64,000 bases of DNA. Source: Lama guanicoe (Eukaryota). Position 1 is the stretch's first letter, and each line of letters starts with the position of its first letter. Position numbers and translations under genes: made by a program. This document shows, in pieces, positions 1 through 64,000 of the stretch. The notes under the pieces were generated by a model that saw only the letters and a list, made by a program, of their open reading frames with translations, was not told the origin of the DNA and made no database searches. The stretch covers positions 2,862,508 to 2,926,507 of the forward strand of contig MU053588.1 of NCBI GenBank assembly GCA_013239625.1. The letters are read 5' to 3'.

Positions 1-1363
1 GGCAGGCCTGTGGAACACGTGAGGCCTGGGCACAGGGTGTCCTGCGGGTGCCCACCTGGCTCTCTCCGTTTGCCTTTACGTGCGTTCCTACTTCTTCCAT
101 CTCTGTGCCAAGGCCCCCGGGTCTCCAGCCAGACTTTGCCTCTTAGCCCCAGATCTACTGGGCTTCTTGCCCTGGGTGTCCCACACCAAACTCAGCCTGT
201 CCAGACTTGACTGTGGCACCTTCCTCCCAGACCTGCTCCTCTTCCTCCCTGAGGCCATTTTGCAGTGAAGGGCACCAGCGTCCACCCATTTGCCCAAATT
301 GGACATCTACAGTGTCCCCTCCTGCCCCCTCACCATCACTTTCCCCCTCATTCACTCTGTCCCTAAGTTTAGTTTGAAAGCCATTCTGCTCAGCACCACC
401 ATCAGGAACCCAGACTTCCTACCTTTCTGCTTCACCATCGTGGGCGAATTGGCTTTCATCCTGTGCTTGTTGCCTCATGTTCAGAAGATGGCTGCCACAG
501 GTCCAGACTTCACGGCCACGTGCAGAGCAGGCAGGAGGGCTGCGGGGAAGGGGCGGCAGCAGCCGCAGCAGTCTCTTTTATCAGGAAAGCAAAAGCAGAC
601 TTCCACTAAATTAGCTGGCTAGAGCTGTGTCCTGCGGCCACCTCTGGCTGTGAAGGAGGCTGGGAACCTGCTCTTCCAGGCCGTGGGATTCGGGGGCTTG
701 GGAGAAGGGAGTTGCTCTGGGCACCGGTGGAGCCAGTCAGCAGGGGCTGCCGCTCCCTGCACTACTTAACTCAGTTTCTCCAGACTCTGAGCCATCCCCT
801 CCCTGCCTTCTCACCACCACCCACCTGGCTCACACACTCAGTCCTGTCTCCTCTGTTGTTCCCCGCACAGCAGCCTGAGAGACAAAATCTATTTTGTTTT
901 TTCTTTTTTCATTCTGAGAGACAGGTCTGAGACATTGCTCCCCTGAGAGCTGTCGGCAGGTTACCCCATCCTCAGGGTAAAGTCCAGACGTATGGTTCCC
1001 TGCGCTCTCTGGGTGTCGTTCCCTGTGCTTCCCGCCTCGTCTCCCCACCCCTCCCACTTTATATCTCCGTCCTTCTGGCCTCTTGGCTTTTGCTGTTCTC
1101 TCTGCCAGAAACTGCCACCCTCCCCACCTTTGCTCAGCATAGGCATTGCTCCCTGATGCCTCTCCGTGGTGGGGCGGGTCCCCCTTCAGCCTCCAACTGC
1201 ACAGCCCCATCACCCTGGTTCTAACCAACCTGGCAGTTTCTCCATGAAAGCAGGAACGCCAGTGTGGCCTGGCCCAGAGCCGGCCTTCAGGAAGCATCTG
1301 TTGATTCAGAGTCATCAAAAGTTGGTCAGTGTTTGGATGTGTCTCTGTCATTGCCCAGCCTAA

Positions 1364-1546
<183 letters not shown>

Positions 1547-2228
1547 TAGGGGCTTGTGTGTGTGGTCCCCATCGAGGCAGGTCAGACCCAATCAGTCCCT
1601 CCTGTTTTGGCCCGCATTAGTCACCCATTGTGCTCTTACAGGAGCGGGAGGCCTGAGGAGCTAGAGGAAGACCTTTCCGAGCAAGAAAGAGCCAAGCCAG
1701 GGGCAGGAGTTGAGGGGCTTCCCCAGAGGCCTGGCAGTGTTGTGGTTAAAAGCCTGTGCTCTAACCATTCCATGCCTTGCTGGTGACCATTTTCAGATGT
1801 TGGGCAAGTCACTTCTGTTCTTAGCCTCAGTCTTCTCATCTCCAAAATAGAGATTAGGATGCACTGTCAGGCTGCTGGGAGCATGCAGCAAGGTCAGGCT
1901 GAGCTGCAGGCGTGGCTCATATTGTAGACCCCTGTCCACAGGGTGGAGGACTCTGCTGGCCTCTCCCGAGATGCCGTATCGTTCAGAGAGCAAAAACAAA
2001 TGGGAGGGCCCGGCCAGGGAGCGGCTAACTGCTGAGTGAATGCAGCAGAGGATGGAAGGGTCAAAGACTAAGAATGAAGAAAATGGATGAGCGATAAGGA
2101 GAGACTGGAGGTGAAGGAGTGAGCCTGGGGAGCTGAGGGTGGGGGTCTAGAGCAGTTGTGGATATGGGGGCCCTGCCAGGGAGCTGCCCTGAGGCAGTGC
2201 CAGGGAGGCAAATCTGACCCTTCCTCTT

Positions 2229-2386
2229 TTTTTTTTAAATTTAATTTAATTAAAAAATTTTTTTTGGCAGGGGGGAGGTGACTACGTTTATATAGCTAAT
2301 TTTTTGATGGAGGTACTGGGGATTGAACCCAGGACCTCGCGCATGCTAAGCATGCACTCTACCACTTGAGGTGTTCCCTCTTCCCA
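2229..2386 (-). mobile_element. tRNA-derived SINE (camelid Vic-1-like)
   Basis: Reverse complement has A/B-box-like CTCAAGTGGTAGAG...GGGTTCAATCCCC and an A-rich tail. Flanking TSD TGAC(C/T)CTTCCTCTT at 2215-2228 and 2387-2400. Confidence 0.85.
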
Positions 2387-3581
2387 TGACTCTTCCTCTT
2401 AGGTTCTGCAGGATCTTGGTCAAGTTGCTTAACTGCTCCTTGATTCGGTTTCCTTATCTAAGGCAGTAGTTGAGGGACTTCACAGGGCAGGTGACAGAAA
2501 GCCCTCAGCACAGGGCCTGGCTCAAGATGAGCACTCAAGAGTCAGAGGCAATGTTGTGTCCAGGGCCTCTCACCCTGGGGCAGCTCTTCAGCAGGGAGGC
2601 AAGGCCTGGCCAGGGAGGGCTCGGGAGAGGGCTCCAAGCAGGGCCTGGAGCAAGGGTCCTGGAGTCATGGGCAGCAGCTAGGCTCTACCCTCAGGGGCCA
2701 CCTCCGCAGGAGTGGGCCAGCCCGTACCAAGGGTCTCAGAAGGCCTTGCATCCAGGCAGGTGCGGGGTGCACTCAGGCAGGGCAAGGAGCAAAGTCAGAC
2801 TGCGGGCCCCATTTCTGGCTGGGCAGCTACTCGCCTGGCTGGCTCTGTGTCTCCCACCTGTGAAGTGGGGAGAACGAGGGCACTCAGAACGGGAGCGCTC
2901 ACTGAGCTCCTGAGTGCCAAGGACCTGTTCCCGGTGCCGGAGCCCCGCAGCAGAGCGGAGGTCTCCGCCCAAGGTCCCACTGCAGCTGCTGCGGGGAAGC
3001 CCTGACAATCCCCCTTACGTGTCAGAGCCGGTGATACAAGGCCCGGGTCAGAGAGGTGCCACCTTGGGGCTCCTTTGATGATGAGGTGGGCGTCCACTGG
3101 GGTTTTGTTTCAAGAAAAGGTTTTACTGCCATGAACAGGTTTGAATATTTCTTCTCTAGTCCAGAAGTCGTGAGCGTGGCCCATACTTTTCTTTGGTTCA
3201 TATGATGATTTTTTAAAGTAGATGAATTAGTTGACACACTTAAAAATCAGGTAGTTTCTCATTCTAAAAAGAAAACAGCAGGCTGGATTTCTTCTTTTGA
3301 AAAACTGGACCATCTGGCCTCCTGGGGCAGCAATGAGTTGCTTTGAACAGCAGCCTCCCTCTTGAGCCAGGCCTGTGCTTTCTGCCTCTGCCCACCTGCT
3401 TCCTGCACCCACTGGTCCCTGTAAGCATCCGATGTGCCTTCCCCGATTCTAGTCCGGCTTCCTTCCTGCACAGGAGGGAAACGGGAGCCCTGGTAGGAAG
3501 GGCCTGGCAGGGAACCCTCACAGGGTTGACCCGCCCCCTGCATTACCCGCCATGGTAACGGCAGCCTCCTCCCGCACTCAG

Positions 3582-3743
3582 GCGTGCTCATGTACCGGGA
3601 CTACCCGCTGGAACTGTTTATGGCCCAGTGCTACGGCAATGTGAGCGACCTGGGCAAGGGACGCCAGATGCCCGTCCACTATGGCTGCCAGGAGCGCCAC
3701 TTCGTCACCATCTCCTCTCCGCTGGCCACGCAGATCCCTCAGG
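3582..3743 (+). CDS. BCKDHA: BCKDHA exon 5
   Basis: cag|GCGTGCTC...CCTCAGG|gtgag. Translates [53 protein letters not shown]; 162 bp, phase-compatible. Confidence 0.97.
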
Positions 3744-5437
3744 GTGAGGACGCATTTCCCTGCACGGGTCCTTGCCCTTCTCCGTCCTTCAGGGGCTTCC
3801 TGGTTGCTACCATGGGTAGAGTGCTGGTCTGTACAATAGGCTTGCAGGACCCCTCCTGTCTGGGGTCCCCGTTGGAGGGCTGTGGTGGCGTCCACGCCCC
3901 GTTCGGCAGGCCTGTGCGGGCACGATCACGCTCTCCATTTCCCACACTTGCGCCCCAGGTCTGTCGTTTCACAGGCACAGCCAACTGTGCATAACTGAGC
4001 ATGCACCAGACCCCTCGCTGAAGGTCCGCTGGCAGGGATCAAGAGAAGGGACTCACATTGTCAACCGTGTGGTTCTCGACCCCAGCCCTGCTCTGCCTCT
4101 GTCCTCAGAGTCTAATTCCCTAAAGCTTACTCTGGGAGCCCGTGATGCTTAGGTGCTTAGCACCCTCGGTGTGGCTTCTATTAAAGGCCACAGCTTGCGA
4201 AGCAGGCCTGCATGGGGCCAGGCGGCAGCCACACAGCGCAGAGACCACAGGTGCGGACCTCCCTGCCCCACCTCTGGAGCCTGCACTTGATCGAGGGTTG
4301 GTTTGCTCCAGGACAGACACATGTGCTGATGTGTCTGCGGGGCTTAGCAGAGGGCCCGGCACGTCGGAAGGCCTGTGCACGTTCACCCCAGTGTGTTCTG
4401 TTTGGGGACAAGGAACAGTTTTTGCCTGAGGTCTGAGGTGGGCAGGGCAGCTTTCTGGCAGGAGGGGGCATTTTTGCTGATTTCTATTTCATAAGGTTTC
4501 TGTAAGGTGGGGCCTGGCCCTCACTTTCCAACTGGGTGACCATTAAGTCACTCAGTCGGCCAACATACGAAGTCCTTGCTGTGTGCTGGGTGCTGTTCTA
4601 GGCACAGTGAACAGAGGTGAGGAAAAACCTTAGCCCTCCTGGTGCTGACCCTGTGCAGGGGGGTGGGGGAGACAATAAACAGGATGAAGTAACACATGGA
4701 GTATGTCAGGGCAATAAAGTCTACAGGGAAAATAAAGCTGAGGGAGTGGTGTGTGATGGGAGAAGGTGGGGACAGGTGTCTCCAGGTGACAGAAATACAG
4801 ACCAGGAAGTTGTGGGGGCAGGCAGGGTCTTGGGGCAGGTGCTTGCTCTGTGTTTGAGGTGCAGGGAGGATCGATGGAGCAGGTGTGGAGGGAGGGGCTG
4901 AGGGAGGGAGAGCAGTCAGGGCAGGGTGCGGATAGGTGGGGTCTTGGGCCTTTGATTTTTGAAGGCACTTTGACCCAGAGTGAGCCTGAGCCAGGGGAGG
5001 GAAGGGGAATGACTGGCCTGGCTCACCTTTTAAGTCCTAGGTTGGCTGCCCTGAGGGTAACAGGTTGGGTGGGTGGGGGCTGGTGGGGAGGCTGCTCTGG
5101 AACAGCCACAGGCTAGAGGTGGAGGTGGGGAGGGGTGGGGCTGGGCCCCCGGGGAGAGGAGAGGTGAAGGAGGTGGGGAGGAGGGGTCAGGTTCTGGCTC
5201 CACTTTGAAGGTGGAGCCGGTGTGGGAAATGACAAAGTTAGGAGTCAACGATGCGGAAGTCTTTGGCCAGAGCATTTGGAAGGATGGAGCTGGGGTCAGC
5301 TGAAGGAAGAAGACTGGGTAGAGCAGCTTCTTGGGGGACAATCAGGAGCTCAGGCGTCTTCTTTCCCCTCAGAGCCTGGCCACAGCCAGCCTGAGCCCTG
5401 GAGCCCCGGGTTGGAGGGCCGGGGTATGTGGGTCTGA

Positions 5438-5830
<393 letters not shown>

Positions 5831-5840
5831 TGAGGCCTGA

Positions 5841-6098
<258 letters not shown>

Positions 6099-6151
6099 TG
6101 ACCTTTATTCCATTTCCACCCCTTCTCCCATAGTCCACCCCTCTCTCCTGA

Positions 6152-6583
<432 letters not shown>

Positions 6584-6956
6584 TGATTTAATTTGAGTGC
6601 AGTGTGAGGGTCCATCCAGAGTTGGTGCCCAGCCCTTAGCCCTGGTCATCAGGCCCCAGAGGCGTGCAGCCCAGGGTGGGCAGGTCAGACCCTGGTGTTG
6701 GGCAGTGCTTGCTTCCTGGCTCTGTCCTTGACTACATCATCCTGGGCACGTCCCTCCCCTTCTCTGTGCCTTGGTTTCCTCACCTCTGAGCTGCCGGCTT
6801 CTTAGGGCTGCTGAGAGGCTGAAATGACTCTGTACTCTTCAGTGCGGTGCCTGGGCCTGCTAAGGGTAGAGATGCTGGGATTTGGGATGTTAGGGTCACC
6901 ACTGTTATGACAGTTATCTCTATTGTCCAGATGGGAACACTTGGCTCAGGGGATAA

Positions 6957-7208
<252 letters not shown>

Positions 7209-7520
7209 GGCCGGTCGCCCCACCCGCCTCAACCACCCCAAGGGGCAGAGGGGACTGGAGGGACGCTACCCGTTCCCCACACAGCCCCCTCATAATACTC
7301 AGGCCAGGGCAGTACCGGGCGGCTCCTGCTCACCATCCCCGCGCCTACAGGCTGTTACATTGGTGGGGCCTCGTCAGCTCCCTCTCTGGCTTTTGTTACA
7401 GGGCCTTCTCTCAGGGGCTGGGCCAGGGCCCCTCGAGGACTGGAAGCCCCCTCTGGGCTAGGGGTGGATGTGGCAGCTCAGCCTGTGGGACTTAGAGTGT
7501 GAGGTGGCCATCAGGGAGTA

Positions 7521-7526
7521 AATAAA
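7521..7526 (+). terminator. BCKDHA polyadenylation signal
   Basis: AATAAA ~310 bp after the stop codon, followed by GT/CT-rich sequence. Confidence 0.75.
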
Positions 7527-8117
7527 CTGTCTCTCTGCCTTTGGCTCTGTGCCACCTCTGGTCTCCGTCTCCTGGAGTTTGGGACGTGGGAGGAGAGTCC
7601 AGCATGACTGGTTTGGGGCCACCCCCACTTTTCCACTTGAGATAAATGAAGCCTAGGCTGTTGAGCTATCTATTTCCTTTGGAAACTTCTGCAAGCTGGA
7701 GGGTCAGCTTCAGCAGACAGGTAGGGGTGGGGGACCTACGGAGATGGGCTCCTGTCTCCCATAGAACGGGGACAGGCTGGTGTCCAGCACAGTGACCAGA
7801 AGGCCATCGGGGCTGGCCTTGCCCAGTAAGGATGGCGAGGGTGTCTGGTGTGAAGGTCAGGGTACAGATGAGCTCTGCTCTGTAAAACCCCCTGGTACCC
7901 TTCAGATACAGGCGACTCCAGGCCTCAGGAGGGAAAGCATATTTTTAAAAAACAAAAAGACAGAAAGTCCGTTGCCTCTTGGGGAGGCCTCTGGCCTAGG
8001 GAGGCCCAGGAGGGGCTCGAGCAGGCTCCATTTCACACCGAGGACTGGAAGGAGAGGCTGAGCCAGGGGCCGGTGCCGAGGCCCAGGCCAGGTCTGCCCG
8101 CCCCTCCACGCCGAGGC

Positions 8118-9311
8118 TCAGCACTGGAGCTGAGGGTCCTGCAGCTGTTTCCAGAGCCGGATGCTGTCCTGGGGGCTGAGGGGCCGCACCAGCAGCAGGT
8201 CGCGGAAGGCACAGGGGTCAGCGGTGCGGTCCGCTGGCCAGGCCGTGAGGAAGCCTTTGTGGGTCCTGGGCGCCAGGCCCAGGGCTTGGAAGCACAGGCC
8301 TGTGTAGACGTCGTCAAAGGGGAAGGGGGCCACGCGGGCCGCTGCCTGCAGCAGCCAGGGTGCCAGGCGCCCGGCGATGACATAGCCGCCCCCGCTCGCG
8401 TAGGCCGGGTAGCTGCCTTCGAAGAAGGACCCAGGCACGTAGAAGGGTCCTCCAGGCTTCCGGAGGGGCTTGGCCTGGGTGAAGACCTCGCCCAGATAGA
8501 GGCCTCTGGCCCTGCTGGGCGGCAGGGCCCGCAGGTGGTCCAGCAGGGCAGGGATGTGTACGAAGGCGTCGTCCTGGGTTCGCAGGACGAAGCGCACACT
8601 GGGGCAGTGGTGGCCAAGCCAGGCCAGCAGCAGCAGGTCTTTGAGCGTCTGGTTGAAGGGGACGTCGAGGAAGTCCCAGAGCAGCAGGTCGCTGTAGCGG
8701 CGGCTCTCCCAGGCTGCCAGGGAGCCTAAGTCAGGCCCCCTCTTGCCTGCTGGGGACCCCAGCAGGAAGAGCAGCCGGACCCCCGGAGCCGGCCCGCCCC
8801 ACGTCTCCCTCACGGCCTGTCGTTCCGCGAAGCGCCCTGGTTCTGACTTGACGGCCAGTAGCAGGTAGGGGACGTCAGAATCCTTGCAGCTGGCCACTTG
8901 GCCGCCGCCACCCCCAGGCAGCCACCGTGGGAAGCTCCGGCAGGCTGCCGATAGCAAGAAGTGGCGGAGGTCCTCGGGGTAGGAGGTGAAGTCTGGGATC
9001 TCGGCAGCAGCAGCAGCCCCCCAGGCATTGCAGTCCCCCGCCTCAGTGCTGTCCCCGCTGGGCAGGGTCCCCAGCCGCCACTGCTGCTGGTTCCAGTAAG
9101 CCGTGGGCAGCGGTCCAGTTTGGCCCAGACGGGCTGAAAGGTTAGCCGGCAGGGTGGGCTCAGGGCAGGCTGGCGTGGGGCCTGGCGGGGTGCTGCGGGG
9201 TCCGGGGTAGGCCTTGCTAAGCCGAGGCTCCGACGTCCATTCGATGTACACTTTGAGGCCCAAGAGTGTGAGCAGTGCTGACAGGCAGAGGAGGCACTTG
9301 GGGCAGCGCAT
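8118..9311 (-). CDS. B3GNT8: Beta-1,3-N-acetylglucosaminyltransferase 8 (GT31), single coding exon, 397 aa
   Basis: ATG at 9311 gives MRCPKCLLCLSALLTLLGLKVYIEW (type II anchor). GT31 motifs LLLAVKS, RQAVRETWG, FNQTLKDLL, QDDAFV, YPAYASGGGY, FDDVYTGLC. Splice acceptor at 9344-9346. Synteny with BCKDHA. Confidence 0.96.
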   Translation of the reverse strand: MRCPKCLLCLSALLTLLGLKVYIEWTSEPRLSKAYPGPRSTPPGPTPACPEPTLPANLSARLGQTGPLPTAYWNQQQWRLGTLPSGDSTEAGDCNAWGAAAAAEIPDFTSYPEDLRHFLLSAACRSFPRWLPGGGGGQVASCKDSDVPYLLLAVKSEPGRFAERQAVRETWGGPAPGVRLLFLLGSPAGKRGPDLGSLAAWESRRYSDLLLWDFLDVPFNQTLKDLLLLAWLGHHCPSVRFVLRTQDDAFVHIPALLDHLRALPPSRARGLYLGEVFTQAKPLRKPGGPFYVPGSFFEGSYPAYASGGGYVIAGRLAPWLLQAAARVAPFPFDDVYTGLCFQALGLAPRTHKGFLTAWPADRTADPCAFRDLLLVRPLSPQDSIRLWKQLQDPQLQC

Positions 9312-12300
9312 GACCCGACCCAGCGAAGGGGCAGCTGTGGGAGCTGCAAAGGAACCACAGAGGCCTTTGGGGTGCAGGGATGAGCCTTCCAGCCCCTGCC
9401 AACCCCAGTAAGGCTTCTCACAGTCCCAGACCCTAAACCAGCCCTCCACCAAGGACTTTCCCCTCTTCCTGGACTTGCGGATCCCTGCTCCCATTCCAAT
9501 ACCCTGCTCTTCCACCATCAGCCCAGTTCCTTCCACCTTCCTAGAAACTCAGGAGGCTGCCTCTTCCTCAACCCCATCCCCACCCTAGAGACTGGTACTC
9601 CGCCCTTCCAACCTTCTCCCACCAGTTCATCCCCCTTACCGGGAGTCAGGATCACAGGGTCCCCTCCTTCCACCTTCGTGGAAACCAGAAACCAGCCTCC
9701 CTCTACCGCCCAAGTCCTCACCCCAGGCGCTGCTCTGTCTTTACCTCCGGGTCCGGCTCCCGCCAGCTCCAGCGCCCTGGGCCTCTGGTCCGGCCCTCCC
9801 TGCCGCCTCCCCTGCCCTCGTCCTGGAGCTACTGCCCTTGTTCTCCAGCCCAGCCGGTCGGCGGGGCGGGGAGGGGAGCTAGAGGCTGGGAGGGCCCCAG
9901 GGGCCGGGAGGGGCTGGGGCGGGGCTGAGGGAGGAGGGGAGAGGGAACGGGGAGGAGGGCAGGAGGGCAGGAGGCCAACCTGAGAGATGGGGCTCTGACG
10001 TGTTAGGGCTGGTTTTCTGGTGAGACAGCGGGAAAGGTGCCGGGGTGGCTGCAGAGACTGACGGGGGGCCAGCAGGCCGGGGAGGGGAGAACCAGGGGCC
10101 CGGGAGAGAGCCCGTGGGAGGCTGAGGCTGAGGGCTGGTGGAGCCATGGGCTGAGGGCCCGGGGACAGAGAGAGTCCTAAAGTGGCAGCGCCTGGCCGGG
10201 GGTGGAGGGCGGGGCAGAGGTGAATGTGCTGAGAGGGCACGGGTGGCCCTGCCAGTGGTAGGGGGTGTCGTCATCGGCCCTCCCCCCCAGTCAGGGTGGG
10301 GGTTGGGAAGGGGGCTGGGGAGGAGGAGGAGAGACAGGCAGAGATAGACAGTGCAGAGAAGAGACAGCCAGGGAGAGGCAAAGAGGACTTGGGGAGGCAA
10401 AGAGGAAAGAGCTGCCAGGAGAGGAGATGGGAAAGTGGAGTCGGAGGAGGGGGGAAATGGAGACAGCGAGAGAAAAGAGAAGCCCCTGTTGGGGAGGGTA
10501 GAAAGGGACATGAGGAGAGGCAGGTGGAGGGACGCAGGGTGGGGGAAAGAGCCTCAGTCAGGGAGAGGCCGAGAAGGGAGCCAGAGCTGCCAGGAGTGGG
10601 GCAGATGGAAGGGGTGGGTGGAGCATGAGCCAGGCTAGAGGGCAGTGAAGGGTGATGGGTGGAGGCACCAGGAGCCCTGGAGCTAAGCTGACCCCTGCAC
10701 CTCCTCTGTCCCCTTGGGTGCCTGGGCTGCCTGCCCAGTGGGGCGGGAATCCCTCACTCCAGCCCCGGCCCTGTCTCCAGCTGCACCATGACTCCAGGAA
10801 CACTCACATCCGGCCCCCTGGGAAGGGAGAGAGTGTCTGCCTGTGTTTACATCCCTGCCCTCCAGAGGCCCCTGCTATTGGGGCTGCATCAGCTGTCTGG
10901 GGAGGCAGGCAGGGGGGCCTCCTCATTCCAGACCTCCTGGGGTGGGGCAGAAGGCCCCTCAGCGAGCCTGGCCTGACACCCTTCACCCCACCCAGGCTGG
11001 GGACTGCCGATCATCTCAGCAGCAGCAGCAGCAGTTGATTATCCATCCAGCACTGATTCCCTCCCTGCCAGGTTTGAATAATGGAGCCCATGGGACCAGC
11101 TGGGGGAAGTGAGTGCAGAGGAGGTGGGAAATACTGATGGAATAAAAGCTAGAATGGGCTGGGGTCAGGGCCCTGAGCATCCCTGGAAGGGGCCTTCAAG
11201 CCTCCCCCAGACCAGGATGGGGGTCCAGGCCCCCTAACTCTCTGCTCATCTAGCAGAGCAGAGAACCTCCCAGGGCGTGGAGGTTCTTCGATCTGGGCAG
11301 CTGCCCCTCCTGGGAGCGGTGGGAAGTCTCGAAGCAGAGGGTTTTGGTTGCTGTGTGCATCAGTCTGCAGACACCCAATGAGGAGAGAGAAACCACCCAG
11401 CAACTGTAACAGGTACAGTCGAATTTCAAGAATGAAGAGGTGCCTTGTGGAGCATGGTTGAGGGGGATGTGCAGGTAGAACATGGTGAACACAACCCAGC
11501 ATTCCTGCCTCCCGAGCCTTCAGGTCCCTCTCCAGATGATGCTGGGGCAGTTCTGGCTTCTCGCCTGCCTTAGGGATTGTAGGTCACTGTTGAGTCCAAA
11601 TTCCAGTCACCCAACCTAGAAGAGCTGTCAGGACTGCCCCCAGCTGCACTAGCTAACCCGTTACATGTAGATCTAGTACTAAAGTGCCCTCCTGCCAGTG
11701 AACTGGGCCCCAGCCAGTGAGATCTGCCCTCACTGGCTAACACCCCGAGGACCCACTCCTGCACAGGTTCCCCAGGGTTCTGACACTACATGTTTGCAAG
11801 TCTTCCCCTTTTCGTGTCAAAGCTGTTGCCTTCGGGTCATAGTGAGCACCTGTCCCCTGGAGTGCGCCGAGACTTGACCCTTGGTATTTCTGGGTCTAGT
11901 GACAGCAGCAGGCACTTGTGAAAGTCTTAAGAGCAGTCACCCTTTCCAGGGCGTCTGCCCCAGGAGAGGTCAGCACAGGGCTTCCAGGGCAGGGATCCCC
12001 GGTGGTCTCAGACACTGGCAACAGGGGGCTTGCAGTGACCAGGGGGTTCGAGAATCTGATTCTTTTGGGCCCAACCAGATGACCTGATTCCAAATTTCTG
12101 GGTCCCACTGTTTACCAGTCAGTGTCCTTACTTTTACATGAGAAACTTCTTAAGACTGGGAAGTCAGCTGTTGCACCTTAGCAGCTTACAAACTTCTGTG
12201 GAAAAAGCACATTTACCGGCCCTGGAGCTAAAAGTAAGAAAGAACTGTGGTGGGGGCTGTCATGAGGGCTTTCCAGTTCTGAGACAGTGACCTGAGCTGG

Positions 12301-12655
12301 GTGCTCAAAGTCACTCCAGGGAACCCGCCCAGCACTGTCTTTAGGGCTGTCATCACTGCCACAGGTCAGCACAGCAGCCTAGGAGTCCCCAGGGCACGCC
12401 CTTCAGCTGGTGCCTCATCACAACCCCAGAGGAAGCCCTTCTGAGATGCTGCTGCTGCTGCATGCCTTGGGTTCCTCACGTGCCTCTGCCTATGGCCAGG
12501 GGCTTCTGTGCTGCCCTCAAGCCAGAGGCAGGAAAAACCAACTCCCAAATCCTGTCCCTCTGAGTTCATCTCTGGGAACTCTCCGGATGCCAGTCCTGTA
12601 TCAGTTTGGATCCAATCCGGAGAGAAAAACTACATAGTGCTTTGAACAGGGAAAG

Positions 12656-12661
12656 TTTAAT
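12656..12661 (-). terminator. Candidate DMAC2 polyadenylation signal (ATTAAA)
   Basis: tttaat on the + strand ~920 bp downstream of the DMAC2 stop, in an AT-rich patch. Confidence 0.45.
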
Positions 12662-13577
12662 ATAAAGAATTATTGACTTTAACAGCAAACTGAAACAGGA
12701 AGGGATTCGTTGGTAAGGTGCCTCAGAATTTACTGGAAATCCACCTTCAGAGCTGTGGCGACACATTCAGGGAGGTGTCTCCGTGCAGGCGCTCCTGCGT
12801 GAAGCTGCGGGTGTGTGTGTGTTGGGGGTGTTGCCGGGGGCGCTGCTGACCACCTGGGGCTTCAGGAACCAGGCACTGGGGAAGCCGAGCCAGCACTGCA
12901 GGGGGCGCCGTGCTGCACACCTGCGCCAGGAAGCAAAAGCCTTTCCCCTGACGAGGAACGTCTTCCCAGTGCCCTCTGCTGGCAAACCTGATCACGCCAG
13001 TTAGCAGGGGAAAAATATTTCTAAGGGCCAGATCAATTTTCACAGAGCAAACAAGAAAGTTGAATTTGGAGCTGAGTCAGTAATGCAATAAGCAGGAACA
13101 CCGTGGACCTGAGGCGCTCCCAGCCTTCACTGGTGCGGACCACGCCTGGGTCCTGCGGTGAGCTGAGTCCCACACAGGGAAGAGCACCTTGTAAAACGTG
13201 GGTAGCAGCCCCTGTTTGGTCAGGTCCCGGCAGGAAACAGCAGCACATGCAAATGGGATAATTTGACCAGAGTTTTCTTGACATAGTGGTGGGCGCGGTG
13301 TGGGGAAGCCCCCACCTCCCCCAGGCCTGCAGAGGCAGGAGGAGGTTGTGAACTGGAAGGAGGGACGCGTGCCTGACAGGGGCTGTGACCTTCCGCCCAA
13401 GGTACAGAGCCCCCTGGGTTGGGAAGTAAATACCCCGCCTCACACTCTTTCCCTCCATCCCGCCAGGGCCCCTCAGCCCGCCCGCCCGCCCGACCGACCC
13501 CCACGTTGGTGAGACCGGCTAGAAGCTGGGGCTGGGCTGTCGGCCCCTCAGCGCAGCCCTGCTGACACAGGCTGAGT

Positions 13578-13758
13578 CTAGGCAGGGATGGGGCTGCTGG
13601 CTGTGTCCTGCGACTGCTCCTCCAGCCCCAACTTGAGGCCCTGGGCCCAGCCAGCCCCCAGAACCTCACAGTTGGGCAGCATCTCCTCCACCAAGATCTG
13701 AGTGAGGCCCGGGTTGGACACAGCAGGGAGGTGGGAGATGTCCAGCCTGCGGAGGTTC
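13578..13758 (-). CDS. DMAC2: DMAC2 exon 6, terminal coding part
   Basis: cag|GAACCTCCGC. Translates [59 protein letters not shown]. Confidence 0.94.
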
Positions 13759-14171
13759 CTGAGGAGGCAAGATGAGGGAGGCCCGCCTAAGGATGGAGTG
13801 TCTGTGCATCAGGGTAGGGAGGGGGTTGCCCCCGCCCCCACTTCAACCCCCAGCTTCCTAAAATAAAAGTCTGAGGGCCCAAGTACATGAGACCCACCAT
13901 GTTAGTTACAGACACCTCTGGCTCCTCTTGTTTTGCAACAGTGTAAATATCATGGAGTTCCATTAAAACAAAAAAACTAGGGGTCCTCCGTTCTCCCAGG
14001 GGTCTGCCGTGCTGCTCATCTGTGCTCATCACCACACACACTGACTCTGTCCTGGAGGCAGGGATGCGGGAGCTGCCCAGCGGCGCCCCCTCTCCACTCC
14101 CTCTCCCATGTATCTGTGCTGGGTGGTAGCGCCTCGCCTGGCCTGGGGCCCACCCTGAGCTGAGGTCTCAC

Positions 14172-14334
14172 CGGAGGTGGTGGAGGCAGGCAAGGCCCCG
14201 TTCAGAGATTCGGGGGCAACCAGCCAGCGAGAGCTCCTGCAGTGAGTCGGCCAGCGGGTGGAGGCGGCTAAGACACCAGTCATCCACGTGGGGACAGCAC
14301 CGCAGCGACAGGGACTGGAGCTCCTTCAGGGCCA
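14172..14334 (-). CDS. DMAC2: DMAC2 exon 5 (LRR-like)
   Basis: tag|TGGCCCTGAAG...CTCCG|gtgag. Translates [53 protein letters not shown]. Confidence 0.95.
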
Positions 14335-14431
14335 CTAGATAGGGGAGAGGGCAGATGGCACCGAGGGCCCTTCTGGAGCTCACCACGAAAGGGAAAGTGC
14401 AGAGCCCTGCCCATCCCCATCCCCCACTCAC

Positions 14432-14568
14432 AGAGGTGGTCCAGGCCTTGGTAGTTGATGGCACAGCCACTGGCATCGACAGCCTCTATGGGCACCGCCC
14501 GGAACTCCCAGAACTCAAGAGAGGACAGGCCGCGCCCACTTGACCGCATCCACTCCTTGTCCTGAAAC
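14432..14568 (-). CDS. DMAC2: DMAC2 exon 4
   Basis: cag|GTTTCAGGAC...CTCT|gtgag. Translates [45 protein letters not shown]. Confidence 0.94.
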
Positions 14569-14980
14569 CTGGAACGGAAGACGGGGTTTGCAGGGTACCC
14601 TACCCACTCCTAGGCCACCAACTTCTTGAGAGCGCTCCCAGCCCGCATAGCACGACGGTACTGGGCCTGGCGCACTTACTATATTCCAGGTCCTGGACTA
14701 AGGGCTTTACATGTCTGGTCTCATTGGATCCCCTGACAACCCCATCAAAGGTGGAAGGTTTGGCTAATTTTACATACCTGGAAGCTGAGGGTCAAAGAGA
14801 TTACTGATAACAAAGGAGAATAGAGCTCTAAGACCAGACTCCCTGTAGATGGGCAAAAGTTGAGGCATTTTCAGACGGGTGCTGGAGGAAGTGTTCAAGC
14901 CAAGTGAGAATCTTAACTGGAACCAAGATGAGGGGTTGATGAAGCTTACATGAATTTTGTTTTTCAAAAAAGTAAAGGTA

Positions 14981-15110
14981 GGGGGGAAGGCAGAGCGCAT
15001 ACCTAGCACGCATGAAGTTCTGGGTTCAATCCCCAGTACCTCCATTAAAAATAAATAAATAAATAAAGCTACCTCCCCCAAAACAAAAACATATATAATA
15101 AAATATTTAA
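14981..15110 (+). mobile_element. tRNA-derived SINE (Vic-1-like), A-box region partly deleted
   Basis: GGGTTCAATCCCCAGTACCTCCATTAAAAATAAATAAAT core shared with the copies at 2229 and 35475. Confidence 0.8.
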
Positions 15111-15432
15111 AAGGCAGAAAAAAGGGAGGAGGAGGAGGAAGGTAAGAATGAGACAGGAAGGGGGAAAGAGCAAAGAAAAGCAGCACCAACACTGAGCACA
15201 CGTGCCAGGCCGGGCCTGTTACAACTGTCTGAATTGCAAAATGGCTTTGAATCTTTACAGCAAACCCATTTTACAGATGACAAAACTGAAGCTCAGGAAC
15301 AAGTCCCAAGTCACACAGCTAGGAGGGGACAGAGACTGGGGGGCGCATAGAAGCCTGTCTGATTGAAGAGCCTGGGGCTTGGAGCCGCTCTCCCGCCTCC
15401 CCCAACCCCGTTCTGCACCTTTGCCGTCATAC

Positions 15433-15513
15433 TTGACTGCGCCTCCCTGCTTCAGGATGAAGTGGGCACCTGCCACGTACGGGCCGTATCGCTCCTTGAT
15501 GTAGGTGAAGGAC
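15433..15513 (-). CDS. DMAC2: DMAC2 exon 3
   Basis: cag|GTCCTTC...GTCAA|gtatg. Translates [26 protein letters not shown]. Confidence 0.94.
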
Positions 15514-16887
15514 CTGCCGGGAGGAGAGTGAGGATAAGGCTTGGCAGCACCACACCCGTCGTCAGGCCCCCGCGCTGCTGACACGGTCAGAGTCCACAGC
15601 ACAAGACGCAGGCAGGCAGGCAGGGGGACACACACACTCAGACTGCAAATATTTACTGAGTGCCTGTTAGGTGCTGGGCACCTGGGGACGGTGGTGATCA
15701 AGGCAGATAACCAGCCCTGCCCTTGTGTAGTTATTTCACTGGGGGAAACAAGTAACAAACTGCAGAGTATCAATTCCATGATGATCTTAACACAGAAGAA
15801 CACACTAGGAGTGGCCTGGGTCAGGGGTAGGGACAGAGGAGGCTAATTTAGTTTGGGTGTTAAGAAATGCTTCTTAGGAATAAAGAGTTATATTCAAATG
15901 AAAAGTTCTGTTCTATTTCATGACATGTCATTCTAGCCACATAAAAATAATCTTGAGGAAACTTATTTCAGAATAACAAGAGTTTTCTATTTGTGTAGTA
16001 ATTAATATTCATGCACCTACCGAAACCCAGAAAGCCTGTTTCTGAATGAACTATGAATGTCATCAAAAAATGTAGCAAATATCTCACAGTATAAGAATCA
16101 CTAATAAAAATGATGTAATGATAGGAAAAAAATGAAGAAATGCTTCTTGAAGGAAATGACACTTGAGCAGAGAATGAGTGGGAGAAGGAACGCAGACATC
16201 AAGGCAAGAGTCTGCCAGGCCAAGGAACAGTGAGTGCAAAGGCTTGGAGGCTTGAATTAGGATGGCTGAACGAATAGCAATAAGGCCATCAGCTGACGGG
16301 GTGGGGGGAGTCCCTGGTGGAGGTCTCAAAGTTCAGTATGGGCCAGGTTTTCAGCCTCAGAGTTTGGCTTTTATTCTAGTTGCAACTGGAAACCATTTGA
16401 GGGTTTGAGGCAAAGCGGTCATGTGACCCATTCTGCTCTCTGAAGAGTCCTCTGGCTGCTTTGGAAACTATGACAGACTGTAGGGGCAAGAGGTGACCAG
16501 GTAAGAGATGACCGCTGGGCAAACCTGTGACATTCTAGTATTTTACTGATGGACTGGATGTGGACGGAAGGGATGGAAAGAGAGGAATCAGGGATGACTC
16601 CTCAGAATGTGGCTGTTCACTGGGATGGAGAAGGCTTGGGGTGAGAAGACTTTCTAGGGGGAAATCAAGGGTGTGCCGCTAGCCACATAGTCTGAAGTGC
16701 CAGCTCGAACTCCAAGAGGAGATGGTGGGCGGCAGGCTGCCTTTATGAGCTGGAGTGTGGGAAAGGTGTGAGCTGGAGATGATGCTGCCAAGTGGGCACA
16801 GCCGGCACTGCCTGGAGTGGCAAGGGCAGGGTGGGCACCGACTAGGGAGGCCTGAGCAGCAGGGTCTTGCAGGCCAGGGGTTCTCAC

Positions 16888-17084
16888 CGATTCTTCTGGT
16901 GCACCTTCAACACCTGCTTTTGGAGCAGGTACTCCCTCAAGGCCGCCACGTCATAGAATCGGTCTGCCAGGAACTGGAACAGCGTCCTCTCCTTCCTCTG
17001 ACTGCCCTCCGGGTCCACTGCCCTGCTCAGGCCACGGATGCTGCCGGTACTCCGGTTCCATACCGGGGCCGCCAGGCGCAGGGA
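16888..17084 (-). CDS. DMAC2: DMAC2 exon 2
   Basis: cag|TCCCTGCGC...AATCG|gtgag. Translates [65 protein letters not shown]. Confidence 0.93.
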
Positions 17085-17639
17085 CTGGGGAAGAGGAGAC
17101 GGGAGGAGGGGCTGAGCCTGGAGCCTCCTGTGAGACACACAGTGAGATCCCCCTGTGCTTGCTCCACAAATCCCCCCTCCCCAAAGCTTTCCTGCTCACT
17201 TAATTCTCCATTCAGAACTTCCAAATTCTCTGGGATCCACAAAATTTCCTCATGTTTCCCCCAAGTTCTTCCCCAAATTTTCCTTGATTTGGCCAAATAT
17301 TCTTGGTTTCCCCAAATTCTCCCCCTAATTTCCCCCAAACCCTTATTTCCTCTCAAACCCTCTATTATCTGACCTCTTAGTTTCCCACAAATTCTCCTCT
17401 TAATTTTATCCAGTTCTCCCCAGAATCTTCCTGAATAACACATTCCTTTACCCCAAATATAATCTTTTCTCCAAACCACCCTTAACTTGTTAAAGCTCCC
17501 AAACTCTTCCTTCAATTTCCCCTCCAAAGTTTTCTCTTAGCCTCTTCCATTTCTCCTTTTGCTTTAACAACATTCTCCTGATAATTTTGCCCAAATTCTT
17601 ATTTTCCTTCAAAATTCCTCTTAAGCTCCCAAGCTCACT

Positions 17640-18250
17640 TTATTTATTTTTTAATTGAATGTCATCTAGCTTTTTTTTTGTAATTGAAGTATAGTCCGTT
17701 ATAATGTGTCAATTTCTGGTGCACAGCACAATGTCCCAGTCACACGTATACATACATATATTCGTTTTCATATTCTTTTTCATTTAAGGTTATTACAAGA
17801 TATTGAATATAGTTCCCTGTGCTATACAGAAATCTGCTTTTTTATACCTACTTTTATATATAGTGGCTAACATTTGCAAATCTCAAACTCCCAAATTTAT
17901 CCTTTCCCACCCTCTTCCCTTCTGGTAACCATAAGATTGTTTACTATGTCTGCAAATCTGCTTTGTAGATGAGTTCATTAGTGTCCTTTTTTTCTTTTTT
18001 TTTCAGAGTCCACATATGAATGATATCATATGGTATTTTTCTTTCTCTTTCCAGCTTACTTCACTTAGAATGAAGATCTCCTGGTCTATCCATGTTGCTA
18101 CAAATGGCAATATTTTATTCTTTTTTTTAAATCACTGAGTAGTGTTCCATTGTATAAATATACCACAGCCTTCTTTATCTAGTTATCTGTGGATGGACAT
18201 TTAGGTTGCTTCCATGTCTTGGCTGTTGTATATAGTGCGGCTGTGAACCT
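17640..18250 (-). mobile_element. L1 3' end fragment
   Basis: T-rich tail and typical L1 3'UTR/ORF2-end sequence (catgttgctacaaatggc, gatggacatttaggttgcttccatgtcttggc). Confidence 0.85.
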
Positions 18251-18819
18251 TGCCAACCTCTTACTTTAATTTTTCGTTAAGTCTATCCCTTGATTTTGCC
18301 CATTCTTCCTAAATTCTCTCCACCAATATGGCAAATTCTCCCCTTAATTTCTAATAGGTCCTTCCTTGGAATTCCCAAATTCACCTCTTGGTTCCTGCCC
18401 CCCTTACCCCCATCATCCCTTTGGCTTTCCATCAAAATTCCTAACTCTCCCAAGAGTTGCCCTCACTTGTATCCTTTGGTCCCCTAACCTACGACCTTAA
18501 ATCCCAGTTTCTCGGCCAGTCCCTTCCAAACCCTCATCCCTTGCAGGTCCCACTCTCACCCGCCCGCAGTCGGATCCCCTCCTAACTGGCTGGGCGCGCT
18601 TTCTCAGACCGAACGCCCTGCTTCCCCACTGGTCTCTCTCCTCCGCGGTCTGTGACCCGCACGGATCCTTCCCGACCCCCTGCGGCCACACGTCTCCGCT
18701 CAGCGTGAGAGTTAGAGGGACAGGCCCCCTGCTCCCTCCTGCTCCTTGCTTCCTGGGGGCCGACAGAGGCCCTGAAGGCAGAGGGGCTAATTTTAGGAGC
18801 TCTAGCTGAGGTCACCCAC

Positions 18820-18837
18820 CGTCCTTGGCGCCACCAT
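18820..18837 (-). CDS. DMAC2: DMAC2 (ATP5SL) exon 1 coding part
   Basis: aagATGGTGGCGCCAAGGACG|gtgggt (MVAPRT). The six exons sum to 777 nt (258 aa + stop) in frame. Confidence 0.88.
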
Positions 18838-18960
18838 CTTGTTCAGACTACGTAACCGGAAGGGGCTGGCCTTTTTTCAATCCTACCCATCCGATTCAGA
18901 CTGGGGCGTCTTTTCTCATGGCCACGCCCCCTCCGTTTTCCAACCCTCCTCTTAAAGGAA
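18830..18960 (-). promoter_or_regulatory. DMAC2 CpG-rich proximal promoter
   Basis: YY1-like CCATCTTG over the ATG, ETS ACCGGAAG (18855-18862), SP/KLF GCCACGCCCC (18921-18930), locally high CpG. Confidence 0.6.
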
Positions 18961-19678
18961 CACACACTTTTCACTCTTCTCGGGGTTAAGGATCGGTTGG
19001 CGTCCCTTCTTCCACGGGCCTTAGTATGTGGGACTCCGCAGCGTTTCCCTAGAAGAGGGTGGGCATTCCTTCCTGTTGGAGTACCTTCCTGACCTCCCAC
19101 TGCACTCACAGCCCCCCTCAGCTTTCCTGTTCCTCTAGCTCTGGCTTGCTACCTCCCTAGAAAAGGGAATAATGCGCTAAGAAACTGTTGGCTTCTTTCT
19201 TCAAAGCAGGGTCAGGGACGGGAAAGGTGTGGGTGGTGGGTGTTGAGGTTAGATCTAGGTAGGGGACAGAAGTGGGATCTCAAGACTAGCATTGTGATGT
19301 GTTCACAATTTTAGCTTGGAGTTCAAGGCTAGAACTTGGCGTGAAAATTCAATACGAAGTCTTATGGATAGAATTATTCATTCATTATACAAATATTTAC
19401 TGAGTCTCTACCACGTGGCAGGCACTGTTCTCGGTACTGAGGTTGCCGTGGTAAACAGGGCAGACCAACCTTCTTCGTCAGGAAGTCAACATTCCAGGCA
19501 GAGAGAGGATGGTTAAGAAACAAATGAATAGGCAAGATAATTTCAGACAGTGTTTGATAAGAGGCAAATAAAAACAGGCACTATAAAAGGGAGTGACTGG
19601 GGCATAGGGCCATCGGCAAAGACCTTTGTGAAGAGATGACATTTAAGCGGAAAAACAGCCATTCAGAGATCTGGGGGA

Positions 19679-19765
19679 GTGTCGTATGAAAGAGAGAAGG
19701 TTAGCACTCCCCTTGACAAGGATGAAAGAGTCCCTCGGGCCTGACAATTCGCATCTAACCATCGT
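19679..19765 (+). pseudogene. RNU6ATAC: U6atac snRNA retrocopy with internal deletion (5' part of a U6atac-L1 chimera)
   Basis: GTGTCGTATGAAAGAGAGAAGGTTAGCACTCCCCTTGACAAGGATGAAAGAGTCCCTCGGGCCTGACAA..GCATCTAACCATCGT matches the recalled U6atac sequence from its first nucleotide. Confidence 0.9.
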
Positions 19766-19775
19766 GGGGTTGTTT

Positions 19776-20544
19776 TGCTAAAGAGGGTGTGGAGAAAAAG
19801 GAACCCTCCTACACTGTTGGTGGGAATGTAGTTTGGTACAGCCATTATGGAAAACAGTATGGAGATTCCCCCCCAAAATAAAAATAGACTTACCGTTTGA
19901 TTCAGCAATCCCACTCCTGGGCATATATCTGGAGGGAACTCTAATTCCAAAAGACACATGCACCCCAATGTTCACAGCAGCAATATATACAATAGCCAAG
20001 ACATGGAAGCAAACTAAATGTCCATCAGTAGATGACTGGATAAAGAAGATGTGAGAGATATATATATATTATATATATATATTACTCAACCATAAAAAAG
20101 AATAAAATAATGCCATTTGCAGCAACATGGATAGACCTGGAGATCATCATTCTAAGTGAAGTAAGCCAGAAAGAGAAGAAAAATGCCATATGATATCACT
20201 CTTATGTGGAATCTAAAAAAAAAAAAAAAGACATGAACTTATTACAAAACAGAAACAGACTCACAGAAAATAAACTTATAGTTATCAGCGGGGAAAGGGG
20301 GTGGGAAGGGATAAATTGGGAATTCAAGAGCTGCAGATACTAACTACTATATATAAAATAGAAAAACAATAAGTTTCTTCTGTATAGCACAGGGAACTAT
20401 ATTCAATATCTTGTAGTAACCTATAATGAAAAACAATATGAAAATGAATATATGTATGTATAGGTATAACTGAAATTTATGCTGTACACCAGAAATTAAC
20501 ACAACATTGTAAACTGACTATACTTCAATAAATTAAAAAAAAGA
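19776..20544 (+). mobile_element. 5'-truncated L1 3' end (3' part of the U6atac-L1 chimera)
   Basis: L1 ORF2 C-terminus ([25 protein letters not shown]), 3'UTR, AATAAA and A-tail. TSD AGATCTGGGGGA at 19667-19678 and 20545-20556. Confidence 0.9.
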
Positions 20545-20964
20545 AGATCTGGGGGAAATGTGTTTCAGGCAGAGGTAACAGCTAGTGCAAAGGCTCAGAG
20601 GTGGGACCAGCTTGCAGAGAGAGGTGGGAGACTGGGTCAGAGAGGTGAGCAAGAAGCTGACTACTTTATTCCATTTGCAGGGGCATGATCTGATTTACAT
20701 TTTCTAAGGATCATTTTGCCCAGTGGAAAACAGACCTTAGAGGGCAAGGGGGGAAAGCAGGGTTCAGGGAAGAGGCTACTGCAATAGTCCAGGCAGGAGA
20801 TGAGTCCTGTGGGCAGTAGCAGGAACGGGGCAATGGAAATGGTGAGAAGTGCCCAGGTTATGAGTGTTTTGAGGACAAAGCCAATAGCTTGAGAAACTAA
20901 AAGAATAGTGATGCCATTTATGGAGATGGGGAAACTGGGAAAGCAGCAGGTACAGAAGGGCAGG

Positions 20965-21403
20965 TGTGGTAGGCTGAATAGCACCCCCCCCATCCACATC
21001 TTGATTCCCGGAGCTTGTGAATATGTTACTTTATATGGTAAAGGGAAGATGTGATTAAGCATCTTGAGATGGGGAAGTTATCCTGGATGATCTCGATGGG
21101 CCCAATGTAATCACGAGAGTCCTATTTGGATGGAGGCAGAAGAGTCAAGAAGTAGGAGATGTGATGACAGGTGCAAGAGGTTGGAAGGACGCAGGGAAGG
21201 GCTTATGAGCCAAGGAATGCAGGTGGCTTCTAGAAGCTAAGAAAGGCTAGGAAATGGATTCTTCCCTGGAGCCTCCAGAAGGAACCCGGCCCTGTGGACC
21301 CACTCCAGACTTCTGACCTCTAGAACTATAAGATAACAACTCTATGTTGTTTTAAACCACTAAGTTTGTAGTGATTTGTCACAACAGCAATAGGAAACTA
21401 ATA
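20965..21403 (+). mobile_element. MaLR solo LTR (MLT1-like)
   Basis: Starts tgtggtaggctgaata and ends cagcaataggaaactaata; internal gtgaatatgttac and gagcctccagaaggaac motifs. Confidence 0.75.
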
Positions 21404-22217
21404 GTGGGGTAGGTCTCAGCTGAGAGATCTGTTTTGACCATATTCACCTTGAGATGGCTGAGACGTCCAGGTGGAGATGCTGAGTAAAGGTCTGGGGGTC
21501 AGGACTAGAGTCAGAGACGGGGGAGCCATTGACATATAGGCGGAATTTTCACACCCCTGAAAGAGGGGTTCTAGCTGAGGGTGGCCCACAGTGCATCCTG
21601 ACCTTCTCCGTGGCAGGGCCCAAGACGCTAGTGATAAAGACCGCAGGCAAGTCTAGGGTGGGCGGAACTGGCTGCTCAGCTGTGGGCCAGCAGCCTGGAC
21701 ACCGAGGCACTGCAGCTGAGGAATCGTTCTCTTGGAAGCCACTTCTGGCTCCTCAGGCCCACGGATCAGGGAGCTGTGGGAGGGCCGGAGTGGAGAATAC
21801 AGGTAAAAACCCAGCAGGAGGAAGCCAGAGGTCAAGTGGAGAAGGCTGCAGGGGAGGCTGGGGAAGGAGCAGTGGGAGGGACCCAGGAGGGGGCGGAAAG
21901 GATGAGGCAGCGCATCCACACACCCGGTGAGGGGTCCTGCCTGAGAAGAGTCAGGGACAGTGGTGTCTGATCTCCGCCAAAGGGGCTGTGGTTGGATTCT
22001 TAAGAACAGAGTTTAAGTTAAACTTCAGCATGAAAAACAAACAAAAAAACCAAAACCCACACGAGGCTGCTGATTCTCAGGGGAAAATGGACTTTGGGAT
22101 GCCCAGCCCCCTCCCCCACCCCTACTGCCCTTTACTCCCCTCCCCCCAGCTCCCTGGGGGACTGGGTCACTCTGGACCTTGCTACTTCCTGCTCTTGGCT
22201 GTCACTACCCAAAGACT

Positions 22218-22391
22218 ATGGAGCTGTGGAAGCAGCTGAGGCAGGCTGGACTGGTGCCTCCGGGGCTGGGCCCACCTCCCCGGGCCCTGAGCGGGTTCCC
22301 CCCAGTGGAGAAGGTGGGTCAGACCCTCATGTTCCCAGGGGCTGACACTGGAAGTGCCAGGGAGAGTCTGCTGTGGATCTGGGAGGAGCTG
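22218..22391 (+). CDS. ERICH4: Glutamate-rich protein 4, exon 1
   Basis: ATG...GAGCTG|gtgagt. Translates MELWKQLRQAGLVPPGLGPPPRALSGFPPVEKVGQTLMFPGADTGSARESLLWIWEEL. Synteny with DMAC2. Confidence 0.92.
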
Positions 22392-22479
22392 GTGAGTGAG
22401 GGGTTTGGAGGGGCAAGAGATGGAGGTGGAGAGAATGGATGATTGATGGGGAATGTATGGAAATAAAAAGGCCACAGAT

Positions 22480-22850
22480 TGAAAGACAGAAAGTGAGAGA
22501 CAGGATTAGAGAAGTAGGGGAAGAGACAGACACAGAGAGAGAGAGAGAGAAAAAAAAAGACATGGAGACGGGCACAGCGAGACAGAGACAAGAGATGGAG
22601 AGCAGAGACTGAGAACCACAACAGACTCAGATTAAATCCGAGAGACAGAGACAGACAGAAAGACAGGGACAGAGACAGTTAAGCAGAGACAGAGAGACAG
22701 AGAGGGATAACAAGAGAGGGAGACAGAATAAGAGAGACAAAGAGACAGACTCAAAGACACACAGAGAGAAAGAGAGATGGGGACAGTGAGGGCCAATGGA
22801 ATGGAGAGGCCAAGACAGAGGGAGACAGAGGCAGAGATCAGAGACAGAAG
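22480..22850 (+). repeat. GA-rich low-complexity tract in the ERICH4 intron
   Basis: Degenerate (GAGACA)n/(GA)n runs. Confidence 0.8.
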
Positions 22851-22889
22851 AGGATGGCAGTTAAAGTCCAGGGACACAGTGAGGACTCC

Positions 22890-23345
22890 ACCCACGTGCT
22901 GTGGGCCAGGACCTTTAAAGAAAAGTAATTGATGACACCTGTGAAAGATGGCCAGGCCCTAAGTATGGGGATCCCTGCGGTGGGATTTTGCAGTAAAGGA
23001 GACAGAATGCGCTCAGCTCCGAACACAGCATAGGCAAGAGGAAAATTACAGCCAAGGAGCAGGGGAGGGGTCAGGGGACAGAAAATTCCTAAGAGGAAAC
23101 ATCTGGGGTTAGGGGGGATTCTGGCTAAACCAACCTAGCAGGATTCTTGCTGAAGGCTGGCCCGGGTGAGCAGCCATCACCTGGAGGAGTGGGGAGGGCA
23201 AGGAACCTGATCAGATATTGAGAGAATGATCAGATATGGAGGAGGGGGAGTCTTGCTAAAACTGGATTTCACAAGGAAGTGCTGATGGGCCCAGGAAAAT
23301 GTTCAGGATCCCGTCTAAAGTTTGGTCAGGCAAAGATCTATGCCG
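22890..23345 (-). mobile_element. Old ERV1-type LTR (MER31-like) in the ERICH4 intron
   Basis: gggattttgcagt, gattctggctaaac and aaagtttggtca motifs recalled from MER31-type LTRs; family tentative. Confidence 0.45.
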
Positions 23346-23449
23346 GGGCTTGAGCTGGGAGCCACTCCCACCCAGGGTTCAAGGTGGGGGCACACTAACC
23401 CCTCGCCCTCTGAGGTGGGGTGCCCATGACTCCCCCTTCCCACTCACAG

Positions 23450-23662
23450 GGGAACCTCCGCCGAGTGGATGTCCAGCTGCTGGGCCAGCTGTGCAGCCTG
23501 GGGCTGGAAATGGGGGCGCTTCGGGAAGAACTCGTCACCTTCCTGGAAGAGGAGGAGGAGGAGAGCATCGAGGAAGAGGACAGAGAGCTGGAAGGGAAGC
23601 AGGAGGGGGCCTCGAGCCCTGCCCCAGGCCAACGCCTCCCCGACTTTGAGATGACTATCTGA
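23450..23662 (+). CDS. ERICH4: Glutamate-rich protein 4, exon 2 (128 aa in total)
   Basis: cag|GGGAACCTC. Translates GNLRRVDVQLLGQLCSLGLEMGALREELVTFLEEEEEESIEEEDRELEGKQEGASSPAPGQRLPDFEMTI*. Confidence 0.92.
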   Translation, partial: GNLRRVDVQLLGQLCSLGLEMGALREELVTFLEEEEEESIEEEDRELEGKQEGASSPAPGQRLPDFEMTI

Positions 23663-23954
23663 GGCCCAGCCAATGTGCTTCCGAGGGACACATGAATGAT
23701 ATGCAAGTTTATGCAAAGAAGGTGGGGGGATTTGCAGGTCAAATCAACCTGCCAATGTCGATTTGGAATTGGCGTGCCTTCCTTGAGCAAGAGCTTTTCC
23801 TAAAGATGTCTGAGATGAGATGGAGGTGTTGAGCTGTGGGGGGTGTGTTTGCAGATGATGTGGGAGGTTTGCCGGGAAACTCTAGGTGTATTTGCAGATG
23901 CCCTGCAGATGTGTTGCAGGGGAGACAAGGGTCTTTCCAAATATGATGGAGATG

Positions 23955-25030
23955 TGTGCAGATGGCTGTTGAGCACTTGAAAAGTGGCCAGCCCTAACAG
24001 AGGTGCGCTCTAAGTGTAACATACACGCTGAATTTTAGAGCTTGGTATGATAAACAGAATATTCAGCATTCTGATAGTTGTAAAAATTAATTACATATTG
24101 AAGTGACAATTTTGAGTATGTTGAGATAAATAAAAATATGACTAGAATCAACCTCACCTGTTTATTTTAAACTTTTTTATTGTGGTAGAATACACATTGC
24201 ATAAAAGCTACCATTTTAACCATTTTTAAGTGTACAACTCAGTAGTTAAATACATTCACATTGTGTGAATGTATTTTCCTCTTGCAAAACTGAAACCATA
24301 CTGATTAAACAATAACTCCTCATTCCCCCTTCCCACAGCCCTTGGCAAACACCCTTCTACTTTGTCTGTCTATGAATTTGACTACTCTCGGGACCTCCTG
24401 TGAGTAGGATCACACAGTATTTGTGTTTTGGGGACTGGCTTATTTCACTTGGCATAATATCCTCAAGGTTCATCCATGTTGCAGCATGTATGAGAATTTC
24501 CTTCCTTATTGAGGCTGAATAATATTCCATTGTATGTACAGTCACATTTTGTTTGTCGATGGGCACTTGGATTGTTTCTACCTTTGGGCTATTGTGACTA
24601 ACGTTGCTATGAACAAGCAGGTACAAATATCTATCCAAGTCCCTGCTTTCAGTTCTGTTGGGTATATATACCCAGACGTGGAATCGCTGGGTCGTATGGT
24701 CGTTCTATACCAAATTATCTGAGGAAGTGCCATACTGTTTTCCGCAGTGCCTGTACCATTTGCCACTCCCCTCCAACGGTGCGTGAGAGTCCCGATTTTC
24801 CACCTCCTTGCCAACACTTGTTCTTTTTCTGTTTTTCATGATAGTCATCCTAGTGGATGTGAGGTGGTACCTTACTGTGGTTTTGACTTGCATTTCCCTA
24901 ATGATTAATGATGTTGAACATCTTTTTCTATGCTTATTCATCTACTTCTTTTTATGTTTTTAAATATGACTGCTAGAAAACTTAAAATTACGTAAGTAGC
25001 TCCCGTTGTACTTCTCTTGCGCGGCACTAT
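23955..25030 (-). mobile_element. MER33-like hAT element split by an old L1 fragment (~24170-24940)
   Basis: Halves (tggctgttgagcacttgaaa...cacctgttt and ctagaaaacttaaaattacgta...) flank L1M-type 3' sequence. Confidence 0.6.
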
Positions 25031-25891
25031 TTCAAACGTTTGAAAATGGAATGTGGGTGTGAGCAGATGCGCGGTGAGGATTCATCGATGTTCCCAGACG
25101 CACTGCAGGGCATCACAGCTCCACCTGCAGGAGACAGGAAGATACCTGAGGATGGAAGCCAAGAAGCAGGGCTGCAAATGTAACTCCTGCCCAGTTCCAC
25201 ATTTGTAGAAAAGCTGCCCAGCCCAGCAGGTGGAGGGCTCCAGCCTGAGGAGAGAGCTCTTTGGGGAGCTATCAGAGAATGAAAGAGAATGGGAAAGAGA
25301 AAGAGGGTGGGAAGAGCATAACAAGTAGAAAAATTGCATAAACACAGGTCCTGGATGATCTAGCGGTCTGGCTCCTTGCTATTCAGAGTGTGGTCCATGG
25401 ACCGGCAGGATCAGCGTTGCTGTGGCTATCTACTGCTATATAATAAATGACTGCACACTCAGCTGTTTTAAGCAATGATAACATGTATTTTGCTCATGAA
25501 TCTGCAGTCTGCAAGGGTAACTCCTCTCTGTTCAAAGAAGAGCTGTTGCGCTTCAGCTGGAACCATCTGAAGGCACCACCACTCACATGTCTGGTAGTTG
25601 ATGCTGGCTATGGGCAGGGGCCTCGGTTATGGCATGCATCTCTCTACGCGGGAGAGACTGGCTTTCACACAGTGTGGTGGGTGGGTTCCAAAGGCAAATA
25701 CAAAGAATAGAGAGCCAGGCAGAAGCCATACTGCCTTATAAAACCTAGCCTCAGGTGCCAGGCAGTGACCCTCACCACATTCCACTTGTTGAGGCAACTG
25801 CAAAGGTTCAGGGGATGGGGAAATGGTTTCCACCTTTTTATGGGGGAACACAAGGTTCTGGAAGCGTGTGGGTCAGTGAAATGGAGCAGGG

Positions 25892-26515
25892 TGCTATGGG
25901 GCCCTCCTGGGTATGAAAGCCCCTCCATGTCCCTTATTTCTTGTTTGTAGAAAAAGGCTTTAGTCTCCTAGACCTTCCTTGAGTTGCAAAGAGCAGACTC
26001 AAATAGTTTACTAATTAGGGAAGGAAAGGAATGCAGAAACAAAGGGAAAACAGTCAATCAAGAAAAGTAATGATGGCTTAAACAATGGTTCAGTGATCAA
26101 AAAAAGTGCTAGTTCCTCCTCAGGGGATATACATAATAATTTGATGCACAGCTTTGAGTCGTTCTACAGAAACTAAGACCCCCACCCAGGTGGAGGATGG
26201 TGAGTACATGGACCACAAGCTAGTAGACCCCAGACTGGTTGGAATCAGGTTAGGTTCCTAAAACATCACCCTGTTACCTCACCACCAACCAATGAGAAGA
26301 AAGTCACATACCCTGCAGCCCTAACCCCACATGTTGCCTTTAAAAACCCTTCCCTGAAAGCCACTAGGGAGTTTGGGTCTTTTGAGCACAAGCTGCCCAT
26401 TCTCCTTGCTTGCCACTTGCAAATAAATACTGTACTTTCCTTCACCACAACCTGGTGTCAGTAGATTGGCTTTGTTGTGCAGCGAGCAAGCGGACTCAAG
26501 TTCAGTTCAGTAACA
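25892..26515 (+). mobile_element. ERV solo LTR nested in an MLT LTR, itself inside a MER5A-like element
   Basis: CCAAT, TTTAAAA and AATAAA (~26422) and a terminal ...cagtaaca. The same family occurs inverted at ~36285-36925. The 5' boundary is approximate. Confidence 0.7.
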
Positions 26516-26884
26516 ACAGGAAATACTGCTGTGGTCATTTTTGGAAAACACAATCTGCCACAACATCACCAGGAAGCTTGGTAGATGTGTTGATTCTCAG
26601 GTCTCATCCCCCTCCTGAATCAGAATCTATATTCTGCAAGATTTTTCAGATGCTTCCTTTGCATATTTGATTCAAGAAGCACTGTTCTAAATCACAAACA
26701 CAGCGCTGTTTTGAGCATGAGAGGACATAAGTTTTGAAAGCTCCCTCTAGCTGCTGTGTGGGGCTGGGTTAGAGGGATCTCAAGTGGTGGCTGGATTCAA
26801 GCAACCAAAGAAAAAAACAGATAAATTGGAATTCACTGAAACTAAACAGTACTGTGTATCAAAACATATGATCAAAAGCAAAAA

Positions 26885-27322
26885 GACCAATTACCAGTAT
26901 TGAAATTGAGTCAGTAATTCAAAAACTCCCAACAAACAAAAGTCCAGGACCAGAAGGCTTCACCAGTGAATTCTACCAAACATTCAGAGAAGTTAACACC
27001 TATCCTTCAGAAACTATTCCAATAAATCCCCTTGGTTTGGGGGAAAAAGGCGAGAGACTTGTTTTCTCTTCAGTTGGCTGCCTTGCGAATAGCCTCGCCA
27101 CTGCAAATCTCATCTAGACATTTCAGCTTGCTGCAAGTGGGCAAACCAACCTGGTTCGGTAACAAAACCACCCAGTTTGTGGTAATTTACTATGGCAGCC
27201 CTAGGCAACTAATGCAATTGTTTTTTACATGAAAAGAAAGAAAGAAAGAGAAAGAGAGAAAGGAAGGAAGGAAGGAAGGAAGGAAGGAAGGAAGGAAGGA
27301 AGGAAGGAAGGAAGGAAGAAAA

Positions 27323-27355
<33 letters not shown>

Positions 27356-30062
27356 AAAAAAGAAAAGAAAGAAAAGAAAGAAAAGAAAAGAAAGAAAAGA
27401 AAAGAAAGAAAAGAAGGAAATTATTCCAAAAAATTGCAGAGGAAGGAACACTTCTGAACTCATTCTATGAGGCCAGCATCACACTGTACCAAAACTAAAG
27501 ACATCACAAAAAAGAAAATTGCAGGCCAATATCACTTATGAACATAGATGCAAAAATCCTCAACAAAATAGCAGCAAACAGAATACAACGATATATTAAA
27601 AGGATCATACACCATATCAAGTGGGATTTATCCTAGAGATGCAAGGATTTTTCAGTATCTGCAAATCAATGTAATACATTACACTAAAAAAATTAATAAT
27701 AAAAACTAAATGGTCATTTCAAGAGATGCAGAAAAAGCTTTTGATAAAATTCAACATCTAATTATAATAAAAAAAAAACTCCAGAAAGTAGGCATAGAGG
27801 GAACACACTTGAACATAATAAAGGTCATATATGACAAACCCACAGCTAACATCATACTCAGTGGTGAAAAGATGAAAGCATTTCCTTTGAATTAGGAACA
27901 AGACAAGGATGCCCACTCTTGCCAGTTTTATCCAACATAGTTGGAAGTCCTAGCCCCAGCAATCAGAGAAGATAAAAAAATTAAAAAAAATCCAAACTGG
28001 AAAGGAAGAAGTAAAGCTGTCACTGTTTGCAGATGACATGATATTACAGATAGAAAATCCTAAAGACACCACCAGAAAACTACTACAGCTCATCAATGAA
28101 TTTGGTAAAGTTGCATGATAAAAAATTAATATACAGAAACCTGTTGCATTTCTATACACTCATAGCAAACTATCAGAAAGAGAAATGAAAGAAACAATCC
28201 CATTTAGCATCACATCAAAAGAAACAAAAAAGCTAGAAATAAACCTACCTAAGGAGGCAAAAGATCTGTACTTGGAAAACTGTAAGACACTGATGAAAGA
28301 AATTGAAGATGATACAAATGGAAAGATACCATGCTCATGGACTGGAAGAATTATATTGTTAAAATGGCCATACTTCCCAAGGTAACCTACAGATTCAATG
28401 CAACCCCTATCAAGTTATCAATGGCATTTTTCACAGAACTAGAACAAATAATTTAAACATTTGCATGGAAACACAAAAGACCCCTAATAGCCAAAACAAT
28501 CCTGAGAAAGAGCAGAGCTGGAAGAATCATACTCCCTGACTTCAGACTATACTACAAAGTTCAGTAATCAAAACAGCATGGTACTGGCACAAAGAGAGAC
28601 ACATAGATCAATGGGATAGGATAGAAAGTCCAGAAATAAACCCATGCACTTACAGTCAATTAATGTCTGACAAAGGAGGCAAGAATATACAATGGAGAAA
28701 AGACAATCTCTTCAATAAGTGGTGCTGAGAAAACTGGACAGCTACCTGTAAAAGAATGAAACTAGAACATTCTCTAACACCACATACAGAAGTAAACTCA
28801 AATGGATTAAAGACTTGAATGTAAGACTGATACTATAAAACTCCTAGAGGAAAACATAGGCAGAACACTCTTTGACATAAACTGCAGCATTTTTTTTTCA
28901 TCCAGCTCCTAATGAAAAGGAAATAAAAGCAAAAATAAATAAATGGGACCTAATTAAACTTAAAAGCTCTTGCACAGCAAAGGAAATCATCTACAAAACA
29001 AACAAAAATCTACTGAATGGGAGAAGATACGTGCAAATGATATGACTGATAAGGGGTTAATATCCAACATACATAAACAGCTCATACAACTCAACACCAA
29101 AAAGCAAACAATCCGATTAAAAAATGAGCAGAAGAACTGAATAAATATTTTTCCAAAGAGGAAATGCAGATGGGCAACAGGCACATGAAAAGATGCTCAA
29201 CATTGCTAATCATCAGGGAAACACAAATCAAATCCACAATGAGGTATCACCTCACACTGTCAGAATGGCCATCATCAAAAAGAGCACAAAAAACAAACAT
29301 TGGTGAGGATGTGGAGAACAGGGAACCCTTATACACTGCTGCAGGGAATGTAAATTAATGCAGCCACTGTGGAGAAGAGTATGAAGGTTCCTCAAAAAAA
29401 CTGAAAATAAAGCTACCACATGACCCAACAATTCCATCCCTAGTTATATATCTAAGGAAAATGAAGACACTAAGTCAAAAAGATACATTAACCTCAGTGT
29501 TCATAACAGCATTATTTACAATAACTAAGATATTGAAGCAAATCAAGTGTCCATCAGCAGATAAATGGATAAAGATGTGTTTTACATATATATAAAAAAT
29601 ATATTATATATATATACACACATATACATACAATGGAATATTACTCAGCCATAAAAAGAATGAAATTTTGCCATTTGCAACGGTATGGATGGACCTGGAG
29701 TATATTATGCTTAGTGAAATAAGTCAGACAGAGAAAGAAGAATAATGTATGTTATCACTCATATATGGAATCTAAAAATTAAACAAATACATGAATGTAA
29801 CAAAGGAGAAAAAGACTCACAGATATAGAGAACCAACTATACCAGTGGGGAGAGGGAAGGGGAAAGCGGCAAGATAAGGGTGGGACTAAGAGGTACAACC
29901 TACTATGTATAAAATAAATCAGCTACAAGGACATATTGTACAGCATAGGGAATATAGGCAATATTTTATAATAACTTTAAATAAGTGTAATCTATAAAAT
30001 TTTGAATCACTATGTTATACACTGGAAACTAATATCGCATTATAAAGAAACTACATCTTAAA
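26885..30062 (+). mobile_element. 5'-truncated degenerate L1 (ORF2 RT to 3'UTR) nested in an older L1M (~26800-30905)
   Basis: ORF2 pieces [35 protein letters not shown], with many stops and frameshifts. Confidence 0.92.
27229..27418 (+). repeat. Compound (GAAA)n/(GGAA)n microsatellite
   Basis: Directly visible purine repeat. Confidence 0.95.
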
Positions 30063-31207
30063 AAGAAAATCAAGTGACTTGGATAGAAATTTCTCCAAAG
30101 AAGATATACAAATAGCCATTAAGCACATGTAAATCGTTCGTCATCACTGGTCATTAGGGACGTGCACATTAAAAACACAATGAGACACCACTTCACGCCC
30201 ACTAGGAATGACTGTAACCCAAAAAATGGGAAACAGCAAGTGTGGATGAGGATGTGAAGGTATTGGAGCCCTGCTGCATTGCTGGTGGGAATGTAAAATG
30301 GTGTAGCAACTGTGGAAAACAGCCTGGCAGTTTCTCAAAAAGTTAAACATAAAGTTACCGTATGACCCAGCAATTCCACTTCTAGGTGTATACCCAAGGG
30401 AAATGGAAACATAGGTCCACACAAAGACTTGTACATAAATGTTCATAGCAGGGTTGTCCACGAGAGCCAAATAATGGAAGTAATCCAAATGTCCACACAT
30501 GATGAATATACATGTCATGTAACCAACTGTACATTATTCAGCTGTAGAAAGGAATGAAGGACTGATACACGCTACATTGTGGATAAACCTTGAAAACACT
30601 ATGCTCTGAAAGAAGCTGAATACAAGGCCACATATGGCATGATTTCATTTGTATGAAATGTCCAGAAGAGGCAAATCCACAGAGAAAGTAGATTAGTGGT
30701 GGCCCGGGGTGGGGTGGGGGGCGGTGACGGAAGGGGAGAACAGGGAATGATTGCTTAACTGGTACGAGGTTTTATTCTGAGGTGATGAAAATGTTCTGGA
30801 GTTACGTAGTGGGGATGGTCATCCAGCATGAATATACTATATATAAGCCACTGAATTGTACACTTTAAAAGGGTCACTTTTATGATGTGTAAATTTATAT
30901 CCCCCCAAATTGAAGTGTTGGTCAGTAGAGGACACAGGTGGGCCGGAGGCTGGACGGGGCAGGGCTGTGGGGAGGGGGAAGCCGGTGGGGAGGAGGCTCA
31001 GGAGACTGATCGGCAGGACTGGGGTGGGGAGGGGCGTTAGCCTGATGACCGAGGGACGGGGACACAGAGGAGGAGTGGTTTGGGGGGAGGATCACGTGTG
31101 GTTCTGTTGCAGCTTGACTGTGTGCATGGGAGGCTATTAGGAAAATCAAAAATTACTTGCCTGATTTGTGTTTCTATTGAACGCACACCTGCTGTGGCGG
31201 ACTGCTT

Positions 31208-31222
31208 CCACCAGATGGCGCC
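31208..31222 (+). promoter_or_regulatory. CTCF core motif
   Basis: CCACCAGATGGCGCC, a near-consensus CTCF site in a short non-repetitive island. Confidence 0.6.
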
Positions 31223-31324
31223 AAACACAGGCTTCTGCAGCCCCACCAGCTATGGGAGAAACCGGGTAGAGCTGGTGTAGGAGGGGAGAAACTCCAAGAT
31301 CTGGTGAGTGGGAGACAGGCAATA

Positions 31325-32010
31325 CAGTAGGCTGAATAATTACCCCCAAAGATATCTATGTTGTAATCCCTGTAACCTGTGAATGTTACCTTTTATGAAA
31401 AAAGGGACTTTGCAGATTTATGATTTTATGAAAGATACTGAGATGAGACGACTATGGTGGACTGTCTGGGTGAGCCCTAAATGGAATCACCGAAGCAACA
31501 GGCTGTGTGAGGAAGAGGCCACAAGCCAAGAATTGCAGTGGCCTTGAGATGATGGAAAAAATAAGGTAACAGGTTCTCTCCTGAAGCCTCCAGAAGGAAC
31601 GCAGCTCTGCCAACACCTTGATTTTAGTCTTCTGACTTCCAAAATGGTAACAGAATAAATGTGTGTTGTTTGAAGCCACTAAACTTGTGGCTGATTGAGA
31701 GATGGGCCCTTTGGCAGGTAATTAAAGTTACATGAGGTCATGAGGGGAGGCTCTCATGATGGGATCTGTGTCCTTATAAGATCTTTCTCTTTCTCTCTTT
31801 TTCTTTCTTTCTCCCAGCATGCACTGAGGAAGGGCCATGTGAACACACAGAAAGCAGCCTTCTACGAGCCAGGAGGAGAGTGCTCACCAGGAACGAAACT
31901 GGCCAGACCCTTGATCTTGGACTTCCCAGTGTCCAAACTGTAGGAAAATAAATTTCTGTTGTTTAATACTCAGTCAATGGTATTTTGTTGTGGTAGTCCA
32001 AGCTCATGTG
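31325..32010 (+). mobile_element. MLT1-type LTR fragments
   Basis: ggctgaataattacccccaaagat, cctccagaaggaac and aataaatttctgttgttta motifs. Confidence 0.7.
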
Positions 32011-35000
32011 GATTTTGGTGATGCAAGTGGTTCTAGAGGAACAGAATGTTAAAGGTGATTTTCTGAGTTGGTTCTGGGATTTCAGAATTGGCTCTCTAAT
32101 CTGGTTGGACTTAAAGATATTAATGACTCTATTGCTAGTAGTAAGAGCACTGACAGGCCAGGGCTGGCAGCTGAGATACACAGCTTATCTCCACTGGATA
32201 CTCCTACTCAGCCACTTATAAGAAGCAAGGAATTAGGTGACTGTGTATGTGAAACTTGCCAACATTTCTGGGGAAATAACAAATATAGTGAGGTTGGCTG
32301 ACTGCTCCTAATGTTGCTGAACAAAGTTGTGAAAGAAAAGGATGATTTCAGGGGTGAGATTCCAGCTCAAGCTGTGCAGAAATAACCTGGAAACTTCTCC
32401 ATGTGCCCTGAAGGAGACCCTTGTCTCTTGTAGTCACAGGGCTGATGTTCTTGAAAATCAAATGTAGGATCTCGTCCTGTGACTGGGTGAATATCAGCCT
32501 CTTGGGGTGTTTACTGTCAAAGGAAGGGCATCGACTGGGAAAGAACGAGATCCTACCAGTTTGGATGGAGACATTTAGGAAGACCCTGGTGAAGCTAGGG
32601 ACATTGAGCCCCTCAATTCTGATGAGTCTCTTTTGCCAGTGGAACAGGTCTCCGCACCCAAGTCTGAGGGGCTGAAGCCTGCATCACCTGAGGAAACGGC
32701 AATGCCTCCCTGGGGGCCGTCGTCTTGCAAGATGATGCAGATTCTCCTCAGGACCCACCGCCACCACCTCTCAGCATCTACCCATAACTAGACTCAAGTC
32801 CCAACGGACCCCTAAAGGCGAGGCACAAAGTGTGACCCCTGAGGAGGTGCACTGTACTCCAAAGGCACTACTTGAGAAATCTGGGAAACACGGTGGGAAT
32901 GGATGCTAGGGGTGTGGGACGGCGGGGGAAGGAACCCAAAGTTGGATGGGGCTGAATTTATCGATGTGGGCTCTCTACGCAGAGATTCTGCACTTAATGC
33001 TGCAGCTCAGGGAGCTAGAAAGGGCTCTAATGGTTTGGTTGGTTGGTTGGTTCTCTGGCTGAAAAGGGGACTAAAGTTGGCACACAAGGAGCAAATTAGA
33101 AGTGCCAGATCTCATGTGGCTTAATGCAGTGGGAAGGATTCAGGGACTCTGGGAGACGGGACTGCTAGGTGGATGTCATTGAGACCTACTCACCCACATG
33201 GGGAGGGTCCAGAGGACATACCTGTCACCATGACTGAAAGAAGCAAATTTGTGAGCCGAGTCCCAGCATCCTTGGAGAGCTCCGTGACCGCTGTTCTCTG
33301 CAGGCCCCCTTACAGTGGGACTTGCCGTCACTGAGTTGGGAAACCTAGATACAATGGGAATAATCAGATCTTGGGGTGGCAGGGGGCAAGATGCAGCGCT
33401 CCACGGCCAAAGGCAGGGTGGATGTGGTTACCCTGTGGACAGCAGGGTCAAGGGAGCAATCAGAACAGCCTGACCTGCAGGCCTTCAGCCTGGGCTGGTT
33501 GGTGACGGTCTTCCTAGATGTGAGATATGTAGGAAGCCTACTAAATTCTCACTTGATCTGTATAAGCAGAAGAGTTTTAAGTCAAGCAAACAAAAGTTTA
33601 ACCTGACTCATAAAAACAGAGTCAAGTTTCCTCAGTCAGTTCCCAGGCTCGAGTCAGTTTATAGACCTAGAATCCTTTCAATGAAGGGAAGGCTGGGTTC
33701 CCTTGAGGAAGAACTCTGGGATAAAAATTTATACTGCTAATCTTTCTCTCAGTCTTCCTCAAAGAGACCTGTGGCCTTTTACCACAGTCACTGTGCGTTG
33801 CAGGAAAAGAAATAATCAGACCTTTTGGGGACTATGGGACATTGGCTCTGAACTGACATTTATTCCACGGGACACAGAATGTCACTGTCATTCACCAGTC
33901 AGAATAGGAACTTACAGAGATGAAGTGGTCCATGGAGTTTTACCTCAGATCTGTCTCACGGCGGGCCCCGTGGGGCCCCGGACTCGTCCTGTGGGTACTT
34001 CCACTTCTGGAATGCATAATTGGAATCAATACACTCAGCAGCTGCAGAATCCCCACAGTGGTTCCCTGACCTGCAAAGTGAGGGCTTGTAGGTTGGGCAA
34101 GGCCAAGTGAAAGTCATTAAGCTTCCTTTACCTAGGAGGATGGTCAACCAAAAGCAATATTGCATCCCTGGAGGGGCTGCAGAGACCAGTGCCACTGTCA
34201 AGGGCTTGAAGGAGGCAGCGGTGGTGATTCCCCAGTCACCCCCAATTCAACTTGCCTATTTGGCCCGTGCAGAAGGCGGACCTTGGAGAATGACAGTGGA
34301 TTATCCTAAGCTTGAGTAGGTGGTGACTCCAATTGCATCTGCTGAGCCAGACATGGCTCATTGCTTGAGCAAACTGACACATCCCCTGTGCCGGGGATGT
34401 AGTTATTGATCACCTTTTCCTCCATCCCTGTCAATAAGACCCACCAGAGCAGTTTGCTTTCAGCTGGCAAGGCCAGTAACCCTCACTGTCCTATTTCAGG
34501 TGTTTATCAGCTCCCTAGCCCTGCATCGTAATTTAGTTCACAGGGATTGTGATCACCTTTCCCTTTCATAAGATAGCACACTGGTCCGTTACATTGATGA
34601 CATGCTGGTTAGACCTAGGGAGCAGGGAGTCGCAACGACTCTGGACTTATTGGTGAGACATTTGTGTGTCAGAGGGTGAGAAATAAATCCAACAAAAATT
34701 TAGGGGCTTTCTACCTCAGTGAAATTTCTAGGTGCCCAGAGGTGAGGGGCATATCAAGATACCTCTTCTAAGGTGAAGGACAAGTGGTGACAACTGGTAC
34801 TTCCCACAGCCAGAAGAAAGGCACAAGGCCGAGTGGGCCTCTTTGAATTTTCTAGGTAACATATTCCTCATTTGGGTGTGTTCCTTAGGCCCATTCACCG
34901 AGTGACCCAAAAAGCTGCTAGTTTTGAGTGGTATGCAGAAAAAGAGAGGGCTGCCATGGGCCCATGCTCTGTGACAGCTGCTCTGCCAGTTGGGCCAGAT

Positions 35001-36070
35001 GATCCAACAGATCCAGTGGTACCTGGAGTGGCAGTGGCAGAGAGGGTTGCTGTCTGGAACATTTGGTGGATCACAGGCCCTTAGGATTTTGGAGCAAAAC
35101 CCTCTATCCTCCACAGGTAACTCTTCTCCTTTTGAGAAACAGCTCTTGGCCTCCTACTGCGCCTTAGCAGAGACTGAACCCTTGACCGTGGGCCACCAAG
35201 TTACCATATGATCTGAGCTGCCCGTCTTGGACTGGCTGTTATCTTACCCACCAAGCCATACAGTTGGGTGTGCACACCAATATTTCAGCATCAAATGGAA
35301 GTGGTACATACCTGATTGGGTCCAAGCAGGCCCTGAAGGCATAAGTAAGTTACATGAAGATGTGGCCCAAATGACGATGGCCTCCACTCCTGCCTTCTCT
35401 CTCCCAGCCTGCAGCTACAGTCTTACAGGGAGTTTCCTATAATCAGTTGGCTGAGGAAGAGAAGACTCAGCTGGGGGTGGGGATAGCTCAGTGGTAGAGC
35501 ACATGCCTAGCATGCACGAGGTCCTGGGTTCAATCCCCAGTACCTCTATTAAAAAATAAATAAACCTAATTACCACCCCTTCAACAACAACAAAAAGACT
35601 TGGCTGGTTTACAGATGCTCCTGCACGATACTCAAGTGCAAGCATTTACCAAGTGGGCAGCTGCAGTTCTACAGCTCCTTCTGGTGCATCCCTGAAGGCC
35701 AGTGGTGAAGAGATTTCGCTCAGTGGGCAGAACGTCAGGCAGTGCATCTGGTGCTTCACTTTTCTTGGGAGGAGAAATGGCCAGGTGTGTGATCATATAC
35801 TGACTCATGGACTGTGGTTTGGCTGGATGATCAGGGACTTGGAAGGAACATGATTGGTGATAAAATTGGGGGAAAAGTTATGTGGATAGACCTCTTTCAT
35901 TGGAGAAAAAAAATGAAGATATTTGTGTCTCATGTAAATGCTCACCAAAGGGCGACTCAACAGAGAAGGATTTTAATTTTCAAGCAGATAAGATGAGCCA
36001 TTCTGTGCATAACACTCAGCCTCTCCCCAGCCATCCCTGTCATTGCCCAAATGTCTCATACACAAAGTGG
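32010..36070 (+). mobile_element. ERVL internal region (gag-pro-pol), heavily degenerate
   Basis: ERVL leader gattttggt...gtggttctagaggaacag; gag GVWDGGGRNPKLDGAEFIDVG; protease-like LWDIGSELTFIP; RT WRMTVDY and LVRYIDDML; RNase H WFTD. No long ORF. Confidence 0.88.
35475..35594 (+). mobile_element. tRNA-derived SINE (Vic-1-like) inserted in ERVL pol
   Basis: GATAGCTCAGTGGTAGAGCAC...GGGTTCAATCCCC. TSD AAGACT(CA/TG)GCTGG at 35462-35474 and 35595-35607. Confidence 0.88.
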
Positions 36071-36143
36071 TGGTCATTCCATCACCCATTTTTTTTTACA
36101 TTGAAGTTTAGTTGGTTTACAATGCTGTGTTAGTTTCTGGTGT

Positions 36144-36188
<45 letters not shown>

Positions 36189-36284
36189 ATATTCTTTTCC
36201 ATATTTTTTCATTTTAGGTTATTACAAGATATTGAATATTGTTCCCTGTGCTATACTGTAGGACTTTGCCCCACTGGGTCACCT

Positions 36285-36925
36285 TGGTATTAAACCAATC
36301 TTGGGTCCGCTGGCCCTGCCTCAGGAAAGCCAACCTACTGACACCTGATTGAGGTGAAGGAGAGTGCAATGCTTATCACAGGTGCCGAGCAAGGAGTACA
36401 GGTGGCTAATGTCAAAAGACCTGAACTCTTTGATGAATTTCTGGGAACTCCTTGATGGATTTCTTTTTCAAAGGCAAGGTGAGGGAGAGAGTCACAGGGT
36501 GCATGATCATTCTGTGCACCATTCTCTGACTGGCTGATGGCGAGGTAACAGGGTGGTGTCGCAGGGGCTAACATTATCATTTCGCAGGCTCCAGCTTGTC
36601 TGGGGCTATGTGCTCCCGATTATCACACAGTTAGCTTCTTCCATGTGGTTGGGGTTTTAATATGTGCAGAACAACTCAGAAACATGCATCAGACACTGTT
36701 ATCTATGTCCCTCAGGGAGGAACTAAAGATTCTGTGGCTCTGCTATATGGCTGATATATTAAATTGTTACCAGTTTTCCTGGCCCCACAGCTTTTTTTTT
36801 TCTTAGTTGCTACATGTTCACATTCTTCCAATCATTAATTCTTGAGCCAGACATTCTGTGTCCTGGGGAGGCCTGGGCGACTAAAGCTTTTTTACAACCA
36901 AGAAGCAGGTAGAACACATTGCAGG
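36285..36925 (-). mobile_element. ERV LTR, same family as 25892-26515
   Basis: ttgggtccgct...aaagccaacctactgacacc...gtgaaggagagt is the reverse-complement homolog of the 3' end of the 26 kb LTR. Confidence 0.7.
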
Positions 36926-39840
36926 GAGAACTGATGGTGTAAGTTCCAGTCCAAGTCCAAAGGCAGAAGGCATGTCTCAGCTCAAAGATGTTCAGGCAGA
37001 GAGAGCAGATTCTCCCTCGCTTGGTCTTATCTTTTATTCAGGCCTTCAGTGGATTGGATGAGGCCCCTCCACATTGCAGAGGGCAATCTGCTTTACTGCA
37101 TCCACTGACACAAATGTTAATCTTATCTAGACATAAACCCCCTCACAGACATCCCCAGAAGAGTGTGTAACCACATATCTGGTATCTGGGGACCCAGTAG
37201 GCCAGTCAAGCTGACACAGAAAATTAACCAATACAGCTGGTCATAGGGAACCTCTCCTGAGCCCGCAGGTGTGAGTTGAGAGGGTCGGGGCCACCCGTTC
37301 ATGCCTGATCTTGGACGGACCACTTCTGTTTTATGATGAATGTGCTGGGCCTGCCTGACCTAAAGATTTGGAGGGCTTGACAGAATCCAGATTAAGATGA
37401 GGGGCTCTGGCTGCCAGGTCGTGTTACACCTCACGTTCAGAAACTCTCTCTCCCAAGGTGCAGGAATAGGTCAGGAGCTGTTTCTCCGTTGCTCTAGAGT
37501 CTTGGCCTTGCTCTGGAGCCTGAGGAGTCTGCACTTCTCCTCTTTTATTAGATCCTGCCTGAGGCCCCACGAAACGTCTTTTATTCTTCCAACAAGGGTT
37601 AGAAGGAGACACAAGGTACAATCATGTGCCCCCTTTCGGGGAGTGGTCCAGCATACCCAGATTACTGGAGACCTGAAAACTTCAGAGAGAGCAGATACAG
37701 ACAGTGCCCGAGGCCATGGAATGCTCACCCTTTGTTTTGCATTGCTGGTGACTAGATCTGGGCCTGGCACTAATGGGACTGTCATCACGGATATCACTGT
37801 CCTCAATTATACATATTCACGAGCATCCACTTCCACTCTTTGGAGTACATGGGTCTCATAAGGCATTCAGAATAGTCGCCATTTCTTAGCCATCAAGGCT
37901 GATCGTCATGCTGTCACCACTCACCCAGAACACTGCGATTCCGCAGCATGTCCAGACAGGCCAGAACCTTTAGGAACATACTGGGCACAGACCGTGAATG
38001 TATGGTTTTGGTCCCGTGTCAGTGTCAACTGTCCCTGGTTCATCTTCCTGATAAATTGTGAAAAGAATGCATTTGCCAGGTCAACCCTGCATACTGCATA
38101 CCTGAGGCTCTGGTTAGTAACCAGCACAGTGTCTGGCATAGTGGCTGCAGGTGGAGCTACAACTTGGTGACGTTTGTAGTACTCTGCTTTTATCTGCCAT
38201 TATCTATCTGGATTTTGGAGATACCAGGCTGGGGATGTAATGGGACCATCACTCTTGTGTCCTTTTTGAGTGAATCTTAACATCTGCCGTTTGCCCTGGG
38301 ATGTGTTTGTTTGATTTATTATACGCTAGAGGGCAGTATAGAGAAAGAGGTTTCCACTTTGTTTTTCCTGCTGTAAAAGTTCTTGCCCCACAAGTTAAGG
38401 AACCACTGTGAGAATTCTCCCAACTGCTACATAGATTCACTCTCATCATACGTGTGGAGATGAGGAAATGACCATGGGGTGAATTCACGGACTCAGTGGG
38501 GCTGGTATGAGACAGATGTGGACAAGGAAGATTTCAATCAATTTCCTGACCCCCTTAAGCCAAGTACTCTAACAGGCCCATAGCAGTTCTGTGAGTCCCT
38601 GGTTTTCATGCCAACCTGGGCTCCATGTCCAAGAGCTCTTGAAAGATCTGTGTTTTCCTCCTTCCCAGTGTTCAGGTACTCAGATAAATGGCTGTAGGTC
38701 ACTTGTGAGATGGCCTAGGAATCACAGTGGCGTGTACTTGCCTTCATGTTGCAGGGACACTGCTCATGGGGACTGAGCACCTTTATCAGTCAGAGTCTAG
38801 CTAGGAGGACTTTCTCAAGTCTGAACTTGGCAAAGGATCATGACTTTATATTGCAGCAGCTCTGACCTCAGCCTTCTGCTCCTCCGTTCTTCATCTCTCT
38901 CTTTTTTGTGTGTGTGCCTTTTACATTTTTAAAAATCGAAGTATGGTCCTTTTACAATGTTGGGTCAATTTCTGGTGTACAGCATATTCCAGTCATGCAT
39001 GTACATCCATGTATTTGTTTTCATATTCTTTTTCATTATAGGTTACTGCAAGATATTGATTATAGTTCCCTGTGCTATACAGAAGAAACTTGCTGTGTAT
39101 CTATTTTATATATAGTAGTTAGTATCTGTAAATCGTGAACTCCTAATTTATTCCTTTCTGTCCCCTTTCCCCTCTGGTAACCATAAGTTTGTTTTCTATG
39201 TCTGTGAGTCTGTTTCTGTTTTGTAAATAAGTTCATTTGTGTCTTTTTCCCCTTAGATTCCACATATATGGCATTTTTCTTTTTCTTTCTGGCTCACTTC
39301 ACTTAGAATGATGATCTTCAGGTCCATTCATGTTACCGCAAATGGCATTATTTTATTCTTTTTTATGGCTGAGTACTATTCCATTGTATAAAAATGCATC
39401 CTTCATTTCTTGATTCTCTTAAGTGACTGCCTTGCTACCTGTTATATCTCTTGTTCCCCAAGATACCATGTTCTAAGAGCCATCTCCTAGACCCCTGCAG
39501 GTCTGTCTGCACTCTGATGTTGCTGCCAATTATGGTAATTATGTCTCCCTTGCTTCTGATGGCTCAGTGCTGGCCTCTGCTTTTCCCAGATCCTCATCCC
39601 CCATTGCTACTAGGGAGCCCTGCTCTGTAACAGCACCTCCTGTCTGTGTTCAGCCCTGACCTATGGAGGAGGGTCTCCAATTGCACGTCAGTGGTACTGG
39701 TGCCCCTTTTCACCAGTGCTCTTCTCACCAGCCCTCCTGGGGATCCTAGATGGCCAATGGGCTTCCTCTTTAGATAGGAGACCTGTCCCACCCAGCATGC
39801 ATACTTCCCTGAAGGTTTTGAGCCCTTGCCCCACTGCGAT
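36925..39840 (-). mobile_element. MLT2-type LTR plus ERVL internal remnant, with an L1 3' fragment at ~38905-39395
   Basis: LTR terminus gtcaagctgacacagaaaattaaccaataca (~37235); RT motif VDLANAFFS on the - strand (~38060). Confidence 0.7.
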
Positions 39841-40092
39841 ACTGTGGTGCAATTCAATTCTGATGTTGACTACCTGGAATTAGTGCAGACCTCACAGGCT
39901 AAGGACAGGTTCTTCCACGAGACCACCTTCACATTAAGTGCTAGCCCCACATTTGATGTCCCCATGCCACCCATACTTCTAATCAACTTGCTGCAAATTC
40001 AGAGGATCCCATAACACCCTCAGATTGGATATTTTGCTAGAATGACTAAATAAACTCAGGAAAATGCTATTTATGCTTCATAGTATTGTAGC

Positions 40093-40547
40093 TGTCAGCG
40101 GCACAGTATCTGCACAAACACCATGCAGAGTCAAGCGAAGCAGTTCTCTGTTTATTGATTCTTAGAGAAGGATTTATATAGAACATGCATGCTGCCTCAC
40201 ATATCATCTAAGTTATAACAATGTTAATAATCTTAAGCTAGTTAGGTTCCCAGGCTCTAGGTTCCCAGACTCCTGCAGTAAGCACAGGATGTTACATGAT
40301 CAAGGACAGACTGTTTTAAAGTTCGTCACGAAACTTCATTAAATAGGCCATCTCTCATCCAGCCGGCTGTGCCTGTCTGAGGTGGTCCTCCTCTGAGGAT
40401 CTCACCCGTCGATGGCTATCCAGCTGTCCAGACTGGATACGTTAGGTAGGCCATCTCTTATCCAGCCGGCTACGTGACATTTCTCACAACTTGTTTATCA
40501 GTTCAGCCCATAGCTTATTCTCTAGAGCCTTCAGGTGGGGGCCTACA
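40093..40547 (-). repeat. 3' LTR of the class II ERV
   Basis: TG...CA termini, preceded on - by the PPT AATAATAAAAAGAGGGAATA. TATATAAA at 40173-40180 and AATAAA at 40151-40156. Confidence 0.92.
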
Positions 40548-42330
40548 TATTCCCTCTTTTTATTATTAAAAGAAAGGAAACAATCCTGTTGCGCAGAAGC
40601 AAGCAATCCCATCATAACAAGAGTTTGTTGTAGAGCTTCCTGTTGCTTACGTAAATTACATCTCCATTTTAAAAGATATAACAAGGCAATACAGATCAAT
40701 ATAAGCATGCCGATATGAATAAAAATGCGTAAATTAAGCCCATTAAACCAATTTTCAGGCTTAAGCCAATGCAACCCGTTTTCAATTTGCTCAAATACAT
40801 TTTGTGCAAAAGCATCATGGATATTATGTAATTGAGTCTCCAACTGATCTTGTAAAGAGTTAATATGTTCTCTCAAAAAATCATTAAATGTTCCTTGTAA
40901 ATGTTGTCTAATCTTATACCATGGTGTCTCTGTTTCATTATATTGAATAAGAGTTACACATTACATAGAGAATTTCCAGTCACATTTTAATTTTAATCTT
41001 TTTGATAATGCTTCTTGTTGTTCTCCAATCCATTCTACAGCAGCCTCAAGAGCCTGTAGTCTAGCCATGATTCCATGATCTATGTCAACCTGTGTTTGTA
41101 GCTCTTAAGTTACATTAGTCAAAAGCTTTTCAACTGTATGGGCAGTATTAATAGAGGATACTAGAGCTGTTGAAGCAGCTGTGGCCATGGCAATTATGAT
41201 TGCAGCCGATATAATAAAAGCAATGAATGTAGCTACAAATCTTTTTGGCCTAACTTTCTTGAAAGACTCTAATAGCACATATAAACTTTGCTCATTAGAC
41301 CAGGTTCTGATCAGGGTAACTGGTAGTCAGACATGAGTTCATCGTTTTAGTAGCATAAGATACATTATAGTCACTAATATTTTTATGCATCAAACAATCA
41401 GAATACCAGAAAGAAGGAAATAAATTGGTGATATAAATATGGTCAGTAGTAATATTAGGAGGGAAGGGACCCCAAACTAAAATGTAAGGATGTGTAGTGC
41501 AAAACATTACAGAATCAGAAACATTGGTAATTAATGACATAGAATAATTGCCTGACCCACTAACATAGTCCCCATGATAAAGAATTCTGTCAATAAAAGG
41601 TAGTCCGAGTCTCCAAATGGTCTTGTGCATAGGACTAAAAATAGTGTCGCCATCAGACAGTTGTAAAGTGGGTCCGGAAAGTCCATGTTCACTCCAAGTA
41701 ATTGGTGCTGAAGAATTTTGTCCAAACTGAAGAGACATGTTATTACTTAACAAATGTCCATGGGGTCCCCGATCCGAGAGAGTTCCATTGAACGAGGAGC
41801 TATAACGAGGACACTGTATCTGGCAGGGTGACCATTGAACAGAATAAAACTTATACTTTCAATCGGTTTTCGGTTTACACATGGGGACAGGTGGTACTTG
41901 TGATACATTCAGAATTTCATAAGTAGTAGTTGATACAGCTGTAATAAAAGTTAAGTTGGCTGCTTGATTTCCCTTCTTAGGTTGATAATACAAGTACAAT
42001 TGCTTCTGTAGATTAATACAATCAGTATGTGACTTATTATATACAATACATAAAGGTGGATTATGAGAATATAGTGTCAACGTTTGGTTGCTGCCCAGAT
42101 ATTCTTGCGTTGCCACGGGAGGTATCCATGTGCCACCTGTCCAAGCAGAATCATTAGAAGCAAGTGGGGGTCTGCATGCCACCACGTAACAGGTGTGAAT
42201 AAAGGAGGGTTAAGAATATAAGCCCAATAAGACATATTAGATTCCCCAGAAATTAGAGACGTGTAGTATGCAAAATGATAAAAAATTAAGATCCTTATCC
42301 ATCTTTTGAAGTGGTGACCACATAGATATA
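40484..42330 (-). pseudogene. env: Betaretroviral env, disrupted
   Basis: SU start YWAYILNPPLFTPVTW; furin site KVRPKR followed by FVATFIAFIISAAIIIAM; RLQALEAAVEWIGEQQ and CDW; TM helix IFIHIGMLILICIALLYLL. Stops and frameshifts present. Confidence 0.88.
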
Positions 42331-44880
42331 CTTCTGTGGTATCCATCATAGCTCGTGACCTGTATCAACACATAGAACACCTCTCTTCCAGCATTTAACC
42401 TGATAAGGGCCTTCCCAATCATCAGTAAATGGCTTTTTCACCCAAACTCTATCTGGGCCACCTATCACAGGAGGATTAGCATGTCTCTCTTGAGTGGTGT
42501 GAGCATCTTTTCCTTGATTTTAAAAATTAAGTGTATATAATGTGTGTGCTAGGATGTTATGACATTCTTGGGGAGTATATCTCCCCTTTAAGTTTTGCAA
42601 GTAAGCCTTAAGTGTCCTGTGACAATGTTCCACTATAGCTTGTTCAGTGGAATTATAAGGCATTCCAAAAGAATGTTGTATTTGCCAATTAGAGCAAAAT
42701 TGTTCGATAATCCTTGCAGTAAATTCTGAGCTGTTTTCTGTTTTTATAGTATGAGGTTTTCCAAGGACAGCAAAAGCAGACAGCCAATGTTTAATAACTT
42801 CTTTAGCTGTACATTTAATATGTAAAGTAGCCCAGATGAATAAAGAATAAATGTCAGCAGAAACAAGTATAATTTTAAGGCACCAAAAGGGAGGGAAAAA
42901 AGTAGTATCTGTTTGCTAAACCTGATTTTTGCTAGATCTTCGAGGATTAACACCTTTATGTATACGGTAAGGACATGAAAGGGTATGTATGTTACATTGA
43001 GGGCAAGCAGCAATAATTTGTTGAGCCTCTCGTTTTGTGATGGGATAAATGGCTTTTAAGGCAGCGACATTACAGTGATGCATTTCATGAAATATCTGTG
43101 CTTTCTGAAAAGAAGAGAGATTGGTAGCTAACATAGAAACAATAGAATCTATGTAAGTATCTCCTTCTGTAAGTGGACCCAGAAGATTAGTATGAGAACG
43201 AATATGAGCAATAAATAATGGGTGTTGCCATTGAAAGATTAATCCTTTTATGTTTAGAAAATGCTGAAAATGTTGTTTTAAAGGTGCTTTAGGTGAAACA
43301 GCAGAAGGAATTAAGGGTATAGCATTGGCAACATGTAATGAGTCAGTTAATATATTTAATGGTTGAGAAGGCCAAGTCATTAATGCCAACTCAATAGCTG
43401 CAACTTCAGCTATTTGAGTACTAGCATGGCCAGTTGTGAATTTTGAGCACCATTGACCTTCATTCATCCATGCAGTAGCGGCTTTTGTGGTTTTTCCAGA
43501 GCCATCAGTAAAAACAGTTAAGGCTTTGGGTATAGGAGTTATGAGAAATAAGTTCTGGGAATTGTAAAGGAATCTGAATACAAAATTGTAGCGAGGGATG
43601 GGAGAATTTTTTGAAAGTAATCTTTCCAAGAAAATCATCCAAGGACAATTGTATTTCTTCATTTATTATAAAATTATCCAGAAATTGTTGGGAAGTACAT
43701 GGAAGATTAACAGAGTGTGGATCTTCTCCTATTAATTTTTGCAAACAACGTTGACGTTCTTTCATAATTAACTGGGCTGTCATGTCAAATTTAGTTGGGG
43801 AGACTTAAGAGGCTTATGAGAGAGAGAGATACATTCTAATAGAAATAATTGAGAACCTAATTCTTGAGCCAACACAGCAGTAGGAGACAAAGGGTAAAAA
43901 ACATGAGCAAAATAATAGGTAAAGATAAAGAGATTCTAAGTAAAAATTGCTGATAAATAGCTCTAGCAATTGTTTCTAATTCCATAAAATCTTCTGATGT
44001 AAGGACTCAAATAGATGCAGGATCTCTATCTCCTTCAAGCAAAGAAAATAAAGTATGCAATTGTGATGTGGGTATTCCTAAACATGGGCAGATCCAACTT
44101 ATGTGGTCTAATAATTGTTGTAATTGGACTAGAGGCATTTGTTTGTTTACCTGAATTACAAACGGATGTTGATGAATAGTATGTGTGTCAATGGTCATTC
44201 CTAAAAACTCCCCAGGAGCCTGTTTTTGTACTTTATCTTGGGCAATAAGCAAACCATTAGCTTGAAGAGTCATAAGTGTTCTGGTTTATAATTCTTTTAA
44301 TATGGTATCTGTTTAAGCAGCTAATAAAATACCATCCATATAATGAAAAATAATGCATTGAGGGAACATATGCTGGGTAGGTGCTAAAATGCCACCAACT
44401 AATTGTTGACAAATTGTAGGACTATTTTTCATCCCCTGAGGTAGATATTTCCATTGATAGTGCAATGGTATTTCCTGATTATTATAAATTGGGGCAGTAA
44501 ATGCAAATTTTTCTTTATCATCAGGATGTAAAGGTAAAGAGAAAAGTCTTTTATATCAATGATATATAAAGGTCATTTTTCTGGACTTAAGTCAGGGTTA
44601 GGCAAGCCCTTTTGTAAGGGGCCCATAGCTTGTGTAACAGCATTCACTGCTCTTAAGTCTTGTAAGAAGCGCCATTTCCCAGATTTTTTCTTAATAACAA
44701 AAACAGGTGTGTTCCAAGGACTGGTAGATGGTTCCAAATGACCCAGCTTTAATTGCTCATCAACTAATTGCTTTAAAGCTTGTAATTTTTCTTTAGGAAG
44801 GGGCCACTGCTCTACCCATACAGGAGATTGCTGGGTCCAAGTGAGCGCAAAGGGTGTTATTCCTAACAATGGTTCAATGG
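42330..44880 (-). pseudogene. pol: pol (RT-RNase H-integrase), disrupted
   Basis: [47 protein letters not shown], catalytic motif decayed to YMDG, TVFTDGSG, HHCC finger (HEMHH..CPQC). Confidence 0.92.
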
Positions 44881-44886
44881 CCCATA

Positions 44887-45620
44887 TTAAAAAGGATCAA
44901 AGTTAAGTGTTAAGTTCCATTGAGTCAATAAATCTCTTCCCCATAATGTGTAGGGAATGGGTAAAATAAATGGAGTAACACTTGCCACTTTGTTTTCTGG
45001 CCCCTTAACTCTCAACGAATGAGCACTGATCTCTGGGGCCATAAGGCCCCACACCTTGAACATTAGCATTAGAAGATCCTTAGGCCATAAAGTAGGCCAT
45101 TGATGAGAAGCAATAATAGTTTTATCTGCTCCTGTATCTATCAAACCACTAAATTTTATCCCTTGTAAAGAAATAGTTAATGAAGGACGTTGTCCAGACA
45201 TTTCATGTGACCAAAAGGCAGCTTGACCAGAGTGTCCAAATCCAGAAGCCTGTCTCTCTTTTGATAAAGTTTTTTCAGCAGGTAAGTAAGGAATCAAGAT
45301 AATCTGAGCAATCCGAGAATTTTTTGGTATAATATAATAAGAGGAGGCTTGAACCATAATTTTTATTTCCCGTGTATAATCATTGTCAATAACTCCAGGC
45401 AAAATAGTCAATCCTTTGAGCCCTACAGAGGAACGTCCAATTCAGAGGCTGAAATATCCTGCAGGTAAGGGCCCATAAACTCCAGCAGGTATCAAGTAAG
45501 TTTTTGAATTATCATCTAACAACTCATCATTAATGGTAGCTAAATTGAGTCCTGCATTCCCTGGGGAGGCGGCAATAAGGTCGGTAATTGAGTATTGGGG
45601 CTTGAGCTGATTGCTCCCCA
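44887..45620 (-). pseudogene. pro: dUTPase + protease (pro), disrupted
   Basis: GRSSVGLKGLTILPGVIDNDYTREIK (dUTPase); LIDTGADKTII and LWGRDLL (aspartic protease). Confidence 0.92.
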
Positions 45621-45660
45621 TACTTGTTTTTGGTGGGCACCTGGAGGAGGGGTGCCCCGT

Positions 45661-47212
45661 TTAGTTACCCGATGATTTTCTGCTTATCATGTTACTATTA
45701 ACGTTACTTTTAGATTTGCATTGATTAGCCCAATGGTATCTGCGGCGGAACCAGGGACATATTTTTGCAGGTTGTTTTCGAGGTTTATCTCCTTTACAAT
45801 ATTCGGCTATATGACCTGGTTTTTGGCATTTAAAACAGGCTAAGGGTGGTTTAGCATTATTGGACTGCTGGGAGAAAGCGGCAGCCATAATACGGACAGC
45901 GTGAGTTTGTGTCCCTACTTCCTGACAAGCTTTTATCAGCTCCCCTAAATTATGATTACGACTTTGCAAATGAGCCATAGCAGCCTGACAGTCAGCATTT
46001 GCATTTTCAAAGGCACACTTTAATAATAATATTTGAGCAGCCCCAGGATTAGGTATTTGTCACTCAATGGCAACTTGTAGGCGAGCAATAAACTCAATAT
46101 AAGGTTCAGCAATGCCTTGTTTTATGTTCACAAAAGAATTAATGGCCCGATCCTTAGTGGATGGTGGGATAGCCTTCCAAGCTGCAAGGGCAAGCTCAGA
46201 GCTTTGACATGGTAATAGTGCATGAGCTTGGCATTGAGCATTAGGCGTTGCATATTGTCCAGTTCCTTGTAACATGTCAGCACTGATTGGTATATTCTGA
46301 GTTAAATTATAGATTTAGTAACAGCCAAATCATTATATTCAGACTTCCATAAAACATATTTGGCATGACTTAATAAGGTCTTAGCCAATATACTCCAATC
46401 ATAAGGAATCATACGGTAACTTCCTCCTAATGCTTCTATCATACCCACAGTAAAGGGAGATTGAATGCCATTCTCTCAAATACTTTTCTTCAATTCCTTA
46501 TAAACAGTGAAAGGCAATAAATCATGAATACATTGACCATTTTGAACAATAACAGGGGAAGCTCTATGTATAGCATCAGCATCTCCTTTCAAAAGTCCTT
46601 CCCTCAAGCACCCATGCATTAAACTGTGACAAGATGGATCCTCAAAGGCAGGGGCATTAACAATAGGTGGAAAAGTAATTTTTTGTTTATCTTTCTGACC
46701 AGAACTCAAAGGAGGAAGAAAAACCTCTTCTGAGTCTGAATCTGAATCAAAAGATATTCCCGAAGGTGAAGTCTCCTCTGCAGGCTGCTTTATAGGTTCC
46801 CCAGCCGATGGCCCCCCCCGGGGGGGGGTGGCTGTAGCGGCAGAGGAGGTAATTTATCCTCTGGAGGGGCTGATGACTCCAAAGTGTTAGCCACAGCATT
46901 GTGATTAATGGGAGTATTCGTAGTAGAAACATCCTTAGTATATAATGGCCATAAGGCCGTTCTAATTATCCCTCACGTCATTATTAAATGTACATCAGTT
47001 AAGAGTTTGAATTCAGTTTTTAAAACATGTCCAGCTTGTTCCCATAACTCTAAATCTAGGGTGCCTTCCTCCGGAAACCACAGGCAGTGTTGAGCAACGG
47101 CCAATAATAAATTTTGGAGCTCCGTAGGAGAAACCGAAACTGATACTGCTTTAAGCAGCTGTTGTAAAGTCCGAAAGAACAGCTGCTGCTGCTTAGTAAG
47201 CTGTTGCCCCTT
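45661..47212 (-). pseudogene. gag: Betaretroviral gag, disrupted; start codon apparently ATG>AAG
   Basis: (K)GQQLTK...CLWFPEEGTLDLELW matrix; MHR IKQGIAEPYIEFIARL; two zinc knuckles (CFKCQKPGHIAEYC and a degenerate CPWFRRRYHWANQC). Confidence 0.9.
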
Positions 47213-47293
47213 GAGTATCCCTCAGCACGCCTGACAGGCTGAAAAGTCCCCCAAAATTTCCTTAGTTCCATTTACGTGTTTGCCGAGTCTGAT

Positions 47294-47311
47294 ATCACAT
47301 CGGAGTCACCA
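47294..47311 (-). other. Primer binding site, tRNA-Trp type
   Basis: TGGTGACTCCGATGTGAT, 2 nt inside the 5' LTR; 16/18 match to the recalled tRNA-Trp PBS TGGTGACCCCGACGTGAT. Confidence 0.85.
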
Positions 47312-47313
47312 TC

Positions 47314-47775
47314 TGTGACGTGATATGTACACACAAACACCGTGTGAAGAGAAGCGAAGCAGTTCTCTGCATATTGATTCTTAGAGAAGGATTTATATAG
47401 GATATGCATGGTGCTTCACATATCATCTAAGTTATAACAATGTTAATAATCAAGCTAGTTAGGTTCCCAGGCTCCAGGTTCCCAGGCTCCAGGTTCCCAG
47501 GCTCCTGCAGTAAGCACAGGATGTTACATGATCAAGGACTGTTTTAAAGGTCATCACAAAACTTCCTTAAGTAAGCCATCTCTCATCCAGCCAGCTGTGC
47601 CTGTCTGAGGTTGTCCTCCTCTGAGGATCTTACCTGTCGTTGGCTATCCAGCCATCCAGACTGGAGACATTAAATAGGCCATCTCTTATCCAGCCAGCTA
47701 CGTGACATTTCTCACAGCTTGTTTATCAGTTCAGCCCATGGCTTATTCTCTAGAGCCTTCAGGTGGAGGCCTACA
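47314..47775 (-). repeat. 5' LTR of the class II ERV
   Basis: Homologous to 40093-40547, roughly 30 substitutions by eye. Three versus two copies of AGGTTCCCAGGCTCC. Confidence 0.92.
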
Positions 47776-48250
47776 GTACCAGCAAAAAGGAGAGATGCTA
47801 GGTCAAAGACAGGGTAGGTTCCACACGCAAGCTCCTCTGTGGAGTCAGGACACAGCGCCCACATCAGGCACACTGAGGTGTTCACCACCCAGGAAGCTCA
47901 TCGGATCACTGGTGTCCAGAGTGTTCACTTAGGTTTTATTACATTGGCAGGTGTGATTGAAACATGGGTTGTGATACTGAACTCACTCTCTAGCACAATT
48001 TCCACCCCCAGATGACAGGGTTGTTTATTTGGATGACCAGCCACTCAATTCCATGCCGAGCTATATCGCCAGAATGAACTCAGAAGAAATCTAGGAACTC
48101 CTGATCACCAAAGACAGGCTTACCATTTGAAAAATTTCAGCATCAGCGGCAGTGATTTCACAGATACTTCATTACATCAAACTGAAGTCCGCAGCTCTGG
48201 CATCTCTACTATATTTAACGTGACACTCATTTGTTCTAAGAGGCAGTACT

Positions 48251-48422
48251 TCCTCAGGACTCACTTCCAGAATTCCACCTTTGAAACCTCCCCATCCCCT
48301 AAGCCCCATCTGGGCTCACCTTGTTCCCTCCTGCCCCCAGGGCGCTGTCCTTTCTGCTGCTCAGGGGTTCCTTCTAGATCTGGCCCTTCCCCTGCTCTGA
48401 GCCTGGCTGGAGAGTCACCCCA
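48251..48422 (+). repeat. 172-bp direct duplication, copy 1
   Basis: Identical by eye to 50227-50398. Confidence 0.92.
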
Positions 48423-48874
48423 GTGGGAGCAGTCCTGCCTGCTCACTGCTCCTAGGAGTGGTTGGGGGACAACTGCCCGAAGAAGGGCCTGTGGCTCAGC
48501 TGAGGGCAAGTCTCTGTTGAAGAGGGCCTGTGCAGAGATCAGTGAGCAGCCCGGGTACAGGAACTCAGCAGTGAACCCAAAACATTCACTATATATATTG
48601 TGCAAACCCTTTGAAAGAATAATATCACAGACCCTGGGAAAAAATACTTTGGCAAGAGAGGTGTCAGTGATGAGTAATAAAAAAGATTAGGGTTCTGGCC
48701 GGAGGTGAGATGAGAGATTGTAAGACTCCAAAGCATACTCAAGGTAAAACAGTCACTAAGAGAGGGGATGTGCTCCAGACCCAGACTAAGGGGAAGTGGC
48801 TTTCAGACAAGGGCCCCTTGTGGGCACCACTTAGAGCCAAGGCGTCAAGACCTTGGTGTGGGAACTCTTTGCAC

Positions 48875-48878
<4 letters not shown>

Positions 48879-48913
<35 letters not shown>

Positions 48914-49040
48914 GTGTATGAATGTAGGTATGTGCTGTATATGTGTACATGCATGTACACGGGCATGTGCATATGTGAATGTGTTCTCGTGTGATTATGT
49001 GTATGTGTGTGTGTATGTTTATACGTGTGGTGTGTGTTTG
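48879..49040 (+). repeat. (TG)n microsatellite and TG-rich tract
   Basis: Directly visible. Confidence 0.9.
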
Positions 49041-50226
49041 TGAAGGGAGTTAGGAACACACAGGTGCAAACCTCCAGACACACAGGAGTCCCAGGGACAT
49101 CTGAAGATCAGGGGGTCAAGAAAGGGCACAGGAAGCCAGGTGAAGAGGGAGATTGCAATCCCCTGGGGTGAGAGACCCAGAGAATGAGCGGGGAATGGAG
49201 GCCGTCAGGACACCGCAGGAGACAGGAGACTTGAGCTGAGGGTGTGGGAGATTCAGAAAAGGAAGGGATTTGAGTGTGGGGGTGTCAGAAGAGGGTTTCT
49301 GGACTCCAGCCTGGGGGAAAGTGAGAGAGGCCAGTGAAGGGCAGGCTTGGGGTGGAGACTAGAGGCTTAGAAGACAGTTCCCAGTGGGAGGGCCACGATC
49401 CAGCTAGGACCAGGTTGAGAAGGACAGGGCTGTTCTCAGAGCGCGTCTGGGGGTGCCATTCAGCATCTGGGGAAGCGCAGCACAAAAGCTGATGTCGATC
49501 TTGGGTGTGAAAGACGACCCTTGGCCGAGTTTGCCTTGTGCTGAGATGTGTGAGTAAGCCAAACTGTGACCACAGTGGAGGCTGAAAAGGAAGCAGGGCC
49601 CAGGAAAGGGGAGGGGTGGGGGAGGGGGAGGGCATCAAGGGCAGAAGAGTTTAGAGCACGGGATGGGTTTAGGGTTGGGATTGTGGGGCGTGGGAGGGCA
49701 GGAAATCGAGGAGGCAGGAGACTGTAGTGTGCAGAGCCCAGAAGGATCTAGAAAAGCAGAAGAGCCAGGAGGGGTTTGAGGGGAGGGGATGTAGAGAGGG
49801 TCACTGCCCTGGAGGATGGGTGGTGAAAGTCAGGCTGAGGAATAACTCTGCGGGGGGTTGCATGCTTGTACACTTTGATTTCTTCACTGAAAATGAGGCC
49901 TCCGTCACATCCAGTGCTCTTTGGACCGTCAGCCTCACGGCCGGCTTAGGAAGCACAGAGCTTGTTGGAGTCCACACCCTTCCCCTCTGAGGTCTGTCTT
50001 CTGATGGCTCCTCCATGGCCCAGAGCTTCTATTTTCCTCTGTTCTGATCACATTCTGTCTCTTGAAGACTTCCGCCCGGGCCCTGTTCATCCCTGATCTC
50101 TCTTCAAGGCCACCATTTCTCCCCTGGCCCCTCCACTCAGATCAGGAAATGTCCTCCTCAAACTCCCAGTTCTGTACTTACAGCAGCGCCCCTGCTCCCC
50201 ACACTGAGGCGGAGGTTTCCAGTGCC

Positions 50227-50398
50227 TCCTCAGGACTCACTTCCAGAATTCCACCTTTGAAACCTCCCCATCCCCTAAGCCCCATCTGGGCTCACCTTGT
50301 TCCCTCCTGCCCCCAGGGCGCTGTCCTTTCTGCTGCTCAGGGGTTCCTTCTAGATCTGGCCCTTCCCCTGCTCTGAGCCTGGCTGGAGAGTCACCCCA
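50227..50398 (+). repeat. 172-bp direct duplication, copy 2
   Basis: Identical by eye to 48251-48422. Confidence 0.92.
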
Positions 50399-51912
50399 AG
50401 GCAAGGCGAAGATAACACAGACCCAGCCTTGGGACCACAGCACCATTCAGCAATAATTTTTTTGTCTGTTATTAAGTTTATTTTTTGTTAGAAAGACAGA
50501 ATTGGTATGATGGCATAACAGCGTAATTTCTGTTTTGAAATTTTGCCAATGTTTGAGAAAACCAGTGTTTAGGAACCATTCCTAGAAGCCAACAGTAATC
50601 TGTTCTCCTGAAATTGTGATCGTAACATTCGAAATATTTCTCCAATTCCAATTTTTTTTTTTCAGGGAAGCGGTGTTGGTACAACAACTATGAAAGCAAA
50701 TGCTCAGAATCAAACAGTTACACCAGTGGATGATGATACTGATACAGGAAAATACAAACGTTGGCATGAGGGGGCTGTGTCCCAGGTCTCAGTGGTGTCC
50801 CTTGGATGTGCCCTGCCAAGTGTGGTTCCTTGGCTTTGCACAGGAATTCAAGAGCGAGCCACAGCTCAGTAAAGGTAGATTTATTTAGAGAGATATATGC
50901 TGCATAAAGTGTAGGCTGCTTCAAAAGTTAAGAGAAAGGTCACCAGGTGTGGGGATTGGGTGCTCAGGTTGAAGTAAAAGTAGATACACATTCCCTAGAC
51001 AGTCTGCAGGCCTTCTCCGAAGATGAGGGAGTGAGAAAAGCAGCCACGAGATGCGGTGTTGCTAGTTTTTATGGGCTTGGTATCTTCACATACCAGGAAG
51101 TGGGAGGACCATTCCAACTAGAAGTCAGATCTCCCACCATCTTGAGCCTCAAAGTCCCCTTTGAGTCGACTCTTCCATCATTCTGGTGTTAATTGCTGTG
51201 TCATTCCTTGAATGGCTGTGCCTTGCCCCCTTCCCTCCTGTCTCATTCCCCCCCCAGAGATTTTACTCCCATAATCTCATGGGGGTGCAGAGGGGCGATG
51301 GTCCGACTTCTGAAACTACTTCCAGGCTGAGTTTGGGCGTTGACCCTGCCTAACAGGGAGTAAAAATCTCTGAATGCCTAATCTAGGGGCCCCAGGGGCA
51401 GGGCAGCCTTTTGTTTTTGCGTCAGAGGGCAGTATGGGCTGGAATTCTCGCATGGCCATCATCTGTTTTGGTAGTGCTGTAACCCACTGTTTTCATAGAC
51501 TTCCGATGAATCTTACAAATGAAGCACCTTTGTAACAGCAGTTCATCTGTGTATAACAACAAAAGACTTAAAAGGCATGGTTAAACACCTGTAATTGATA
51601 AAGAGAGACTTGTTTACAATGACCTGAACTAGGATTATATTCAACTTAACATACCAAATAATCCTAGTTCGTTTAATATCTAAGATTCCTCAGGTTTCCT
51701 TTAAGTCATCTCTAAGTTAGCTGGAACTAAAAAGAACTTGTAGAATTTGTTAAATCCTCACGTGGTCCCATTTTTAGTGATAGCCTGACAGTAGTAGCTC
51801 TGTCAGGGACCTCAGATTTCCAGACAGCAGGGTTCACTTGACAAACAATATGGGGTGGAATGAAGACCTCCTCTAGTTTGGGACTGAGGCAGGCTCCCAA
51901 AGTCGAGAGTAA

Positions 51913-53808
51913 TCATTTCTCTTGGCGGGTGTTTTTCATGTAAGGGTCTCTGAAGTAGATTATTGCCTGGAATTTAGTGAGCAAGTCCCTTCCCAGTGAA
52001 GGAGATGGGGCACTCAGGCACCAGCAGAAACTGATATGGAAAAGTAAATTTCCTAGTAAGCACTTGGTTTGGGGCTTTCTGTTGATCTCCACTATTATAC
52101 AGGATTGAGAGGACAAGGGTCCAGGGAAATCAGTCAGCACAGAGTAAGTGGCCCCTGTATTTACTAAGAAAATAACTTTTTTTGCCTGCCACATCAAGGG
52201 TTACCCGAGGCTCCTTTGGAGAAATAACCAGGTGTCCTTTGGGACCCAGGAAGGGTCTCTGGCCCCATCGGTCTTCATTCATCTAGGCCATCACTGGTTT
52301 GGGAGCCTCAAGCCCCCTTCGGGACTGGGGGCAGTCCCGCTTCCAGTGGCCTTTTTGTTCGCATATTGAGCAGGGTCCTGGTGGACTTTTTCCAAACATG
52401 GGGCATTCATTTTTCCAGTGGCCCTCCTGGCTGAACTTAAAACAGGTCCCTTTTAGGTGAGACAGTGGCTCTGATCCAGGCATCCTGGATCCTGTCCTCA
52501 CCATGGGTCTTCATAAAGGAGGGTAACCCTGAGGTGGCACAGGGGTTAGGGCTGCCACTAAGAATTGTGCCTTTTGATGCTGTCCCTGAATCCTTCTTGC
52601 CTATTGAACCCCGTCTCTATTGTTAAATACTCCAAACGCCAGATCCATGAGATGATTCATGGGGGTCTGGGTCCCACAGCTGCCTTTTGTAATTTTCTCC
52701 TAATGTCTGGGGCCGACTGAGTGACAAAATGGGTATTTACCAGGACTTCCCCCTTAGGGGTTTTGGGGTTAATATTAGTATGCTTTCTAAAGGCCTCCAC
52801 TAAGCAGCCCTGGAAGAGGGCTGGATTCTCATCTTTTTCCTGTGTTACTTCTCTGACTTTGTCATAGCTGATGGGCTTAACAACACACTTTTTCATCCCC
52901 TCTATGAGGTACGTTACCATATGGTTTCTGTGTTCAAGCCCTCTACCTCCCTGTTGGTAGTTCCAGTGGGGACTCTTGGTCAGGGATTGCTTCCCCCAGG
53001 GTAAGGTAGATTATATGTCCCTAATTGTAGGTAGTCAATTCTTTGGCATACACCTGGGCTGCACTAAGGAGCTGGCTTTTTTCCTCAAAAGTGCAGCAGG
53101 TTGAAAGGAGGACCTGTAGGTCCCTCCAGGTGAGCTCATAGCCATTGTCAGCCTGGTAAATTCCTCCATGAAGCTACTGGCATCCTTGGAGAAACATACA
53201 AATTTCTCCTTGCAAGTAGCCAAATCAGTCATGGAAAAGGGGACGTGAACTCTAATAGTTCCTCCATCACCAGCTGGCACTTCCCTAAGGGGCAGTTTGG
53301 TAGCAGGAGGTTGGTAGGTGGCCTCACTTTGAATAGTACCAGCAGGACTGTCCTCCGGTGATGGAGGTGGTGGGGAAGACTGTCCCCCTCAGAGCTGGGG
53401 GGCGTGGGTGTTCCCAGATGTGGACCCTGGGGAGCTAGACCCATAAGGGGGTCATCTAGAACATTGAGCTCCTGTCGGGGGAGACACTTGGAGGGGATAT
53501 GAGCCAGGTATACCCGGCAGGAGTTCCTTAGACCTGGATCTTGGGATAGGGTCAGGAACACTTGGACATATGGGATTTCCCCATTTACCTCCTCTTTTAT
53601 ACAACAGGTTTAACTGCAAGATGGTATTGTAATTTAATGACCCATATTTTGCCCAGACCTCTTGGTCCCCTAGTTTGTATAGTGGCCATGCAGCATTGCA
53701 AAGGAAAATTATTTTCTTTTTCCCCCAGCTATCCTGCTTAAACTTTTCCCAATTAATTAATATGTATCCTGATGGGGAGCCCTTTGGGATACTTGTAGTT
53801 ATCCCCAT
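51913..53808 (-). pseudogene. gag: Class I ERV gag-pro, frameshifted
   Basis: MGITTSIPKGSP..ILINWEKF..IIFLCNAAWPLY..GSLNYNTILQL; VHVPFSMTDL; MHR VTQEKDENPALFQGCL; FVTQSAPDIRRKLQK; two zinc-knuckle-like motifs. Confidence 0.88.
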
Positions 53809-54143
53809 TTTGGTTAGGATGTTTTTGTCCTTGAGCCTGAGGTGGCTCCTTTGGACTAGTCAAGCAAAGGATCAAGGGCCAGTGGGAGAAAAGGTGGCCA
53901 GAGTCCCAGGGCCTAAATCCTTCAGAGGCAAGGAGGAGACCTAGGTCCTGAGTCAACTAAGCAGATTAACTTCTGCGAAAGAGGGGAGACAAATAGCTTC
54001 AAGAGGTAGAAATCCAGGATGAAAAAGGAATGCTGTAGTTATGGCGCTTCCTAGACCAGAGATCCATAGGCCCACTGAGGGAGTACTCACCTCCCTCAGC
54101 GGTGACGTCCACTCAGTGATGTAATGAAACCGGGGCTCCAAGA

Positions 54144-55634
54144 GGGGTGCTTAGACCATCAACCCGCGAAGGGAGTGCTCACCTGTGACTCCCACTTAGG
54201 GGTGCTTAGACCATCGACCCCTGAAGGGAGTGCTCGCCTGCGACTCCCACTTAGGGGTGCTTAGACCATCGACCCCTGAAGGGAGTGCTCGCCTGCGACT
54301 CCCACTTAGGGGTGCTTAGACCATCGACCCCTGAAGGGAGTGCTCGCCTGCGACTCCCACTTAGGGGTGCTTAGACCATCGACCCCTGAAGGGAGTGCTC
54401 GCCTGCGACTCCCACTTAGGGGTGCTTAGACCATCGACCCCTGAAGGGAGTGCTCGCCTGCGACTCCCACTTAGGGGTGCTTAGACCATCGACCCCTGAA
54501 GGGAGTGCTCGCCTGCGACTCCCACTTAGGGGTGCTTAGACCATCGACCCCTGAAGGGAGTGCTCGCCTGCGACTCCCACTTAGGGGTGCTTAGACCATC
54601 GACCCCTGAAGGGAGTGCTCGCCTGCGACTCCCACTTAGGGGTGCTTAGACCATCGACCCCTGAAGGGAGTGCTCGCCTGCGACTCCCACTTAGGGGTGC
54701 TTAGACCATCGACCCCTGAAGGGAGTGCTCGCCTGCGACTCCCACTTAGGGGTGCTTAGACCATCGACCCCTGAAGGGAGTGCTCGCCTGCGACTCCCAC
54801 TTAGGGGTGCTTAGACCATCGACCCCTGAAGGGAGTGCTCGCCTGCGACTCCCACTTAGGGGTGCTTAGACCATCGACCCCTGAAGGGAGTGCTCGCCTG
54901 CGACTCCCACTTAGGGGTGCTTAGACCATCGACCCCTGAAGGGAGTGCTCGCCTGCGACTCCCACTTAGGGGTGCTTAGACCATCGACCCCTGAAGGGAG
55001 TGCTCGCCTGCGACTCCCACTTAGGGGTGCTTAGACCATCGACCCCTGAAGGGAGTGCTCGCCTGCGACTCCCACTTAGGGGTGCTTAGACCATCGACCC
55101 CTGAAGGGAGTGCTCGCCTGCGACTCCCACTTAGGGGTGCTTAGACCATCGACCCCTGAAGGGAGTGCTCGCCTGCGACTCCCACTTAGGGGTGCTTAGA
55201 CCATCGACCCCTGAAGGGAGTGCTCGCCTGCGACTCCCACTTAGGGGTGCTTAGACCATCGACCCCTGAAGGGAGTGCTCGCCTGCGACTCCCACTTAGG
55301 GGTGCTTAGACCATCGACCCCTGAAGGGAGTGCTCGCCTGCGACTCCCACTTAGGGGTGCTTAGACCATCGACCCCTGAAGGGAGTGCTCGCCTGCGACT
55401 CCCACTTAGGGGTGCTTAGACCATCGACCCCTGAAGGGAGTGCTCGCCTGCGACTCCCACTTAGGGGTGCTTAGACCATCGACCCCTGAAGGGAGTGCTC
55501 GCCTGCGACTCCCACTTAGGGGTGCTTAGACCATCGACCCCTGAAGGGAGTGCTCGCCTGCGACTCCCACTTAGAGGTGCTTAGACCATCGACCCGGAAA
55601 TGAGTGCTCACCTGCGTCTCCTACTTAGAGGTGC
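54144..55634. repeat. 55-bp tandem repeat, ~27 copies, in the ERV leader
   Basis: Unit GGGGTGCTTAGACCATCGACCCCTGAAGGGAGTGCTCGCCTGCGACTCCCACTTA. TTAGACCATC recurs every 55 nt from 54151 to 55581. Confidence 0.97.
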
Positions 55635-56222
55635 AAATACCTGCAACCCGAGAAAAAGTGATCACTTGCTACTCTTGCTTGGGGGTTCAAAAATCCTGAT
55701 CCGCAAAGAGAGTGCCCGCCTGCAACTCCGGCCTAGGGATGCAATGAGGCCATATGCCCCAAGGGCACTTGGGGAGGGCCTGGCAGCAAATTTTTAAAGG
55801 GGAATGCCTGGATTCCTCTAATTTGGGCCTCCTTTTGCAGTTCTGGTGTTCTGGAACCAGATTGAGATGAAGACTGAGTAGAGAAGAGGAACTGGGCTCA
55901 AGGAGCAATGGAGGGGAAGCTCACCCAACCACAGTTGCCAATTACTTGCTATGTGGCCTTAATTTGGATGTCTCAGTGGTCCCCTTGGTGGATCCTCTCA
56001 CTTCTGAAGAGATAGAGCGATAGAGGAGAATGAGAAAAGATCGAGGGGAGAAAAGCTTTGGGTTCTGTGGGCTCCTTCATGGCAGCATCAGCTGCCACCT
56101 AAGGGCTACTTGAATCTGCACAGCATGGGAGAAACCCCCTGCTACCCTCCAAAGAAAGGAGAGCCATAGCCCAATAGGTGGACCGAGATTATGCCCTTTT
56201 AGTCCTGTTTCTTTATTTAAAC

Positions 56223-56240
56223 ACCCCACATTGGGTGCCA
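56223..56240 (-). other. Primer binding site, tRNA-Lys(CUU) type
   Basis: TGGCACCCAATGTGGGGT versus the recalled TGGCGCCCAACGTGGGGC; two of the three differences are CpG-type transitions. Confidence 0.8.
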
Positions 56241-56580
56241 GAGAGATAATACAGGAAAAAACAAATGTAGGGTGTGAGGAGGGCCGTGTCCCAGGTCTCG
56301 GCTGAGTCCCAATACCACAGTTTAGGAACCATTTCAAGAGGCTGAGGTGATAATCTGCATCTGCTAAACATGGTTATCATTACATTCAAAATATTTCTCC
56401 AGATTCAAGTGCATCCTTTTTGTTACAGAGGCGGGGTCGGAATGTATAGTTAGTAACAAAGCTGAAATCTCTGCTGTTAACTTCCCACAATGATGCATCA
56501 TCTTATACAATAATATGAGATGTTGTCTTTTAAGATTTTGTAAAGCTAGTATAGATACCGAACGGATATATTAGGAGAAA

Positions 56581-56895
56581 TTATACCATCATCACTTCTG
56601 CCGGTTGGCGACCCATCATCTTTTTAAAGACATATATGATCTTATTTTTTAAGCAATTCATGTCCAACTGGTTCTGTGCCACCGAAGCTATCTTGTCTAC
56701 TACAAATATCAGTGTCTTTTTGATTAGGTACATAAGCAACCATTTTAAGATCAAGATTGGCTTTATCATATCATATCCATTTATCATTAATTTATCTTTT
56801 ACAAATTTCCATACCTCCTCTGTGAGTAATTCAGCCACCATACTTGTTAAACTTTCCACGGCCTTGTCCTTGATGAATAAAATAAGCGAATCCAT
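56581..56895 (-). CDS. Uncharacterised intronless 104-aa helical ORF (candidate gene, retrogene or EVE)
   Basis: ttcaccATGG Kozak context; MDSLILFIKDKAVESLTSMVAELLTEEVWKF...GRQPAEVMMV*. Open despite AT-rich composition; I do not recognise it as a repeat. Confidence 0.5.
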   Translation of the reverse strand: MDSLILFIKDKAVESLTSMVAELLTEEVWKFVKDKLMINGYDMIKPILILKWLLMYLIKKTLIFVVDKIASVAQNQLDMNCLKNKIIYVFKKMMGRQPAEVMMV

Positions 56896-57254
56896 GGTGA
56901 AAACGTGAGGAGGTCTTCTGGTTGTATGAGTGCAAGTTCTGAATTTACTCCTTTTACGGAAGACACGGGGCATGCGCATTCCACAGAGGAGTGGCCAATG
57001 ATCATGCGACACATTATGGGGCAACACTTGACATATAAGGTTAGTTTCCTCTCACTTGTTTGACGGCCATGATGACTAGTCATAAATGCCTAAATATTGC
57101 GATGCAATGGGCCCTCCTTCCTGCAGTATTGGGGAAGTAGCACCCAGTACAGGAGCAACCAACCTCTCAACACCAACTAGTACCCAGGAGGGGAAGTGGA
57201 CAGTGTCTTCAAAAGGCTTCATATATTAAGCAGAATTTGAAGTTGTTTTAATGC

Positions 57255-57740
57255 TGTGGTAGGCTGAATAAGGGTCCCCAAAGATACACACAGCCTGATC
57301 CCCATGACCTGTGAAAGTTACATTATGGGATCAAGGGGCTCTTGACCGTGTGATAAAGTTAAGGATCTTGACTTGGGGACATAATCCTGGGTTTTCAGGG
57401 TGAGAGATAAATGGAATCATAAGGGTCCCTATAAGGGGATTGGACAGAAAGAGATTTGAGTACAAGAAGAAAGAAGGTGATATGAGTCTGGACCAGGAGG
57501 CAAAAAGGTGATGCAGTGAGAGGCTATGAGCCAAGGAGTGAGGAGAGCCTCCAGGAGCTGGAAAAGACAAGGAATCTGATTGTCACCAAGAGCACTGGGA
57601 GGGAACATGTTCCTGCAGACATTCTGATTTCAGCCCAGAGAAACGCATTGGAGATCTCAAGACTGCTGACTGTTAGAGAATAAATCTATGCTGCGAATCT
57701 GCTAAATTTGTGGTAGTTTGTCATAGCAGCCAAACATTCT
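57255..57740 (+). mobile_element. MLT1-type solo LTR
   Basis: tgtggtaggctgaataagggtccccaaagat ... aatttgtggtagtttgtcatagcagc. Confidence 0.75.
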
Positions 57741-58278
57741 ATCAGAAATAATATTTACATCAGCCCCAGAATGTAAATTTCTAAAAACATCAGCAATAAG
57801 ACCAAAATTGTTTGTTTTTTCAAATCTTCTTTTTTTTTTTAACCAGATAAACACTAGTATGTATTTTTATTTTTAACAACAGGGCCTCGGCATTACACTT
57901 TTAAGAAAAGAAAAATCTGGACTGTACAGCCTAGGACTTGTAAACAGTATTTCATAAGTGGTTGGGAGGAAATCTGAAACCCAGCCAGAGGGAAGTGACC
58001 ATGAAGGAGGAAGCCTAAGATTAACAGTTTAGGCACAGCTCTAAGAGCAGGGATCAAATGCTTGGGCATTGACTGAGGTCCAGTGCACTCCTGGAGGAAA
58101 AACCCCTGGCAAGATGGTCTGCCGGTGGAAGCTGGGACTTTTTAAGGCACATAAGGCAGGGATTCCTAGGAAAAGGAAAGTTCAGTTCAGCATGTCCAGA
58201 GCTAGTGGAATTGGATGTAAGGGGCAGGGGACTATACTTCCTAGGTCCAGGATGAGAGGGGAAGTATTGCTAGGAAAT

Positions 58279-58753
58279 TGTATTAGGGTTCTCCAGAGAA
58301 ATAAATCAGAGTGCGTGTGTGTACGTATATGTATACATACGTATACATGCACATGTCAAGAGATTGAAGGAATTGAGAAGACTTGTGAAGCCGTCTCCAA
58401 GCTGGAGACCCAGGAAAGTGAGTGCTGTAGTTCCAGTCCAAGCACAAAGTCCTGAGAACAGCGCAGCCAGTGGTGTAAGTCCCACGGTGAGGGTGGGAGA
58501 AGGCTGATGTCCCCACTCAAGCTGTCAGGCACAGAGAGTGAGTTCTCCTTTCCATCCACTCTGTGTTCTACTCAGGATGCTCAACTGATGGGATGGGGCC
58601 CACTGGGGAGGGCGGTCTGCTTTGCTCAGCCTACAGATTCAAATGGTCTTTCACCTGGAAACACCCTCACCGACACATCCAGATAATGTTTAACCAAATA
58701 TCAGGGCACCTTAAGATGGCCTAGTCAAGTTGGCATGTAAAATTAACCATCAC
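58279..58753 (-). mobile_element. MLT2-type solo LTR
   Basis: tgtattagggttctccagagaaa ... gtcaagttggcatgtaaaattaaccatcaca. Confidence 0.78.
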
Positions 58754-58844
58754 AGAAATAAAGCCCTTTTTTTGTTGTTTAAAAAAATCTTTTAATTTTC
58801 AAAAAGTTATTTTAAGAGAAAGGTTATTTACAGACAAGTTACTT

Positions 58845-60115
58845 GTGTCAGATCTATGGATTGCTTTGGGTAGTGTGGCCATTTTGATAGTGTTAATTCT
58901 TCCAATACAAGAGCACAAGAAATCTTTCCATTTCTTTGTGTCATTTTGGTTTTCAGAGTATAGGTAAACTCCTTGGTTAAGTTTATTTTTAGGTATTTTG
59001 TTGTTTTTGATGTAATGGAAATGTCTCTGCCAGTTATAAAATTCTGGTTTTTGAAGTGAAAAAAAAAGTAAATGAAGGGCCGCAAAGGGCAAAATATCCT
59101 TCTTTCTTATGGGTGAGCTGTATTCCATCACATATATATGTATGCTGCATCTTCACTACCTATTCAACTATTTATGTGCACTTAGGATGCTTCCATATCT
59201 TGGCAATTATAAATAATGTTGCTGTTAATAGCAGGGTGTATATATCTTTTTGAGTTAATTCTTATTTTGTGGATGCCTTTATTTCCTTGATAAATATGTA
59301 AGTTTAAAAAGCTAAAGCTCTAGATTGTACTGTGTAGCACAGGGAAATACATACAGGATCTTGTGGTGGCTCATAATGAAAGAAAATGTGATAATAAATA
59401 TATGTATGTTCATATATAACTGAAATATTGTGCTCTACACTGGAATTTGACACAACACTGTAAACTGACTATAACTCAATATAAAAAATGTTTAAAAAAT
59501 AAATAAAAAGCTAAACTCTAAACATTCTTAGAAATAATGAACAGTGCATATATGTAAATTTAAAAATATATGTGCAGTAAAAAAAAAAAAGATCTATCAA
59601 GCCATGAAAGACATGGAAGAAACGTAAAAGACATATTACTAAATGAAAGAAGCCAGTCTGAAAAGGCTACAAACTGTACAATTCCAATCAAATGACATTC
59701 TGGAAAAGGTACAGCTATAGAAAAAACAGAAAAATCATGGTTTCCAGGGGTTTGGGGAGAGGGAGGGAGGGAGGGAGGAATGAATAGATGGAGCACAAGA
59801 GGTTTTTAGGACAATGAAATTATTCTGTATGATACTTACAGTGGTGGCTACATGTCATTATACATTTGTCAAAACCCACAGAATGTACAACATCAAGAGT
59901 GAACCCTAATGTAAAATGTGGACTTTGGTTGATAATAATGTGCCCATGTTGGTCCATCGATTGTATCAAATATGCCACATTGATGAAGGATGCTGAGAGT
60001 AGGGGAGAATATATGTGTGTGGGGGAGGGCTATATGTGAACTCTCTGTATTTTCTGCTCAATTCTGCTGTGAACCTAAAACTGCTCTAAAAGGATAAACT
60101 CTATTTTTAAAAAAG
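58845..60115. mobile_element. Composite L1 fragments: inverted pieces, a short younger 3' end and an old L1M 3' end
   Basis: Minus-strand ORF2 piece (SCIGRINTIKMATLPKAI), a plus-strand 3' end at ~59320-59505, and an L1M-type 3'UTR at 59590-60110. Confidence 0.75.
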
Positions 60116-60219
60116 AGAGAAAGTTATTTACAGGCAAGTTACTTCCAGTGTTAACTATTAAAACCTTTTACTGTTGGGCATAGATAGATCAGCAGCAGTC
60201 TGCATATACAACAGAGCCA

Positions 60220-61030
60220 CAATAGCATGACATTCATGGTCTCAGGCTCTCTTCCAATATACCCAAGGGATCTGGACAACCTGCAGAACATTCCTTCCAT
60301 CCCAGTCCATTATGTTGATGACAACAAGATAACTAGACCTGAGAGCAAGAAATGGCAAGTATTCGGATTGTCTAGTAAGACACAGGTGTTCCAAAGTGTG
60401 GAAGAGGAATCCTTCTAATATTGATAATCAGTGACAATGAGTATCAGAGGTGACTATGACATCCATTGGGGAGAATGATGCCAATGACAAGGTCAGCCCT
60501 AGTTACCAGCAATTTAAGCAATAAGTGAGAGTTCCATGGTCTGTAGAGCATCCTCATCTGTGACCATTCAGGGAAGCTCTTAGGGTCCAAAAGTCTAGGG
60601 GGTGCTGGACCACCCTCCAGAGTAAAGGACAAGTTACTGCACCTGTACCTCCGTATAATCCATGTAAGAGGAAGACTGGTACTTTGTGGGGCTTCTGGCA
60701 GAACCTAATGAGAGAATTATATGCAGCAGGGACATAGCTTTACAGCAGTAGCAAAACAGCTCCTGATCTGCTCCTTAGTCTGGGGAGACAGTGCCTGATG
60801 TGTGATGTAATGTGACCAGGTAGCCAGAACCTGTCATCATGACCTGGGTTCTATCACACTCACCAACGTAACGTCAGATGGGGAGAGCAGCATTCATCGC
60901 AAATGGAAGTGGTACATCCTGGGTTAGACAAGGATAGGTGGCCCAGACCATTGGCACCTACCACTCCGGCACTGACATATGTACACAGCTTTCATCTGTG
61001 CACTCATGGGATGGTCATTCTGACTAGTCA
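60220..61030 (+). mobile_element. ERVL-type pol remnant
   Basis: PVHYVDD RT motif and a KWKWYI-like segment (aaatggaagtggtacat); very degraded. Confidence 0.6.
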
Positions 61031-61689
61031 ACAAAAAAAGAAAAGGCTCCACTCCCTTCAAGATCATTCCAGCCCATCTTCTCTATTTCCCCCTCTCCCT
61101 GTCCCAAGGCTCCTATTCAACCTTACTTGTTGGTACACAATTGGCTTTGTGGACCAAACTGAAGGAGATCTTGAGAAAGATCTGTTGCTTTTCTGTAGCA
61201 CTCCCACAGGATGCTGAAAATGTCTGAACGCAAACCAGGCTTTAAAAGAAAGTTGCATTCATCAACTTGGTCAAGGGTTGACACTGTAAAACTTTCCCAC
61301 TAAGTCTGCAAACTGCTAGTCATGGACTTTGCTTCCTCCCCAGCCCTGTCCCACATTCACCACCCTCCCTCCAGCTGCAATCCCAGGTGCCTTTTCTATT
61401 CTGGCCACACTCTGACTCCTTCTGGATGTGTATCCTCAGTGCCCTCAGCTCAAGTCTTGTGTGTTTATTGTGTCCGCTATAGCTCCCAACACCTCAGACA
61501 CAGCAGTTGGGTGTTTTCGGCATCTTGTTCATAACTCATCCCAACTGTGTGAGTCTGCAGTTATTTTTAGCCCCTTATGGTTTCTTTGTATTCTGTTGTC
61601 CCAGCCTGTGCAAACACTGTGGCAAGAGATCTCAGGCCTTGTCTTAGGCCTTGGCCTGCATAAAATGTCAAAAGCATATATCAACCTGA

Positions 61690-62092
61690 CTTTAAACTGC
61701 ACAAGTTTTTCTCTAGAGCACTTTTCCCACAGACCTCTTTCCTAAGCATCTTTGTTCTAGGCACAAGAATATTAGGAGAGTTCTAAAGCTGGAAGTGAAC
61801 TTCATACCCAGTAAAAGAAAGGGAACTTCTTCATCTACAAAAACAAGGACAACTTTGCAACAAGTTGTTACCCTGTATGTGATCGCTATGGAAATCATTG
61901 CCACCCCTTGAACCCTTGCTATAAAACCTCTTGCCTTCTCTCCCTGGCAGGCTCACAGTCTTGAGGCCATTAGCTCACTGTGACCTCTTTTGCCTGGGAA
62001 AGAAAGAAAGCTGCCTCTTCTATTTCATCCAAAACTTTGTCCTTGAGTCTCAATTTGGTAAGTGGGGTATAGAGGCCATGTTTCAGCAGCAT
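61690..62092 (+). mobile_element. ERV LTR fragment
   Basis: TATAAAA at ~61920 followed by R/U5-like sequence ending tttcagcagca; boundaries approximate. Confidence 0.5.
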
Positions 62093-64000
62093 TGGGACTG
62101 AAGCTAATAGATATGCTCATCATGTTTTCCAAGGATTATTTCATGTATGAAAGTTTTCAAATTCCTACAGGGCAATATGGCTACATTCTCATGGATAAGG
62201 TATGAATATTTCTGACAGACAAATTAGTGGCATATCCAATAATCCAGTCACCAACATTCTTAAAGCAGATGTCTATTCTTTGATTGAAGATTGTTTTTAT
62301 AAATTTACTGGGAAAAGTTATTCCAGTTGTACACAGCCAAACTGTCATGCCACTGTAAAAGCAATATCCTATATTGTCTTAAAGATGATGCACCATGAAC
62401 CAAAACAGTGATTGTGGTGTAATTACTAATGATAAATCTAGCAGAGCATATATCTACTTTCTGGTGGTAGTATCTTCTCGTCCCTGCCTCCTCAAAAGTT
62501 ACTCTCCAATCATATCAACAACCACTGGCCAGAAGTTTCCATCACCAACTCATTGATTTCTAAATCACTTTACCAATTCTACCTGCCAGGCAAAGATGAC
62601 AGACTTGAACTTGTACACAGAAGGTTTTAGTAAATTACTAAGGAAGAATGTGACTTCACTGCCTAATCTATGGATTATGGAGACTTCCTTCTCTTGTGGA
62701 GTTCAGGTCTCTGGTTTGGGACCTGAGTCAAAGAGGGGGCTCAAATTGGAGAGAACCCAGGGGATGGGGGAAGAAGAGGTCCACATTTGTTAAGGGGAAA
62801 GATGCTGAAGGGTTTGAGCCTGGATAGGATTTGGAAAAAGAGATGGGGTTGTTTCAAAAGGTGAAAATCTGAAATGAAACACCCTGAGGGGGGTCTCTGG
62901 AACCTCATGGCCCAAAAGCAGAGTAAGTGCCCACTGTGGGTGGTAGATGGCACATTGCTGGATTTGAGGACAGATATCCAGACATGACAGAGTAGAGCTC
63001 TCAGCCTTGAGCATTCAAGTGAGGAAAAAATAAGGGGCAGAAGAGGGAGGAAGCCTTCCAGAGGGGCAAACTGCCAAAAGACTTCAACCGGCCAGAAAAT
63101 TTCACTGTCTCTGTGGCATGCCAAACAGTACAAGGTGTTAAAAGTCAACACTGGAAGTAACCTGACTGTAAAGCACCTGAGGTCATATGAACATGAGAAG
63201 ACAATTAAGGGAGGAAAAAGTTCACAAGAAACACAAGAAATGATTCTAGTCAGAAATGGCATCTTTGCTCTTTCTGTTTTGCTCTTTTGCTATTTGCAGA
63301 TTATTCAGAGAGGAAGAAAAATCTTTCTTTTAAAACTTCTTCTTCAAAGCTAATCAGTCATCCAAGAGAGTTTTTTTTCCTTTTAACAGAGAGAATACCA
63401 ACTACCACTCTTAAGTCAGTAGACTATTTGAAATTAAAACTCCTCTCTATAAATTCTTATACGTAAACAACTACTGCATGATTCCACTTATATGAGGTTA
63501 TAAACTGGTCAAACACACAAAAATCACAAAAAGTGTAATTCCCTTTTAGGCATTGTCTAAGGTCTTCCTCTTGGAAAATGAGGACTCAGCAGCTTTCTTC
63601 CCTATCACCACTAAACATATGCACCCTTCCCACCTCCATCTTTCCAATATTTTCCTAAGAACAACATTTAGTGTAGACTTTATTATGTCTATTTAATGTT
63701 ATTGATGAAATAAAATTATTTTAAGGCAGGGCAAGAAAAATGTAAACGCAAAAATCGATCTGTTTTTGGGCTACCACCTCTCCCCTTTGCTGTACATTGT
63801 GCATCTGCATTATACATTAACTAGATACCATTAGAAGGCTCAGGAATGCCTGCTCAACAGAATAAAAATGCAATTTTGTTCTGGCACCAGCCAGGTAACT
63901 CCTTAAGAGATAACATTTCTTGTTTAATCCTGTGAGGGAGTCATGATGACCCACCTTGGACACACAGGTCTGGACTATATAAACTACAATATGGTACTTT

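Follow-up and report, generated by a model that had tools for sequence, protein, structure and literature searches.

A decayed class II endogenous retrovirus of the guanaco with a tRNA-Trp-type primer binding site

Betaretroviruses carry, as a rule, a primer binding site (PBS) for tRNA-Lys1,2 or tRNA-Lys3 (PMC3621094, excerpt), and alpharetroviruses use a W primer (Table S1 of PMC3482500, excerpt). What, then, should be made of a mammalian provirus with betaretrovirus-like genes and a Trp-type PBS? The question is raised by a 7,683-bp provirus on the minus strand (47775-40093) of a 64,000-nt stretch of guanaco DNA, here called the window, whose coordinates are used throughout. An earlier note on this sequence had seen in it a poorly described camelid class II lineage. 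We think it probable that the locus is a defective class II endogenous retrovirus (ERV) with a tRNA-Trp-primed ancestor, that Trp was inherited from a bird/reptile-type radiation, and that an arm in U5 complementary to the PBS is a one-off.

Anatomy, copies and primer binding site

The class II layout is complete (LTR-PBS-gag-pro-pol-env-PPT-LTR), with TG...CA ends and a candidate target site duplication (TSD) that agrees at 4/5 letters (Table 1). An alternative 3' LTR end at 40111, also with a 4/5 TSD, was dropped because other copies continue like 40112-40093. Retroviral Pfam families were found in 11 of the 20 provirus fragments scanned, namely Gag_p10, Gag_p24, two zinc-knuckle families, dUTPase, protease, RT, thumb, RNase H, integrase and GP41. 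The dUTPase (PF00692, E 1e-13) stands ahead of RVP, pol begins in the -1 frame relative to pro, and the gag/pro junction has decayed. The Pfam scan found no G-patch (PF01585) in 44890-45441, with the control, L007, positive, and the SU fragment had no match in Pfam or Atlas. The closest solved structure to the TM is a HERV-K TM. The best PDB matches were 7sr6 for the polymerase (163 bits vs 68 for HIV-1 RT) and 3jca for the integrase, which we take to be HERV-K and MMTV, respectively. With beta-type Pfam domains in all four genes, the betaretrovirus-like character of gag, pro-dUTPase, pol and env proposed in the earlier note is confirmed.

Table 1. Features of the provirus, in window coordinates
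Feature	Position	Strand	Remarks
Candidate 5-bp TSD, 5' copy	47776..47780	-	4/5 letters as in 3' copy
5' LTR (TG...CA)	47314..47775	-	TATA at about 47399; poly(A) signal decayed
Outer U5-leader stem, U5 arm	47332..47340	-	in both LTRs; probably a family feature
10-nt U5 arm, complement of PBS 3' half	47317..47326	-	unique to this 5' LTR
PBS, Trp type	47294..47311	-	two C-to-T changes (47304, 47299) vs alpharetrovirus-type Trp PBS
Outer U5-leader stem, leader arm	47276..47283	-	
gag, with stops and frameshifts	45664..47221	-	Gag_p10 46976-47221; Gag_p24 N part 46063-46475, C part 45664-46059; two zinc-knuckle matches
pro	44890..45660	-	dUTPase, then aspartyl protease; no G-patch; one internal stop
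pol	42349..44896	-	RT, thumb, RNase H, integrase; several stops and frameshifts; RT catalytic motif degenerate
env, broken	40550..42364	-	presumed SU by position; beta-type TM 40550-41326
Polypurine tract	40548..40567	-	precedes 3' LTR
3' LTR	40093..40547	-	AATAAA intact (40156); last 20 nt unlike 5' tip, like other copies
Candidate 5-bp TSD, 3' copy	40088..40092	-	

The two LTRs align with 397 matches, 30 mismatches (10 of them CpG-type) and 25 gap columns (K2P 0.074). With rates assumed to lie between 1.5 and 3 x 10^-9 per site per year, as in PMC5682256, this divergence would make the provirus roughly 12-25 million years old. Every gene is broken by stops or frameshifts. We conclude that the provirus is fixed and fully defective, without coding capacity and with no sign of co-option.

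Contigs from four sequencing runs (X1, X2, X5 and X11) were aligned to positions 46950-47950. In all four, a contig with one to three differences covers both the PBS and the U5 tip; the locus is therefore common to four organisms and correctly assembled, and an assembly artefact at the PBS or U5 tip is ruled out. Contig depth in the LTR bins exceeds that of the flank by a factor of hundreds to thousands, while in the PBS bin it is 1-5. The contrast suggests numerous solo LTRs but few internal copies, although summed contig depth does not equal copy number and the figure of about a thousand LTRs should be read as an order of magnitude. A 23-nt LTR pattern matched no locus in metagenome contigs. 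Three exact copies of a 15-nt unit stand in the 5' LTR (47461-47505) and fewer in the 3' LTR; contig depth falls steeply in the bin of this repeat, which suggests that most other copies differ there.

The PBS, TGGTGACTCCGATGTGAT (minus strand, 47311-47294), lies past the 5' LTR end (...CACA, CA at 47314) after a 2-nt spacer. It has two mismatches to the Trp-type PBS at all nine loci found with the Trp pattern and 10/18 to both Lys types (14 beta- and lentivirus-like loci), a typing by comparison with PBSs read from virus records. For Lys3, the PBS sequence is given in PMC3185775 (excerpt). The whole window holds one site within three mismatches of the Trp PBS; the shuffle mean was 0.02, with a match in 2 of 100 shuffles. 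The 18-mer is presumably complementary to mammalian tRNA-Trp. Both differences are C-to-T changes that still allow G-U pairing, and one is at a CpG; we read them as decay after integration. At 47304, the one of the two differing positions that falls within the 40 of 158 rows listed, the Trp base is present in all six paralogous contigs that cover it (one from X1, four from X2, one from X5, none from X11). The Trp-type PBS two nucleotides inside the 5' LTR is thus as first described. On this sequence evidence, the infectious ancestor would have used host tRNA-Trp, bound to the 18-nt PBS that begins two bases past U5, to start minus-strand synthesis.

A tandem array at 54143-55634 (27.1 copies of a 55-bp unit, 99% identity) lies just upstream, on the minus strand, of class I gag fragments (Gag_MA 53452-53856, Gag_p30 52660-53010); it has the look of a leader repeat, homogenised only recently, that belongs to an older gamma-like ERV. 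Between the two ERVs, a 179-nt direct repeat (48244-48422 and 50220-50398) recurs at 99% identity, 1,976 nt apart. A tRNA-Ala-derived SINE, presumably of the camelid Vic-1 type, occurs three times in the window (35474-35590, 2272-2366 and 14989-15059), one copy being called tRNA-Ala by ARAGORN; these copies make a camelid host plausible. Host gene pieces at 3530-9548 and 22074-22439 (E1_dh, Galactosyl_T, DUF4530) belong, we assume, to the BCKDHA, B3GNT8 and ERICH4 region. A stop-free frame of 156 codons (56584-57051, minus strand) had no Pfam match.

Complementarity between U5 and the PBS

That the adjacent U5 can pair with the 3' half of the PBS, another point of the earlier note, is borne out: the 10 nt of ATATCACGTC (47326-47317) are complementary to GATGTGATAT (47301-47292), one of the pairs being G-U. 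Complementarity of this length was reached by 0.18% of 20,000 shuffles of the tip (frequency 0.0018), and the U5:PBS duplex is more stable with the 5' U5 end than with the 3' one (-23.7 vs -16.2 kcal/mol). Such pairing could indicate that U5 co-evolved with the Trp PBS, as had been proposed, and that a U5:PBS hairpin is a functional feature of the family that regulates primer annealing. Counter to this, the two LTRs of a provirus start out identical, from one U5, yet the 3' LTR tip has only 5 nt of complementarity to the PBS. The tips (last 18-20 nt) agree at 12 of 21 columns, compared with 397 of 427 ungapped columns elsewhere. Nor is the folded region more stable than its shuffles in any of three stretches (z -1.03, -0.07 and -0.29).

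The other copies point the same way. Loose contig ends at 47328 resemble the 3' LTR tip in all four runs (15/18 letters, by eye). Five of the six PBS-bearing paralogous contigs cease matching at 47316, where the tips diverge (three are listed pieces and two were inferred from depth); the pieces that end there come from X1, X2 and X5. One contig from X2 crosses the U5 tip with 10 gap letters in total. In bin 47290-47323, the expected depths in the four runs (23.5, 18.9, 147.0 and 10.8) match those observed (23.5, 18.9, 147.1 and 10.8). Because the counted contigs alone account for this depth, there is no room for solo LTRs with a 5'-type tip. In X11, positions 47317-47323 are covered by the orthologous contig alone, while LTR bins are about a thousandfold deeper. 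As neither the 3' LTR of the same provirus nor other copies carry it, the 10-nt arm is specific to the locus, not a feature of the family. With other carriers excluded by the depth arithmetic, co-adaptation of U5 to a Trp PBS is already largely refuted, and we give it hardly any credence.

How, then, did the arm arise? It is the exact reverse complement of the 3' half of an unchanged Trp PBS plus two leader bases. Most likely, this one-off change in the 5' LTR was a short template switch at a quasi-palindrome, which would have yielded a reverse copy of the PBS before the PBS decayed. The switch may have taken place while the plus strand was being made, or else later, in the germ line, as judged from this one locus. 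Alternatively, the 5' tip could have come about through point mutations and short deletions, some of them at CpG sites, and resemble the PBS by chance. Arguing for this case, the tip contains CpG sites, a third of the LTR-LTR mismatches are CpG-type, and the arm is partly shared with other copies. Set against it are the 9 of 21 tip columns that differ, compared with 7% elsewhere, and the exactness of the outcome, which reproduces the unchanged PBS and the two leader bases beyond it. We regard a chance origin as doubtful, though a conceivable competitor of the template switch.

A second pairing differs in its distribution. The outer stem between U5 and the leader (8-9 bp) forms with either LTR end, and is likely a family-level structure. 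The lesson of the locus is that a U5:PBS hairpin seen in a single provirus needs checking against that provirus's own 3' LTR.

Relatives of the provirus and the source of its primer

A Trp primer in class II ERVs is uncommon and already known in primates and birds. ERV-Hako/HakoP, a primate group II ERV (Frith 2025, PMC11905727, excerpt), is primed by tRNA-Trp and has TSDs of 5-6 bp, a case which that paper terms remarkable. The excerpt of PMC4724089 describes two class II chains on the human X with an exact Trp PBS. The avian avibeta1e (Bolisetty 2012, PMC3482500, excerpt) has a K or W PBS, two zinc fingers and a dUTPase in Pro without a G-patch; Table S1 of the same excerpt gives alpha and alphabeta ERVs as lacking dUTPase. 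The paradox implied by the earlier note, an alpha-type primer on a betaretrovirus, finds no support in view of the published Trp priming of ERV-Hako and avibeta1e and of trees that, at moderate support, put the provirus outside the Lys-primed betaretroviruses.

Pol trees were computed on subsets of 45 rows (15 near-duplicates and short-match rows dropped), 26 rows and 30 rows, drawn from a set without HERV-K Pol, Hako and EqERV-u1. The provirus falls within an ingroup that is separated from lentivirus-like rows with support of 100. Its sisters are four reptile-type rows (snake, turtle and lizard ERVs and the unnamed P0014), with SH-aLRT 88 in the 45-row tree and values of 83/88 (26 rows) and 81/74 (30 rows). 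The wider bird/reptile/alpha group that contains it has support of 94 (45 rows) and 85/90 (26 rows). In the 30-row tree the MMTV-, JSRV- and MPMV-like loci belong to an 11-row group from which the provirus is excluded (85/96), and the Pro tree splits likewise (85/94). No IQ-TREE tree makes it sister to ALV/EAV-type rows. None of the Pol branches that place it is starred in any tree, and its end branch is long (0.77-1.08). A first FastTree placement with two bird rows was set aside (support 0.32). We interpret these sequence trees to indicate, with moderate support, that the provirus is nearer to reptile and bird ERVs than to MMTV, JSRV and MPMV.

The provirus could instead be a true mammalian beta-like ERV, similar to HML elements or Hako, that moved from Lys to Trp independently and whose affinity to reptile rows is long-branch attraction. 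HML-5 and IAP have shifted to other tRNAs. AU tests do not reject a grouping with mammalian betaretroviruses (p 0.10 in the 26-row Pol tree; 0.098 and 0.073), nor one with the alpha-type L011 and P0188 (p 0.38, 26-row tree). The dUTPase, MA p10 and TM are of beta type; BLAST scores place every gene nearer to betaretrovirus loci than to the alpharetrovirus locus, and the TM is of HERV-K/JSRV type. PBS use is moreover termed unstable (PMC4724089, excerpt), and Hako itself is a mammalian Trp-primed group II ERV of similar size (PMC11905727, excerpt): its LTR measures 401 bp, its interior 7,085 bp and its TSD 5-6 bp, compared with 455-462 bp, about 6.77 kb and a 5-bp candidate here. Hako differs, by description only, in being simian, in having about 47 human LTR copies and in carrying pieces of host 3' UTR. 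Against an independent move from Lys, four Pol trees and one Pro tree place the provirus outside the Lys-primed betaretroviruses, constrained trees that join it to the mammalian ones are 9-36 log-likelihood units worse, and it has no G-patch. The G-patch is not universal in betaretroviruses, as MMTV is without it. We consider this alternative unlikely. The Trp primer was most likely inherited from the wide class II radiation of bird/reptile type that lies between alpha- and betaretroviruses and in which a Trp PBS and a dUTPase occur together, with no switch away from Lys inside Betaretrovirus.

Neither named genus accommodates the provirus well. It shares with Betaretrovirus the gag-pro-pol-env order, MA p10, two zinc knuckles, a dUTPase at the start of pro, pol at -1 to pro and a beta-type TM, but differs from it in its PBS and lies outside that group in all trees, a separation not significant by AU. 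Outside the N-terminal part of RT, Pol fragments of L001, L002 and L007, which from their gene content we take to be MMTV-, JSRV- and MPMV-like, are 34-41% identical to it. With the ALV-like L011 it shares the Trp PBS 2 nt past the CA of U5, but it has a dUTPase, unlike alpharetroviruses, whose protease moreover lies in frame with gag; in the comparison with L011 the TM gave no match, and BLAST scores are lower in all genes. Lacking the Lys PBS of Betaretrovirus and carrying the dUTPase that is missing from Alpharetrovirus, the provirus is best filed among Trp-primed class II ERVs.

A search of metagenome contigs with the Trp-PBS pattern yielded 85 loci, most of them without a retroviral match and none close to the provirus (best, L081, 68% over 523 nt of RT). 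L057 (with L052) and L081 are two distinct non-alpha class II elements with a Trp-type PBS and a dUTPase-protease without G-patch. Like avibeta1e, they demonstrate that the two can go together. These avian systems differ from the provirus in their bird hosts, assigned for L057 and L081 from tree position only. They are not its sisters: their RT and RNase H-integrase fragments are 32-37% identical to it, and a short N-terminal part of the L081 RT 65%. In L057 (893-5116), gag, dUTPase, protease, RT, RNase H and integrase form one open frame of 1,408 codons without frameshifts, which is unusual among beta-like elements. Most of the 85 loci (L026-L110) have no class II match and several have weak RT matches; most are therefore probably Trp-primed LTR retrotransposons. 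In L026, L070, L092 and L093 the 3' half of the PBS is repeated directly after it.

Protein searches found no close Pol among the 9, 4 and 150 matches listed (at most 44% over long stretches); the best of these were 43-44% identical for the RT core and 40-41% for RNase H-integrase. The nearest protein found was P0213, a Logan dUTPase-protease without a name, which is 64% identical to this Pro. Among the 30 of 163 matched proteins traced to clusters, many of them nameless, there was no named Equus protein. We found no literature on the primer sites of camelid ERVs; no Trp family is listed in PMC5682256, PMC4133949 has no passage on PBS, Trp or camelids, and the excerpts of PMC8931336 and PMC8298818 hold nothing further on Trp-primed class II ERVs. 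Of the earlier description as a poorly described camelid class II lineage, the poor representation stands (Pol about 43% at best), and a camelid host is plausible. The provirus belongs to a divergent lineage, probably of camelids and apparently with many LTR copies, that was not found in the literature searched; its newness is judged against that literature, and Repbase or Dfam may well list an LTR family of such high copy number already.

A possible wider lineage in ungulates

EqERV-u1, a class II lineage of horses, lies between alpha and beta, has a dUTPase, entered more than 18 Mya and is described as unique to Equidae (abstract of PMC5046194); it was active 1-5 Mya and has intact genomes (same source, excerpt). 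The provirus resembles it in being an ungulate class II element with a dUTPase and, with moderate support from our trees, an intermediate alpha/beta position. It differs, in a comparison by description only, in being decayed and in lying outside Equidae. EqERV-u1 is also said, in work attributed to Zhu (2018, J Virol), to have a Trp PBS and to group with bird/reptile ERVs. We should therefore consider, as a speculative and on balance doubtful possibility, that the provirus is the camelid arm of a Trp-primed class II lineage of bird/reptile origin that crossed into mammals, with EqERV-u1 and perhaps primate Hako as sisters.

If this were true, 'unique to Equidae' would be overturned, and the lineage would have spread across orders among Miocene North American ungulates, which shared a range. 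Trp would be the ancestral primer of a clade intermediate between alpha and beta, and the Logan protein P0213 would be a second member of the lineage. A second, apparently high-copy Trp-primed class II lineage in another order of mammals is a useful data point on the origin of the alpha-type primer, and the provirus matters more if it is sister to EqERV-u1 or Hako.
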